A DNA stretch of 64,000 nucleotides from Chlorokybus atmophyticus (lineage: Eukaryota; Plantae; Mesostigma and Chlorokybus algae), in the NCBI GenBank assembly GCA_009103225.1, contig RHPI01001819.1, positions 1 to 64,000 on the forward strand, read 5' to 3'. The translations under genes were made by a program, and so were the position numbers. Positions 1 through 64,000 of this stretch are shown here, piece after piece. Numbering within the stretch: position 1 is the stretch's first letter; each line of letters opens with the position of its first letter. A model generated the notes under the pieces. The model ran no database searches. It had not been told where the DNA came from and saw nothing but the letters and a program-made list of their open reading frames with translations.

Positions 1-163
1 CTAACCCTAACCCTAACCCTAACCCTAACCCTAACCCTAACCCTAACCCTAACCCTAACCCTAACCCTAACCCTAACCCTAACCCTAACCCTAACCCTAA
101 CCCTAACCCTAACCCTAACCCTAACCCTAACCCTAACCCTAACCCTAACCCTAACCCTAACCC
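1..163. repeat. Terminal telomere array (CCCTAA)n, i.e. TTAGGG-type, left chromosome end
   Basis: About 27 perfect CCCTAA units from base 1, ending at ...ccctaaccc|caaattc. Confidence 0.98.
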
Positions 164-358
164 CAAATTCGGTGAACGGGTATATGCAAGAATAGGAGGC
201 TTAACCAACATTGCTTGTGAATGCTCATAACCTGCCTTGTCGTGCAAAGCTTGCAATGACAACAATTCCCGTAGTTTCAACCATTTGTGTCGAGGGGTAA
301 GTGTTATTTTAAACACATTGGTTTTTTGTGGACGGAACTTGGCTCTCCTCTGTCAGGG

Positions 359-370
359 CTAACCCTAACC
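359..370. repeat. Short internal telomere seed (CTAACC)2
   Basis: ctaaccctaacc directly abuts cacaccatgcgg, the point where the homologous copy (rc of ~12740) continues with unrelated sequence. Confidence 0.65.
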
Positions 371-2446
371 CACACCATGCGGAGGGGGATGCGGCAGGGC
401 TCACAAAGAATGTTACGACTTCTCGTGCCATGGTATTGGTGCCGGGCTTAGCGCCAAGTTAGCTGCCCGCTAATCGCTCACGACTATCTAGAGGAATGGC
501 GCCACTAGGACAAAAAGATGCACGACGCTGTGCAACAGTATCCACTGTAAACGCTGAGTACTGGCATGGTGCACAGGAGTGGCATTACTGCAGCTTCTGA
601 GATTCTCGCCGCAAACTGAAGCTGGATGTTTCCTGCGCATTCTGCCACAACATCCCGAAGATTGACTTAGAGCATCACAACGCAGGCAATCACGTGACTT
701 GAATGCTCAGAGTGCCACAAAATCAACCATCAGATGGTTCAGCAAGCTTTTGGCGACCCTCGTACTACGAGTAGTATACTAGTAGTATAACCCTGCTGAT
801 CCACGCCGTTGGCTCAACAACTACTGTAAAGCACAGCTGCACCGTTGTCAGTGCCTTTGTGCTCGGTGGCGGGAAGCGCATACCTCACAAGAGTCTTCCG
901 GCATGCCTTTGCTTTTTGTTCCCACTAATCAGCTCCCAAACGGTGTGGACAATACGGAGCCTTTCTATAATCACTTGTGTGTGACCTGGAAAACCTCTAC
1001 TGAAACAGTGCTAGTATTAGTCATGGCCTTAACGACCGTGTGCTCGATCAACGTCCAGGTAATAACTTGGTTTTAACACATCATATCACATATGTTACAT
1101 AAAGTCGCATGGGCACTGTCCAGAGTCCACGAGTTATGCAATCCATTGTAGTGTTTGCTTAAGTCTCATAAGTGCTTTTCAATGACTACGACTTGTTTAT
1201 AGCATATCTGCCTTCTTGCGGTCTATGAGACTGTTATAGGATGCACTGCCTAGTGCGGCCTATCAGACCGGTATTATGAGATTCGGATGTTGCCTACAAT
1301 GCAGGTCAAGAGATGACGCTGCGGGCAGGGTAGTGCTGTGGGCATAAATGAGTAACCAGCCAGCTCGATGTGAGATAGGCCAATTTAATAATGTGGCCTC
1401 GTCCCCTACCGGCGTTGTCTCCTTAAAGCCACTCGACACCAAGTACCCCGGCTTGCTGAGCAGAGTGAAGATACCACGAGGTTATGTGCTGACGATTGTG
1501 GTGGTGACAATCGCTGCTACCGCCGCCATCCCCAAGTAGGGAAGGCAGAAAGAGCAGAACAGGATGCATATGACAATGTGTGCATGGTGGACTCACTCGA
1601 TGGCTAAAACCGAGAACGTAAATTAATGGAGTGCGGCATCACTAGCAAATCTCCATTCTGGTGGTTGTGGCATTTGCATGCGTTTAACCTTTACCGCAAC
1701 TTGCTAGATGACACGATGCACATGTTGCTAGAGGGGCTTTGCAAGAGTTTTGTGCATAATACGCTTGGCGTAGACAGTTAAAAGCATGTTCAAGACATTG
1801 CCAAGGTGGAGCGCATGCTGTCCCAGATACGCATTTCAAGCCCATGGACGTGAAAACAAAACATTATAAGAGGCATTAGCGAGCACCTGGCTTTGTTCAA
1901 GACCCACGACTTGCAAATATTCGTGCATTTGCTTTGCCATACGCCGTGTCCGATTTGGCAGACGAAGCAACCAGAGACGTCAGCTTGTGCTTCACTTGAT
2001 TATCCGCATCTTCTTCCACAACTCTCGCCTACATGCACACCCGTTGACGTAAAAGGACTATGCATGGTCCGTGTCTTTGGACCAAAATATTTCCCTGCTA
2101 AAGAAAATTAGCGTATTATGTCTGTTCCGACTGTCATTGACAGCCGGACCACACACGGACCGAAGTTCACATGAATGAAGTCATGTTTTTTTCGGGGCCG
2201 CACCATGGCATGGCGCGCAAAGAGTACGTAGTCGAGGCAACTTGGCACATCTTACCTGTTGACCGCATGTTGTGGGGTAAGTTGCAAGTCAACATACTCA
2301 AACTCAAGGATGTTTGGTGCACGCATGAATCAGTCATGCTGCTGTGTAGCATACGGATGCAAGTTGCTCGTTACGATGAGATTATGCACTGCAAGCACAA
2401 TATCCGCAACACGCAAGTTAGTGCCAATGATTGCATTCCCAAATAG
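371..2446 (+). pseudogene. Degenerate CACTA (Tnp2/Transposase_21-DUF4218-like) transposase
   Basis: Fragments resemble CACTA motifs: DPRNITLLIHAVG (cf. DPRNxRLxLxxDG, intact in copy B), PNGVDNTEPFYNHL (cf. PxNDIDVYLQPL), FKTHDLQIFVHLL (cf. LKSHDCHVLMQ), WHILP...WCTHESVM (cf. H-L...W-M-Y-P-F-E). Many stops and frameshifts. Confidence 0.6.
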
Positions 2447-4004
2447 TTGGCAACAGCATCACGAAGGGATAATTGTAGTAATAATGCATATTGTATAGGG
2501 GAACAAATTAATGCCTACACATGTCGGGCAGTGCCGGCATGCACGGAAAGGCAAAGTAAACCTGGCGTGGTGTTAAGTGCAGCATAAGGTAAGGAGTTTA
2601 CGCCATTACTCACACCGCTAGCACATGCAACATTTATGGGCATTCCTCGGGTCTTATCTTGATATAGTCGTGTTAACGTTTTCACATGTGCAATTGCCGC
2701 TTTTGCTCCAAATCGCCTATTGGTGACTCATTTCCATTTTTTACATCAATGCTTGCTAAAGGTGTTGACTGTCCCCGCTAGGCGTTGTCTTTTAACTCAT
2801 TGATGCCAGCAGCATTAAAAGTTGGTATGCAGGTGAGATATTATCAACATGCCTTGGAGCGGGACCGACCAATTATAATCACAATCAAGCATGCAGAGCG
2901 CACGATGCGCGAGGGAGAAGTGTGTGCCGGGCTTATCAACACGAGAAAAGGTTTGTACACATATTGTTTTGTGATGCGCTGCGTCACACCTTTCGCTTAG
3001 CTTACTCGCGTGACTTAAATGCGCGTTTTACAGACGTTTATAATTACCACCATTGTAACGCTTACAATGTTGTAAAAGTTGTCAACATTTATAAATGGAA
3101 GTCGTCAACTGCGGTGTTGATCAAGTGTCCTTGTTGACACTTGATCAACACCGCACATGACGACTTCGATGTATGGATTAAACGTATTAGTACGTTACTA
3201 ACGCAGCTATTGCTTACTGAGTACAATATCAATTGCGCTTCAAGCTTGAAACCACTTGATTCAAGCTTGTTATTTACTACAAGCACCTGTGTAACTGCAC
3301 GAAGAAGGGGAATTGTAAATGATGTTTCATGCTAAGCGCGGGGTCGGATATGATAACACAAGATCAACATGGTTAAGCATGTATACATCATGTGCTTATT
3401 ATGCACATAAGGCAACTTCACTTCCACTGCGATAATCACATAATCATAAGATGACATTAATGTAACCATGTATCTATTGCGGTTTTTAGGACAATGCGAG
3501 GAGAGGTTCAGTAAAGGAGATTTGCTCATCTTTGGTTGATATACATGTATGAGATATGCTAGTGCATGCCACGCTGATTAAGTGGTATTCACACACAAGT
3601 ATGATAGTGGGAATAAAGTTTCTGAGTTAAGTAACTCACATTTCATACCCCATGTGCATGCGTGACATGCTATTTGGCGTGCTAAGGTGGTGCCGTGCAA
3701 CCAGTAACAGCTGCAGACGATGCACTGTTAATGCCACATGCTAGGGTTCTTTTATCTTGCACATGTACAGCCTCAAGTATCTTGCACTTGACATACATTG
3801 TCAATACCACATGCACACCCTCATGCACAACCTCCAGTGTCATGCACATGAACAGCATGACCAAACGCAAATGCACAGCCTATTTCTACTTGCTGGAGCT
3901 CACAAGTCGCAAAAGAGAAGCTGCGGAGTACCACGAACGGGTAATCCATGACCTAGTTTAATGTTTCTAGCGGTGATTAAGCAGTATGCTTGCAGATTGC
4001 CATG

Positions 4005-4322
4005 TTAGTCAGAGTGAACCGAGAGCAGCGCGGCAGGCTGACTGTTTGCCTGGCGGAGTGCAACAAAGCAGAAGACGAGGTAAGCGTGTGTATGCTGATG
4101 GGCTAGTCCTCTGGCAGCACGCCACTCTTACAGCATTACCAAATGCAGGTGGTCACTCTCAAAGCGACCATCAAGCGCATGCGCGTGCACGGCGAGGCGC
4201 TGACGTTCAAGCTGAAGGACGAAGTAGCCGCTGTACTGTCAGCGAGCGAGGCAGCGGATGAAGATGACTCCGGCGTTGAAGCAGAAGACTCGTCGGAGGA
4301 GGAACAGGAGGAGGGAGTTTGA
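4005..4322 (+). CDS. Two exons of an unknown acidic-tailed protein, probably the second (TnpA-like) CACTA gene
   Basis: ...CLAECNKAEDE|GTAAGC intron 4080-4148 ...ATGCAG|VVTLKATIKRMRVHGEALTFKLKDE...EEEQEEGV*. The phase-0 splice keeps the frame. The 5' start is not defined. Confidence 0.4.
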
Positions 4323-4869
4323 GGAGGAGTTCTGAGGCAGGCACCACAGGTTGACAAGCTGCGCATGAGTCCGACAGCTAGACTCAATGTTATAGGGTAG
4401 TTTCATGCGCAAGTCGGCTGCTCAGTTGCAAGTGGACATACTCTCACCACTGCCCGTACATTGTATATATTGTGGGCTTTTGGGTGCAAGACCAAACAAT
4501 CAGTCCAAGGATTGTACAAGCTGCATGGCATGTTAGTGTTGGCTTACGGCAAGAATTGCCAACTTTTGTTAAACGGCAAGGGTCACATATTAACAGCAGT
4601 GTAACGGCAAAGAAACTGCCGGCTATTGCTGTCAGCTGTCCGTAACTACCGGCTAACGGCCGTCTGTGCACATCGACCAAAGGGTAACTGGTTGACAACT
4701 CTTGGCCGGTTAGTGCCACTGACAACCACTTTCGGCCCGCGGCCGTCTGCGTCAGTCCACTTAAGCCAACGGCAAACCCAACAGTCTAAAAGTAATATTT
4801 CAGGCAGCGACAGGCAGGCTCAGGCACCAGTCAGTCCCTCAGTCCTTGGTCAGTCACCGTGTAAAATTT

Positions 4870-5330
4870 GCGACGAACGTGCGTTAAAAGCTGTTTTCTC
4901 CACATCCTCGGGCGCGATGCAGATATGGTGATAACCTCCAGCAAGATCAAGTGTTGTGAAGTACTGCGCACCTTGCATTTGCTCCAGCAACTCGTCGATA
5001 CATGGGAGTGGAAAGCAATTCCTCTTCATGATGTTGTTGAGAGCTCGGTAGTCGACGCACATGTGCAAGCTCCCGTTCTTCTTTCGTACAAACAAAATAA
5101 GTGCACTATAAGGGAACTTACTAGGCCTGATGTAGCCTCTTTTCAGCAAGTCCGCCACCTGCCTCTTGGCCTCTTCCAGCTCTAAAGGTGACAACTTGTA
5201 TACGGGTCGATACAGTAGCTTGTGCACGCCCGCAATCAGCTCCACACGGTGGTCTACGCTCTGTGAAGGTGGTAGGCCAGATGGAAGTCCGTCCACCATG
5301 ATATCTTGGTATGCTTTAACAAGTTTACAC
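4870..5330 (-). pseudogene. pol: Reverse transcriptase N-terminal fragment (Gypsy 1)
   Basis: YRPVYKLSPLELEEAKRQV...YIRPSKFPYSALILFVRKKNGSLHMCVDYRALN...LDLAGGYHHI...KTAFN; cut before the YxDD motif. Confidence 0.92.
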
Positions 5331-6401
5331 ACCTCGGGGTCTATCGTAGCCGTCTTAACATCGTCACTCAGCTCCGGTGCTGACGTTTCAGTGTTTTCGC
5401 GCACCATGCACAACCATGCAGCCTTTGCCTTCCGTGAAGACAAAAGCTTCCTCAATTGCACATAAGAGATCTGGTCAATTGTCGTACCACCTGATTGTGC
5501 GTGCCGCAATTCGATGACGGCCGACGCAGCTATGGCAAAATCTCTCTTGCTTTCCACAAAGCGATCTTCCTCTTCAACAGGGCATGCGCGCATACTTTGA
5601 ATAGACTCTCCACCGTTTTGATGGTGAGCACGCGCTTCCTCCAATTAATGGATGGATTATGTTGCCATAGCCACGGTAGTCCCAAAATCCCGTCAAACCC
5701 GTTTCGTAGGGTGATGCAGCAAAATCGCATGTTCTCCTTCGTCTTCCTAATGCGAACGCACAACTCTTTAGTCATTAATGAGCGCCATTACCTCCAGAGG
5801 GTGACTCTCCATTAGCGAGCTCCACTTCACCTCCTCGTAATGATAAAAGCCAACCGTAACGCCACGCAATATCAATACTCATAAAGTTGCTGTTGGCACC
5901 GCTTTCAATCATAAGCTTGCACTCTCTCCATTGTCATTGGTCATTGCACATGTGTGCTCGAAGCCCGCAGTACTTTATTGTCTCCTCTTTGCATAACTCA
6001 CCATTGGCGCGTTCATAGCAATCTCCTCTTGCTTCATTGATGGAATGTCACAGCATCCGTCCGTACATGAGGCTCCTTCCTATCCCCAGCAGTAGCCTCC
6101 TCACCTACTGGGGGAAGTCGTGTTCCTGCTCCACGCCCTTTTGTTTCATGGTGTTGACGCGACGATCACGGCGAGGGTTGCCATCCGGTGTTGGCCTTTG
6201 CGTGCTTCATTTGGGGCATCCGTACGCCAATTGCTCAGTCGACCCACACGCATAACACTTGCGCACAACTTTACCTCTTTCACCACGTCCGCCGTGCTCC
6301 GCCTCACTTCCATGCGTGTGTATGGCACCCACCTCCATTGGTGCAGGCCCAAAGTCAGCTCCACCTCCATTGGCAAGCGCTAAACTTGGTTCTCCTCATC
6401 T

Positions 6402-7133
6402 CTATGCATGTTGAAAGCCTCCCCGGGGCTGATCACCATGCCTTTGCCTCCAGTCAGTGTTTTTTTCGGTAGACTTGAGATACAACGCGTCGTGACGCTC
6501 CGCGATGCGCATAGCCTCCGCGAGTGTCTTCGGGTCCCGTAGCTCCACGTCTTTACGCCCCAAAGGTTTTAAACCACGTGTATACCTGTCCAGCGGCTCC
6601 TCCTCGGTCATATTGGGTATGGACATCACCAATCGCTGAAACGCAGCCGTGGACGCCATCACCGACCCCATTTGCACAAGGGCTGCAAGTTTGTCACATG
6701 CGGCCTTCATGCTCTCAACAGGAACAAATAGAAGCCTGACCTCGATTGCCAACTCTTCCATGGCGGTCAATGGTAGCGCCAACCCATTTGCGACACGCGT
6801 ACATTGATGCCTCCACCACACAAGTGCTGGACCTTCAAGCAATGTCGCGGCAACCTCCACATGTAAGTGTGTGGGTACCTCCGTCAGCTTCAACCATGAT
6901 GACACTTGGAAGAGCCACTCGTCCACAACATCTCCATCACGTTGACCCTTGAATGGCTTTGGCTTTGGCACCTTCACATGCACGCGCGAGCTTGACGCCG
7001 TGGGAACTTGTGCATGCGCCATTGCACGCTCGTATGCCTCGCATTGTGCTTGTGCCGCCGCTTGCATGTGATGAAGCTCTTCTCGCAGTGCCAAGACTGC
7101 ATTTTGAAGCTCCTCAACACGGACATCCTCCAT
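6402..7133 (-). CDS. gag: Retrotransposon Gag (Gypsy 1)
   Basis: KPKPFKGQRD...EWLFQV...LLEGPALVWW...RYTRGLK...TLAEAMRIAE, typical Gypsy capsid. Confidence 0.88.
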   Translation of the reverse strand: MEDVRVEELQNAVLALREELHHMQAAAQAQCEAYERAMAHAQVPTASSSRVHVKVPKPKPFKGQRDGDVVDEWLFQVSSWLKLTEVPTHLHVEVAATLLEGPALVWWRHQCTRVANGLALPLTAMEELAIEVRLLFVPVESMKAACDKLAALVQMGSVMASTAAFQRLVMSIPNMTEEEPLDRYTRGLKPLGRKDVELRDPKTLAEAMRIAERHDALYLKSTEKNTDWRQRHGDQPRGGFQHA

Positions 7134-7216
7134 CTTTACCTCCTTTCCTTCACAAGTAGAGTGTAAACGCAGCCTCGTCCCTTAAAACGCTACCACACTC
7201 GCACCTCCGCGACCGT

Positions 7217-7229
7217 GGCTTCGATACCA
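7217..7229 (-). promoter_or_regulatory. Primer-binding site TGGTATCGAAGCC (initiator tRNA-Met type)
   Basis: Lies 2 nt after the LTR end ...GTCACA (7232) on the minus strand. Confidence 0.75.
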
Positions 7230-7231
7230 GT

Positions 7232-7822
7232 TGTGACGGTCGTGCCTTGTCACCTGTGAGTTGGTCCAATCAACAACCCTATCACCAAGACACGGTATTC
7301 ACACCGGAACCTTACCCCTTAAGCCAAGCACACACGCGCGCCCCGCCACTCGCGTACGCACGCGCATGCGCTCCAAGCTACACCCCGACTTGTGTAGCGC
7401 CTTGGATCGTCACACAAGCAAGCACACACAAGTGAACACATGCTAGCAACTCCTGTTAACCACCACCAAGCTTGCACACCAGAAACTAGGGAGCTAAAGG
7501 TTGTAATGCAAATTTTAAAATGTCATTTTTATACCTACCAGTCTGCACATGCTACTGACTAGACAATTCTAGCGCAACTCCTGTTAACCACCACCAAGCT
7601 TGCACACCAGAAACTAGGGAGCTAAAGGTTGTAATGCAAATTTTAAAATGTCATTTTTATACCTACCAGTCTGCACATGCTACCGATTATTCTAGCGCTA
7701 GAAGGAACTAGAAGCTAAGATACTCTTGCAGAATCTTGTAGTACACTTCTAGAACTTTCCAACGCACCAAATATCTCCTCATTTGCTGCTCATATGGTCA
7801 AGTTATACTACTTGGCGCCAGG
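7232..7822 (-). repeat. 5' LTR of Gypsy 1, truncated by a telomere repeat, with an internal 128-bp tandem duplication
   Basis: Homologous to 33118-33575; near-identical duplicated block starting at 7446 and at 7574. Confidence 0.8.
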
Positions 7823-7823
7823 A

Positions 7824-7847
7824 TTAGGGTTAGGGTTAGGGTTAGGG
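7824..7847. repeat. Interstitial telomeric sequence (TTAGGG)4, polarity opposite to the terminal array
   Basis: ggcgccagga-ttagggttagggttagggttaggg-ccgc. Confidence 0.95.
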
Positions 7848-8080
7848 CCGCAATTGGAAGAGCCAAATTGCTAGGTAAACCAAGCGGATGAATTCTTATG
7901 TGTGGTCCTCGCAGTTATCAACGAAGTACACGGCTATTAATTTAGTGCTGCAAGTTACTTTCAGTGCACATATGTCGTGCTTGTGTTTTGGCTTGCGTAT
8001 GTATTCAGTTGGATCAGTTGAAGTAAGTGTTGACGTAATGGTTGTGTAGCCAGCCGTGTGTTAAACTCAAGCGACCCAAT

Positions 8081-8460
8081 CACAGGGGTTTTTGCGCGCG
8101 GATCAATTTGAGGCAGCGCGCAGACCACGTCTGGTAAGCTATGGCGTACCATTGCTGCGACTGGTCCGGCGTGATCGGACCACTGGTGGTCCGGCCCTGG
8201 ACCGACCAAACCAGGGCTAGTCGCGTGCCCCGCGGCCTGGAGACCGGTACAGCAATGGTTAGCACGCGGCCTGTGCAGTAGGACCAAGGCGAATCGTATC
8301 ATACGTTGCGGCCTATAAGCCAAGGCAGCACTGGTACATCACAGATGTACCGCATAGACCAATTATAAATCAAAGCAGGACCATGCTGCACTGATGGCAT
8401 GGTCCCGGATAAGCACTCAACAACTGTCAAGCACTAACTCATGAATACCATGGACCAGAG
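8081..8460 (+). mobile_element. CACAG terminus and GGACC/GGTCC-rich subterminal arm of a CACTA-like element (probable 5' end of copy B)
   Basis: CACAGGGGTTTTTGCGCGCGG...; the same terminal ~120 bp occurs at 33600 (+) and 47102 (-). Confidence 0.65.
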
Positions 8461-9177
8461 TTGGAGCGGCACATTGGCAGCTACCTAGATCAGACTATTG
8501 GGTACCTAGCCTGGGCACCATCAAAATTGCTGTAATATATGGCACGTATAGTACTGACACCACTCTCGCAGATCGATGTTAACAATAATGGACATAATGT
8601 CCGATGGTGACACGCCCTTGAGAGAAATGGGTGTCAACACCAAAGAGCATGCCGGCTATTAATTGGCCACGACTTGCGCGTAGTGGTATCACCACCATAC
8701 ATCAACATGTACAGAATTGCGATTGTAATGTTGATGCTTACACGCTACGCAAGCATCGCACGACAACAGCGATATATAAGTGTTGATTTATTGTAACCAG
8801 CAAAAAGAGTTAACAATCATGCAATAATAAAATTGATGGAAGACCGTTGCCTCTTAGGCTAGACACATACATTACGGTGTGGCAACAACGGCGCCCTTGG
8901 GACGAAAGCATATAACACACCTCACCTGATTCTTTGCTTTCAAAGTTACGTGTGCCAATGCTAAACGAGTAGCAGGTAGTGGGCTGCATGGTCCCCTGTC
9001 CATTTGCTAGAGTTACAGGCTTGCGCTGCAATTTTGGCGGCGGCGGCAGCGGTGGCAACAACTTTTGGGGCAGCTAGCTTCGTGGGTACTACTCATGCAC
9101 CCAATATGGCTGACCGAAAAGCAGTTGATATTGCTAAAAGACTTCACAAGTCTATTGGACTCAAGCTACCTGCAATC

Positions 9178-12100
9178 ATCTTGTAATTATGTGATTATCG
9201 CAATGGATGTGAAGTTGCCTTACGTGCATAATAAGCACATCATATATACATGCATTACCATGTTGATGTTGTGTTATTATATCCGACCCCGCGCTTAGCA
9301 TGAAACATCATTTGCAATTCCCCTTTTTCTTGCAGTTACACAGCTGCTTGTAGTAAATAACAAGCTTGAATCAAGTGGTTTAAAGCTTAAAGCGCAGCTG
9401 ATATTGTACTCAGAAGGTAATAGTTGCGTTTGCAGCATAATAATATGTTTAATTCATACATCGAAGTCGTCAAGTGCGGTGTTGATCAAGTGTCAACAAG
9501 GACACTTCAATGTATAAATGTTGACAACTTTTACAACATTGTAAGCGTTACAATGGTGGTGATTATAAAAGTATGAAAAACGCGCATTTAAGTCACGCGA
9601 GTAAGCTAAGCGAAAGGTGTGACGCAGCGCATCACAAAACAATATGTGTACCAACCCTTTGTCGTGTTGATAAGCCCGGCACACACTTCTCCCTCGCGCT
9701 CGCCGTGCGCTCTGCATGCTTGATTGTGATTGAAAATGGTCGGTCCCGCTTCAAGGCATGTTGCTAATATTTCACCTGCATACCAACTTTTAGCGCTGCT
9801 GGCATCAGTTAGTTAAAGGACGACGCCTAGCAGGGACAGTCAACACCTTTAGCAAGCATTGATGTAATAGTTGGAATGAGTCACCAATAGGCGATTTGGA
9901 GCAAAAGCGGCAATTGCACATGTGAAAACGTTAACACGACTATCTTAAGACAAGACCCGAGGAATGCCCAAAAATGTTGCATGTGCTAGCGGTGTGAGTA
10001 ATGGCGTGAACTCCTTACCTTATACTGCACTTAGCCCCACGATAGCTCTTTTGATTGCTCTACTTTGCCTTTCCGTGTATGCCTGCACTGACCTACAGGT
10101 GTAGTCATCAAAATCTGTCTCCTACGACATGCATTATTACTACAATTATCCCTTCATGGTGCTGTTGCTGCATATTTCAAAATGCAATCATTGGCACTAA
10201 CTTGTGTGTTGCCGATGTTGTGCTTGCAGAGCATAATCTCATTTTAACGAGCAACTTGCATCCGCATGCTACACATCAGCATGACTGCTTCGTGCGTGCA
10301 CCAAACATCCTTGAATTTGAGTATGTTGACTTGCAACTTACCCCACAACATGCAGTCAACAAGTAAGAAGTGCCAAGTTGCCTCGATTACGTACTCTTTG
10401 CGCGCCATGCCATGGTGCGACCCTGATACAAATATGACTTCATTCATGTAAACTTCGGACCGTGTATGGTCCGGCTGTCAATGACGGTCGGAACAGACAT
10501 AGTACGCAAATTTTATTTGGCAAGGAAATATTCTGGTCCAAAGATACGGACCATTCATAGTCCTTTTACGTCAATCTTTTGATTGCTCTACTTTGCCTTT
10601 CCGTGCATGCCTGCACTGACCTACAGGTGTAATCATAAAAATCTGTCTCCTACGACATACATTATTACTACAATTATCCCTTCGTGATGCTGTTGCTGCA
10701 TACTTAAGAATGCAATCATTGGCACTAACTTGCGTGTTGCGGATGTTGTGCTTGCAGAGCATAATCTCATCTTAACGAGCAACTTGCATCCGCATGCTAC
10801 ACATCAGCATGACTGCTTCGTGCGTGCACCAAACATCCTTGAGTTTGAGTATGTTGACTTGCAACTTACCCCACAACATGCGGTCAACAGGTAAGATGTG
10901 CCAAGTTGCCTCGACTACGTACTCTTTGCGCGCCTGCCATGGTACGGCCCCGAAAAAAACATGACTTCATTCATATGAACTTTGGACCGTGTGTGGTCCG
11001 GCTGTCAATGACAGTCGGAACAGACATAATACGCTGATTTTATTTAGCAAGGAAATATTTTGGCCCAAAGACACGGACCAATCACAGTCTTTTTACGTCA
11101 ATCGGTGTGCATGTAAGGCAAGAGTTGTGGGAGAAGATGCAGATAATCAAGTGAAGCACAAGCTGACGTCTCTGGTTGCTTCGTCTAATAAATCGGACAC
11201 TGCGTATGGCAAAGCAAATGCACGAATATTTGCAAGTCGTGGGTCTTGAACAAAGCCAAGTGCTTGCTAATGCCTCTTGTTTTCTTTTCACGTCAATGGG
11301 CGTGAAATGCGTATCTGGAACAGCATGCGCTCCACCTTGGCAATGTCTTGAACATGCTTTTAACTGTCTACGCCAAGCGTACTATGCACAAAACTCTTGC
11401 AAAGCCCCTCTAGCAACATGTGCATCGTGTCATCCAGCAAGTTGCGGTAAAGGTTAAACGCATGCAAATGCCACAACCGCCAAAATGGAGATTTGCTGGT
11501 GATGCCGCACTCCATTAATTTACGTTTTCGGTTTCAGCCGTTGAGTGAGTCCACCATGCACACATTGTCATACGCATCCTGTTCTGCTCTCTCTGCCTTC
11601 TCTACTTGGGGATGGCGGCGGTAGCAGCGATTGTCACCACCAAAGTCGTCAGCACGTAACCTCGTGGTATCTTCACTCTGCTCAGCAAGCCGGGGTACTT
11701 GGTGTCGAGTGGCTTTAAGGAGACAACGCCGGTAGGGGACGAGGCCACATTATTAAATTGGCCTATCTCACATCGAGCTGGCTGGTTACTCATTTATGCC
11801 CACAGCACTACCCTGCCCGCAGCGTCATCTCTTGACCTGCATTGTAGGCAACATCCGCATCTCACAATACCGGTCTGATAGGCCGCACTGAGCAGTGCAG
11901 CCTATAACAGTCTCATGGACCGCAAGAAGGCGGATATGCTATAAACAAGTCGTAGTCATTGAAAAGCACTTATGAGACTTAAGCAAACACTACAATGGAT
12001 TGCATAACTCGTGGACTCTGGACCATGCGACTTTAGGTAACATATGTGATATGATGTGTTAAAACCAAGTTATTACCTGGTCGTCGATCGAGCACACGGC

Positions 12101-13388
12101 TGTTAAAGCTATGACCAATAGTGGCACTGTTTCAGGTCACACACAAGTGGTTATAGAAAAGGCTCTATACTGTCCACACCGTTTGGGAGCTGATCAGTGG
12201 GAACAAAAAGCAAAGGCATGCCGGAAGACTCTTGTGAGGTACTGCGCTTCAAGGAAGTTCCCGCCACCGAGCACAAAGGCATTGACAACGGTGCAGCTGT
12301 GCTTTACAGTAGTTGTTGAGCCAACGGCGTGGATCAGCAGGGTTATATTACGAGGGTCGCCACAAGCTTGCTGAACCATCTGATGGTTGGTTTCGTGGCA
12401 CTCTGAGCATTCAAGTCACGTGATTGCCTGCGTTGTGATGCTCAAAGTCAATCTTCGGGATGTTGTGGCAGAATGTGCAGGAAACATCCAGCTTCAGTTT
12501 GCGGCGAGGGTCTCAGAAGCTGCAGTAATGCCACTTCTTTGCACCATGCCAGTACTCAGCGTTTGCAGTGGATACTGTTCCACAGGGTCGTGCATCTTTT
12601 CGTCTTAATGGCGCCATTCCTCTAGATAGTCGTGAGCGATTAGCGGGCAGCTAACTTGGCGCTAAGCCAGGCACCAATACCATGGCACGAGAAGTGGTAA
12701 CATTCTTTGCGAGCCCTGCCGCATCCCCCTCCGCATGGTGTGAAGGCGATTAATCATGTTGCTTGGTCTCGCCCGTGCCCCGATCATTGTCATCTTCATT
12801 GAGTGTGGGATAAGGTGCATCAAACAAGTACTTGCATGTGGGGACAGTCAGGCGCTGAGGAACAGGCATGCCAAGCGCGGCCAACAGTTTATCCACGGCG
12901 GCAATGTTTGTCGGCAATTCCTCCACAACAAGGCTTTGCAACATTAGGTCGCCTATGAGGCTGACGATGTCATCCCGCAATTGCTCCTGTTCGCAAAGAA
13001 CCTCCAAGGCCAGCTTGACCACAGAGTTTATCTGGCTAAAGATGAGCTTCATGATTTCGTTAACAAGAGCAATCTGGACGCCGGAATTCTCAAGGGCTGT
13101 CAGGATCTTTAGGCCGATATCCAACCACTTTTCAGTGGTACACTCCGATGAAGGTTGGCTGGGCTCCAGAGGTTGACTAGGGGAATATATGGTGCCCACT
13201 TGCTTGCGGCAACTGCCGGGTTAAATGCACGCACCCTTGCAACTTCTTCGTCCACCATGTATAATACCAGCTTGTTTAGCCAGCAAGCTATCAACATTAA
13301 TCCACATCACCACGCTGTGAAGGAACACAAGCAAGATACACGCGCACCTGGCTGTGTTCTAGTCCGGACTGGGCAGTGTCAATAAGAT
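9178..13388 (-). mobile_element. CACTA-like element copy B, inverted block carrying a transposase pseudogene
   Basis: Reverse complement of 371-3450 plus an extra N-terminal part (ORF 12750-13199, LPTNIAAVDKLLAALG resembling CACTA LPxSxYEAKKLLxxLG); internal ~528-bp tandem duplication 10047-11101. Confidence 0.75.
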
Positions 13389-13637
13389 CAACATAACCAT
13401 GTAACTATTGCGGTTCTGAGGACAATGCGAGGAGAGGTTAAGTAAAGGAGATTTGCTCATCTTTGGTTAATATACATGTATGAGGTATGCTAGTGCATCC
13501 CACGCTATTTAGGTGGTATTCACACACAAGTATGATAGCGGGAATAAAGTTTCTGAGTTAAGAACTCACATTTCATACCCCATGTGTGCATGCGTGACAT
13601 GCTTTTTGGCGTGCTAAGATGGTGCCGTTCAACCAGT
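13389..13637 (+). repeat. Direct-orientation continuation of copy B
   Basis: Matches ~3452-3706 in the same orientation and starts where the inverted block's homology ends. Confidence 0.85.
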
Positions 13638-14099
13638 ACAAGTTCATCCAAAGTTATCACCTGTGAGACGCAGCAAACGAGCGCATAAGACCCTTTAGTG
13701 CTGCCGCGATGATGAAGGCTATGTGCTTAGTGTGCTGGACGTGCACCCCGACGCCCAATCACCCAACAAATCAGGCCGTCCACCACCATAGCAACTTACA
13801 TGCACATGGACTTGGGTTGATGTGATTCTTACAAACCCGGTGCAATCGGCAGTAGCGATGCATCAATGAGCAAGCACATGCATAACAACATGCTCATAGG
13901 CATAAGTAGCGTCTAAGCAACAGCTTTTGAAACAGCATGTTAGTGAATAGCACATATGTACAGCATATGCACCAAGTCAAATACGGCTAGCATATGAGAG
14001 AAAGGGCTCTGCCATTACTCTACATCAATGTCATCATGTTGACGTAATTCAGCTGCTGTCGGCAAAATAAGCAAAATTTCGTGAGGCTACAACATGTTC

Positions 14100-16981
14100 T
14101 GACCTCCTACTTTCTGCACTGGTTGCATCCGACGTCTACGCCGCAAACTAGTTCTTTGATATGGTCATTTTGCACCACTTCGCCTAGATGCTTCATATTG
14201 CCACCATTGAAAGTGTTACAGAAAATTGAAGAGTCCTCGAAGATAAGCATAGCTGTCTTTGTCTTCAAGTACAAGGACACCACATGGCAGTTTGCAATCA
14301 AAACGTTGCAGAACACACCTAACAAGTGCTGGAGCTGGTTCGTGTCTCTGAAGCGGTCGTCTCCTCGACATGTGGGTCATTTTGACCATATACCTCCTTC
14401 CATGTGTCTCTGTACACATACTCTTCATGATAGCAAGGCAAGAGAAGAGAGGTTTCCGCAACTGGCGAGATTATGAAATCATATTGAGAAGATAGACTAA
14501 ACTCGCCAGACGAATAAGCCTCCTCAGTCTGTTCGCGGCTCACAGTGTACGACTCCGTTTCATTCCACACGGATGGTGGATGCATATGCTGCGCTTCACG
14601 TGTGAATGTGCGCACGTTGGTTAACTGCGAAAAGTCTCCCCCACTCAATTTTTCGCGCTGGTCATTCCATCCGTACACGTTTGTTGTAGTAGAGTAGTTG
14701 CTGGGTGCACCATCAAACGCCTTTGCAACAACTGTTGTAGCACTCTGCACCTGTTGTTGATTGTACAAGTAACTTCAGCTGCACAGTTACTGCAGCAATA
14801 CTAATGACTTACCGTTTGATACGTATCTTTCGCACTTCTGAATCCGTCATCTGCCGTGCTATTGACAACGACACGATGTGCTTCAGAGTAGATTGTTGTG
14901 ACAATCTTGCCAGCTGAAGTCTGCGGCACACAGTATACACCTCAAGTAATCAAACCTGCATTACCAGCATCAAGTGCCTACCCCCCCAACCCCCACCTGT
15001 AAAATAACATTCACAAGCACGCATGCAGGCACCCATCCATCCATCCAAACGAGGATGCAGACGCACCCGCAAGAAGCCCGCAAATGAAGCTTGTTGCAGG
15101 TATTCTCTCGTGGTGATGGCCCCTGACCCAGAGGGTGAACCATAATAGTAGGTTTCGTCGTCTCTGCTTTCCAGCTGGTACGTTGCGAAATGCGCATAGC
15201 GCAATCTCCCTGTCGTGCGCGACGCACCGCGATCACGCCACACATGCAGGTTGGCATCAATCTGGTACGCGCATGAATAGGCAGCGTCTGCAAGGAAGGT
15301 CTCCGTGGCGACGAAAGCAATATGATGGCGCTTGCCATCGGTGAGGGTGCCAACAAACGGCGTGATATCAACCTCAACGCCATACACGACCATCGCGGGG
15401 TTGTCGAACCTAACGTCATCACTCTCGCCCCATGCCACACCTGCCACGCGCCCATCAAGCAGTACGGCTATAGAAAAGGGAGCGAAGGAACCATATGCTG
15501 CCCCCGCATACACTGCCTTGACCTCCAGCACAGCACTCAGAGTGTTGACGGGAGCTTTGAAGGCCACTGTAGGTGACGGCAGTGAGGCATTTGCCACGCA
15601 CAAGCGCGGGTGGAGGGCTTGATGGACGTTACCACTTTTCCACCCTGATATGGGGATGACTAGGTCGGCAACGTCTGGCTTTGGAGTGTCGCCAGCAAGG
15701 TAGTAATGGTACGTCGCCGTGAGCTTGATGTCATAGGGAAAGACCGCACTAGTGCCATCTGGTATATCCGCATACATGCGCAGCTGCCCTGGAAGCTGCA
15801 GCACCGCTGCATACTAGACCACACAAAACCAATTGCAGCTTGCTAGCATGTAATAAAGCAGCACGTCAAAAGCCCTTGAGGCGTGCATACCTTGGTGACG
15901 ACCGCATGGAAGTCATAATAATGGTTTGGTGTGAGCGGATCGTGGTCGATGGGTTTCTGAATAAAGGGAAGGTCGTATGGCTGAAAGTCGCCGGGCCCCG
16001 TCTGAATCTGCTGAGTCGGGGCGGCATCAACGAAGGTGAAAATATCCACACCTGGAGGCGAGGTAGTGTGAGAGGATTGATGGAAAGCTATTTGGGTCAA
16101 TGTCTGACTGATGTTTCGCCTATAAAATGAAACTTGCAAGACACACATGGCAGCCATATGCAGGCGAGCACACACCGCGCAGCCATATGCCAACGGTCAC
16201 AGGAAGAGAGCCGACGTCGGTGCGCGTGTAGTTGACGCTGGCGGTGAGAGTTGTAAGCCCGCACCAGGTGGCTTTCTTGCCATGCTGCACTGCCGTGCAT
16301 GACATCGCCGCTGGCGGTGGCAGATAGGCAACCACACACGACCGCTGCGCATCTCCAACCGCAGCAAGCTGGAAGGAGCATTGTGCCAGCGTGATATTCA
16401 CCGAGCAAGAGCTGCTCGACGCTGGTGGATACGCAAGTGGACGCCGATCAAGGTACCACTCCTGCAGACGAGTTTGTTGTTACAGAACACACGATGCTTG
16501 TGATGTTGCTACTGTAGCAGAAGCTCAAAGATTGGTGAAAACTTCAGATAACGCTGCAGTGTGGTTAGCTTCTTCACACAAGCGTGTTGTAGTGTGTGAG
16601 GCAGCAACTTGACCCTGAATGGCGAGATGACAAGCTGAAACATTATATTATATGCACGGTCGACGCGTACATGCATGTAAGAGAACCGGTATCGTGCACA
16701 TGGAGTCGGAAGCGGCAGCCTGGGGACACAGGCTACTTACGGCTCGTGCCTTGCATGTGATGAGCGACATGCCGCACGCGCGTGCGGGCACGAAGCAAGC
16801 GGCGGCATGACGCAAGACCTCTACCTCCTCAGGTCAATCCAAGCGAGAGAGCAAAGCTGGCCTCATCACTCCACAACCATCCGCTTTCAACCGCGTGCCT
16901 TACCTTGGTGGTGACGGTTGCCGCCGCCGCTGTCGCCGACAAACCCACCAGCAGCAGCAGCAGCAGCAGCAGCTTCGCCAT
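14100..16981 (-). CDS. Secreted peptide-N4-(N-acetyl-beta-glucosaminyl)asparagine amidase A-like (PNGase A) gene, multi-exon
   Basis: Exon 1 16904-16981 encodes the signal peptide MAKLLLLLLLLVGLSATAAAATVTTK|GTAAG. Exon 2 from 16461 encodes ...YLPPP...LTASV...VGIWLRG. Later exons encode VEVDITPFVGTLTDGKRHHI, YQIDANLHVWRD...TTGRL and TSAGKIVTT, all resembling PNGase A. The 3' end is uncertain. Confidence 0.75.
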
Positions 16982-19900
16982 CGCGGTCAGCAGCGCTTCA
17001 CCCCACAGCGCTCAGCAGACAGATGTTCAGAAACGCCGGCGATGGCGAGAAGCTCTGCTGCGACAAAGAGAGAGGATGAAAAAGGACGCTCGCACGGCGC
17101 ACACGGCGTGTTTCTGAGCGCGCCAGGAGCACGAGGCGCAAGAAAGGACTCAGGTGAGCAACAGGGAACCAGGAAACCGACTACTGTCTGCGACAGATTG
17201 CACAGACCCTGTCAGCATGAAGTTTGTCAGCAGCACAGCACAAAGCCTAAACTTGGCTTTGGGTATATGGATGCATCACACACCATGCACCGATCCCCCC
17301 ACACCACACCACACCACCACGTTGCATGCTTCGGTTGGCGCATTGCTTCATTATGCGTGCAGCACATGCAACTCATCTCCACAAAGCCTCACACACGTGT
17401 GCATGCCAGATGCATGCGAATAGTATTTACAGCATTCATCGCACGCAAATGAAAAATGTTAGCAATTACAAACATCAGCATGCATGCACGGAAGTCATAT
17501 ATATGATGCGTAGCATTAACATTGAAGTTTGTGGAAGTCATTTTGTTAAGCATATTGCAACTGGCTTGTAATGTTGCATGTTGTGCGCACGAGGATTAAT
17601 TGACCGCAAATTACATTTGAAAGAGAGGAAAAGGCAGAAAATGGTGCTAACTTGCGCATCAGGAGTGCGCTACATGATTCGATGAGAGGGACTAAAGAGA
17701 GCGCCCACAATTACGCATGCAGAGAGCAATTGAGGAATAAATTTCGAGTAAGACATTATGTAGAACATAACAACCACAGTACGTGAGCAATTAACTTTGC
17801 ACAATCACGCGATGCTTAAATAATTCTTGGGTGAGAGCGACAGGTGTAGATGCAAACAATATTGGTTTACATCCATTGTATAAAGTATGTGATTGTTGTA
17901 TATGCATAGCTGCGAAGGTAACAATGCCAAACACCATAGATGTCAATGATGTTACGAGGTCCTCAATACGCCACCGCCACCTTTCCTCCAATCCGTCCAC
18001 TTGCAACTCATTACGTAAGGAGAGGGCTTACAACCTCCTCCCTTTCAACCCTTACGATAACACTGCCGCCGCCGCCGCCGCCACCGCCACCGCCACCGCC
18101 AGAGCAGCGGGCGGAGCCGATGATTCCCTTGGTTATGGAAACAATTACGTATCATCGCTTCAGCGATAATAAGTTCATAGCTATGCAGGTTACTAATTGC
18201 ATTATCTTAAACACCGTCCCGATGCCAACATTTTTCATATGCTTGTCGATACTACAAAGCTCCTAGCCTGGTTGAAGCATTTGGAAAATCGGGCCATCAT
18301 CGACTATGTTTTATTCACTTGCAGCCGTCAAACTCCGATGTTGACACCGCTCCAATCTGCAGCACTTTTATCCAAGCATGTGAATGCGAATGAGTGGCAT
18401 CGGCAGCCGGCAGAACCATGTAGCGCCTAGTCAACTTAGCCCCTTCCTTCCCACCGACTATGACAAGCAACCGACCATTCCACAACTTAAGGACTACATT
18501 GCCTCTCATGCTAAGCTTAGAGCTAAGGTCGATACAAGGATCTAGCAGCTGTCTGTCGTTAAAGCTCAAGACCCCTTAAAAAAGTTGCTTGAATTAGACT
18601 TGTAGCCGGTCACTGCGTCGCTTTGCTCGGCGAGATCATGCGGAGCTACTGGCTTAAGCATATGCTTAAATTTGCTCCCAACAGTTGTGAGCTTGTGATC
18701 AGTGCTTCATCTAGCATTCCGACTTCTTGCCATTTCGCAAAAATAGCAGGCAGATGTTTATTCTTAACCTTGTTGTCGGTGCTGAGGGCTTCACTACATT
18801 TGCTCGAAAGCAAAAGGAGTGTCTTTTGCGTTGACTCACACAACAACTCTTTAAATGCGCTAACACTCTATTGCTCCGCTTAAGAGGAGCTAGTAAGTAT
18901 GCTGTACCCCATGATAATGGAACTCTCTTATCTCATCAGTACATGGGATCCGATATGTCCGTTATATTGCGCAAGAAATGCAAAACCATAATCTGGACGC
19001 CCAATTTTAAGCGGCGCTAACAGGTTAGCCCGTCAGGACACCTGATCGCTCACCGATGTGTGAAAACCCAAGAAACCCATCCGTGAAGTGTTTTTCGACT
19101 TCCCCTATAACTTTGCTCAGCACTTCGCTATGCTGTAACCATGGAGTTGTTAGGAAAATAATGTGCTTGAGGTCAGAAGTACCAAAAACTTGGCTTAAAT
19201 GAGGCATTGTGTATTTAACACCTTGGCCTACATCATGGAGAGTAAGTTCTACCTTAACGAAATGCATGTAGTGATTTGCGCCATAGGTTAATGGAAGTCT
19301 TATAAGTGGTATGTGTGCGTAATGAATGGCTACCTGCAGGCCTTACAAGCAATTTCCAACAATGAGCAATAGGAAAAGCTGCATACGAGCTATAAAAGGT
19401 TAGCCTGATAATGAACCAGCCATGTATGAAGATGTTGAGGAGGCGGCAAAGGACGAGACTGCAGCGGAAGCTGCAAAGGATGAGGAAGCGAAGGCAGTGG
19501 TGAAAGACTTTGCGGAGGAGCCGCAAAAGACGCTACCGGATATATAGCTGCGTTCATGAACCTCGATTACCTCAGCGATGATAAAGGGGACCCTGAGCTC
19601 GAGGTCACTCTCTCATAGCTTGAGCCCGCTTTTGCAGCGAAATCAAATGCAGCAAAGTCATTCCAAGAGGAGAGGATTGCCACTGTCGTTACTCAAGTGT
19701 ATCTTGCAAAAGCTCTTGAGATCGTTAAGGAGGCCATCAACATCCCCACCTCCCACAAGAAGAATAAATATAATGTGTATTATTAAGTTGCTCTCGCGAC
19801 ACATGGGAGTTGAACACACGATCAATTCGACAAAAGACAGCAACGTGACCATCATTGTGCACGATACAATGATTTCGTGCAAAGCATACAATATACTCGC

Positions 19901-22900
19901 AATGCAATTGTCAATGCGTGTGGCGAATGTGGCGAAATCGGCAGGTTATTTTGCCACGCATTGCTAGGCTATGTTAATGTAGCGTAGCAAATGCCCACCA
20001 CCGACACCGTGCGCAAGGCCGCAGCGCGCGACCTAGGAGTCTGGAGGCAGGAAGCGGCTGAAAGAAATGGACATGTAAATGCTACGACATTTGCAGTCCT
20101 AATGCGTTTGATAACGATGAATTGTTGTGGTTATCACACGACTTACGAAGCTGGGCAACGTGTCTTCGAGTCTCACGCGTCCACTTTTACAAAAAATCTG
20201 AGCTTGCAGCACGATTGTAGCAAATGTTTATCACAAGCACATGTTGCTCATCACGTCGCTTGCTCGAGAACAAATGTTTTGTTTGCAGTGAGTCTCAGCC
20301 GTGGATGAGTGTCCTCATTAAGGCTGTGCTAATAGCATAGGCTTGGCAGGACAGTGCAGAATGCACATCAAACGGCTGAGAGTGCGCGCTCGGCCACGTA
20401 GGTATAGGCGACACGTGGACGGCGTTGCGCAGCCCGGCGCCGTCACTGAGCTGCGGCAGTAGCTAACAGCAGCGGCGGCGGCGGCGGCGGCGCTAAGTGA
20501 GTCGGTTGTGGCGCGCACTTGAGCAAGCACAATGGCGCTTACAGCGCCAAAGAGAACAACCACAAGTGCTGCTGCAGTGGCAGCAGCACTAGTCTTGCCA
20601 TGCACGGCAAGGTTGCCAGCTGCTCGGCCACTGGCTGTTGTCAAAAAGGCCAATACAGATGGCAACGGCGGCACCACGCCAAGCGCAAGGCCTGATGTCA
20701 AGACAGCGCATAAGAGGTGCGCACAGCGTGCTCCCCTCGCGTGCGTCCTCTGACCCATCAAGAGGGGGTAGAAGCAGATAGATTCGTCAGCCTATCAGCT
20801 GGCGAGCTTCAATGCGTAAATGTCTTGCTGAATAAGCGCCTTGTGTTGCAGCCCCAACCCTTCTGCGCGCCGAGCTTAATTGGGAAATGTTTTGCAATTG
20901 CACGTTAACGTTGATCAATTAATGTAATTACATTTACATATAGCAGGTACTCATTGATGCTAAGTGATGACGGGTAACTCATCATCCATTGTCAAATACA
21001 CTTTGCAATGGTAAAACAACGCATGTGTATATGACTGCATATTGATATGCAGCCTACGAAAACAATACAATGGTGCATGACACATGCTATGTTACAAAGT
21101 ACACAATGTATTTAAACGAGATTATATAACATATATACATAAGTCATACAAATGTGTTCAGCAAAAGGCCATGTCCAAGACACGATAAACGCATAAGTTG
21201 AGTATGTGAACAAGTGTAGAGAATATGCAATGCTGTGCATGTGACTCACCATTGCACGTCCCATGCAACATACACTAGCACAATCACAGTCCACCATGGC
21301 AGCAACTTATTTCACCAGTGTGGCACACAGCAGTTAAATGTGTTAGAATTAACATGACTGTGAAATTATCATCACAGAATATTCATGACTATGAGCATAT
21401 GTTAATCGTGCAATTAGAATCAAGAGTGCGATTGAAAGCACCCATGTCGAATCAATACGTCGTACCCCTTGGAGTTGATATAAAACAAGATAAATGCCGC
21501 ATGCCTCATGACATACAAATTGCAATTCATGTGCAGCAATTCAGATAAACTTGTAAATGAGCCAACACGGCAATGTTTGCAACCAACTTGCCAGATCAAT
21601 TGGGACACATTTTATAACAAGAAAGATAGAAATTGGTTTAAAAACACGTAAACCTTAAGGATTTAAGCATACCTGCATCCTTAAATAGGTAAGCTTACTT
21701 AACATACTCATAGTTTTCGACAATGTATACCAACATAATAGAGTTGTTGTTTTCAACTTTGACCAATTCACATTTTTAAAACATCATGTTTCGTCCACGA
21801 ATTGCCCCCGTTTGATCGTGCAACACCCCACATGCTGTGCACGGTTGTGTATGTTGTGTACTTGTGCTAAGTTGTGCTGTCTCAGCATGTGTTTCTCTCT
21901 GTATTCAGTGACCGTCACTTGGTCCATAAATGATGCTTTGTGTGTGTACGCAGAATGATAGTGTATATGACATTTAAAGCGTTTATTGAAACACGCGTAG
22001 GCATGCCACATGCACACAGCAACACCACATCATTGCTATACAAGGTTGTACTTTTATACCACCGGGCTACACAACTATCACACTACTACCACCGCCCATC
22101 CCCGTTAGACATGTATAGGCATGAGGGGACGGTGGACAGCCTGCGGCATAGGCAAGCAATGTGTGACCAATAGCCACAAGCAACACCACCTGCGAAACGC
22201 ACAACCAGCAAGCTAGGTAGCTAGCAGCGGCAGCGAACAGGCCAAGTCAGCTTTAGCACCAGGCACAGCAGGCAGCAACAAGTACGATAGCAGTAGCGCG
22301 CTGGGCCCTCAGCAGCGCGTGAAGGCAGCAAGCAACCTCCGCTCCTCACCTACACAGGAGCGCACAGTGAGCCAGAAGCCGTTGGGCAACTGGACGTTGT
22401 GCCCATCCCATCTTTAAGGACTCCGGACTTTTAGGGTTAGGGCTCGCGAATCCCCCTTTGCTGCGTGCACAGTGCCAAACACAAAAGCATGCCGAGTGCC
22501 TTGCACATGACCTTGCACACTAGCTTAGTATGTTACTTGCATGCACTGCATCAGCATGGAATGTGAACAGACTTAGTTGACAAACACGCCAATACGGGTG
22601 ATGTTTAACAAAACACCAAGCTCTCAACAAGTTAGTATCAGCATACAAGTAACTGCATGCATGTTGACATGTTGTGGTTGTCACCTACACAACGGCCATT
22701 GGTCAACAGCCCAATTGGATTGCGCTATCCTTGGCGAGGCAGCTGCAGCAGCAGACCCCACGGACTCTTCCTCCTCCTCCGCCCACATCACCGCCTCCAC
22801 CCATAACCGCGTCGCACACCCCGCTGCGACTGCGTCGTTAGAATTGGCGCCCATTGGCGCGCAGCATGCATGCGCACAGCATTAGCGTCGCTGTGCCTGG

Positions 22901-23693
22901 CGTCGACTCTCTCCCTAGCTACATTCAATCATGTGCATATGCACCAGCATCAGCTATACTTGGCGGTTATGTATAATGTGGATGTTGTCATGGTGGCTCC
23001 TGGAGATGGAGCCACATCGTGCTATGTAAGTTCTCCAACTACCGAGACAGATGCAGCATGCGCTTAGCATGACGGTGTCTTGGGTTGTGTTTGTGATGTA
23101 TGGTTGCACACAGCGAACGCTTGTGTCATACATGATAGTGTTTGTTGGATGTACCTACATGCGCCACGTGGATTGGCGAAGGAGGCGTGCCATCTGAGCA
23201 TGGCGCAAGTGTATATGACTATGTCAACTGACAGTACAAGTTTAACTCATAACACACCATGGCTCAACTGAAGTAGTCTGCTAGTTGTGGTGAATGACTG
23301 TGTCTGCGTGTGATGATGATTGTGACTTGTAGAAGCTGACAAGTATGGCTGCTGGAAAGCCAAGTACATGATTCTTCATACCTCGCTTGTATCATGGCAT
23401 TGCACTCCCTATAAAACAACCAACCAATGACACAGCAGCAAGACACAGGGCGGGACAAGCAAGCAAAGTGATTTAGGCGCGGGCAAAAGCTAGCTGCATA
23501 CACTAACTACATGCAGTGCGGCGGATGCCCGGGTGGCAAGCAGACAGTTCCTATGTATGATGCAAGAGCAACCCTATCCACATCTACTGTACATAGGTAG
23601 CCATTTACGAGCTGACCTAATGTCATATTTTTCATCTAATCCAACAGGGTTAGGGGGGGAGGACGACCTACAAAACTGTTACCATGGTATGAA

Positions 23694-25013
23694 TCATCCA
23701 CGGCAGATAAGGGGTGCAGCGAACAAGCCACCGTGCACACGGCGGCTGTGAATGTGATGAAACACATCCGGCAAGGGAGGGGTTGGCACTGTATTTGCCG
23801 GCGAGGCGCGCTCAAAACGGGGTGCAGCGTTGTGCTCTCCTAACTGTGGCTCTAGCTGGAACCCCGGAGGCAGCGCCTGTCGAGTCAGCTGCCCGCTGTT
23901 CTTCTTTCGCCCTGCGCAGCGGCAAGCCACAGGGAACCACCTTGCCAGGTAACCCTGCTTGCCTCTCCATGGAGGGAGAGCCAGAGACTGCTCACTGAAA
24001 GACTCTGCAATCTGACAAACCACCAAGGGTTAGTCGATTGGATATCACCAAGAATCAGTCGATGGAACATCTGGCATACCACAACCAACAACAAAATACA
24101 AAACTCTGCAAGCTGAGAAGCAAGCAGTTATGCACCTGTTCAGCCAGAAATGTGACAACGCTGCGGAGCTGCTTGCGATCTCCAATGAAAATCTCAGGCA
24201 AAATCTCGAGAATGCGCTGGTAGCCCAGTGCAGGCCGTGCAACAGCAAACTGCTGGCGCAGGTTGACGTCAATGATAATGGGTGCTTGTGTGGGATGGGT
24301 GTAGGCACTCTCCCCAGCGCAGCCATCAACCTCCAGGAAGGTGTGGTTGTGGGTCCCCTGGCAGTAGCAGTTGGCCGCCGTTGACACCAGCTTGACCAAA
24401 TAGCCATACTGCGCCCAAAGCGCTGTGGCGAGCTGCTGCAAGTCAACTGACTCGGAGGCAAGGCTGTCCACAGCTTCGTGAACATCACCAAGCAGCTGCA
24501 AAAACACAGATCGCACGACAGATCGTCAGTAAAACAGCTGACACTGGCAACTCCCAGGCAATCTATATGTAATGTGGGATGGGAGCTGGCATCCAAAGGA
24601 CAGTGAGAGTGGGCTACCTGCCGAGTGAAGGCGTCTTGGACTTGCAGGTAGCGCTGAAGGGTCTGCACACGTACATTGAGCTGCCGCTGCAGGGCGGCGC
24701 AGGCCTCCTGACCGCAGTCGCAATCGTAGCTGTCGTCCTCATAGGCGAAGAGGTCCTCAAATTCCATGTCGTCAGAGGCAGGGTACTCGGTAGTGACAGC
24801 GTCGCCCATCTCGGACTCCCTGTCATGGTCGTTGGCAGCCGTCCAGGAGCAGCCCAGTGACCGCCCGCACTCGCAGACCATCCTGCCGCTGACGGTGGGT
24901 GCCTCAGCCCCACCGCCTCTGCCTCCCGCTGCTCCCAGCTGCAAATCGACAGCCTCCACGTCGCTGTCCAAGCTGTTCCTGGTCGACCCGCTGCGGTACA
25001 CAGAGCGCCCCAT
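23694..25013 (-). CDS. DUF506 (plant PD-(D/E)XK-like) family protein, 3 exons
   Basis: join(24618-25013, 24136-24495, 23694-24011) with in-phase GT-AG introns; IIIDVNLRQQFAVARP...YQRILEILPEIFIG...LPPWRGKQGYLARW matches the DUF506 signature (DIDFRSEFEIARP...LPYIFVG...PPWRK...KW). Confidence 0.88.
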
Positions 25014-26496
25014 GACTGCAGCTACCTTGACCTGGGCCGCCGCCTGTGCCTCTTGCTGCTCACGCTGCGGGCGCCATATTGTCTCGTCTCAGCAAGGATT
25101 CCTCTAACCTTCTAGCAAAGCTCAAGCAGGCCAACCTTCAGAGCAAAGGCAGATACGTCACTTGCGCCGCCGCCGCCACCGCCGCCCACCACGCCCTCGC
25201 CGACACCGCCGCCACCGCCGGAATTTAACCTATTTGTAACTGCGGGAGAATTACACGACGTAAGCAGCTAAACACGCAGGACCCAGACCTCGAAAGGTCG
25301 CATCATTCCCTAATTCGTGCCGAATACAGCAATAGGCATTGGCCATTCATTATTCATAAAGAAAAATGGATGCCGATGCTGCACGGGGAGCGGCGCCCGA
25401 GGCGCCTGACAACCGATACCTTGCAGCACCTTTTCAGGAAAGCGGCTGTCTGCCATTTCATCTCATGTCAATTCATTCCTTTATTGGGTTCAGCAGACGC
25501 GTACAAGTCAGAGGTCCGAATATGGAATAGACCTCTGTGTGTGCGGATTCCGTGCCACGATGTAAACGTCAGCAAAACGGTACTCCCGCGGCCAGCTCAC
25601 TGGCTTTACTACTGGTGGATGTCAACAGCCCCTTTGCGGACATACCGTCCGGACATTTGCGGATATCCGCTAGGCGGGAGCAGCGATCCGTTGCTCTCTT
25701 TTGGATACGGTGCAAGTGGTATCTAGCGAGCTAATGCCGTTGCAGTAGAATATGCGAGATGCGTGTTCTGTTACGCTCTAGGCAATCGATTACGAAGGTA
25801 CTTGGCCTGCAGCGATGCCCGGATGCGGCCGCGAGGCGCTGCTGCACAATGCGTACCGCAACAGGGCTTTTTACTACTGCCCAAACGTAGTCTGACAAAT
25901 CTGACGTCAACGCACCGTCAGCGCGCCTGCTGTGCTAGAGCAGTGCACCTGCGACATGTGCGTGTCGTACTGGGACACGCACGAGCGTGTGGCTTACTAA
26001 CGACGGGAGGGCGCCTTGCTTGGGAACAGGACGCGGGCTGTCACGTCAATTATTACAAGTCAGTTGCGGCATTTACATCGCCCGCCCGACCTAGCAACGA
26101 CCTATCGAGATATTCCGTCACCATATCCATATCCAAGCCTCTGTCAGAATGGAGCAGTACGTGTAGCCTGCGTGATGCGTCACGCCTGCGGCGTTGCGCT
26201 TGGTGCAGCAGCTCTGACAAACCACACATCATTGCGCATCAATTACTGTGAGAAGATGTGGGACGCATTGGCATTTTTGGGCTCTCAGCGTGCGGCGCAC
26301 TTTTGGCACGTGGATGAACAGAGCCCATTGCTCGTCAACTGGGAATCGCCGCATAGCACCGGCATGGCATCCTGGTAGCGTGCCAGTGGCAAGTCGCCAC
26401 TGGCACGCTGCTTCAGTGGCGAATGCCACTGGCACAGGCGCACCAGAATATTTGTGGCAAGTGACATGCCGCAAATTGCCTGGGCCAGTGGCGACC

Positions 26497-27083
26497 GCTG
26501 GCCCATGCCTGACACACACAGCCTGTATGACACAGGGCCGCTCGTCGAGCGGCTGTTGTATTCAACCGATCTGCCATTGACTCATGTCGCCTGATAGGTA
26601 ACAGCTAGGCCCGAATGTTGGGCTCAATGCTTTTTTTCTCCTCGTCTCGTGCTAGGTATGATCCAAGGCATGTATGGTGTGGGCTCACCATGTCATTCGG
26701 ATGCTTTGCGCACATTGCATGTGGTTTACGTGAATGCGCATGGCGGCACCTTGCAATACTGTATATATATATATATATATACATGTATATATATATATAT
26801 ATATAATACAATATATAGCTGGCCCATGCCTGACACACACAGCCTGTGTGACACACGGCCGCTTGTCGAGCGACTGTTATATTCAACTGATCTGCTATTG
26901 ACTCAAGTCGCTTGATAGGTAACAGCTAAACCCGAATGTTGGGCTCAATGCTTTTTTCTCCTCGTCTCGCGCTAGGTATGATCCAAGGCATGTATGGTGT
27001 GGGCTCACCATGCCATTCGCATGCTTTGCGCACATTGCACGTGGTTTACATGAATGCGCATGGCGGCACCTTGCAATACTGTA
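26497..27083. repeat. Tandem duplication with a ~321-bp unit, each unit ending in a (TA)n tract
   Basis: gctggcccatgcctgacacacacagcc... at 26497 and 26818, with scattered substitutions. Confidence 0.92.
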
Positions 27084-27232
27084 TTATTTATATATATCTA
27101 TAGATCTATATATATATATATATATAATTTAATATATATAATATATAATAAATGTATAACTAATATATATACTTATATATATATATATATATATATTAGA
27201 TTATATATAGTTATATTTTTTTATATATATAT
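27084..27232. repeat. Degenerate (TA)n AT-rich tract
   Basis: Direct inspection. Confidence 0.9.
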
Positions 27233-27409
27233 AGCCTTGTGGTGTCAGCCTCGCAAAACCCATAACCAAGTAGGTCCGGTTTACACTTGGTCTCGTGTCT
27301 TGCTAGGCATTGCAAGGTGCTATTGCGCACCAGTTACGCACTGCATATATTGCGTAACTTCATGCCACTTTGTGACAGTGCAGCGGCTCCTCCGACATTG
27401 CGAGGTGTG

Positions 27410-27677
<268 letters not shown>

Positions 27678-27955
27678 TTGAAGAGGGCCGTGCAGTCATC
27701 CTCTCCTTCCTTGGTGTGGATACTTAGCGTGGGAAGGTGTTCCCGAGATACTTCCAGTGCTGTGGAGACTCTCATGTGAGGTACTGCGCCATTGGTGCTG
27801 ACACTTCCATCAATGACGTGTGATAATTCTTATGCTTGTGCATATGTTTGTCAAGCGGCACGCAAGTAAGTAAGTGTGAAAATGTCACGATAAACATGCG
27901 TTGGATATATAAGCCAAGCATGAAATACGTGTACCTTGGAGTGCAAGATGCATGT

Positions 27956-28070
27956 TCTTCATGAAATTCTTACCACGAAACATATGAGCATTGCATGAGA
28001 TGGAAATTCTTACCATCTTCATGAAATTCTTACCACGAAACATATGAGCATTGTATGAGATGGAAAGTCT
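27956..28070. repeat. 60-bp tandem repeat, ~2 units
   Basis: tcttcatgaaattcttaccacgaaacatatgagcattg... repeated at a 60-bp offset. Confidence 0.92.
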
Positions 28071-29559
28071 ATGTGCTATCAATGTGTACAAGTGAATATG
28101 CAATCTTTCTGTTTATCGTGAAAAAGGTGTAATAGTTTTCGTGCTAGCTCTATTTACTCGGCGAATGCCATGAACGTCCACGTATCGAGCGAGGCGGACG
28201 TTCATAGCTGATACATAAGGATAAGTAGCGCAAACGCCCTTTGTAAGTTATTGTCCACACATTGCTTAATCAAAGGTATAGCGTAAACGGCGTGAATAAT
28301 CAGGATTTTTGGGGGTCCCATAATTACCCATAGCGTATTAGATTTGTGTCTATTCAATCGACGCGCAGCGTGACAATTTTCAAGTTGTGATAAGCCAGAT
28401 TTAAAGTTCAATCGCAATCCGTAATATAGCGAATTGCGAATTGGTAATGTACAAAAATGGCATGCAGAAGCGGACAGCAATCTCGATAAAACTTCCTTAA
28501 CCATGGCACACATCCATTCCTCAGTGCGGAGAGCACGTGTACGAGTCTGTTATGAGGGTGAGCGCTATGGTCCCACCTTTATCGGAGCTTGCAATTGGCA
28601 AGTGACTATGAAGTACAATCACCAGCTGCATTTATGTTCATAACTTTCTTGCTTGCGCGCAAGTTTAGCGTCGCGTTCCTCAACTATGGTCCCCATTTGT
28701 AAAAATACAATGTAGGCCCGATGGTGATTCTTAAGTAAAAATATATGCACAATCATTGCGGCGCTGTAACGCTTTCTCTTGCTCACTCGTTGCTACAAAC
28801 GTGCAAAGTCTTGGAAGCGTTTTTAAGTATATTTAGATAAACTAAAGGACCAATACTGTTAATTCAATATATACCAAGCTCCTGCGAAATGCGCAAGGTG
28901 AGTCAGCAGGTTGAGAATTGCACACTTACAACATTGTTTGCTTGTAATGTGACATTAAGCATGCATTTTATGCCTGGCACGTTGCGGCTAAGGTGAGCAA
29001 GCAGCGCAAGAAGGATGGCACAAACCCAAGCACACCCTCCAAAGAATTAACTTCAAAAGAGCATGGAACTTAGCACGCGGGGGGTATTTTAGCCAATATC
29101 ACAGAAGCAAAAGCGTGCAACTCAGCAAGATAAAGTAGCTTAAGCTCAGATATCATAGCATGCAATAACACTTGTGTTGGGCTGCCACTTTTAATGTCGG
29201 TGGTTGTTTGATTGCCAATGTTTAAATGTGCTGTGCTTGCGTCTGCTAAAGGTGGCCATCATCTTTAGTACTGGTTGGCGTTGTGTTATATGCAGGATTC
29301 TCTTGCAGTTGAGAAGGTGCCCAAGTTTGAAAGGCATGCTCTGCAAAAAAAATATTCGTCTACAATTGCACACCACTTTTGCTTTAAGAAGCTGCACTGA
29401 GTGGAAGCGTACATGACCATAGGCTTGCTGAGGGTACGCCTCCTCTTTGATTTTATCTGCATGCAAAATGGAGGTTTTTCAACAATTCAAGGCAGTTGCC
29501 ATGTTCGGCATCTACTTATTACAGTATATGTAGACATGCAACTGCCTAACGCGGACGAG

Positions 29560-30130
29560 GGTAAGAGGGAAGAACGCTAGTGAGTAGAGGCAACGACGCA
29601 AATGAGGTCGGGGATGAAAAAGCCCGGAAAATAGAAGGCGGATCTTTTCAGCACTAATGGAGAAGAGGGAGAGGGGTGGAGGGACCAGAGCATAGGTAAA
29701 TGGGATAGAGAATACAGGAAGAGGGCTAAGAGAGAGCGGAGGGATGCCATACTATTGTTGGAATGAAAGGGACCAGGTTGGTGAGAAGGTTGTTGAAGCC
29801 TCAAATAGACTGGAACTTGTCAAAGGCAAGGAGGCGTTTATCCTCAAAGCTGAAGTGGAGGTAGCATGTTGCCGGTCTCTTTTTGCGTGTTGTAGGATGA
29901 AGTGGGAGAGGGCGGATATGCGCTGCTGAAAGGAGGTTGTCAAATTGTCGAACCTACACCTATTGCGGGAGACGAAGATCTACCAGAGCAATATGGGAAA
30001 CACAATGCACCACATGTGGCGGAGGTGTGAAGGACCGTGGGGAGGGTGTAGCAGGAGAGAGGCCACGTACAAGTGTAGCAAGCCTCCGCAAAGGCTTGAC
30101 CACAGGTGCTGGAATTAAGCCCACACACTA
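29560..30130 (-). pseudogene. LINE (L1/Tx1-like) ORF2 C-terminal fragment
   Basis: Minus frame reads ...RHMWCIVFPILLW*IFVSRNRCRFDN..., matching the LINE C-terminal LWxIWxxRNxxxF motif; pyrimidine-rich composition. Confidence 0.55.
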
Positions 30131-32928
30131 TAAATCACCTAGTTAAAAATTAACATTGATTGTACCAACAGATGTGTTGATTAATGCAGGTGGCAGGGTG
30201 ATATAGACGTCAAAAACCAACTCATATGCTGACCAAATCAATGTTTGCATTGATTTGTATTTCATGTGATTAAGTTCCAGTTGACCTAGATGTTGGTCAA
30301 ATAAATCTGTTGTTATATACAACAATCAGCTTATCATGGTTGCGTGACGTTGAGTAGCGCACAAGATGTGCAACTCAAACTTCAATAAACTGTATGCCAA
30401 TGTTTCTAATGTTTTAACACTGTGGTTGTTGCTGTCAATTAACAATCGTTGACTTTAAGCGCTCCAGATGTAACATACATGGTTATGGGACATGCTTAGG
30501 GCATGTGGCTCCCCCTAAGACAGTGACTTTTGCTGCCGTAGCCTAGTGATTAACTCGCCGATGTTACACCAGAATACAGTGCATCTGTGATTCTTAGACA
30601 TCACTGTCAAACATGCACAAGCATTTCATTAATACCAAGAGTAAGTAGGAAGCATTTGGGTTCCGACTTCCACTGTGTAGAGCTAACCAAGCAAACAAAC
30701 TACATGGTTCCGCCTCTCTTCCTCTCGTTATTGTTGATGGCATCGTCTTCATGCTCAGTGTCATGCGTATGTTGTAAAATAAGAATTGATCATTTTGCAA
30801 TTGGTGTGAAGGCCTGATTATGCAATTGAGCACAAGAGTGCCGTAACTGCACTTGCGCATGCTGGTTGCAGTTTGCATGCATGTGCCTTGAATGACATTA
30901 GTGAACACATGTTAGTAGCAACAAACAGAACATGCCAGCATGCTTGCCTCTATGACTATGTGTGTACGCATGCATGCATAATGCTGTGTATGTATGCGTG
31001 CGTACGCACGTGAACGTGCGCGCACGCATGCAGCGCATGCCTGTGCGTGCGTGTGTGCACATGCGCGACAATCACTGAGTATGACGGCTTGTATTGTGAT
31101 TGTAATACTACTTAACACATAATAGTATTAGTATTTGCATTATTAGGCTGTGTGTAACGCAATGGCATGCTGATGAGCAAGCGGTCAATTACGATAACTA
31201 CTAGACGATAATGAAAAGGCTTGTAAGCTTATGGCGTTAAAGTTGTGTCATCCAAGTGATTACAATGCGCAAGCAAAGTTCTATTCAACAACGGCATGTG
31301 TATACGCTTGTCAAAAGCGTAACACCAATCCAAGTTCATGTGAATGCACGTATATAGCAGCTTCGCTACACGTTTGGACTGTTGATGCATATGTAGTCAT
31401 CCAACACAAGTGCACCAACCTGTAAGCACGGCCTGCTCGCCTATAGCCTAGCTACATTGGGAGGTCTGCCGCAGACTCGTTAGCGGCTAACGGGCCGATA
31501 GATGCCTTACAGCTGCGGCCTTTGAATCCGCTAAGCGAATCTCATATATGTATCGTGACCGTCATCCTTATGCAGCTTCGCGTTGTCCTCCTCCTCCTTC
31601 ACGACCGGCATCACCATCGCCACCTGCTTGCAAATGACAGGCGGCTGATGCTGAAGTGGGTTGCGGAGGCGCTGCGAACTGAAGGTTGTACACTGTCAGG
31701 CGGTCTGTTTCATCCCTTAAGGGTGCACGCACATGCACGCATGGGCATGTGTGCAGAGGCTGATGTGTGCGTGTACATGTATATACATGCACAAAGACAA
31801 GCATTTGACTATAGCTACTCTTTAACACTCAGGCCTACCACTATGCTGGTTAGTTAACAACTCATGGCCCGCTGGGCTTCACGCTGACGGACTCGCAACT
31901 CAAGCGCGCGGGCCTCGACCACATTCTACATTACAACACTCATGACATTTAACCATAATTCAATTTGTGTCTGCATGTATCTTGAAATCCAACGCCTCAT
32001 TGAAGCGGCCTAAACAACATTCGTCTTGTGGCCACATATGCGTTGAAGTGTATGACAACTGGCATGCGCTTTTATTTGTCCTATTTTTTTGTGCTTCTGA
32101 TGCTTACGTTGCACAGCAGCTGGTCCAGATTGCTCATCGGGTTTAGCACACGACAATAAAGTGCGTCAAAATTAGCCAAGCACTACCTTAGTGGTGTTGT
32201 GTGTTGTTTATGCAATGCCGCAAAGTTTATCATCATGTCTCTCAACGCAAAAAGCGCTTTATGGGGTCGCCAACCGGTCATTTGTGGCTCTGACGGGGTG
32301 CTCAACAAAACGCTTGAACGCTGTTGCCATGGACTCAACAAACAAGAGATGTGCATGTGCGTGTGCGGGAGCATATGCATGTGTACTTGCGCACATCTGC
32401 GTGTGGGCACTTGTAACTGTCTATGGATGCATGTACGTATATCACACACACACATATATATATATTGTCCACGCATCTATACATGTCCTTACATTGGCCA
32501 GTCTGTGTGTGCCTCATTGTGCTCACACGCCTTTGTACATATGCCCCTGCTGCCCTCACATGCGCACAACCCCCCCCTTTGCAGGTTAGACTTGTGTCGC
32601 AGGCCATCCAGGGTTTCAATTGCAAGGCCAAGTTACTTGGCTATTCTAAGGCAATGCTGGTAAGTGACATAACTTGTAGTCATTGTGCCTCATGTACTCG
32701 TTATCACTACTAGTCAACTGAAATGTCCACTTTGCTCAGGCATGTGCATGCACGCAGTTGAACGTTTGTACTGCAGTCACCAAACTCATATGCATATATC
32801 ACACTCGCAAAGACACAATATTTGTGTTTCAGATGTAGTAAACTACGACCTCTGTGTTTGCCTCCACTATGACTGAAACGCATACAATACTTTCACATCA
32901 AAGTTGCAAGTGTTTCTTTTGCTTTGGA

Positions 32929-33575
32929 TGTAACAGTCGAGGCCAAGTTTCATGATGTTTAAACCTTCTTTGGTCCATTTATCGAGCACCACGTTTTCAT
33001 GACTTGTGGCAGATATCGGCGAGTTATGAGTCTGCCACGGATATCGACCGGGGCCGGAAGGTGCCAGAAAACGGAGGGCCAGTCGCGAAGGGCTCGACCA
33101 GATGTTTAAAAGTGCCTGGCGCCAAGTAGTATAACTTGACCATATGAGCACCTAATCAGGAGATCTTTGGTGCATAAGAAAGGTCTAGAAGTATACTACA
33201 AGGTGCGGCAATAACATCTTAGTATCTAGTTTTTTGTAGCACGGGAATCGTCTAGACAGTAGCATGTGCAGACTGGTAGGTATAAAAGCGATATTCTACA
33301 ATGTGCAATACAACATTAAGCTCCTTTGTTGGTTGTGTGCCAGCTTGGTGGTGGTTAGCAGGGGTTGCTAGCATGTGTCCACTGGTGTGTGCTTGCTTGT
33401 GTGACGATCCAAGACGCTACACAAGTTGGTGTGTAGCTTTGAGCGCGTACGCGAGTGGCGGGGCGCGCGTGTGTGCTTGGCAGAGGGGGCAAGGTTCCGG
33501 TGTGAATAGCGTGCCTTTGTGAGAGGGTTGTTGATGAGACCAACTTACAGGTGACAAGGCACAAGCACCGCCACA
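32929..33575 (+). repeat. LTR related to Gypsy 1 (solo or orphan)
   Basis: 33118-33575 aligns to rc of 7232-7822 and ends ...CCACA. The TG start at 32929 is a guess. No matching TSD was found. Confidence 0.72.
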
Positions 33576-33599
33576 ACTAGTTAGATAGGGTAGATTAAC

Positions 33600-33990
33600 C
33601 ACAGGGCTTTTTACGCGCGGACCAGTCGTAGGCGGCCCGCGGACCACGTCTGTTACGTTGTAGCGTACCAGTGTCGCAACTGGTCCGGCGTGAGCGGACC
33701 ACTGGTGGTCCGGTCCCGGAGCCGGACGGCATGGTCCAAGCGATGGGACCAGGGCTGGTCGTGCGCCCGGCGGCTTGCGCACTAGTGCAGCACACGGTCC
33801 ATTCAGCAGAACCAGGGTTGGTCAATTTCGCGCCCCCTGCAGCCTGCACACCAGCGGCAACATTGGTACGGACAGGTACAGCCGTTGTGACCAAGTCAAG
33901 TCGTACGTCGACGTCGTCTTGTGACCAGACATTGTACGCACCGCGCGTCCTGCGTAGCAATGGTGTGCAGTGACCGTATAGCAATTGTTG
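33600..33990 (+). mobile_element. CACAG terminus with GGACC-rich arm (CACTA-like family)
   Basis: CACAGGGCTTTTTACGCGCGGACC..., homologous to 8081 and 47102; the other end was not found. Confidence 0.6.
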
Positions 33991-35848
33991 AACACGTCAG
34001 CCGAAAGCGGTAAGTACGAAACTGTACTTATCCCCGTGCTGAAACCCTAGTCGCTATGAGGCACTCAGGCACTGCTTGCGTCGGCCTTGATGCTGCAACC
34101 GGCAAGCTACTGGAGCCGGAGGTAGGCTGCAGGTAGGCTTGCTACGGCAGTGATGTTGGTGTGTGTAGCTTACGTGCACTATATGTAATTACTGTGAGTA
34201 GTTGGTGTTGTGGTTGGCATATGTACAACAGCAGCTGCTACAATTGCAGCGCCCGCTGCTGATGCTGCCGCATTGATATGCACTGTCAGCAGCGTTTGTT
34301 GTTAATGACGTTATGGTTGTGGTTATTGTGGTGGTGGTCGTGACGGTTGCAATTGTGCTTGTAAATGCTGCTGCTGTAGCTTCACATTAGCTATAGAGCC
34401 AAGCCATGCCAACAGCCGCCGCCGCTGCTGCCGCCGCTGCCGCAGGTAAAGCATCTACAGCCGCCGCAGCAGCTGCGGCTGTAGCAGCAATAACCACGAC
34501 AGCTGCATTGAACAAGTCTGTATTGCCAGTAGTGCAGCACATGTACGCCTGCATATGCACAAGATCTTACTAGCTAGTACTATGGTATATGTGCACTGCT
34601 GACGTGCAGGCAAGTAGAACTGAATGCTTATGCCTCACATTGTTGCAAGCAGTAGTTCAACAGCCCTCACAACCATTCTCCCTGTAGATTTTTTGTGTTA
34701 CGTTTCCCCCAAGCCATCTCAACAGCCCTTTGCTTGTCCATAGGGAGGGTTAGCTCTTGACAGTTGTTGAAAAACAATCAAACACTCGCACAGTTGCATG
34801 CACACATAGTCACACACGCGTGTGCAGGCTTTGTACAACTGTGTAGCTATTGTACAATCACGCCAATGAGCAGGTACTGACGTAAACACATGTGAGACTG
34901 TGCATGCGCAAATGGCAGCATGTAAACAAACAATGTACGCTGTGCATGACTGTTGCTGACCTTGTCATAACATGTGATATGTGAAGCTTGTAATCAGTCA
35001 TTGAACAGTTGCACAGAATTGGTACACCTACTGATGTGCTGCATTGGGCAGGACCTACGCATGCTGCTAGGCGCTGCGGCATGTGACGCTGCATTATGAG
35101 GGGCTGGTCATGAAGCCAGCGTTCTCCAGCTGCTTCACATGGTCATGTGTTGGAATGCAGGCTCCGTGTCTTCTGGGGGGGACCCGACGTTGCCACTTTC
35201 TAGAGGGCGCGAAACTGAACGGACGGTACAACAAGGTGCAACAGAAGCCCGCAGGTGAGCTGAGGGGAAGGGTATGTGCGCGCATACACATGCGCATACA
35301 AGTGCTCTTTGCATGCATGTGCTCTTTGTCACACACGTATGCTCATACACACTCATACACTTACTACATTCATCAGGCTAAAGACCAATGGCATCTACCT
35401 CGTACGATCTACCACGTACGAGGTAGATGCCAAAGGCAGTTGCTGGTCAGCGCGCTCATAGACCGCACTGACCAGTGCAGTCTCTGAGCGATGCCTAGTC
35501 AGTAGATTGTAGAAGTCATAGGCGGCCATCTGAAATTGCCATAGTGTGAGTGAGCACGTGTGTATGTGTCCATAAGTTACACCACACACTGCTTGCATGC
35601 GCTTGTATATCTGTGCGTGCATGCGTCTGCTTGGGCGTGTGTACACATCACTGTTGGTGCACGCATATGTAAATGTACACATTGTAAGACAGTCATTGCA
35701 CAGGTGATCCCGGGCGTCACTGTCGGTGGGGCGAGCCCGATGCTGCTGCTCTGCTAAGGCGCAGGACCGGGGGGCGCTACAAGTACGTCACCTACTTGCA
35801 GTGCACCTGCTAGACCTCCAGGTGAGCGAAGGGGTAAGGGGAGGAGGG

Positions 35849-36749
35849 NNNNNNNNNNNNNNNNNNNNNNNNNNNNNNNNNNNNNNNNNNNNNNNNNNNN
35901 NNNNNNNNNNNNNNNNNNNNNNNNNNNNNNNNNNNNNNNNNNNNNNNNNNNNNNNNNNNNNNNNNNNNNNNNNNNNNNNNNNNNNNNNNNNNNNNNNNNN
36001 NNNNNNNNNNNNNNNNNNNNNNNNNNNNNNNNNNNNNNNNNNNNNNNNNNNNNNNNNNNNNNNNNNNNNNNNNNNNNNNNNNNNNNNNNNNNNNNNNNNN
36101 NNNNNNNNNNNNNNNNNNNNNNNNNNNNNNNNNNNNNNNNNNNNNNNNNNNNNNNNNNNNNNNNNNNNNNNNNNNNNNNNNNNNNNNNNNNNNNNNNNNN
36201 NNNNNNNNNNNNNNNNNNNNNNNNNNNNNNNNNNNNNNNNNNNNNNNNNNNNNNNNNNNNNNNNNNNNNNNNNNNNNNNNNNNNNNNNNNNNNNNNNNNN
36301 NNNNNNNNNNNNNNNNNNNNNNNNNNNNNNNNNNNNNNNNNNNNNNNNNNNNNNNNNNNNNNNNNNNNNNNNNNNNNNNNNNNNNNNNNNNNNNNNNNNN
36401 NNNNNNNNNNNNNNNNNNNNNNNNNNNNNNNNNNNNNNNNNNNNNNNNNNNNNNNNNNNNNNNNNNNNNNNNNNNNNNNNNNNNNNNNNNNNNNNNNNNN
36501 NNNNNNNNNNNNNNNNNNNNNNNNNNNNNNNNNNNNNNNNNNNNNNNNNNNNNNNNNNNNNNNNNNNNNNNNNNNNNNNNNNNNNNNNNNNNNNNNNNNN
36601 NNNNNNNNNNNNNNNNNNNNNNNNNNNNNNNNNNNNNNNNNNNNNNNNNNNNNNNNNNNNNNNNNNNNNNNNNNNNNNNNNNNNNNNNNNNNNNNNNNNN
36701 NNNNNNNNNNNNNNNNNNNNNNNNNNNNNNNNNNNNNNNNNNNNNNNNN
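35849..36749. other. Assembly gap (N)
   Basis: Run of N. Confidence 1.
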
Positions 36750-37033
36750 GGGGGCCGAGATATGCGCGCGCATATGCACATGTGTACTTGCGCATGCACG
36801 TGCACGTGCAAGTACACATGCGTTGTGGATGAAACACGTACGTAACTATGTGCACACGTACTCATGTACCAAGATGTACGTACACCCACTGGTCGCAATT
36901 GGGCTCATAGACCGCGCTGTCCAGTGCGGCCAATGAGCCAGTCGCTGTAGGCTGGCTCATAGGCTGCACTGTCTAATGCGGCCTATAAGCCAGATCTGCG
37001 TGTACACTAAGCATGCAAACAGGTGCCACTAGA

Positions 37034-37036
<3 letters not shown>

Positions 37037-37125
<89 letters not shown>
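37037..37125. repeat. Poly-C tract ending in a single N
   Basis: Direct inspection; the flank 37127-37220 resembles 37930-38005, which also follows a poly-C tract. Confidence 0.9.
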
Positions 37126-37586
37126 NGCTGGCAGCTAGCAACCCGCTGCTTAAAGAGGGAATGAGTTTGTGGTGCGCGGCTCCGCCTACGCTACCTACAC
37201 TACCTCGCCCCAGCTCCTCGGCTCTCCACCATCTTCAAGGTGCGCTGAGTGCGTGTGTGCACGCACGCGCATGAGCGTGCGCGCGTGCGTGCGTGCGTTA
37301 AATCTAATTGCATATGTGTGAACGCACACACCTGTAGTTGCGCTCATAGACCGCACAGGGAAGCATGCAAGTGCTACTCCTTGTCAGGCACACACGTGCA
37401 TACACACACTTGCTGGGCCACATCGCACTATCAAGGACGGTCTATGAGGCTGCCTCGTAGACCGCACTGGCCAGTGCGGCCTATGAGGCAGTTTCTATAG
37501 CTATAGAAACTATAGGCTGGTTCATAGGCACTGAACAGTACGGCCTTGAAGGCAGGTGCGTGTACACTGTGCGTGTGAACAAGTGT

Positions 37587-37878
37587 NNNNNNNNNNNNNN
37601 NNNNNNNNNNNNNNNNNNNNNNNNNNNNNNNNNNNNNNNNNNNNNNNNNNNNNNNNNNNNNNNNNNNNNNNNNNNNNNNNNNNNNNNNNNNNNNNNNNNN
37701 NNNNNNNNNNNNNNNNNNNNNNNNNNNNNNNNNNNNNNNNNNNNNNNNNNNNNNNNNNNNNNNNNNNNNNNNNNNNNNNNNNNNNNNNNNNNNNNNNNNN
37801 NNNNNNNNNNNNNNNNNNNNNNNNNNNNNNNNNNNNNNNNNNNNNNNNNNNNNNNNNNNNNNNNNNNNNNNNNNNNNN
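37587..37878. other. Assembly gap (N)
   Basis: Run of N. Confidence 1.
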
Positions 37879-38309
37879 ACAAAGCATGCGCGCACGCAGG
37901 TGTGTAAACCCCCCAAACCCCCCCCCCCCCTGTTGCAAGCCGCTGCTGAAAGAGCGAACGAGAAGTGCACGCCTTTGCACACGCAAGCACTACCTCGCCC
38001 CAGCTGCTCCGTTGTCGGGCCTGGCAGGGTCGTGTGCCTCTCCGGGTCGATCCCAACTGTATTGTTATGACAGGGAATGAGGCCAGCCTGGTGGGCTGTC
38101 GATTGTGTAGCTGCACAATGCGGTAGACAAGGGATACCCCCCTGTCTGTACCTACTTGTGGGGACAACACATATGATTTTAATGACATGTGATACGATGT
38201 GGTGCTGCGTGCTTTGAGTAATGAAATGCATTGCTGACAATGCTAATAAGAGCAAGTCAACACGCCACCCCCTGTGAACTGGGGAAGCCTCTGTTCCAGT
38301 GAGCAGCCT

Positions 38310-38558
38310 TCAACGGGAATGAGGAGGACCATGGATGCGACAGTCCTCACACCAATATGCCTCCAGGGGCACAGTGTCCTTTGGTGGGTCGAGGCAATAG
38401 CAGTGCATGCCGTTGTTGCACCCATCGCACAACATCATGAGTGCGTCATCGTCGGCACTACCGCACTTCTCGCAACGCTTGCTGCGATTGGGTCGAGGGT
38501 GCTGCACGATGTTGAAGCCTGCGACGTGTGGCAAGTGGCATGGAGCACAGTTCTCCAT
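38310..38558 (-). CDS. PHD finger at the integrase C-terminus
   Basis: CEKC...MMLCDGC...HCYC...WCEDC, a C4-H-C3 pattern; separated from the integrase by a frameshift. Confidence 0.92.
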   Translation of the reverse strand: MENCAPCHLPHVAGFNIVQHPRPNRSKRCEKCGSADDDALMMLCDGCNNGMHCYCLDPPKDTVPLEAYWCEDCRIHGPPHSR

Positions 38559-38559
38559 G

Positions 38560-39760
38560 TTGTCCTTGAGACGTTTGCCGTCGTTGCCGAGTAAGTTCAG
38601 AAGGGAGCACCTTTAGGACTTTGTAGATGACGCGTTTGACACTGATGTCAAGGGTGTCTTTGGTCTGGGTCATACGGTAAACGTAGTTGCCCGCCTCGAA
38701 GCGGCGGCTGCGCTGCTTGTAGAACCCACTGCGGACGCGTTGGTAGCGCAGTGTGTCCCGGTGCTGAGCAATGCGGAGGTTGCCCTTGGCCATGGGGATG
38801 ACGTGCGCGAACAGGTAGGCGCGCTGCTGCATTTCGTGCAGCATAGCCACAGGGTCGTCGAGGTTGTCCAGCACGCGTTCCTCTTCCTTTTGAGCGCGGA
38901 AGGGGAGTAAGGGTTCCCTGCCAATCAGCAGCTGGTATAGGCTGTACATGCGCAAGGAAGCCTGTTTGGAAAGCCGATAGCCTAGTGCCATCCAGGGGAG
39001 GTAGTCATCCCAGGTGCGTTTCTCGTGGTCGATGACGTACTTGCGCAAGGCCTTCTTTACGGTCTGAACGATACGCTCCGCCAGTCCATCTGCCTGCGGA
39101 TGGTCACGAGAGGTCCGCCGGTTGTCAATGTAGGAGCGATCCAGCAAGGTGTCGAACTCGCCGCGGAATTCTGCCCCTTGGTCGGTAATGACTTCAGCAC
39201 ATGAGCCGAAGCGACTGAGCACATGGTCGAGGAACGCCTGAGCGGTTCCCCTGCTGCTTTTGTTGGGAAGGGGGACCAGCTCAACCCACTTGGAGAAGTG
39301 TTCGATTATGACGAGGATGTACTTGTTGCCACGAGCTGAGGGTGCCAAATCTCCAAGGATGTCCAGGCCCCACCGGTAGAACATGCCGGCTATAGGCAGC
39401 GGATGAAGCGTGCTGGTACGGATGTTGAGGCTGGCACGCACAAGGTCGCAATGCGCGCAGCTTGCGACAAGAGTGCGAACCTGGGTGTGCATGCCATGCC
39501 ACCAGTATTGGGCACTCACCAAGCTGACGGTGCGCTGAACACCGAAATGACCCAGCTCCGTGTGGAGTGCAGAGATGATGCCCTCGCGACGGTGCAGCGC
39601 CATAACCTCTTTGTTATGGATGTGGACACGCCAAACGACGAGTCCATTCTCCCATCGGTGGTTCTGGCAGCGCTGACTGACGCGGTCCCGTTCACGCGCG
39701 CTCAGTCCTGCCATATGCTGTCCATGCTGTAGGTAGGCCATGGAGTTCTTGTCCAGCCAG
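38560..39760 (-). pseudogene. pol: Integrase (Gypsy 2)
   Basis: HTELGHFG...WWHGM...CAHC zinc-binding domain; WGLDILG, ITDQGAEF, DGLAERIVQT (D,D35E). Confidence 0.96.
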
Positions 39761-40039
39761 ATGTCTTGACGTAGATCCGCCGCTGGGAGGTGGGCATCAT
39801 CGAGTGTGGCCTGCTCAAATGTGTCATTGTCGACAGGGATGAGCGCTGGCATATCATCCGATACTGGCATCGTCGGAGCTGCTCCTGTGATGGTGTCTCG
39901 TCCCGAGCGTAGCGCAGCGACGGCAAGCATGGTGGCCACCCGTGGTGGTGGTGCCATTGGACCCAAGTCATGGCGGGCACCGGTGGCGTCGTTGGTGGAG
40001 AGGTGGGGGTTGCGGCTGAGGCCATCCGCGTCCTACTTG

Positions 40040-40600
40040 GCCAAGCTTGCCCGATGGGTGATCTCGAAGTCGTACTCCTGTAGCAGCAAGGCCCACCTGG
40101 CCAACTTGCCCGTAAGGTGTTGATTGGTCATGAGCCAGCGCAACGGCTAGTGGTCGGTGATTAGCGAAAATTGTCTCCCGAATATGAAGGGTCTAAAGAA
40201 AGAGATGGCCCATATAGCGGCAAGGCACTCGCCCTCGTAACTGCTGTAGTTGGCTTTAGCGCTGTTGTTGTTGCGGCTGGCGTAGGACACCACCCGTTCC
40301 TTCTTGTTATCGTCGAGCTGGACCAAGACAGCACCCATGCCGAGTTTGCTCCAGTTGGTGTGGAGAACAAAGGGCTTGGTGTAGTCTGGTCGCTGCAGAA
40401 TGGGGGCTGATGTGAGCCTGTGCTTCAGCTCCTCGAAAGCCTGTTGCTGGGCCTCCTTCCAGCTCCACGCTCTCTCTTTCTTAAGGAGTTCGTTGAGGGG
40501 GCGCGCCACCTTAGCGAAGTCTTTGACGAACCTCCTGTAGTAGTTGGCGAGGCTAAGGAAGGCACGCAGGTGAGTCAATCTGTTGGTGCTGGAATAGATG
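40040..40600 (-). pseudogene. pol: RNase H (Gypsy 2)
   Basis: PILQRPDYTKPFVLHTNWSKLGMGAVL...YSSYEGECLAAIWAI...FSLITDH. Confidence 0.95.
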
Positions 40601-40619
40601 CCAGAGCCTCCACCTTGGC

Positions 40620-41290
40620 CTACTGAACGTATACGCCGTTGGGCACGATCATGTGGCCGAGGTAGGGGATCTTGTGGGTGAAGAAAGTGCACTTGTCGGG
40701 GTGCACAGTCATCCCTACTGCCTGACCTCTCCCTAGTACCTCCTCGATGTGCAGGAGATGCTCTTCTGCGGTGTGGCTAAAGATCAGGATGTCGTCGATG
40801 TAGCACCGCGCGAAGGAGCACCCCTTCAGCCCGAAAGGCATGACCTTCCAGTGGTACAGCTGCCGGTTGCCCCAAAATGCCGTTTTTTGCTTGTCTTCGG
40901 GCTTGATCTCGATCTGGTTGTACCCCTGCCGCATGTCCAGAATGTTAAACACGGTACACGAGCCGACGTCGTCGAAGATGCCCTCTGCGATTAGCATTGG
41001 GTACCGATCCTGCTTGGTTTTGTTGTTGAGTGGGCGATAATCCCCACACATCCGCCATTATGTCCAGTTGCCCTCTGAGTCCTTCTTGAGGGGCATGACT
41101 GTAGCGGCAGCGAAGTCGGACGTGGATTCCTCAATGAGTCCCGCCTCCAGCAATGCCTTGCATCGCTGTTCCACCAAATCTTCCTCCAACTTGGACATCG
41201 GTTTTTCGTCGACGAGGTCGATGTTCATCTGGTACACTGAACACTTGCCCAGCTCCTTGACGTTGAAACTGAACTGAGCTCTCCATTTGT
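40620..41290 (-). pseudogene. pol: Reverse transcriptase (Gypsy 2)
   Basis: MCGDYRPLN, LDMRQGYNQI, MPFGLK, CYIDDILI; an in-frame deletion lies between PFGLK and YIDD, and there are stop codons. Confidence 0.95.
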
Positions 41291-41529
41291 TGAGGAGCGC
41301 CTCCAACTGTTCCTTCACAGGTGCTGTAGCCAAGGGTCCCATGGCGTGATCCCATGACGTGGCGGTTGCCTTCAAAGGGATGTCCTCCACTGTGACTGCT
41401 GCCTGCTCCTCCATATGAGCGATCTCCAGGGCGGTGTGGGCCACGACAGCGTCGGAGCGATTGACCCACCCCCCAGACAGGTGTTCGAGATCGTTGAGAG
41501 ACACCTGTCGGTGTTGAATGGCAAAGCAG

Positions 41530-42500
41530 ATTTTCAATAGCCACACCATACTGTTTTGGTCCATGGCGCGACCTAGGAGTTGCCTCTGTTGACTGTCGGT
41601 TAGCGCGCAGCTTGTGATGCTGCTCGGAAAGAAACCCATGGCGCGTTCGCGGTCACGTGCGTTGGGCTCTTCCAGTTGGTTCGGTGTGCGACCAAAGACC
41701 ATGCCGTCCCCGCCATCTCGGGAAGCATAAGAGCCTGGATATGAGACCAGCGTGGGGAGTGCTCTGCGTGGTTCGCCCGGTTGGTTGCACTGATGGAAGT
41801 GGGCGTGGTCGTGGCGAGAGACTGGTTGCGATGATCTGCCAGCGTCGAGGATGTCATCCATGAACAAGTTGCTGGGACGTACAAACTGAGTAGATGCTCC
41901 GCGGCTGTCAGCTCTTCCACGGCGGCAAGGTTGGTTCACTTGGCACGGACACGATGTGCACGTGACCCATGCCGAGCAGCATTCATTTTTGTTGGATGTC
42001 CAAGGATGGAGCATACCACACGATAGCTGTGCTGCACGTGGTAATGGCGATCATCCTCAGAGTGGACGTTCTCGATGATGTATGCCAGGGCAAGTTGAAT
42101 TTGGCGGTGCTGCAGCAGGTGGATGACTCGCAGCAGCTCTCAGAAAAGGGTGGAGCGTGGGTGGGGTCGTCCAACCCCTGTCCTGTGCCGGCCCTGGAGT
42201 GACCTTGGCACTCCCATCCAGCAATCAACAGATCCACATTGCCCAAGGCAATGAGATGATCAGCTAAGATGAGGCGGATATCTTGAGGCAGCGCCTTAAG
42301 ACTTCCACGCAATGCAGACAACGGTAGGAGGTGTGGATAACGCAAGTGCAACTGACACAAATGATGGTGGACAGCAGTCTGAGCATGCGGATCGAGGTCA
42401 CAGTAGTAATACTGTGTTACCTTGATACCGGTGTTGAGGAGTGCCGCCAAGCCGCTGCCAATCTTGCCGAACAGTTCTAGCAACGTGGCTCCTTGTTGGC
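41530..42500 (-). pseudogene. C5 cytosine DNA methyltransferase domain inside the Gypsy polyprotein
   Basis: Motif I LLELFGKIGSG (~42452-42485); IV DLLIAGWECQGHSRAG (~42197-42240); VI YIIENV (~42065-42086); VIII NAARHGSRAHRVR; IX/X ERAMGF...LLGRAM; broken by frameshifts. Confidence 0.92.
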
Positions 42501-42759
42501 GTCGTGCCGCACTGAAGTCCATGACTCCGGTGGCCACGATGAATTGCTCCGCAAGTGGGACGTGGTAATCCAGGAAGCGTGTGGGAAAGGGCTTCTTGTC
42601 TAGCAACACGCGCGCGTCTACCTCTGGTCTCCAGCGCCGTTCTGTTGGGTCTTGCAAGGCTACCTCTTGGGTTGATGTGTCCTGCGTGTCGGAGTAGGGC
42701 ATGAGGGATGTGGCACAGCTGTAGCGGTGGCTCCCACGAGCCGGCGTGCACGTGTGGGC

Positions 42760-43200
42760 AACACCAGGTCGAGGGGGATGAACCCGATGACAGAACCATC
42801 TTCGCCGCGCCAGCCGGGCCTGAACCCTGCTTGCTCGGTCCAGTTGTCCATGCCAATGGCTACGGGGTAACTGAAGTCCTGCCCGATCAACAAACCATAG
42901 CTGGTGGCATTGGTAACCACGCATTGCTGGGCCAGCTGAGTGGTGTGCGTGGGGTCCAGCCCAGTCAGGGTGATGGTGAGGACTTCCTTGGTGATGCCAA
43001 TAGGGCTTTCGCGTCCTCCCATGGCGGTGTCAATCTCGAAAGGGCAGCTGTCCAGCGACGCTGCCGTGAGCCCCAAGGCTTTGGCTAAGTGTGTGCCAAT
43101 GATACATGGTTGTGCCCCTCCATCCAACATGACGCGTTTGGGTGCGCGTCCGTTGATTTGCACATGCTTGCCCTGGTTGGCAACCACGGCGTTGGCGTTG
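42760..43200 (-). pseudogene. Aspartic protease (Gypsy 2)
   Basis: VQINGRAPKRVMLDGGAQPCIIG...YGLLIGQDF. Confidence 0.85.
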
Positions 43201-44824
43201 AGCCGCGCGTGATTGTTGAGACGTCGAGGAACAGTGTTAGCTGTGGGGTGTTGCTCCAGGGTGCCAGACCTCAAGGCTGCCATGGCTCTTCTTTCTGCAG
43301 CAGGGGCGGTGCCCTATCCTTGTGCACTTCCTTGTCCGATTCCACCCCCCTGCCCTGGCCCTTGTCCGGGTTATGCCGGAGCCGGTGGTGGATTGCGACG
43401 AGGAGTTGGGTCCATACCAGGAGCTGCTGGTGGTGGTGGTGGAGGCACGCGTTCCATTGTTGTCACTGCCTCCCTGTTGGTTCAGTAGAGTGCTTGAGCG
43501 GCCTCCCGCACCAGCGTACCCTCCCATGTGGCTGAAGGGTGGTAACGCCAGTCGTCGAACTCTTCCACCTGAGGCATAGGCGTGAGGTAGACGGCGCGTA
43601 CCAGTTGCCTTCTTAAGGCGTCGCCAATGGTGGGTAGTCCAAGGATGCTCCGCATGTACGTATCCCACCGACCTCCGGTGATCCCGACGTCGATCACTGT
43701 CATGGCTCGCCCTCGCAGGGTGTCGGGCGAGTCGTGCTGTCGACATTGGTTGTCATGGACCTGAGCGATGCGCCGAAGCTGCCGTGTTGCCTCAATGCCT
43801 GGTAGATGCACGAGGGCGACCTCCATGGTGACTCTGTCACGAATGTCGTAGGGACGCAGCTGGTCCACCACTTGGTCGTAGGCTTGCCGTACAGAGCGCA
43901 TGAACGCACTCATATAATGCAGTCTCGATGGGAATGCGAACAGTGGAACTGCGGGGTGGTTGTTGATCAACCATGTGAGTACCTGAGCCCGTTCTCCCGT
44001 GGTTTACTGCAGTCGCAGCATCCCTCTGAATGCGACGCCCTCCGGGCCTTGTTGTTGCGACGTCCCCCGGATGGCTTCCTGCAGTAGCCGTGTCCGCAAC
44101 TGTTGCTCCCAGTATGTTTGTTGACCAGAGAGATGAGGGTGGGCTCCTTGCTGAAGATACCCTGCCTAGTTGACGCTGATTTGCTGGCCACGTATTGGTC
44201 ATAATGACGATGAGGGCGGCGGTTTCCCCCCTGAAATACCTGCTCAACGCCCTCGTTTGAGCAAGCCTAATGCGCTCCCTGTCCTCGTTGGGATACTGCG
44301 GCCTGTTCACCTAAATGTTGCCATATGCTTCAGCACGGGTGTCGTTGATGATGACTCCAGGTGGCGCTTCATCCATGTCTCGCTGGACATCTTCATAGTA
44401 GTCCCGCTCGCGGCGGCGGACCACCTGTTCTTGCTGCTTATGGAATTGGCGAGCCCGATTCAGTGCGTAAAAGCGACGGCATTGCTCACGCCATGAGCAC
44501 GTGTTCAGCTCAGGATCGTTGCCCAACGGGCGCGCAGCAAATGCTCCAAACAGTTGAACCATCTGTGGGTCCAAGTCGTCGAAGTGGTCCAGGTTGGATG
44601 GCTCTTGGTTGGGTGGTGCCAGCAAGACTGGGTGCTCTGGAGCCAACCGATGACGGTTGTACAGATCCCACATTATGGTGAAGGTCTCGTCAGTGATGCG
44701 AAGGGTGCGAAAGTCGTGACCCAGCTCCTGACGGTGGAGAGGGCCATCATCGACACCATATAGCAGAGCGTCCTCGTCAATGCGCCACATGAACTGATCA
44801 CCTCCTGCATAAGCCGAGGTGATA

Positions 44825-47102
44825 GGCATGCACACGGCTTGACGTTCAAGGACCATGCATGATCCTTCCATGGACCCCGCGGGCCATACATGGTCCGTCC
44901 CCGCGGACCACGAGTGTCTGGTCCGCGAGGGACGGACTGTCCATGGTCTTTTTGGGGCCCCCATACCTGGCGCGCAAACGCGGACCACACATGGTCCGTG
45001 CCGCACCTTGTATGGTGCGGCACGGACCAGTACTCTACGCTGGTTCCTGGATGCGGACCAGGAGCGGGCCCGCGGCTCAGCCGCCCGGCAGCCGCGCACC
45101 GTATATGGTCCGTGCCGCACCATGTATGGGGCGGCATGGACCAGCAATGTTGCTGGTTGGCGGCCCCTGCAAGGCGCGCTACACGTGTACCATGACTAAA
45201 GTATTGCTAGTACATGTATGATTGTACATAGGTACATTGTACATGGTGTGTATCATAAAAATGACAGGCCGCACCGACTGTCGCCACTTACCATAAAGTG
45301 GACAGTCGCAAATGGTCGGCGGCTGTCAATTTATATATTAACAGCCGGCTGTCCATGTACATTTTCACTTGACAGCCGCCGACCAGTTGCGGCTGTCCAC
45401 TTGTGGTCTATATATGCATATATATATACATATGTATATATATATGTGTGTGTGTGTGTGCATGTATTTAGGCTTAACGCATTTATAAGCAAATACTGTC
45501 GACGTATTGCGGCTGCAATTTGCAGCCGTGCAATTACTTCATATGTACAATTTCATGTACATACATCGTTGTAATTATATTGATGCGCGTACACATGTGC
45601 ATGTAGACCTTTCATATGCAAAATTGTATACATCGAAAGTAATGTATAACAACATATATATACATATAGAAAGTATTATAGTTATTTACAATAAAAGTAC
45701 TTTAAACAATTATATCAAATTTACATCCATGCGTAGCCCGTGTTTATTACATTACACATAGTTCGTTGGTAATTACATTATCATAATGTTCACAACCGTT
45801 AATATCATACCATGAATACATATGTTGATGATGTTCGTATGTTGCATTGCTAGGCGTAGTTTATGGTATGATTGATTTTAATAATTTGTATGAAACGAAA
45901 GCGCAAGCAATGTCAGATGTTATGACTTATAGCCTTACTTGTATAACCTCAGTAATGGCCTATAAAAGCCTCATGCGACCACAGAATCATCGACAGCTCG
46001 ATAAGGTACACTGGCTGCATTGACAGTCGCAATTTGGCTACTATCACTAAGCATTGTCACAATGACAGCCCCTAACAAGTCTACAAATTGTACTGGCGTA
46101 TTGACAACCGCCGAGTTCGCGGCTACCGATATGTAGTTTACCACCGTCCATGTAACTGGTACAGCCTATGAGTGCTACAATTGCATGGGCAGTGACAATC
46201 TCCGACTGTCCATCGGCAATTACTGCCGGCCGACAGTCGCCAAGCGGCTGTCGGCGCATGCAATAAACTATATGGTATAGGTTGCCATGCGACCCTACCG
46301 GTACGTGCACTTGTAGCTTGGTGGTTAGGGCGTCGTCTTTGATATGCTAAAGGTACTGGGTTCGAATCCGGCCGATGCGTGTGTTCTTAACTAATCATTC
46401 CACTAACGCCGCGGCCTCGTGCGCCGCAGGTTGGGCGTGACCGGTGCCGCCGGCAAAGATGTCTCAACGTTTAATGCATGTGCACTCATATTTACAATGT
46501 TCCATAATAAAATTTGGTTCATGGTTCGCTGGCCAGACCAGATATGATTGAAGTATTGTAATGATAAAATTTGGTCCCTGGTCCGATGGCCGGACCATAC
46601 CTGGTCCTGACGCAACAGTAATCGGCCGGACCTTAAGTGGTGTGTACCAAGGGACTATGGTACCATTCACGTGAAATTCAGACCATGAATGGTCCGACTG
46701 TCAATGAAACAAACCATGCAAGGTCCACCGATTTCAATTAGCAGGGGGAATCCCGGTCTGAGGGTACGGACCATTCATGGTCCAAAACTGTCAGGCGGTG
46801 TGCATGAATGGTCTAACTACATGTATCGACGAACATAAAACCGTATATGGTCCACCAATTTCACTAAGCAGAAAAAAATCTAGGTCTGGCGGCACGGACC
46901 ATTCATGGTCCTTAAACGTCAGGCGGTGTGTAGGCCGCGGCCGCCCTGGTTCGGTCAATCGGACCATGGCGTCCGACCTCATCAGGGGCCAAACCACGAA
47001 TGGTCCGGTCGCGCCGGTCCAGTCGCGGCACTGATACGCCACAGCATACCAGATGTGGTCTGCGGGCCGCGTAAGACTGGTCCGCGCGCAAAGAGCCCTG
47101 TG
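44825..47102 (-). mobile_element. Non-autonomous CACAG-ended DNA transposon inserted into the Gypsy 2 ORF
   Basis: ...AGAGCCCTGTG terminus at 47102; inverted GGACC-rich arms (44825-45190 vs 46560-46930); AT-rich core with GACAGCCG/CGGCTGTC repeats. The left terminus and TSD were not found. Confidence 0.7.
46307..46379 (+). ncRNA. tRNA-like (pseudo-tRNA or SINE-head) sequence
   Basis: 73 nt; TAGCTTGGTGG A-box-like motif and a perfect GGTTCGAATCC B-box at tRNA spacing; stems are imperfect and the isotype is undetermined. Confidence 0.5.
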
Positions 47103-47499
47103 GCCTCTGCTGTCGTGGCCGTTGAGGGCCCTGCTCCTGTGGCAGCCACGGTGGACGACGATGGTCCAGCCATGGTTATTTTCGAAGCACCGATACTGAG
47201 CTGGGCGGTAGCCACAGTACTAATGGGCTGCGCAGTTGTGTTGACAGCGGCGATGGTTGCTGCTAGTGAAGCTACTGCCGCCGACTCGGCAGCGAGGACG
47301 GCCGAGGTCGCAACGATGGTTGCCGCGAGCCCTTCGTCGACCGCACCGGCAGTTGCTGCCGTGGCCGCTTGCGTGGCAGTTGAGATGGTGGGATCCGCAA
47401 GTGCTGCCGCGGATGCAGACAATAATCCTGAGACCCCAATGGTGGCAGCTGATGACAATGCTGCGGTGGTCGCTGCTGTTGTTGCCGCTTGACTAGCAG

Positions 47500-49369
47500 A
47501 CCCAGCTGCCCCCTCTGTGGCGGATGGCCCGGCGTCTCGTCGGGCTCGCCGTAGTGGCTGTATGCGCGTGGGCGTGGCGACTGCCTTACGCTTGGCTGCC
47601 ATTGTTGCCCAGCGCGCCATGTAGCACGCGCGGTATTCATCCTCCTTGCCCTTCATCATCGCGTGAAGCTCATCCATCCGTGCTCTGAGGGCAGCAACCA
47701 CCTCTGTATCCCCTGCGACAGGCGCCTTGTGGGCGGCGTTGCCTGCCTTGGGTCCACTTTGGGTCCAGCTTGGTGGTTCTGTTTTTGTTTCGGAGGGTTG
47801 TTCTTCCCCCGATGGCCGTTGTTGGCTGGATCCTTGCCCTTGTTGCCGTTGTTGTTGCAACCGCTGCTGCCCTCGTAGCTGCCTGAGGGTCTTAGCTCAG
47901 GGTGCTTGGCGTAGCAGACTGCCTCCAAGTGTCCGTTCTTGTGGCAATGGTCGCACACCAGGTTCGCGTACTCCTCTGTGCAGTCCCTCTGATAGTGGCC
48001 GTGACGTCCACACCTGTGGCGAACGACAGGGGTAGGGAGTGCAGCGTGAGCTGACTTTGCAGGAGGTTTGGGTGTGCTGGTGGTGTAAGACTTGCGGTCA
48101 CGTCGGCTGGGGTCTGGAGCAGAGGCAGGAGCACGTGAAGGACCAGAGTTCATATCCAACACTGCTCTCATCCACACCTGGCGGTCATGGATGGCCTGGG
48201 CTGTTTTAAAGGCCTGAAGCAGCGAATACCCTTGTGATCGGGTATTGTTGAGAGCGTTGTCCACCGTCCTGTTCAGTGGGGGCTCTAGTTGGCTGACGAA
48301 CACCACGGCGGCAGCTTCATCGCTGAGGATTTTGTAGTTGGTGTCCTTCAGCAGCTTGACCATCCGGGTGTAAGTGCGCAGAGGGTCCTCCCCTGCTTTG
48401 CGCCTGAAGTGGCGCAACTCCTCCACCTTCTGACTGGTTTGTGGTGGAAATGTGCGCCGGAGCGCCAGGTACAAGTCCTGTAAAGGTGACGACGTGCGGT
48501 CCACCCTGACGATGAGCGCGGGTTCCCGCATGCTGACCGAGCCTGACGACAGACAACTGCCGGCAGCTGTATCTCGGGTCCCCTGAGTCCTTGTCTGAAC
48601 TGGAGTATCAGGTACGGGGGCACGTTGTCGTGCTTGTGCATACTCGTGCAGTTTGTTGCTCCGCCATTTGTCTGAACGCCAGAAGTTGCACCTGAGAATG
48701 GCGTGCTTGCTGCGCTGCCGCCAACTCGCGGTCGACCAATGCAGGATCAACTGCTGGTATGTCTGCTGCAGCTGTCAACCGTGCTGCGGCCAGAGCTTCA
48801 GTAAGAGTAGGGCCTTGCAATGGGGCAGCTGGAACAATAGGCGTGACAGGGACGCCAGGAGTTGATGTCTCCATGGGCAGAGCCCCGGTGCCGGCCAGAA
48901 CTCCGTACCCTCCAATCTCATGCTGTGCAGCAACTGACCTATACACCTCATGTGCCTCGTGGTCTAAGCAGGTTGCAGCCATGCAAGAAGACATAACATC
49001 TGACCAGTTGGGAGTCTTGATCGCATGGTAGCTCATCCCGGAGTCGAACTTGATGATTCATTCGTCCAGTGGTGTTGTGCCAGGACGTCCGAAGAAGGTA
49101 AGACCATGAGTGGAGCCGGATGCCTCCATGTCGTCGCTGTCGAGCTAATCAATGAAGCTTTCAACTCGATGATGAGACTGAGTATGTCTGGAACGGGGTG
49201 TTGGGGAAGACTGAGGGCTGTCGATGTTGTCGTCGCCCTCTCCTTCGCTGTACCGCCCGTAAGATAGGTTTGAGCCCAACCAGCTGTCGAAGTTGCTAAT
49301 GGTCTCCTCCGCAACAGGGGAAAGCCCGTAACGATGGGTGGACTCTCTGCCTACTGGGGACTCACTCAT
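47500..49369 (-). pseudogene. gag: Gag (Gypsy 2) with two zinc knuckles
   Basis: VEELRHFRRKAGED...; HRCGRHGHYQRDC and CDHCHKNGHLEAVC; frameshifted. Confidence 0.85.
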
Positions 49370-51239
49370 GCAGGTTGCACGGTGAGCGACGAAGAGAGCG
49401 AGGCAGAGTGTGTACTTTACTGGTGCTCCCCAACGCTACCACTCAACACACTAGTGCTTGGAAATGCACTATGTGCTAACAATGATAACATGACACTGAT
49501 GCAACCACCGTTGCTGCCAAGATGCAACCCACGCTGATGCACGACACTCACTTGTACAAGGAGGATGACACTGTAAGTCAACAAGCCACTACTAGAGGTA
49601 GTGCTGCTTATACAGTTCATTGCAAGAGGTCAAGATAATTCCACTGTTAAGTGAGGTGTATGAATGCGCAACCTGTGGATACCACACTCTGATGCGGACT
49701 ACACAACGTGCACCCACGCAACCACAATAACATAAAGTGACAAGCAATGCCCGTGTGCATACGCTGCATTCTCTCACGTGTAGATGTGTCTTGGCAACCG
49801 GGGCGGCGAGGTGATGCAGTTACATCAAGCCACAACCTTTAGAGAGCAAGTCCAACGCACTCCAAATATCAACATCCGTACTTCGTTATTTCAAGTCTCT
49901 CAATTCTCACTTACAGTGTCATCAGCGTACAGAGGCTAAGTCCTAAGCCTTTATAGTCAAGTGACAGCTGTTCAGTTTTAAGATAACGGCTAGTTTACGA
50001 AATGACCTAGATCAGACCTAAGTTAACTCACAACGGATCAGCTGGTTCGGCTATGCTAGGTACCTACGAGGACTGACTCACAAGTGCTAAGCGTCGCGCG
50101 GGACCCATGTTGGTAGCCAGGGTTGGTGCCTGACTGTAGGCATAGCTGATGGGGAAGTGCTGTGATGCCGGTAGCGCGGGAATAATGCTTGGCTGTAGGC
50201 ATCCTCGAGGAAGTTGGCCCCTTTTGGACCGCTGGCATGACACCGTGCCCTCCATCGATCTCAAGGCGCGATGAGTGTGTATGTGCGCACGCACATGAGT
50301 GAGCGTGCATGCATGCATGCATGCATGCATGTGTTGTGGACCACTGAGCATTGCTTATGTGTGAGTGGGCACGCACGTGCACATACCTAGATAAGCCTGC
50401 ACATGCCTTGCGCGTTCAAGCACAATCTGCATGCACTCATACCCACAGTGTCAAGCCTTTTTAATACATTCACGTGCAGGCCCCACACAGTGGCCAAGGT
50501 GTGGCACTTAGTGTAGCGGGAGGAGCGGACATTTGGCTGTGGCAGGTACGCGTTTTTGTGATGTGTGCGCGTGTGACCGAGTGTTCAACTATTGAAGTGC
50601 ATGCATGTGTGTGCATGTGTTTACGCTTAAGCACTGCAGGTGAGGTACCTGATTTGCACTAGGCTTAAGTAGGTAGTAATTTCGCATTAGGGTAGTTGTT
50701 GGTTACTGTAGGTGCACATCAATTGTTAACGCTATACCACTATTCATGTATTCCACAGTGTTCATGTTGGTTGATGTGTGTAACTGCTTTGTGCATGTGT
50801 GCGTGACTTTCAACAGGTGCCGCATGAAGCATTCTTCCCGACTAAACATGCATGTGCTAGTTTTGTTAACTCGTGCCCTGGTGAACGCCACCAGGCCATG
50901 AGTGTGGCTTGGTGAACGCCATCAGGCCATGAGTGTGCAGGGCGGCTGCCAAGAACGCCAAAGCCATGGCGACCGCCCTTGGCCTGGAAGTGACCAGCAT
51001 GACCCGGCCAGCGGCGTGGCCTGGTGCTCTTGGTATCGAGCACCAGGCCGCCCGCCAGGCAACGGCGGCCTGATCGCGGTCAGCTGCGGCTTAATTGCTG
51101 CGGCTGATCGCAATCAGCCACCAAAGCATAGTCACATTACCGCACTTCTTATCGTCGTCGGTTTTGCTTCATGCTGGTCCGGCTGCAGTCGGCCCAATGC
51201 ATTTACAATGACAACCGGTCACGCGCCACACATGGTTAA

Positions 51240-51897
51240 TAAAAGCGCACCAGCCATGGTCCGTTGCTGTGGACCATGGCTTTATTAACGCGCAAAATCA
51301 TTCGTAAGTAACACTGGTCCTTGCAAAAGGACCATCCTCGGTCTGAACTTTGTCGGTTTCAACCGGCGCCAAGGCTGGCCCGGTTTTTTGGGGGACCGTG
51401 GGACAATTACGTACTGTTTGGACCAGCCCTGGTCCCCGCGTGCAGACCAAGGCGGGCGACCCTAGTCCGGACCCCAAGCCGCCCGGGCGTTTTGGCCCTG
51501 GTCCGTACGTGCGGACCAGGGCTGGTCCGTGGAAAAAATTCCGTGTGACGGTCCAAAGTTCAAGGGAATGGTACCATTGTCTCTTGGTACGCACTAGCTA
51601 AGGTCCGACCGATGGCGGCTGCGTAGGGACCAAAGATGATCCGGCCAGCGGACCATGTACCGATGTGTATAATTAAACATTGTGATATTGAGTGCAATTG
51701 CAATAAACCAGGCACCTTAAATCATCTGTAGCCGGCGGCACTGGCCACGCTCGACCTGCGGCGCACGAGGCCGCGGCGTCAGTAAAATGATTACTTGAGA
51801 AACATGCATTCGATCGGACGAACACAGGTCCTTTGGCGAACAAAGACGACGTCCCAACCATCAAGTGCACATGTACCGGTAGGGACAGTTGAGTCCT

Positions 51898-51928
<31 letters not shown>

Positions 51929-52790
51929 AGTTTACAACAATGTACCAACAGTCGCCAAGCGGCTTGGCGACTGTTGGTTGGGGATAATTGGTGATGAACA
52001 GTCGGCGGTTGTTACTTTGATAGGTTCATATCACGTATGCACATAGACTTTACAACACTGGTAAATGGACGGTAAATAGACAGCCGCAGCTCGGAGGTTG
52101 TCAACACGCCAGTATAGTTCAGGTTGAGAGTTGTTCATGAGTTGGTAACCTTGCTAAGGGCTGTGATTATAATAATGCCTAGTACTGAGGCGTGATGTGT
52201 AGCAATCAAAGCTTGTGTATTTGGTCGAGCTGTCGATGAAGCTGTGGTCTCATAAGGTGTGAGTGGCTGTGCATAAGATTACATAAATTGATTAGGCAAT
52301 ATAAATTATATATTGCTATTAATTTGTTATAATGCACTACTTCGCTATAGGTTCAATGTGTACTGCAGTCTACTATATGTTATTTAACTACTTATACATA
52401 TAGCATTATCACGCATAAAAACTCATTAACATGATTATGTATAAGTGTACATGCACATCAACAATATGATACTTGTACATGCAATTTCAATGTCTGAATT
52501 AAATGCACATGCCGCAAACTGCAACGGCAATACATGGACAGTCCCTTACTCTACAAGGCAAGGACCTTAGTAGGCCTACATCTTATCACTATAAATTGTT
52601 GACAGCCGGGCTGTCAAGTTGACAGCCGGGCTGTCAAGTTGACAGCCGCCGACCCTTTGCGGCTGTCCATTTGTCGGTGAGTAATTTCAACAGTCGGTGC
52701 GGCTTGTTGTTTACTATGTTAACATGATGCATCATTATATAATCATGTAATCAATCAATCATTCCATAAGGTCATCGTATGTACTACCTA
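51240..52790 (+). mobile_element. Second, inverted, diverged copy of the 44825-47102 element
   Basis: 51555-51655 matches rc of 46578-46685; 51750-52700 matches rc of 45250-46455, including the tRNA-like module. Confidence 0.75.
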
Positions 52791-55303
52791 CCGGCAGTCA
52801 TGATAGCGTGGCTGCAGGACCGCGATCGCGGTGATGAATTCGGTGTACGAACCAGCTAAGAGGCTCTCCCCACCGGACGGATAGCCGGCGGATACGATAG
52901 AAATTAATTTGCTCGAAATGAGCACTTTTATCCTATCCAATTGCGAGTCTACATAGACTACTAGAATTTTAGGGTTTGGATAGCAGCAGGAGTCGCGTGA
53001 GTGACGATGCCGTCATTTGCTGCCAGGGAGTCCTGTGCTGGTGATCGACTTTGACGTGGGCGGCGGCGGCGGTGGTGACGCTGGGTGTGTTGTTGTTGGC
53101 GACGGCAGATGAGGCGTAGCAAGGAGCAGGGTGGCCGGGTAAGCGCTGCGTGGATGCTGTGTTAGGGGTGCTGCAGTGTACGACTGTTCGCTTCCTTTGA
53201 TGATAGTTGTATTTTGGCAGGCGGTAACGTGTGTATTGTTGTTGGCGGCGGCAGAGTCCTTTGCCAGAAGGACTCATCAGGGTGGGTAGGTGAGCATTGT
53301 TCGGATGATGTGTGCTGGGTGTGCCAGTGTATCACTGTGCGTGTCCTTTATTGACAGTTTGTGTGCTGGCAAGCGTGGAGGCAGGCTTTCGTCGCAGTGG
53401 TGGGAAAGCAGTGCCTGCTAACACTCTCGGCGTAAGTCTGTTCGCATGTGCACTGGTCATCAAGTGCGTGCGTATGTGTGTGTGCGTGTTGGGGGGGAGA
53501 GGGGCTCAGTATATCTGCGCGTCCGTCAGTCAATTTGTGCGTGCGCGTGTGTGAGAGGCAAGCGGCGTGCGATCTAACTGTTTGTCGCAGGGTTGCGACG
53601 GGGTTGGCACCGCTGTGGTGAGGCGTTGATGGGCTCAGGCAGTGTCCGNTGAACAGTCGGCGGTTGTTACTTTGATAGGTTCATATCACGTATGCACATA
53701 GACTTTACAACACTGGTAAATGGACGGTAAATAGACAGCCGCAGCTCGGAGGTTGTCAACACGCCAGTATAGTTCAGGTTGAGAGTTGTTCATGAGTTGG
53801 TAACCTTGCTAAGGGCTGTGATTATAATAATGCCTAGTACTGAGGCGTGATGTGTAGCAATCAAAGCTTGTGTATTTGGTCGAGCTGTCGATGAAGCTGT
53901 GGTCTCATAAGGTGTGAGTGGCTGTGCATAAGATTACATAAATTGATTAGGCAATATAAATTATATATTGCTATTAATTTGTTATAATGCACTACTTCGC
54001 TATAGGTTCAATGTGTACTGCAGTCTACTATATGTTATTTAACTACTTATACATATAGCATTATCACGCATAAAAACTCATTAACATGATTATGTATAAG
54101 TGTACATGCACATCAACAATATGATACTTGTACATGCAATTTCAATGTCTGAATTAAATGCACATGCCGCAAACTGCAACGGCAATACATGGACAGTCCC
54201 TTACTCTACAAGGCAAGGACCTTAGTAGGCCTACATCTTATCACTATAAATTGTTGACAGCCGGGCTGTCAAGTTGACAGCCGGGCTGTCAAGTTGACAG
54301 CCGCCGACCCTTTGCGGCTGTCCATTTGTCGGTGAGTAATTTCAACAGTCGGTGCGGCTTGTTGTTTACTATGTTAACATGATGCATCATTATATAATCA
54401 TGTAATCAATCAATCATTCCATAAGGTCATCGTATGTACTACCTACCGGCAGTCATGATAGCGTGGCTGCAGGACCGCGATCGCGGTGATGAATTCGGTG
54501 TACGAACCAGCTAAGAGGCTCTCCCCACCGGACGGATAGCCGGCGGATACGATAGAAATTAATTTGCTCGAAATGAGCACTTTTATCCTATCCAATTGCG
54601 AGTCTACATAGACTACTAGAATTTTAGGGTTTGGATAGCAGCAGGAGTCGCGTGAGTGACGATGCCGTCATTTGCTGCCAGGGAGTCCTGTGCTGGTGAT
54701 CGACTTTGACGTGGGCGGCGGCGGCGGTGGTGACGCTGGGTGTGTTGTTGTTGGCGACGGCAGATGAGGCGTAGCAAGGAGCAGGGTGGCCGGGTAAGCG
54801 CTGCGTGGATGCTGTGTTAGGGGTGCTGCAGTGTACGACTGTTCGCTTCCTTTGATGATAGTTGTATTTTGGCAGGCGGTAACGTGTGTATTGTTGTTGG
54901 CGGCGGCAGAGTCCTTTGCCAGAAGGACTCATCAGGGTGGGTAGGTGAGCATTGTTCGGATGATGTGTGCTGGGTGTGCCAGTGTATCACTGTGCGTGTC
55001 CTTTATTGACAGTTTGTGTGCTGGCAAGCGTGGAGGCAGGCTTTCGTCGCAGTGGTGGGAAAGCAGTGCCTGCTAACACTCTCGGCGTAAGTCTGTTCGC
55101 ATGTGCACTGGTCATCAAGTGCGTGCGTATGTGTGTGTGCGTGTTGGGGGGGAGAGGGGCTCAGTATATCTGCGCGTCCGTCAGTCAATTTGTGCGTGCG
55201 CGTGTGTGAGAGGCAAGCGGCGTGCGATCTAACTGTTTGTCGCAGGGTTGCGACGGGGTTGGCACCGCTGTGGTGAGGCGTTGATGGGCTCAGGCAGTGT
55301 CCG
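51995..55303. repeat. Apparently identical 1655-bp tandem duplication joined by one N (probable assembly artefact)
   Basis: 51995-53648 equals 53650-55303; N at 53649; the ORF track repeats at a 1655 offset. Confidence 0.9.
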
Positions 55304-55579
55304 GCGTGCAACATAGTTGTGAGGACAGGCTGGCTAGCATGTAAGGTAAGTGAGTGTCACTTAATACCGTTAGTTAGCATTAACCCTTAGTGCTGCTAGC
55401 CACAGCGCTTGCAAATTGTATTGCGTTGCTAGTTAACTTGCGGTTGAGCTAGCGTGTGAATATGTGTGATGGGGTGACTTGCACATGTTAGTCAAGGCCA
55501 ACGAGTTATTCGTGCATTTGCAGAGGTGATTGCCCCACAGACAATAAATGACGCCACCGCAATGAGCGTCTTTATCAAC

Positions 55580-56929
55580 ATGTGCTGCTGGACGTGCAGC
55601 AACAAGTGGTCTCGTTAGGCGCTATGGTCATGGAAATGGAAGACACTCGGTTGCAGCTAGCGCAGATTTGTGATGAAGAGGACATGTTGCTTGAGATGGC
55701 GCATGCACCATCATCGGCCTCACACAGACAGCTGACAACACACCCATCATTTCTACTTTTGATCTTGCTTGGCCACCTGGTGACAGAGTTTGGCGTATTC
55801 TTGACTGGACGAGTGTGAAAGTACTTCCGTAATGAAATGTGGTGGGACCGTCATGCAAAGTTCTTGACCAGAACCAGATGGGTAGGAGCTTTTCGCATTT
55901 CGCGTGTCGGTTTTAATTTGCTATGCGACATGTTGCAGCCTCGACTGGAGCGGCAAGACACAAACCGTCGCAAAGCCATTGGATTGAAGAGGCGCGTAGC
56001 GGCCATGCTGTACAAGCTGGCCTACAATCAGAGTGAACTGAACATCTCGCACCTCTTCGGCATTGATAAGTCCACTTCAAACAGAGAGTTGAAGCGCTTC
56101 TGCTTAGCTGTGAAGCATATTGTTGGGCCTCTATACATGTGCTGGCCAGGCGGTCCACATCATCCCGCAGCAGGTATCTATGGCCGCTCTATGGAGGAGG
56201 TTCAACAAGGTTTCAACATGATGAGCGCGCCGTGAAATCCATACCTTAGAGGGTTTGCTGGCCTATGCGGCATTGTCGCTGTTTCTGCATCAACGCCCTG
56301 TTACGCCTATCTCGCAACAAGCTGACGAGTACAAGTGCTACAAAAGGTTACTACGCCACCAATGCCATGATTGTATGTGACGAGCAAGAGTACATTACCA
56401 ACTACTTTTTCGGCATGCCCGGCTGCAACAACGACAAGACGGTGTGGTCATGCAGCGGGTTGAGACGGAAGTGCGAAACGGGAGACTGGCCGGTTGCTGC
56501 ATGGTTGATGTCGGATGCAGGCTATACCTTGCGACCCTTTATGATTGTCTTCTTTGAGACAGAACCTGAAGGCTCACCGGAGGCGTACTTCAACCATTGG
56601 TTCAGCAGTGTGCGCATACACATCGAGCGCACCATTGGGCCGTCAAGAATGTATGGCTCATCACAATGATGGGCATCGGCATTCGCGACCCCGCCGTCAT
56701 CAACCTGGTATGTGAAGCGTGCATGATTTTGCACAACTTCCGCATGGCTCACAAGGATGAGGGGGACGAGGAGGTGCGCATGAGTGCGGAGGACCGCCAG
56801 CATTACGAGAGGCATAGAGACTTATTGCATGACATAGCGGCTGCAGCTAACACCCAAGTGGGAGACCGCGCGGTCGAGATCAGAAGGTCTGGCTATGCGA
56901 AAGAGAATAGCCAGAATGTGCGGGTTTAG
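55580..56929 (+). pseudogene. Harbinger DDE transposase (HARBI1/DDE_Tnp_4-like)
   Basis: FRISRVGFNLLCDML...VAAMLYKLA...FGIDKST; NAMIVCD...GCNND...LMSDAGY...FN...SSVRIHIERTIG; ACMILHNF; frameshifted. Confidence 0.92.
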
Positions 56930-57287
56930 AGTGGATTGATGAGAAGACTATAAATATGCGACTATGACAATAGGAATCAGGCTTGATGATTATAGCTATG
57001 ACACCAAAGCTCACTCGCATGCGTATGTTTCCTACTGTGCTTGAGCTTGAGATTGTAATGCATTGCATACAGCAAGTACCCAATTTCAGCGCCCCATGTA
57101 CCGACACACATAGCCTGAGTACTAGTGGCGGCTCTACAATAGATTGTCGCAACTAATCCGAGCTTGACTAATCCTTCTTCTAAGCGCTCAAGAAAGCCAT
57201 CAACAACGCATCACGCTGCTTCGCCTCTCTGCGCAGCTCGAGCTCACGCACTGCACGCTGTTTAGCCTGTGTTGCCAATCTATCCTC

Positions 57288-58300
57288 CTAATCTAGTCTT
57301 CTGCGCTCATTATCAATGCGCGCTTGCTGAAAATCTTGCGCTTGCTTGGCCTCCAACTCCAACGTGCGCTCACTTTTTTTGTCATCCTTTTCTGGTTGTG
57401 CCAAAAGCCAATCTTTGAGCCAACCAGCCGGCACACCCTGCTCAAGTAGCGCGCAGTCAGCTTGTGCACTACATGGCACTTGCGCACAACTGGTTATTAC
57501 CTTCTGAGGAGGAGCTGCTTGTGCTGCCGCTTAGCTTTCCCATGTCTGCAAGGTGTTTCACATCATCAAAGGTACTATCACCGTTGTATGAAGCGTATTG
57601 ACCCTCATCATCATCAGGATAGCTGTAGGCGTCCAAGTCATCTTTTGCACCAGCGATGTCGTCTTCCTTGTCGTCATCGCTGCCCGTGTATAACATAACC
57701 ATGCGCTGGAACTCCATGGAGTCCGAGAAGGCCTTCGAGTCCATTGACTTAGTGGTCTTCCATTGTCCGTGACATTCGTCGTTGAAGCGTGGTTGTTTCG
57801 ATATCTGCCCATGTTTGTCGACAGGCGGATCGCTCTGGCCACTCAAAATCCTAACCTTCTCGTAGGCATGTACACATTTCAATCAGGGGGAGAGAACAAC
57901 AACAAGTACAACAGCAGCAAGAACATAAGCCCAACAACACCCATCACAACAATTACAGCAATAGATGGCGCAGCAATGTGAGGCCTACCATATGAGTGGC
58001 CTTCAAGTTCTTGAACTTGTTGCCAACCTTGCTGGCCCTTGCTGGCATGCCCATGCGTTGCGCGGTCAAAGCAAAGACCGCCTTGTTGGTGCAGGCACCC
58101 TTGTGCTTAAGCTTCAAAAAGGCCTTCCCCTCTTCGTATGCCTCAAACAACAGCACCACTAACTCTTGTGTCCACTCAACACCGTCTTCGAGGTCGCGTT
58201 CACCAGTACTCTTAGTACCTTTCTACACACCTTCTTTGGTGCGCTTTGCTGTGGCTTTTCGCTTCTGGACTTGCGCACCCCCTTGAGTCTGTTGCGCACC
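57288..58300 (-). pseudogene. Harbinger Myb/SANT (trihelix-like) DNA-binding protein
   Basis: VEWTQELVVLLFEAY...KVGNKFKNLK followed by acidic and coiled-coil segments; introns and stops. Confidence 0.72.
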
Positions 58301-58769
58301 AGGCGTCAGTCAATGCTGTCCAGATGCAGCACCAGATAACAAGCCAGCATATCATTGTACGCACTCACCCCCGTGTCTGCATGTTCATGGTCAACATTGG
58401 CCTCGTTGGGTTGCATGTTGGGGTGCTGTGTCGTGTCACCGCTGTTCAAACCTCCTGCATCATGTGCACTTTGTGTGTTGGGTGCCTGTGTCGGTTGCGC
58501 ACGCATGTGTCCGCTATTGCAGGGCTGCAATAGCCATTGCTCTATCACATGCGGTTGTATCGACAACATGGCAGCATCAGCAACACTAGTTGAGAGATTG
58601 TGCAGGGTCTATCTCACTCACATCATCGTGGGCTGGCGTGCGTGCAGCATTGCCGAACGACGGGCGTGAACCATGCTGGTCGGTTGTGGGCCTGGGTGGC
58701 ACGCCCGTGCAGTTGTTCTGGACACAACAATGATTACAAGTGTGTGTGTGGGGGGGGGGGGGGGGGGGG

Positions 58770-58860
58770 NNNNNNNNNNNNNNNNNNNNNNNNNNNNNNN
58801 NNNNNNNNNNNNNNNNNNNNNNNNNNNNNNNNNNNNNNNNNNNNNNNNNNNNNNNNNNNN
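58770..58860. other. Assembly gap (N) flanked by poly-G and (GA)n
   Basis: Run of N. Confidence 1.
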
Positions 58861-60806
58861 GGGGGGGGGGGGAGAGAGAGAGAGAGAGAGAGAGAGTTGG
58901 CTGCTACTCGCTATCTGAGAGGGATGTGGCGTGCATGCAGCGAACGCGGGCTGATGCTCAGCGCCTTGTGTGGCTGGCATGGACGTGTGTGTGTTTATGT
59001 AGAGATGCATGGAGGGACGGCCAGCAGGCGGCGCAGGTTGTTGCATGCTTTTAAAAGACGACGAAGGTATCCCCGCAGGCCCACGCTGCCCAAGTTGCAA
59101 GTGAACAAATACAACTTGCATGCTCCCAGCATGACAACACATGACAACACATGAGGACGCAGCAACGACCAGGATTGACAGTTGCCCACTCGCATATGTA
59201 CTTGTTGTTGAGGTTGAGGGGAAATTGCATACTCAGTTGCACGCTCAAGTTGCACATAATCGCATAGAACTCATAATCCAAACACAACACATGACAGCAC
59301 AGCAAGGGCAAGCACGGACAGTTGCCCACCTGATGTTAATGTTGTTGAGGTTGGCTCTGCAATTCATCCCATGCTGGCTGAGTGTCATAGCCAGCAGGCA
59401 CATGTGCTCCACCGTATAGCCCACATGAATAAAATGCTAGCGTGTGAGGCTTGGTTGCCTATGCTTGACGCCTCTTTCCTCCTCCTTCAGCTCTATACCA
59501 CCCACACACAAACACAGCATGAATGACTGCACACTCTACGTTCCTGCTCCTCTTTGTGTCCCACCACCACCACAACAACAACCACATTCCTACGCAACTG
59601 CAACCAGCATGTCTTGACATCACATTCTGCCTTTCTTTGTCAACAATAACAACAACAACAACAACATTAACAACTAGCATGAATGACACATGCATTCTAC
59701 TTTCCTCGTCCCTCTCTACCTCCTCCTCCTCAACAATAACAACACAACTGCAACAAGCAACACCTTTGATGGGTTTGAGTCCGGAACACACCTGTGACGT
59801 ACTGACTGTCCTGATATCGGTCGCACACACTGCCATCTGCTCGGTGTAGCCAATTGGAGCCGGCTATAAGCGGCAACAGTCTAGCGCCGCTGACAATGCA
59901 GCGCCCCAATCAACCACACAGCGCCGCGCCTTCACGCCGCCGTCGCCGCCGCCCCTGCCACCGCTAACGCCGCTGAGAACTTGTACAACTTACCAAAATC
60001 TTCAAACTGCCGCCAACAATATTTTCCGCCGCCAGAAGGACACGCGTCAAGCGGTGGGGCGCTACCGACTCCTATCCCACCGCTCCAACTATCCTAGAAA
60101 TGGTTTTATCTTTTCTAAGATAGTCGGCATTTATCCCACCCTCTTATCCATCGCGCTATCCTGGCGCGCAATGGATCGGAGGCCACTTATCGCGCCGGTG
60201 GGGAGTGGTTGTGGGTACCAGACGGGTGCCCGGCAGCGAGACAGTGACCAGGCCGCCTGGTCCAATCACGACACAACGATGAAGACCGTGCGCGGAGCGT
60301 GACGACCGTGCGATGAAGACGGCGAGGAGGTGCTGCATCAACGGCCAGTAGGTGTTGATGTAGTTAAAATAATGTTGGTTATTTATTTAACCATGTGATC
60401 GCATAATAAGGCAGTTAGCCACGGGTCTTACTGCAGGAAATGGCTGTAAATAGCTAGGGAAGATGCCCTAGTGTGGCTATGCCAGCATATAATAGTTGCA
60501 TTATTAATCAAACAGTGGTTAATAAGCTTATTTGTTATTGCATGCCTAGCTGGATAAGACCAGTGACAAGGGTATAAAGGTAGCCCGGGAGCCGCCTTCT
60601 CTTCAAGCATCTTTAATACAAGAATGACTTCTGAAACTTGAGTGAATGATGCATGGCGTGCTTATGTGAATGTCACAATTTCACAATGAATTTTGCTCAT
60701 TGCCTCCCCGGGTGGGCATGAGCTGTGTGTGCTAATACGTTCGGCGCACAGGCCACGTGGATGACGGTGGTGACTGCGCCACTACCGGTCACCCACCGGC
60801 TTCTTT

Positions 60807-60818
60807 TGGTATCGGAGC
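60807..60818 (+). promoter_or_regulatory. Primer-binding site TGGTATCGGAGC (initiator tRNA-Met type) of Gypsy 3
   Basis: Close match to the plant TGGTATCAGAGC PBS, ~680 bp upstream of gag; the upstream LTR boundaries are unclear. Confidence 0.7.
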
Positions 60819-61489
60819 GGTCATGGGGCCAGTTAGGCCGGTGATAATAAGTCATTTCTGGGGTACCGGACACCACTAGGTATGAAACCTACGACCGCCG
60901 GTGTAGGTGTGAAACCTACGACCGCCAAGTAGGGTTGCGTAGCACTGCCAAGGGGACGTAGGTGTTACACCTACGGCAGTAGCCGCGAACAGTACTGCAG
61001 GGCCGTTCGTAATCACTTAATTGAGTTAAGGACGCGACCTTAACTCTGGAGTATTAAGTGGATTAAGGAACAGCGGGTGGCAGGGGCGTGGGGCGGCAAG
61101 TGTGACGGCAAGTGTGACGGCAAGTGTGACGACGCGCTGCGAGGCGTGACGACGAGGGACGGGCTCCAGCCTAACTCACCCTTGTGAGAGACCAAGGACT
61201 TAGCCAAAATTGCAGCAAGAAAAACAGAAAATCACCAACCAAAACACTCCTGTGGGGGGTTTTAATCATATAAAATTACTCCACCTCACGTTGAGGGAGA
61301 GGGGTATTTACAGGTTGTGCCAGCAATACTCTACAATTTTATTGATTAATTCCTTTGGGCCTGCCAACAAAACATCCACCCAACAAAAATTAAGGACCGC
61401 CCACTTACCAGGAAGGGGTTACAACAAAACCCTCAGCTAAGCCTGAGTGAGGGGGTGGAACCTACGAAAAGAAAAAAGCAACAGAAATA

Positions 61490-64000
61490 CCATGGCAGCA
61501 GTGACAGAGATTACTTCTGCTTTACCCAGGGTGGTGCTGCCATCACCAAAGCTCAGTACGTTTCATGGTCAGCTGAAGGAGGATGTTATAGCATGGCTGA
61601 GGCATGTAGACATGATGGCTAATGTCTATAACTGGAATGAGGAGATCACGTACAAGCTGGCAGCCACACACCTGAGGGATGAGGCACAGACTTGGTACCT
61701 GACTCGTGAGTTCAGCACCTGGGCAGGACTGAAAGTGGCCATGAAAGAACGCTTTGATGTGGGAGACCCAAGCATCTACATGAATGAGTTGCATGACAAC
61801 AAGCAAGGGGTCAACGAGAGCGTGCGCACGTACGCAGACCACCTGAAGAAGCTCATGGATCGCTTGGGGGGAGAGTTCTCAAACCCTTGGAAGAAGACGC
61901 GCTTTATACAAGGCTTGAGGCCAGACTTGCGTGAGAAGGTTATCAACAGAAGGCCTGAGGAATTGGAGCAAGCCATCAATGATGCTGTATATTTTGAGGG
62001 TATTATGCAGGCAGCGCAAGTTGGCAAAGAGCAAGTCTTGGCAAAGGAGGCAACTGCATTGGCAGACTTGCAGAAGAAAATGGATGCTATGATGAAACAA
62101 TTGGCTGAACAAAAGGTACATCTAGCAGAGGTGGTGACAAAGACACAGCCTCAAGCTTATCAGCAAGGCAACGCCTATGCAGGCAAGGGAGGAGTGAGAC
62201 CAGACACCAGGCAGTGCTATTATTGTCACGAGACAGGTCACATCAAGCCCGTGTGTCCCAAATGGGCAGCAGCCAAGGTCAAGGAGCAAATGGCAACACC
62301 AAGCAACGTGGTGGGGTCAACCTCCAAAGTGTCTATGGTGGTGGCAATGAGTGACAGTGAGGATGAGGTTGAGCATGACAAGCCAACCATGCTTATTCCA
62401 GCTGCATCTGATGTGCCCTCCTGCAGCACTGCTGCGGCAGCATGCGCATCTGCACCACACCTGCCTGAGACTGAAGAGGTGACAGCTGTGTGGACCAAGC
62501 CTGTGAAGATGCACACCTCACCTCAAGTGGCAAAGGGAGAGAACTATGATGTGCTTGAGCAATTGGACTACGTCACTGCCAAGATCTCTATCAAGCAACT
62601 GTTGAAAGTGAGTCCTCAACACAGACAGCAATTGACTACCTACCTCAGAAAGCTTGAGAAGAGCGACACTCAAGTGGTGCACATGACTGAGTCTACTGAG
62701 CATATTGCCACCTATGCTACAGTAACCATTATGGGTCGGGAGGTGGAGGCTGTGATTGACTCAGGTGCATCATGCACTGTGATGGGAATAACGTTGGTGG
62801 AAGCCTTAGGCTTGCAAAGTTCAATGCAACCCACCCGCCGAGTCATGAGAGTTGCCAATGGTAACAAGTGCGCCTTTTTGGGAGTGCTTGAGGAGCTCCC
62901 CATCACCATTGGTGAAGTCACGCATGCCGTACGCGTAAACGTCAGCCCCTCAACAATGGATGACCTGCTGGTTGGCACGGACTGGCTAGCTCGAGCTGGT
63001 GCAAATCTCTCATTCTCCAGCATGCAGCTCACCTTTTACGGAGAGGAAGGCTTTGGAGTGGGTGTCACAATGTCCTTCACATCTTCCCCAGGCATAGAGG
63101 TCAAGCAATCTGAAAAGATTATGACAGTGCATCAGCTTCCCATCAACTCCGAGTTAGCACACTCAGAAAGGGAGGAGGTAGTGGAGTTGCTGAGCAAGTT
63201 TGATGATCTCTTTGCTACCAAGCAAGAGTTTGTGTTAGGAGAGAAAGTGCCTGGCACTAACATGGTGACACATGCGATTGACACTGGAGATGCTCGCCCC
63301 ATTGTGCAAAAGCCATACCGCACTTCACGTGCTGAGGATCAGCAGATTGAAGAAGAAGTTGAACACATGCTGCAGGCTGGCATTGTGAGTCCCTCATCAA
63401 GCCCAGGGTCTTCACCAATTGTGATGGTGCCCAAGCCTAACGGCCGCGGCTGGCGGCTTTGCATAGACTACCGCAAGCTGAATGAGGTCACAAAGAAAGA
63501 CAGGTTTCCTGTGCAAGGTGTGACGACATTTTGGACAGTGTGGGCAAAGCCAAGTACTTCAGCAAGTTGGACTTGCTGTCTGCTTACCATCAGGTGTGGG
63601 TGGAGCCTCGTGACCGTGAGAAGACAGCTTTTGTGACCGAGACAGGCTTGTATGAATTCAACACCATGCCCTTCGGTCTCACCAATGCACCAGCGACGTT
63701 CCAAAGGCTGATGACGCAAGTGTTGAAAAAGTACAGCAACAAGTTCGTGCTGGTGTTCTTTGACGACATCATTGTGTACTCCAACACCTTTGAGGAACAC
63801 ATTCAGCATTTGAACTTGGTGATGCAAGCCCTGCGTGACGCACAGCTTGTGGCGGCACTCGAGAAGTGCAAGTTTGGCATGTATGAGGTTGACATGTTGG
63901 GACATGACCTAATGGAAAATGGGGTGAAACCACAAGCCAGCAAGCTGAAGGCAGTACATGAGTTCCCTGTGCCAACTACACAAACACGTGTGCGCTCATT
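61490..64000 (+). mobile_element. gag-pol: Ty3/Gypsy retrotransposon 3 gag-pol, running off the window
   Basis: Gag (LRDEAQTWY, FIQGLRP), knuckle CYYCHETGHIKPVC, protease AVIDSGAS, RT CIDYRKLN. A 1-bp frameshift near 63510 precedes MPFGLTNAPATFQR...FFDDIIV. Confidence 0.96.

Follow-up and report, generated by a model that had tools for sequence, protein, structure and literature searches.

Short telomere repeat tracts at transposon breakpoints near a chromosome end of Chlorokybus atmophyticus

Near a chromosome end of the streptophyte alga Chlorokybus atmophyticus, two short perfect telomere repeat tracts face away from each other, and each coincides exactly with the point at which a repeat loses homology to its second copy. 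The DNA examined was positions 1–64,000 of the forward strand of contig RHPI01001819.1 (assembly GCA_009103225.1), referred to here as the window. Both tracts are well supported as telomerase-type additions at breaks that probably lay inside transposons, and serial breaks at a transposon-rich end, with 3′ ends extended by telomerase, would explain the locus, a reading to which we give a probability of about 0.5. A mini-chromosome, or any other acentric replicon, would not be needed; sequential known events fit equally well, either the repair of a break with a short telomerase-added tract plus a deletion, as described for mammals, or the fusion of an end, in both cases before a terminal break that was healed. 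The outward arrangement would follow from the positions of the breaks rather than from a former two-ended chromosome.

Table 1. Features of the chromosome end and of the related copies in the window
Feature	Position	Strand	Remarks
Terminal telomere (CCCTAA)27	1–163	+	Very start of the scaffold
Wedge, unique, 195 bp	164–358		Between terminal telomere and 13-nt tract
Short telomere tract GGGTTAGGGTTAG, 13 nt, 2.2 repeats	359–371	-	Faces left, abuts cut copy A
Repeat copy A	371–3706	+	Body 371–3454 plus inverted-repeat arm Z 3463–3706; apparently 5′-truncated at the telomere tract
Unrelated filler, 1.2 kb	3707–4885	+	Between two truncation junctions without telomere repeats
Ty3/Gypsy internal part	4886–7231	-	PBS, Gag, protease-like, partial RT
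RT, N-terminal part	5644–4886	-	RVT_1 4.5e-9 (Pfam); tblastx
Protease-like	5775–5533	-	Motif and position only
Gag	7133–6405	-	Ty3_capsid and Retrotrans_gag 4e-9 (Pfam)
PBS	7229–7218	-	CAACTGGTATCGAAGC at 7233–7218; a similar PBS precedes the 61-kb Gypsy gag
5′ LTR of Gypsy	7232–7822	-	128-bp internal tandem duplication, 7446–7575 / 7574–7698
Interstitial (TTAGGG)4	7824–7847	+	Faces right; joined to the cut LTR via a single orphan A (7823)
Unique 233 bp	7848–8080		Joined to the telomere tract
Y repeat	8081–8290	+	Starts with CACAGGGG; other copies 33599–33755 (+), 47103–46943 (-)
Repeat copy B	9176–13700	-	Inverted, 88–92% identical to A
Homologous LTR, solo or detached	33005–33575	+	81–85% identical; uncut reference; 23 bp from a Y terminus

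The scaffold opens on CCCTAA units, the telomere motif reported for C. atmophyticus (PMC8287931). The left tract is interstitial, with the wedge and (CCCTAA)27 lying distal to it, and 100 shuffles gave an expectation of 0 for its occurrence by chance. Copy A begins to match copy B, its inverted counterpart, at 371, opposite 12742, and the tract overlaps the repeat by 1 nt; at this point copy A reads ...CTAACCCACACCATGCGG and copy B reads ...CCTTCACACCATGCGG, so that a telomere repeat is absent from B here. The proposal of the earlier note on this DNA that the left repeats cut copy A while B continues is borne out. On the G-strand, the junction at 371 is ...GGTGTG/GGTTAG, with 1 nt in register, and the junction at 164 is ...TTTGGGG/TTAGGG, with 3 nt in register, the GGG at the distal end of the wedge. 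Copies A and B are of one family, stand in inverted orientation and are 5.7 kb apart. Copy B has a 528-bp internal tandem duplication, and its 5′ extension (12743–13700) contains ORF149, the arm Z′ and a CACTAAAGGG end. Z and Z′ form an inverted 245-bp repeat (3463–3706 versus 13394–13638), and therefore the A/B unit would extend ~900 bp past 12742, which supports truncation of A; arm Z is without the final 62 bp present in Z′. Comparison of the two copies of the repeat in the window thus suggests that copy A is truncated. The family had previously been labelled CACTA, a label that goes back to one CACTA pentamer. The CACTAAAGGG end at 13700 is single and lies 62 bp outside the detectable A/B/Z homology, no transposase of the Tnp2/EnSpm type and no ORF longer than 150 aa was found in A/B, and, if B spans 8081–13700, its 3-bp flanks differ (AAT versus CTG). 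By its sequence, the family would be CACTA-like at best, an unproven assignment. ORF149 was considered as a transposase or host gene and rejected, with no Pfam match, no homologs in word searches and only weak HEAT/ARM-like features.

The right tract abuts a retrotransposon, and its chance expectation is 0.01 per window. We identify 4886–7822 by sequence as a Ty3/Gypsy fragment, in which Gag, protease and RT follow the LTR and PBS in the order expected of such elements. RT homology ends near 4886, and this fragment has a 5′ LTR only, a second LTR, a TG end and a target-site duplication being absent from 4886–7822. Homology of the LTR to the 33-kb copy stops at 7822, opposite 33115, and the tract begins within 1 nt of this point, as had been claimed for a (TTAGGG)4 that cuts the LTR where its homolog continues. 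After the shared ...GGCGCCAGG, the 7-kb copy continues with A-(TTAGGG)4 and the 33-kb copy with CACTTTTAAAC, without a telomere repeat. In its present sequence the right junction is out of register, with the orphan A between ...CCAGG and TTAGGG. Relative to the 33-kb copy, the 5′ LTR is without ~110 bp at the 5′ (U3) side. The terminal inverted repeat TGTGGCAG...CCGCCACA (8 nt, 7/8 matching) places the start of the 33-kb LTR at 33005, 110 bp past the shared part, and a clean target-site duplication was not found beside it. The two LTR copies in the window, together with this terminal inverted repeat, indicate that the 7-kb LTR is probably truncated; no further LTR copies were found within the window, and an exact-pattern metagenome scan for the LTR gave no match. 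A (TTAGGG)2 motif also occurs at 22431–22442, away from detected repeat boundaries.

The position of this last motif speaks for a reading in which breaks played no part and the tracts are native motifs (telo-box-type words or cargo of a transposon) or matches by chance. We nevertheless regard this as extremely improbable: both tracts lie at homology breakpoints to within 0–1 nt, the homologs are without them, the chance count is about 0, and LTR-like direct repeats framing the right tract were not found. The earlier note had itself raised the possibility that intact copies carry telomere repeats natively; copy B and the 33-kb LTR have none at the corresponding points. An N gap at ~35.85–36.75 kb keeps the assembly below finished grade, and the scaffold also has a 1654-bp tandem duplication, 100% identical, at 51995–55303. 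Both features lend some credit to an assembly artefact, with a chimeric join or collapsed sequence at 7847/7848 or 358/359, and yet this is very unlikely, since no one mis-join could do away with the two tracts, the flanking sequence is unique, and reads must cross the tracts because 13 and 24 nt are far below any read length.

In two cases, at 358/359 and at 7847/7848, a short perfect tract is followed by unrelated DNA. No second copy of the wedge and no local source for 7848–8080 was found in the window, and searches of positions 1–700 for Rfam or hammerhead matches and of 7700–8400 for Rfam matches (E up to 10 in both) returned nothing. The Y repeat that follows on the right may be a CACTA-like transposon terminus; it was also considered as a tRNA or SINE, a possible Ty3-type target, and rejected, since the search for a tRNA was negative and the fold z-score only weak. 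Both flanks (164–358 and 7848 onward) could in principle be cDNA whose synthesis started on a short G-strand end, derived from a telomere-attaching retroelement (e.g., an endonuclease-lacking Penelope-like element) or from telomerase-RNA read-through. Rodents have interstitial telomeric sequences with telomerase-RNA sequence beside them (PMC2246262), and AGAGCCAA(G/A)TT is present in both flanks at offsets of 12 and 11 nt, a type of match seen in 0.13–0.17% of shuffles or random window pairs under a criterion chosen post hoc. The flanks share only this 11-mer, however; their gapped alignments are not significant (p 0.06–0.85), neither has a hammerhead or Rfam match, and an RT ORF and a junction poly(A)/poly(T) run are absent from both, so that a cDNA origin has little probability. 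The non-telomeric wedge between telomere tracts of the same polarity does resemble the telomere-attaching retroelements Athena and Coprina (PMC8557442). Unlike endonuclease-lacking Penelope-like elements, it contains neither a hammerhead motif nor RT, and it occurs only once in the window. The MoTeR elements of Magnaporthe are likewise telomere-attaching retroelements.

The earlier note had described the segment as capped at both ends, and had read it as a broken fragment or mini-chromosome that was healed by telomerase and later fused to the chromosome end. Outward polarity at both tracts was confirmed, as was their position at homology breakpoints; the left tract, of 13 nt, is interstitial and not terminal. 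Telomerase-type addition at breaks and the later joining of the inner tract stand as parts of that proposal, while the pattern provides no evidence for one free capped molecule. The polarity of the left tract is uninformative because a tract added to a break at the left end of a chromosome must face left; the right tract alone is free in polarity, and it would therefore match by chance in 1 of 2 cases. The third addition, at 164, lies outside the left tract, and the events would for this reason have been serial. A two-ended molecule, either a stable mini-chromosome or a transient acentric fragment extended at both 3′ ends and then ligated on both sides, would account for G-strand extensions that point outward at both ends of 371–7822, and for two very short tracts with foreign DNA next to them, as if ligation had interrupted extension. 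Against it stand the uninformative polarity (left forced, right 1 in 2), the lack of centromere or origin evidence, the need for two simultaneous healings and two ligations, and the hints of a cis history described below, and we hold it distinctly doubtful. The same low probability attaches to 371–7822 having been a free fragment, from a shattering-type event or as a brief extrachromosomal linear DNA, with ends extended by 2–4 repeats before end-joining. Linear extrachromosomal DNAs that gained telomeres at both ends occur in fungal transformants, and the locus resembles these in that a short DNA has outward telomere repeats at either end; it differs in that nothing here points to a free molecule carrying the two tracts at once. 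The interior of the segment was also examined. The filler between copy A and the Gypsy fragment has an exon-like plus-strand stretch at ~3880–4325 with an acidic tail at its end, and a fold-back or templated-filler test found no source for 3707–4885 within the window. The junctions at 3706/3707 and ~4886 have no telomere repeats, and the region would thus be a patchwork of many separate events.

Alternatively, 371–7822 could have been brought in by trans fusion, bridge, breakage and healing. On this reading it once formed the right end, already healed, of a different chromosome or chromatid; after shortening to four repeats, its telomere would have fused with an end lacking a telomere at 7848, and the dicentric would then have broken in copy A and been healed. 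This sequence produces the observed polarity exactly and with known steps only, and it agrees with serial additions at this end and with a short right tract followed by unrelated DNA, a pattern that recurs at 358/359. It also requires that a maintained telomere became as short as 24 nt in a line that has telomerase; a head-to-head (TTAGGG)n(CCCTAA)m array was not found, CCCTAA units being missing from 7848 onward, and the cis hints oppose it. We consider trans fusion unlikely. The cis hints are the 5.7-kb proximity of A and B and the LTR–Y adjacency: both LTR copies lie within 25–260 bp of a Y terminus, which would be a coincidence of roughly 4% per LTR if the 7-kb LTR came from elsewhere. Together, they weakly favor a local history, the hints being weak because the subtelomere is repeat-dense. 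The locus is similar to McClintock's breakage-fusion-bridge cycle with healing, and to fusion-type sequences, in that an end was apparently made internal, a later distal break was healed, and outward repeats bracket a segment; it is unlike them in having no head-to-head array and no recent inverted duplication (A and B being 88–92% identical).

For the preferred reading, serial breaks with telomerase-extended ends, the following order is proposed. A break inside the Gypsy 5′ LTR would have been extended by about four TTAGGG repeats, and the extended LTR end would then have been end-joined to other DNA (7848 onward), with at least 110 bp lost and a short interstitial telomeric sequence left behind; the joining partner most likely came from the same chromosome region, in cis. 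Separately, the chromosome end would have broken inside copy A and been extended by telomere repeats, 13 nt of them being left today. The 195-bp foreign piece would have been joined to this short tract, and its G-rich end (TTTGGGG) healed to give the present telomere. The role of telomerase, the sequence of these steps and the joining in cis instead of in trans are our inferences. As in de novo telomere addition (chromosome healing), repeats of correct polarity stand directly on non-telomeric DNA where the homolog continues, and the junctions at 371 and 164 are G/T-rich or in register; in contrast to chromosome healing, only the addition at 164 is a working telomere, the 13- and 24-nt tracts being interstitial. 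The short perfect (TTAGGG)n at a break site is shared with the short interstitial telomeric sequences of primates and rodents, which often lie inside repeats, often have a flanking deletion or filler, and mark the extended end by their polarity (PMC2246262, PMC7215372). In mammals, the interstitial telomeric sequences at double-strand breaks are likewise short and perfect and give way to unrelated DNA; about half of the insertions have flanking deletions, some lie inside repeats, and in-register microhomology is found at 67–80% of informative loci, depending on the species (PMC2246262). The present case differs from the primate and rodent tracts in being from a streptophyte alga, in a right junction without visible in-register microhomology, and in the at least 110 bp that are missing.

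The locus adds a further case to a type of repair that is already known, and by itself gives no new mechanism. If the two-ended reading were true, the telomere tracts would mark the junctions of a complex rearrangement that took place in one step in a streptophyte alga. As it stands, the locus provides a clean sequence-level record that telomerase, the inferred agent, acts on internal as well as terminal breaks in an early-branching streptophyte alga, and that ends extended in this way may still be joined to other DNA, giving short interstitial telomeric sequences like those of mammals.

Copies A and B, two inverted members of one repeat family lying 5.7 kb apart, share a homology that begins at 371<->12742 (BLAST): 2.2 kb match at 92% identity and another 1.4 kb at 88%. 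A comparison of only two copies cannot by itself show that the repeat unit extends past 12742. Toward the chromosome end, copy B reads ...CCGCATGGTGTG-AAGGCGATTAAT and copy A ...CCGCATGGTGTG-GGTTAGGGTTAG; copy B carries no telomere repeat at position 12742, and the final G of copy A is in phase with the telomere units added there. The body of copy A is directly followed by a 245-bp stretch, Z (3463-3706), whose 93%-identical inverted counterpart, Z' (13394-13638), precedes the body of copy B by 650 bp. An element with long terminal inverted repeats would be laid out in this way, with one arm kept per copy, and on this reading copy A would lack about 900 bp or more. The body-Z junction of copy A overlaps the continuation of copy B by about 9 bp (AAGATGA), suggesting an internal-deletion derivative. 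The CACTA label previously given to both copies is weak, as the pentamer, at 13700, falls 62 bp beyond detectable homology, and no transposase was found in either copy. ORF149, in the extension of copy B, had no Pfam match; a word-based search gave no homologs, and the sole features noted were weak HEAT/ARM-like ones. Copy B also contains an internal tandem duplication of 528 bp (10047-10576 / 10575-11103, 93% identical) that is absent from copy A.

Layout of the chromosome end, with all copies of the Y repeat
Feature	Position	Remarks
Terminal telomere array (CCCTAA)27	1-163	window start
Wedge	164-358	unique, 195 bp
Left telomere tract CTAACCCTAACCC	359-371	13 nt; GGGTTAGGGTTAG on minus strand
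Repeat copy A	371-3454 + 3463-3706	
Unrelated sequence	3707-4885	1.2 kb
Ty3/Gypsy fragment	4886-7822	minus strand
Orphan A	7823	single base
Right telomere tract (TTAGGG)4	7824-7847	
Unique sequence	7848-8080	233 bases
Y repeat	8081-8290, 33599-33755, 46943-47103	about 160-210 bp, 79-81% identical
Copy B	9176-13700	inverted relative to A

At the right junction, the stretch 7232-7822 is no plus-strand feature: a Ty3/Gypsy element on the minus strand has its 5' LTR here. Directly below this LTR lies a primer-binding site, CA-AC-TGGTATCGAAGC (7233-7218), near-identical to the TGGTATCGGAGC site ahead of gag in another Gypsy at 60.8 kb, followed by Gag (Ty3_capsid, Retrotrans_gag), a stretch resembling a protease and the beginning of RT (RVT_1), whose homology with other Gypsy elements ends near 4886. 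A second LTR copy (33115-33581) matches at 81-85% identity up to 7822<->33115, past which the sequence continues as A(TTAGGG)4 in the 7-kb copy and as CACTTTTAAAC in the 33-kb copy. The last bases of the 33-kb LTR, up to 33575, are ...CCGCCACA, and their sole good upstream inverted partner, TGTGGCAG at 33005, points to a probable full LTR of about 571 bp, of which the 7-kb copy would lack about 110 bp of the U3 end; the length is given as probable because no clean target-site duplication was found for the 33005-33575 boundaries. An internal tandem duplication of 128 bp in the 7-kb LTR (7446-7575 / 7574-7698, 95% identical) is absent from the 33-kb LTR.

The A/B and LTR homologies stop at the tracts, and the observation in the earlier note that telomere repeats cut off repeats at both ends of a 7.5-kb segment is real. 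Both tracts fall 0-1 nt from a homology breakpoint, and their polarity is the one that a G-strand extension of the retained DNA would give. They are most economically explained by telomerase-type addition to broken ends; the healing part of the earlier interpretation stands, while its mini-chromosome is unnecessary. The reported telomere motif of Chlorokybus atmophyticus is CCCTAA (PMC8287931). As 0-0.01 such telomere words are expected in shuffles of the window, a native motif or chance is scarcely credible; cDNA-type additions at these breakpoints, or an assembly artefact, are both very improbable. Besides the terminal array and the two tracts, the sole telomere-type word in the window is (TTAGGG)2 at 22431-22442, which sits in TTTAGGGTTAGGGCT, away from any detected repeat boundary, and may be a telo-box-type motif.

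The left tract was also taken to be an end cap, and it is interstitial: the foreign wedge and a third telomere-addition site at the wedge (...TTTGGGG-TTAGGG), which had escaped mention, lie outside it, and the events at the left chromosome end are therefore serial. Two truncation junctions inside the segment, at 3706/3707 and about 4886, have no telomere repeats, so the region was pieced together by separate events. The wedge lacks a hammerhead and an ORF and occurs just once in the window; neither outward flank matched a hammerhead or other Rfam RNA, and no source of the wedge or of the right flank was found within the window. Both outward flanks share AGAGCCAA(G/A)TT at offsets of 12 and 11 nt, reading outward from the tracts (335-345, reverse complement, and 7858-7868), a kind of match seen in 0.13-0.17% of shuffles under a criterion picked after seeing it; longer gapped alignments between the flanks were not significant and give the shared word no backing. 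An exon-like stretch (3880-4325, plus strand), with GT..AG-type breaks and an acidic tail, ...EEEQEEGV*, at its end, lies between the cut-off ends of copy A and the Gypsy RT; it may be a fragment of a gene or cargo of a transposon. Moving inward from the repeat patchwork, the first gene that looks host-like is a minus-strand ORF (14950-15804) matching the C-terminal part of PNGase A (PF12222, 1.5e-7).

The Y repeat begins with CACAGGG(C/G)T.TTTGCGCGCGG, resembling the outer end of copy B, CACTAAAGGGTCTTATGCGCTCG; a tRNA-like nature was rejected. For both copies of the LTR family, a Y repeat has its CACAGGG terminus 25-260 bp away; given three Y copies in 64 kb, an LTR from elsewhere would land so close by chance in roughly 4% of cases. 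This adjacency and the proximity of A and B hint toward a local history, and both hints are soft because the subtelomere is repeat-dense. Serial, mostly local events are our main reading, at a probability of about 0.5. A fusion in trans, with a fusion-bridge-breakage-healing history, would be expected to leave the same sequence, but the two hints favour a local history and we consider it unlikely. The same sequence is also expected from the two-ended fragment of the earlier note, fused to the chromosome end, which is improbable given these hints and the little weight of its "complete linear molecule" polarity: a break at the left chromosome end must be capped CCCTAA, and only the right tract was free to vary. 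The Y copies at 33.6 kb and 47.1 kb face in opposite directions and might mark both termini of a 13.5-kb element. Such an element would enclose the DNA-methyltransferase-carrying Gypsy, whose 3' side adjoins a run of N (scaffold gap, ~35850-36750). Further inward, a 1654-bp tandem duplication (51995-53648 / 53650-55303) with 100% identity and one base separating the copies may have arisen very recently, may represent two LTRs that lack an interior, or may be an artefact of assembly.

A run of 2-4 perfect repeats that gives way to unrelated DNA is seen here twice, a motif matching the description of those interstitial telomeric sequences of primates and rodents that were inserted during double-strand-break repair: flanking deletions accompany about half of these insertions, some contain added filler, some lie within repeats, and in-register microhomology is found at most of them (PMC2246262). 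The locus is a new example of these known repair scars.
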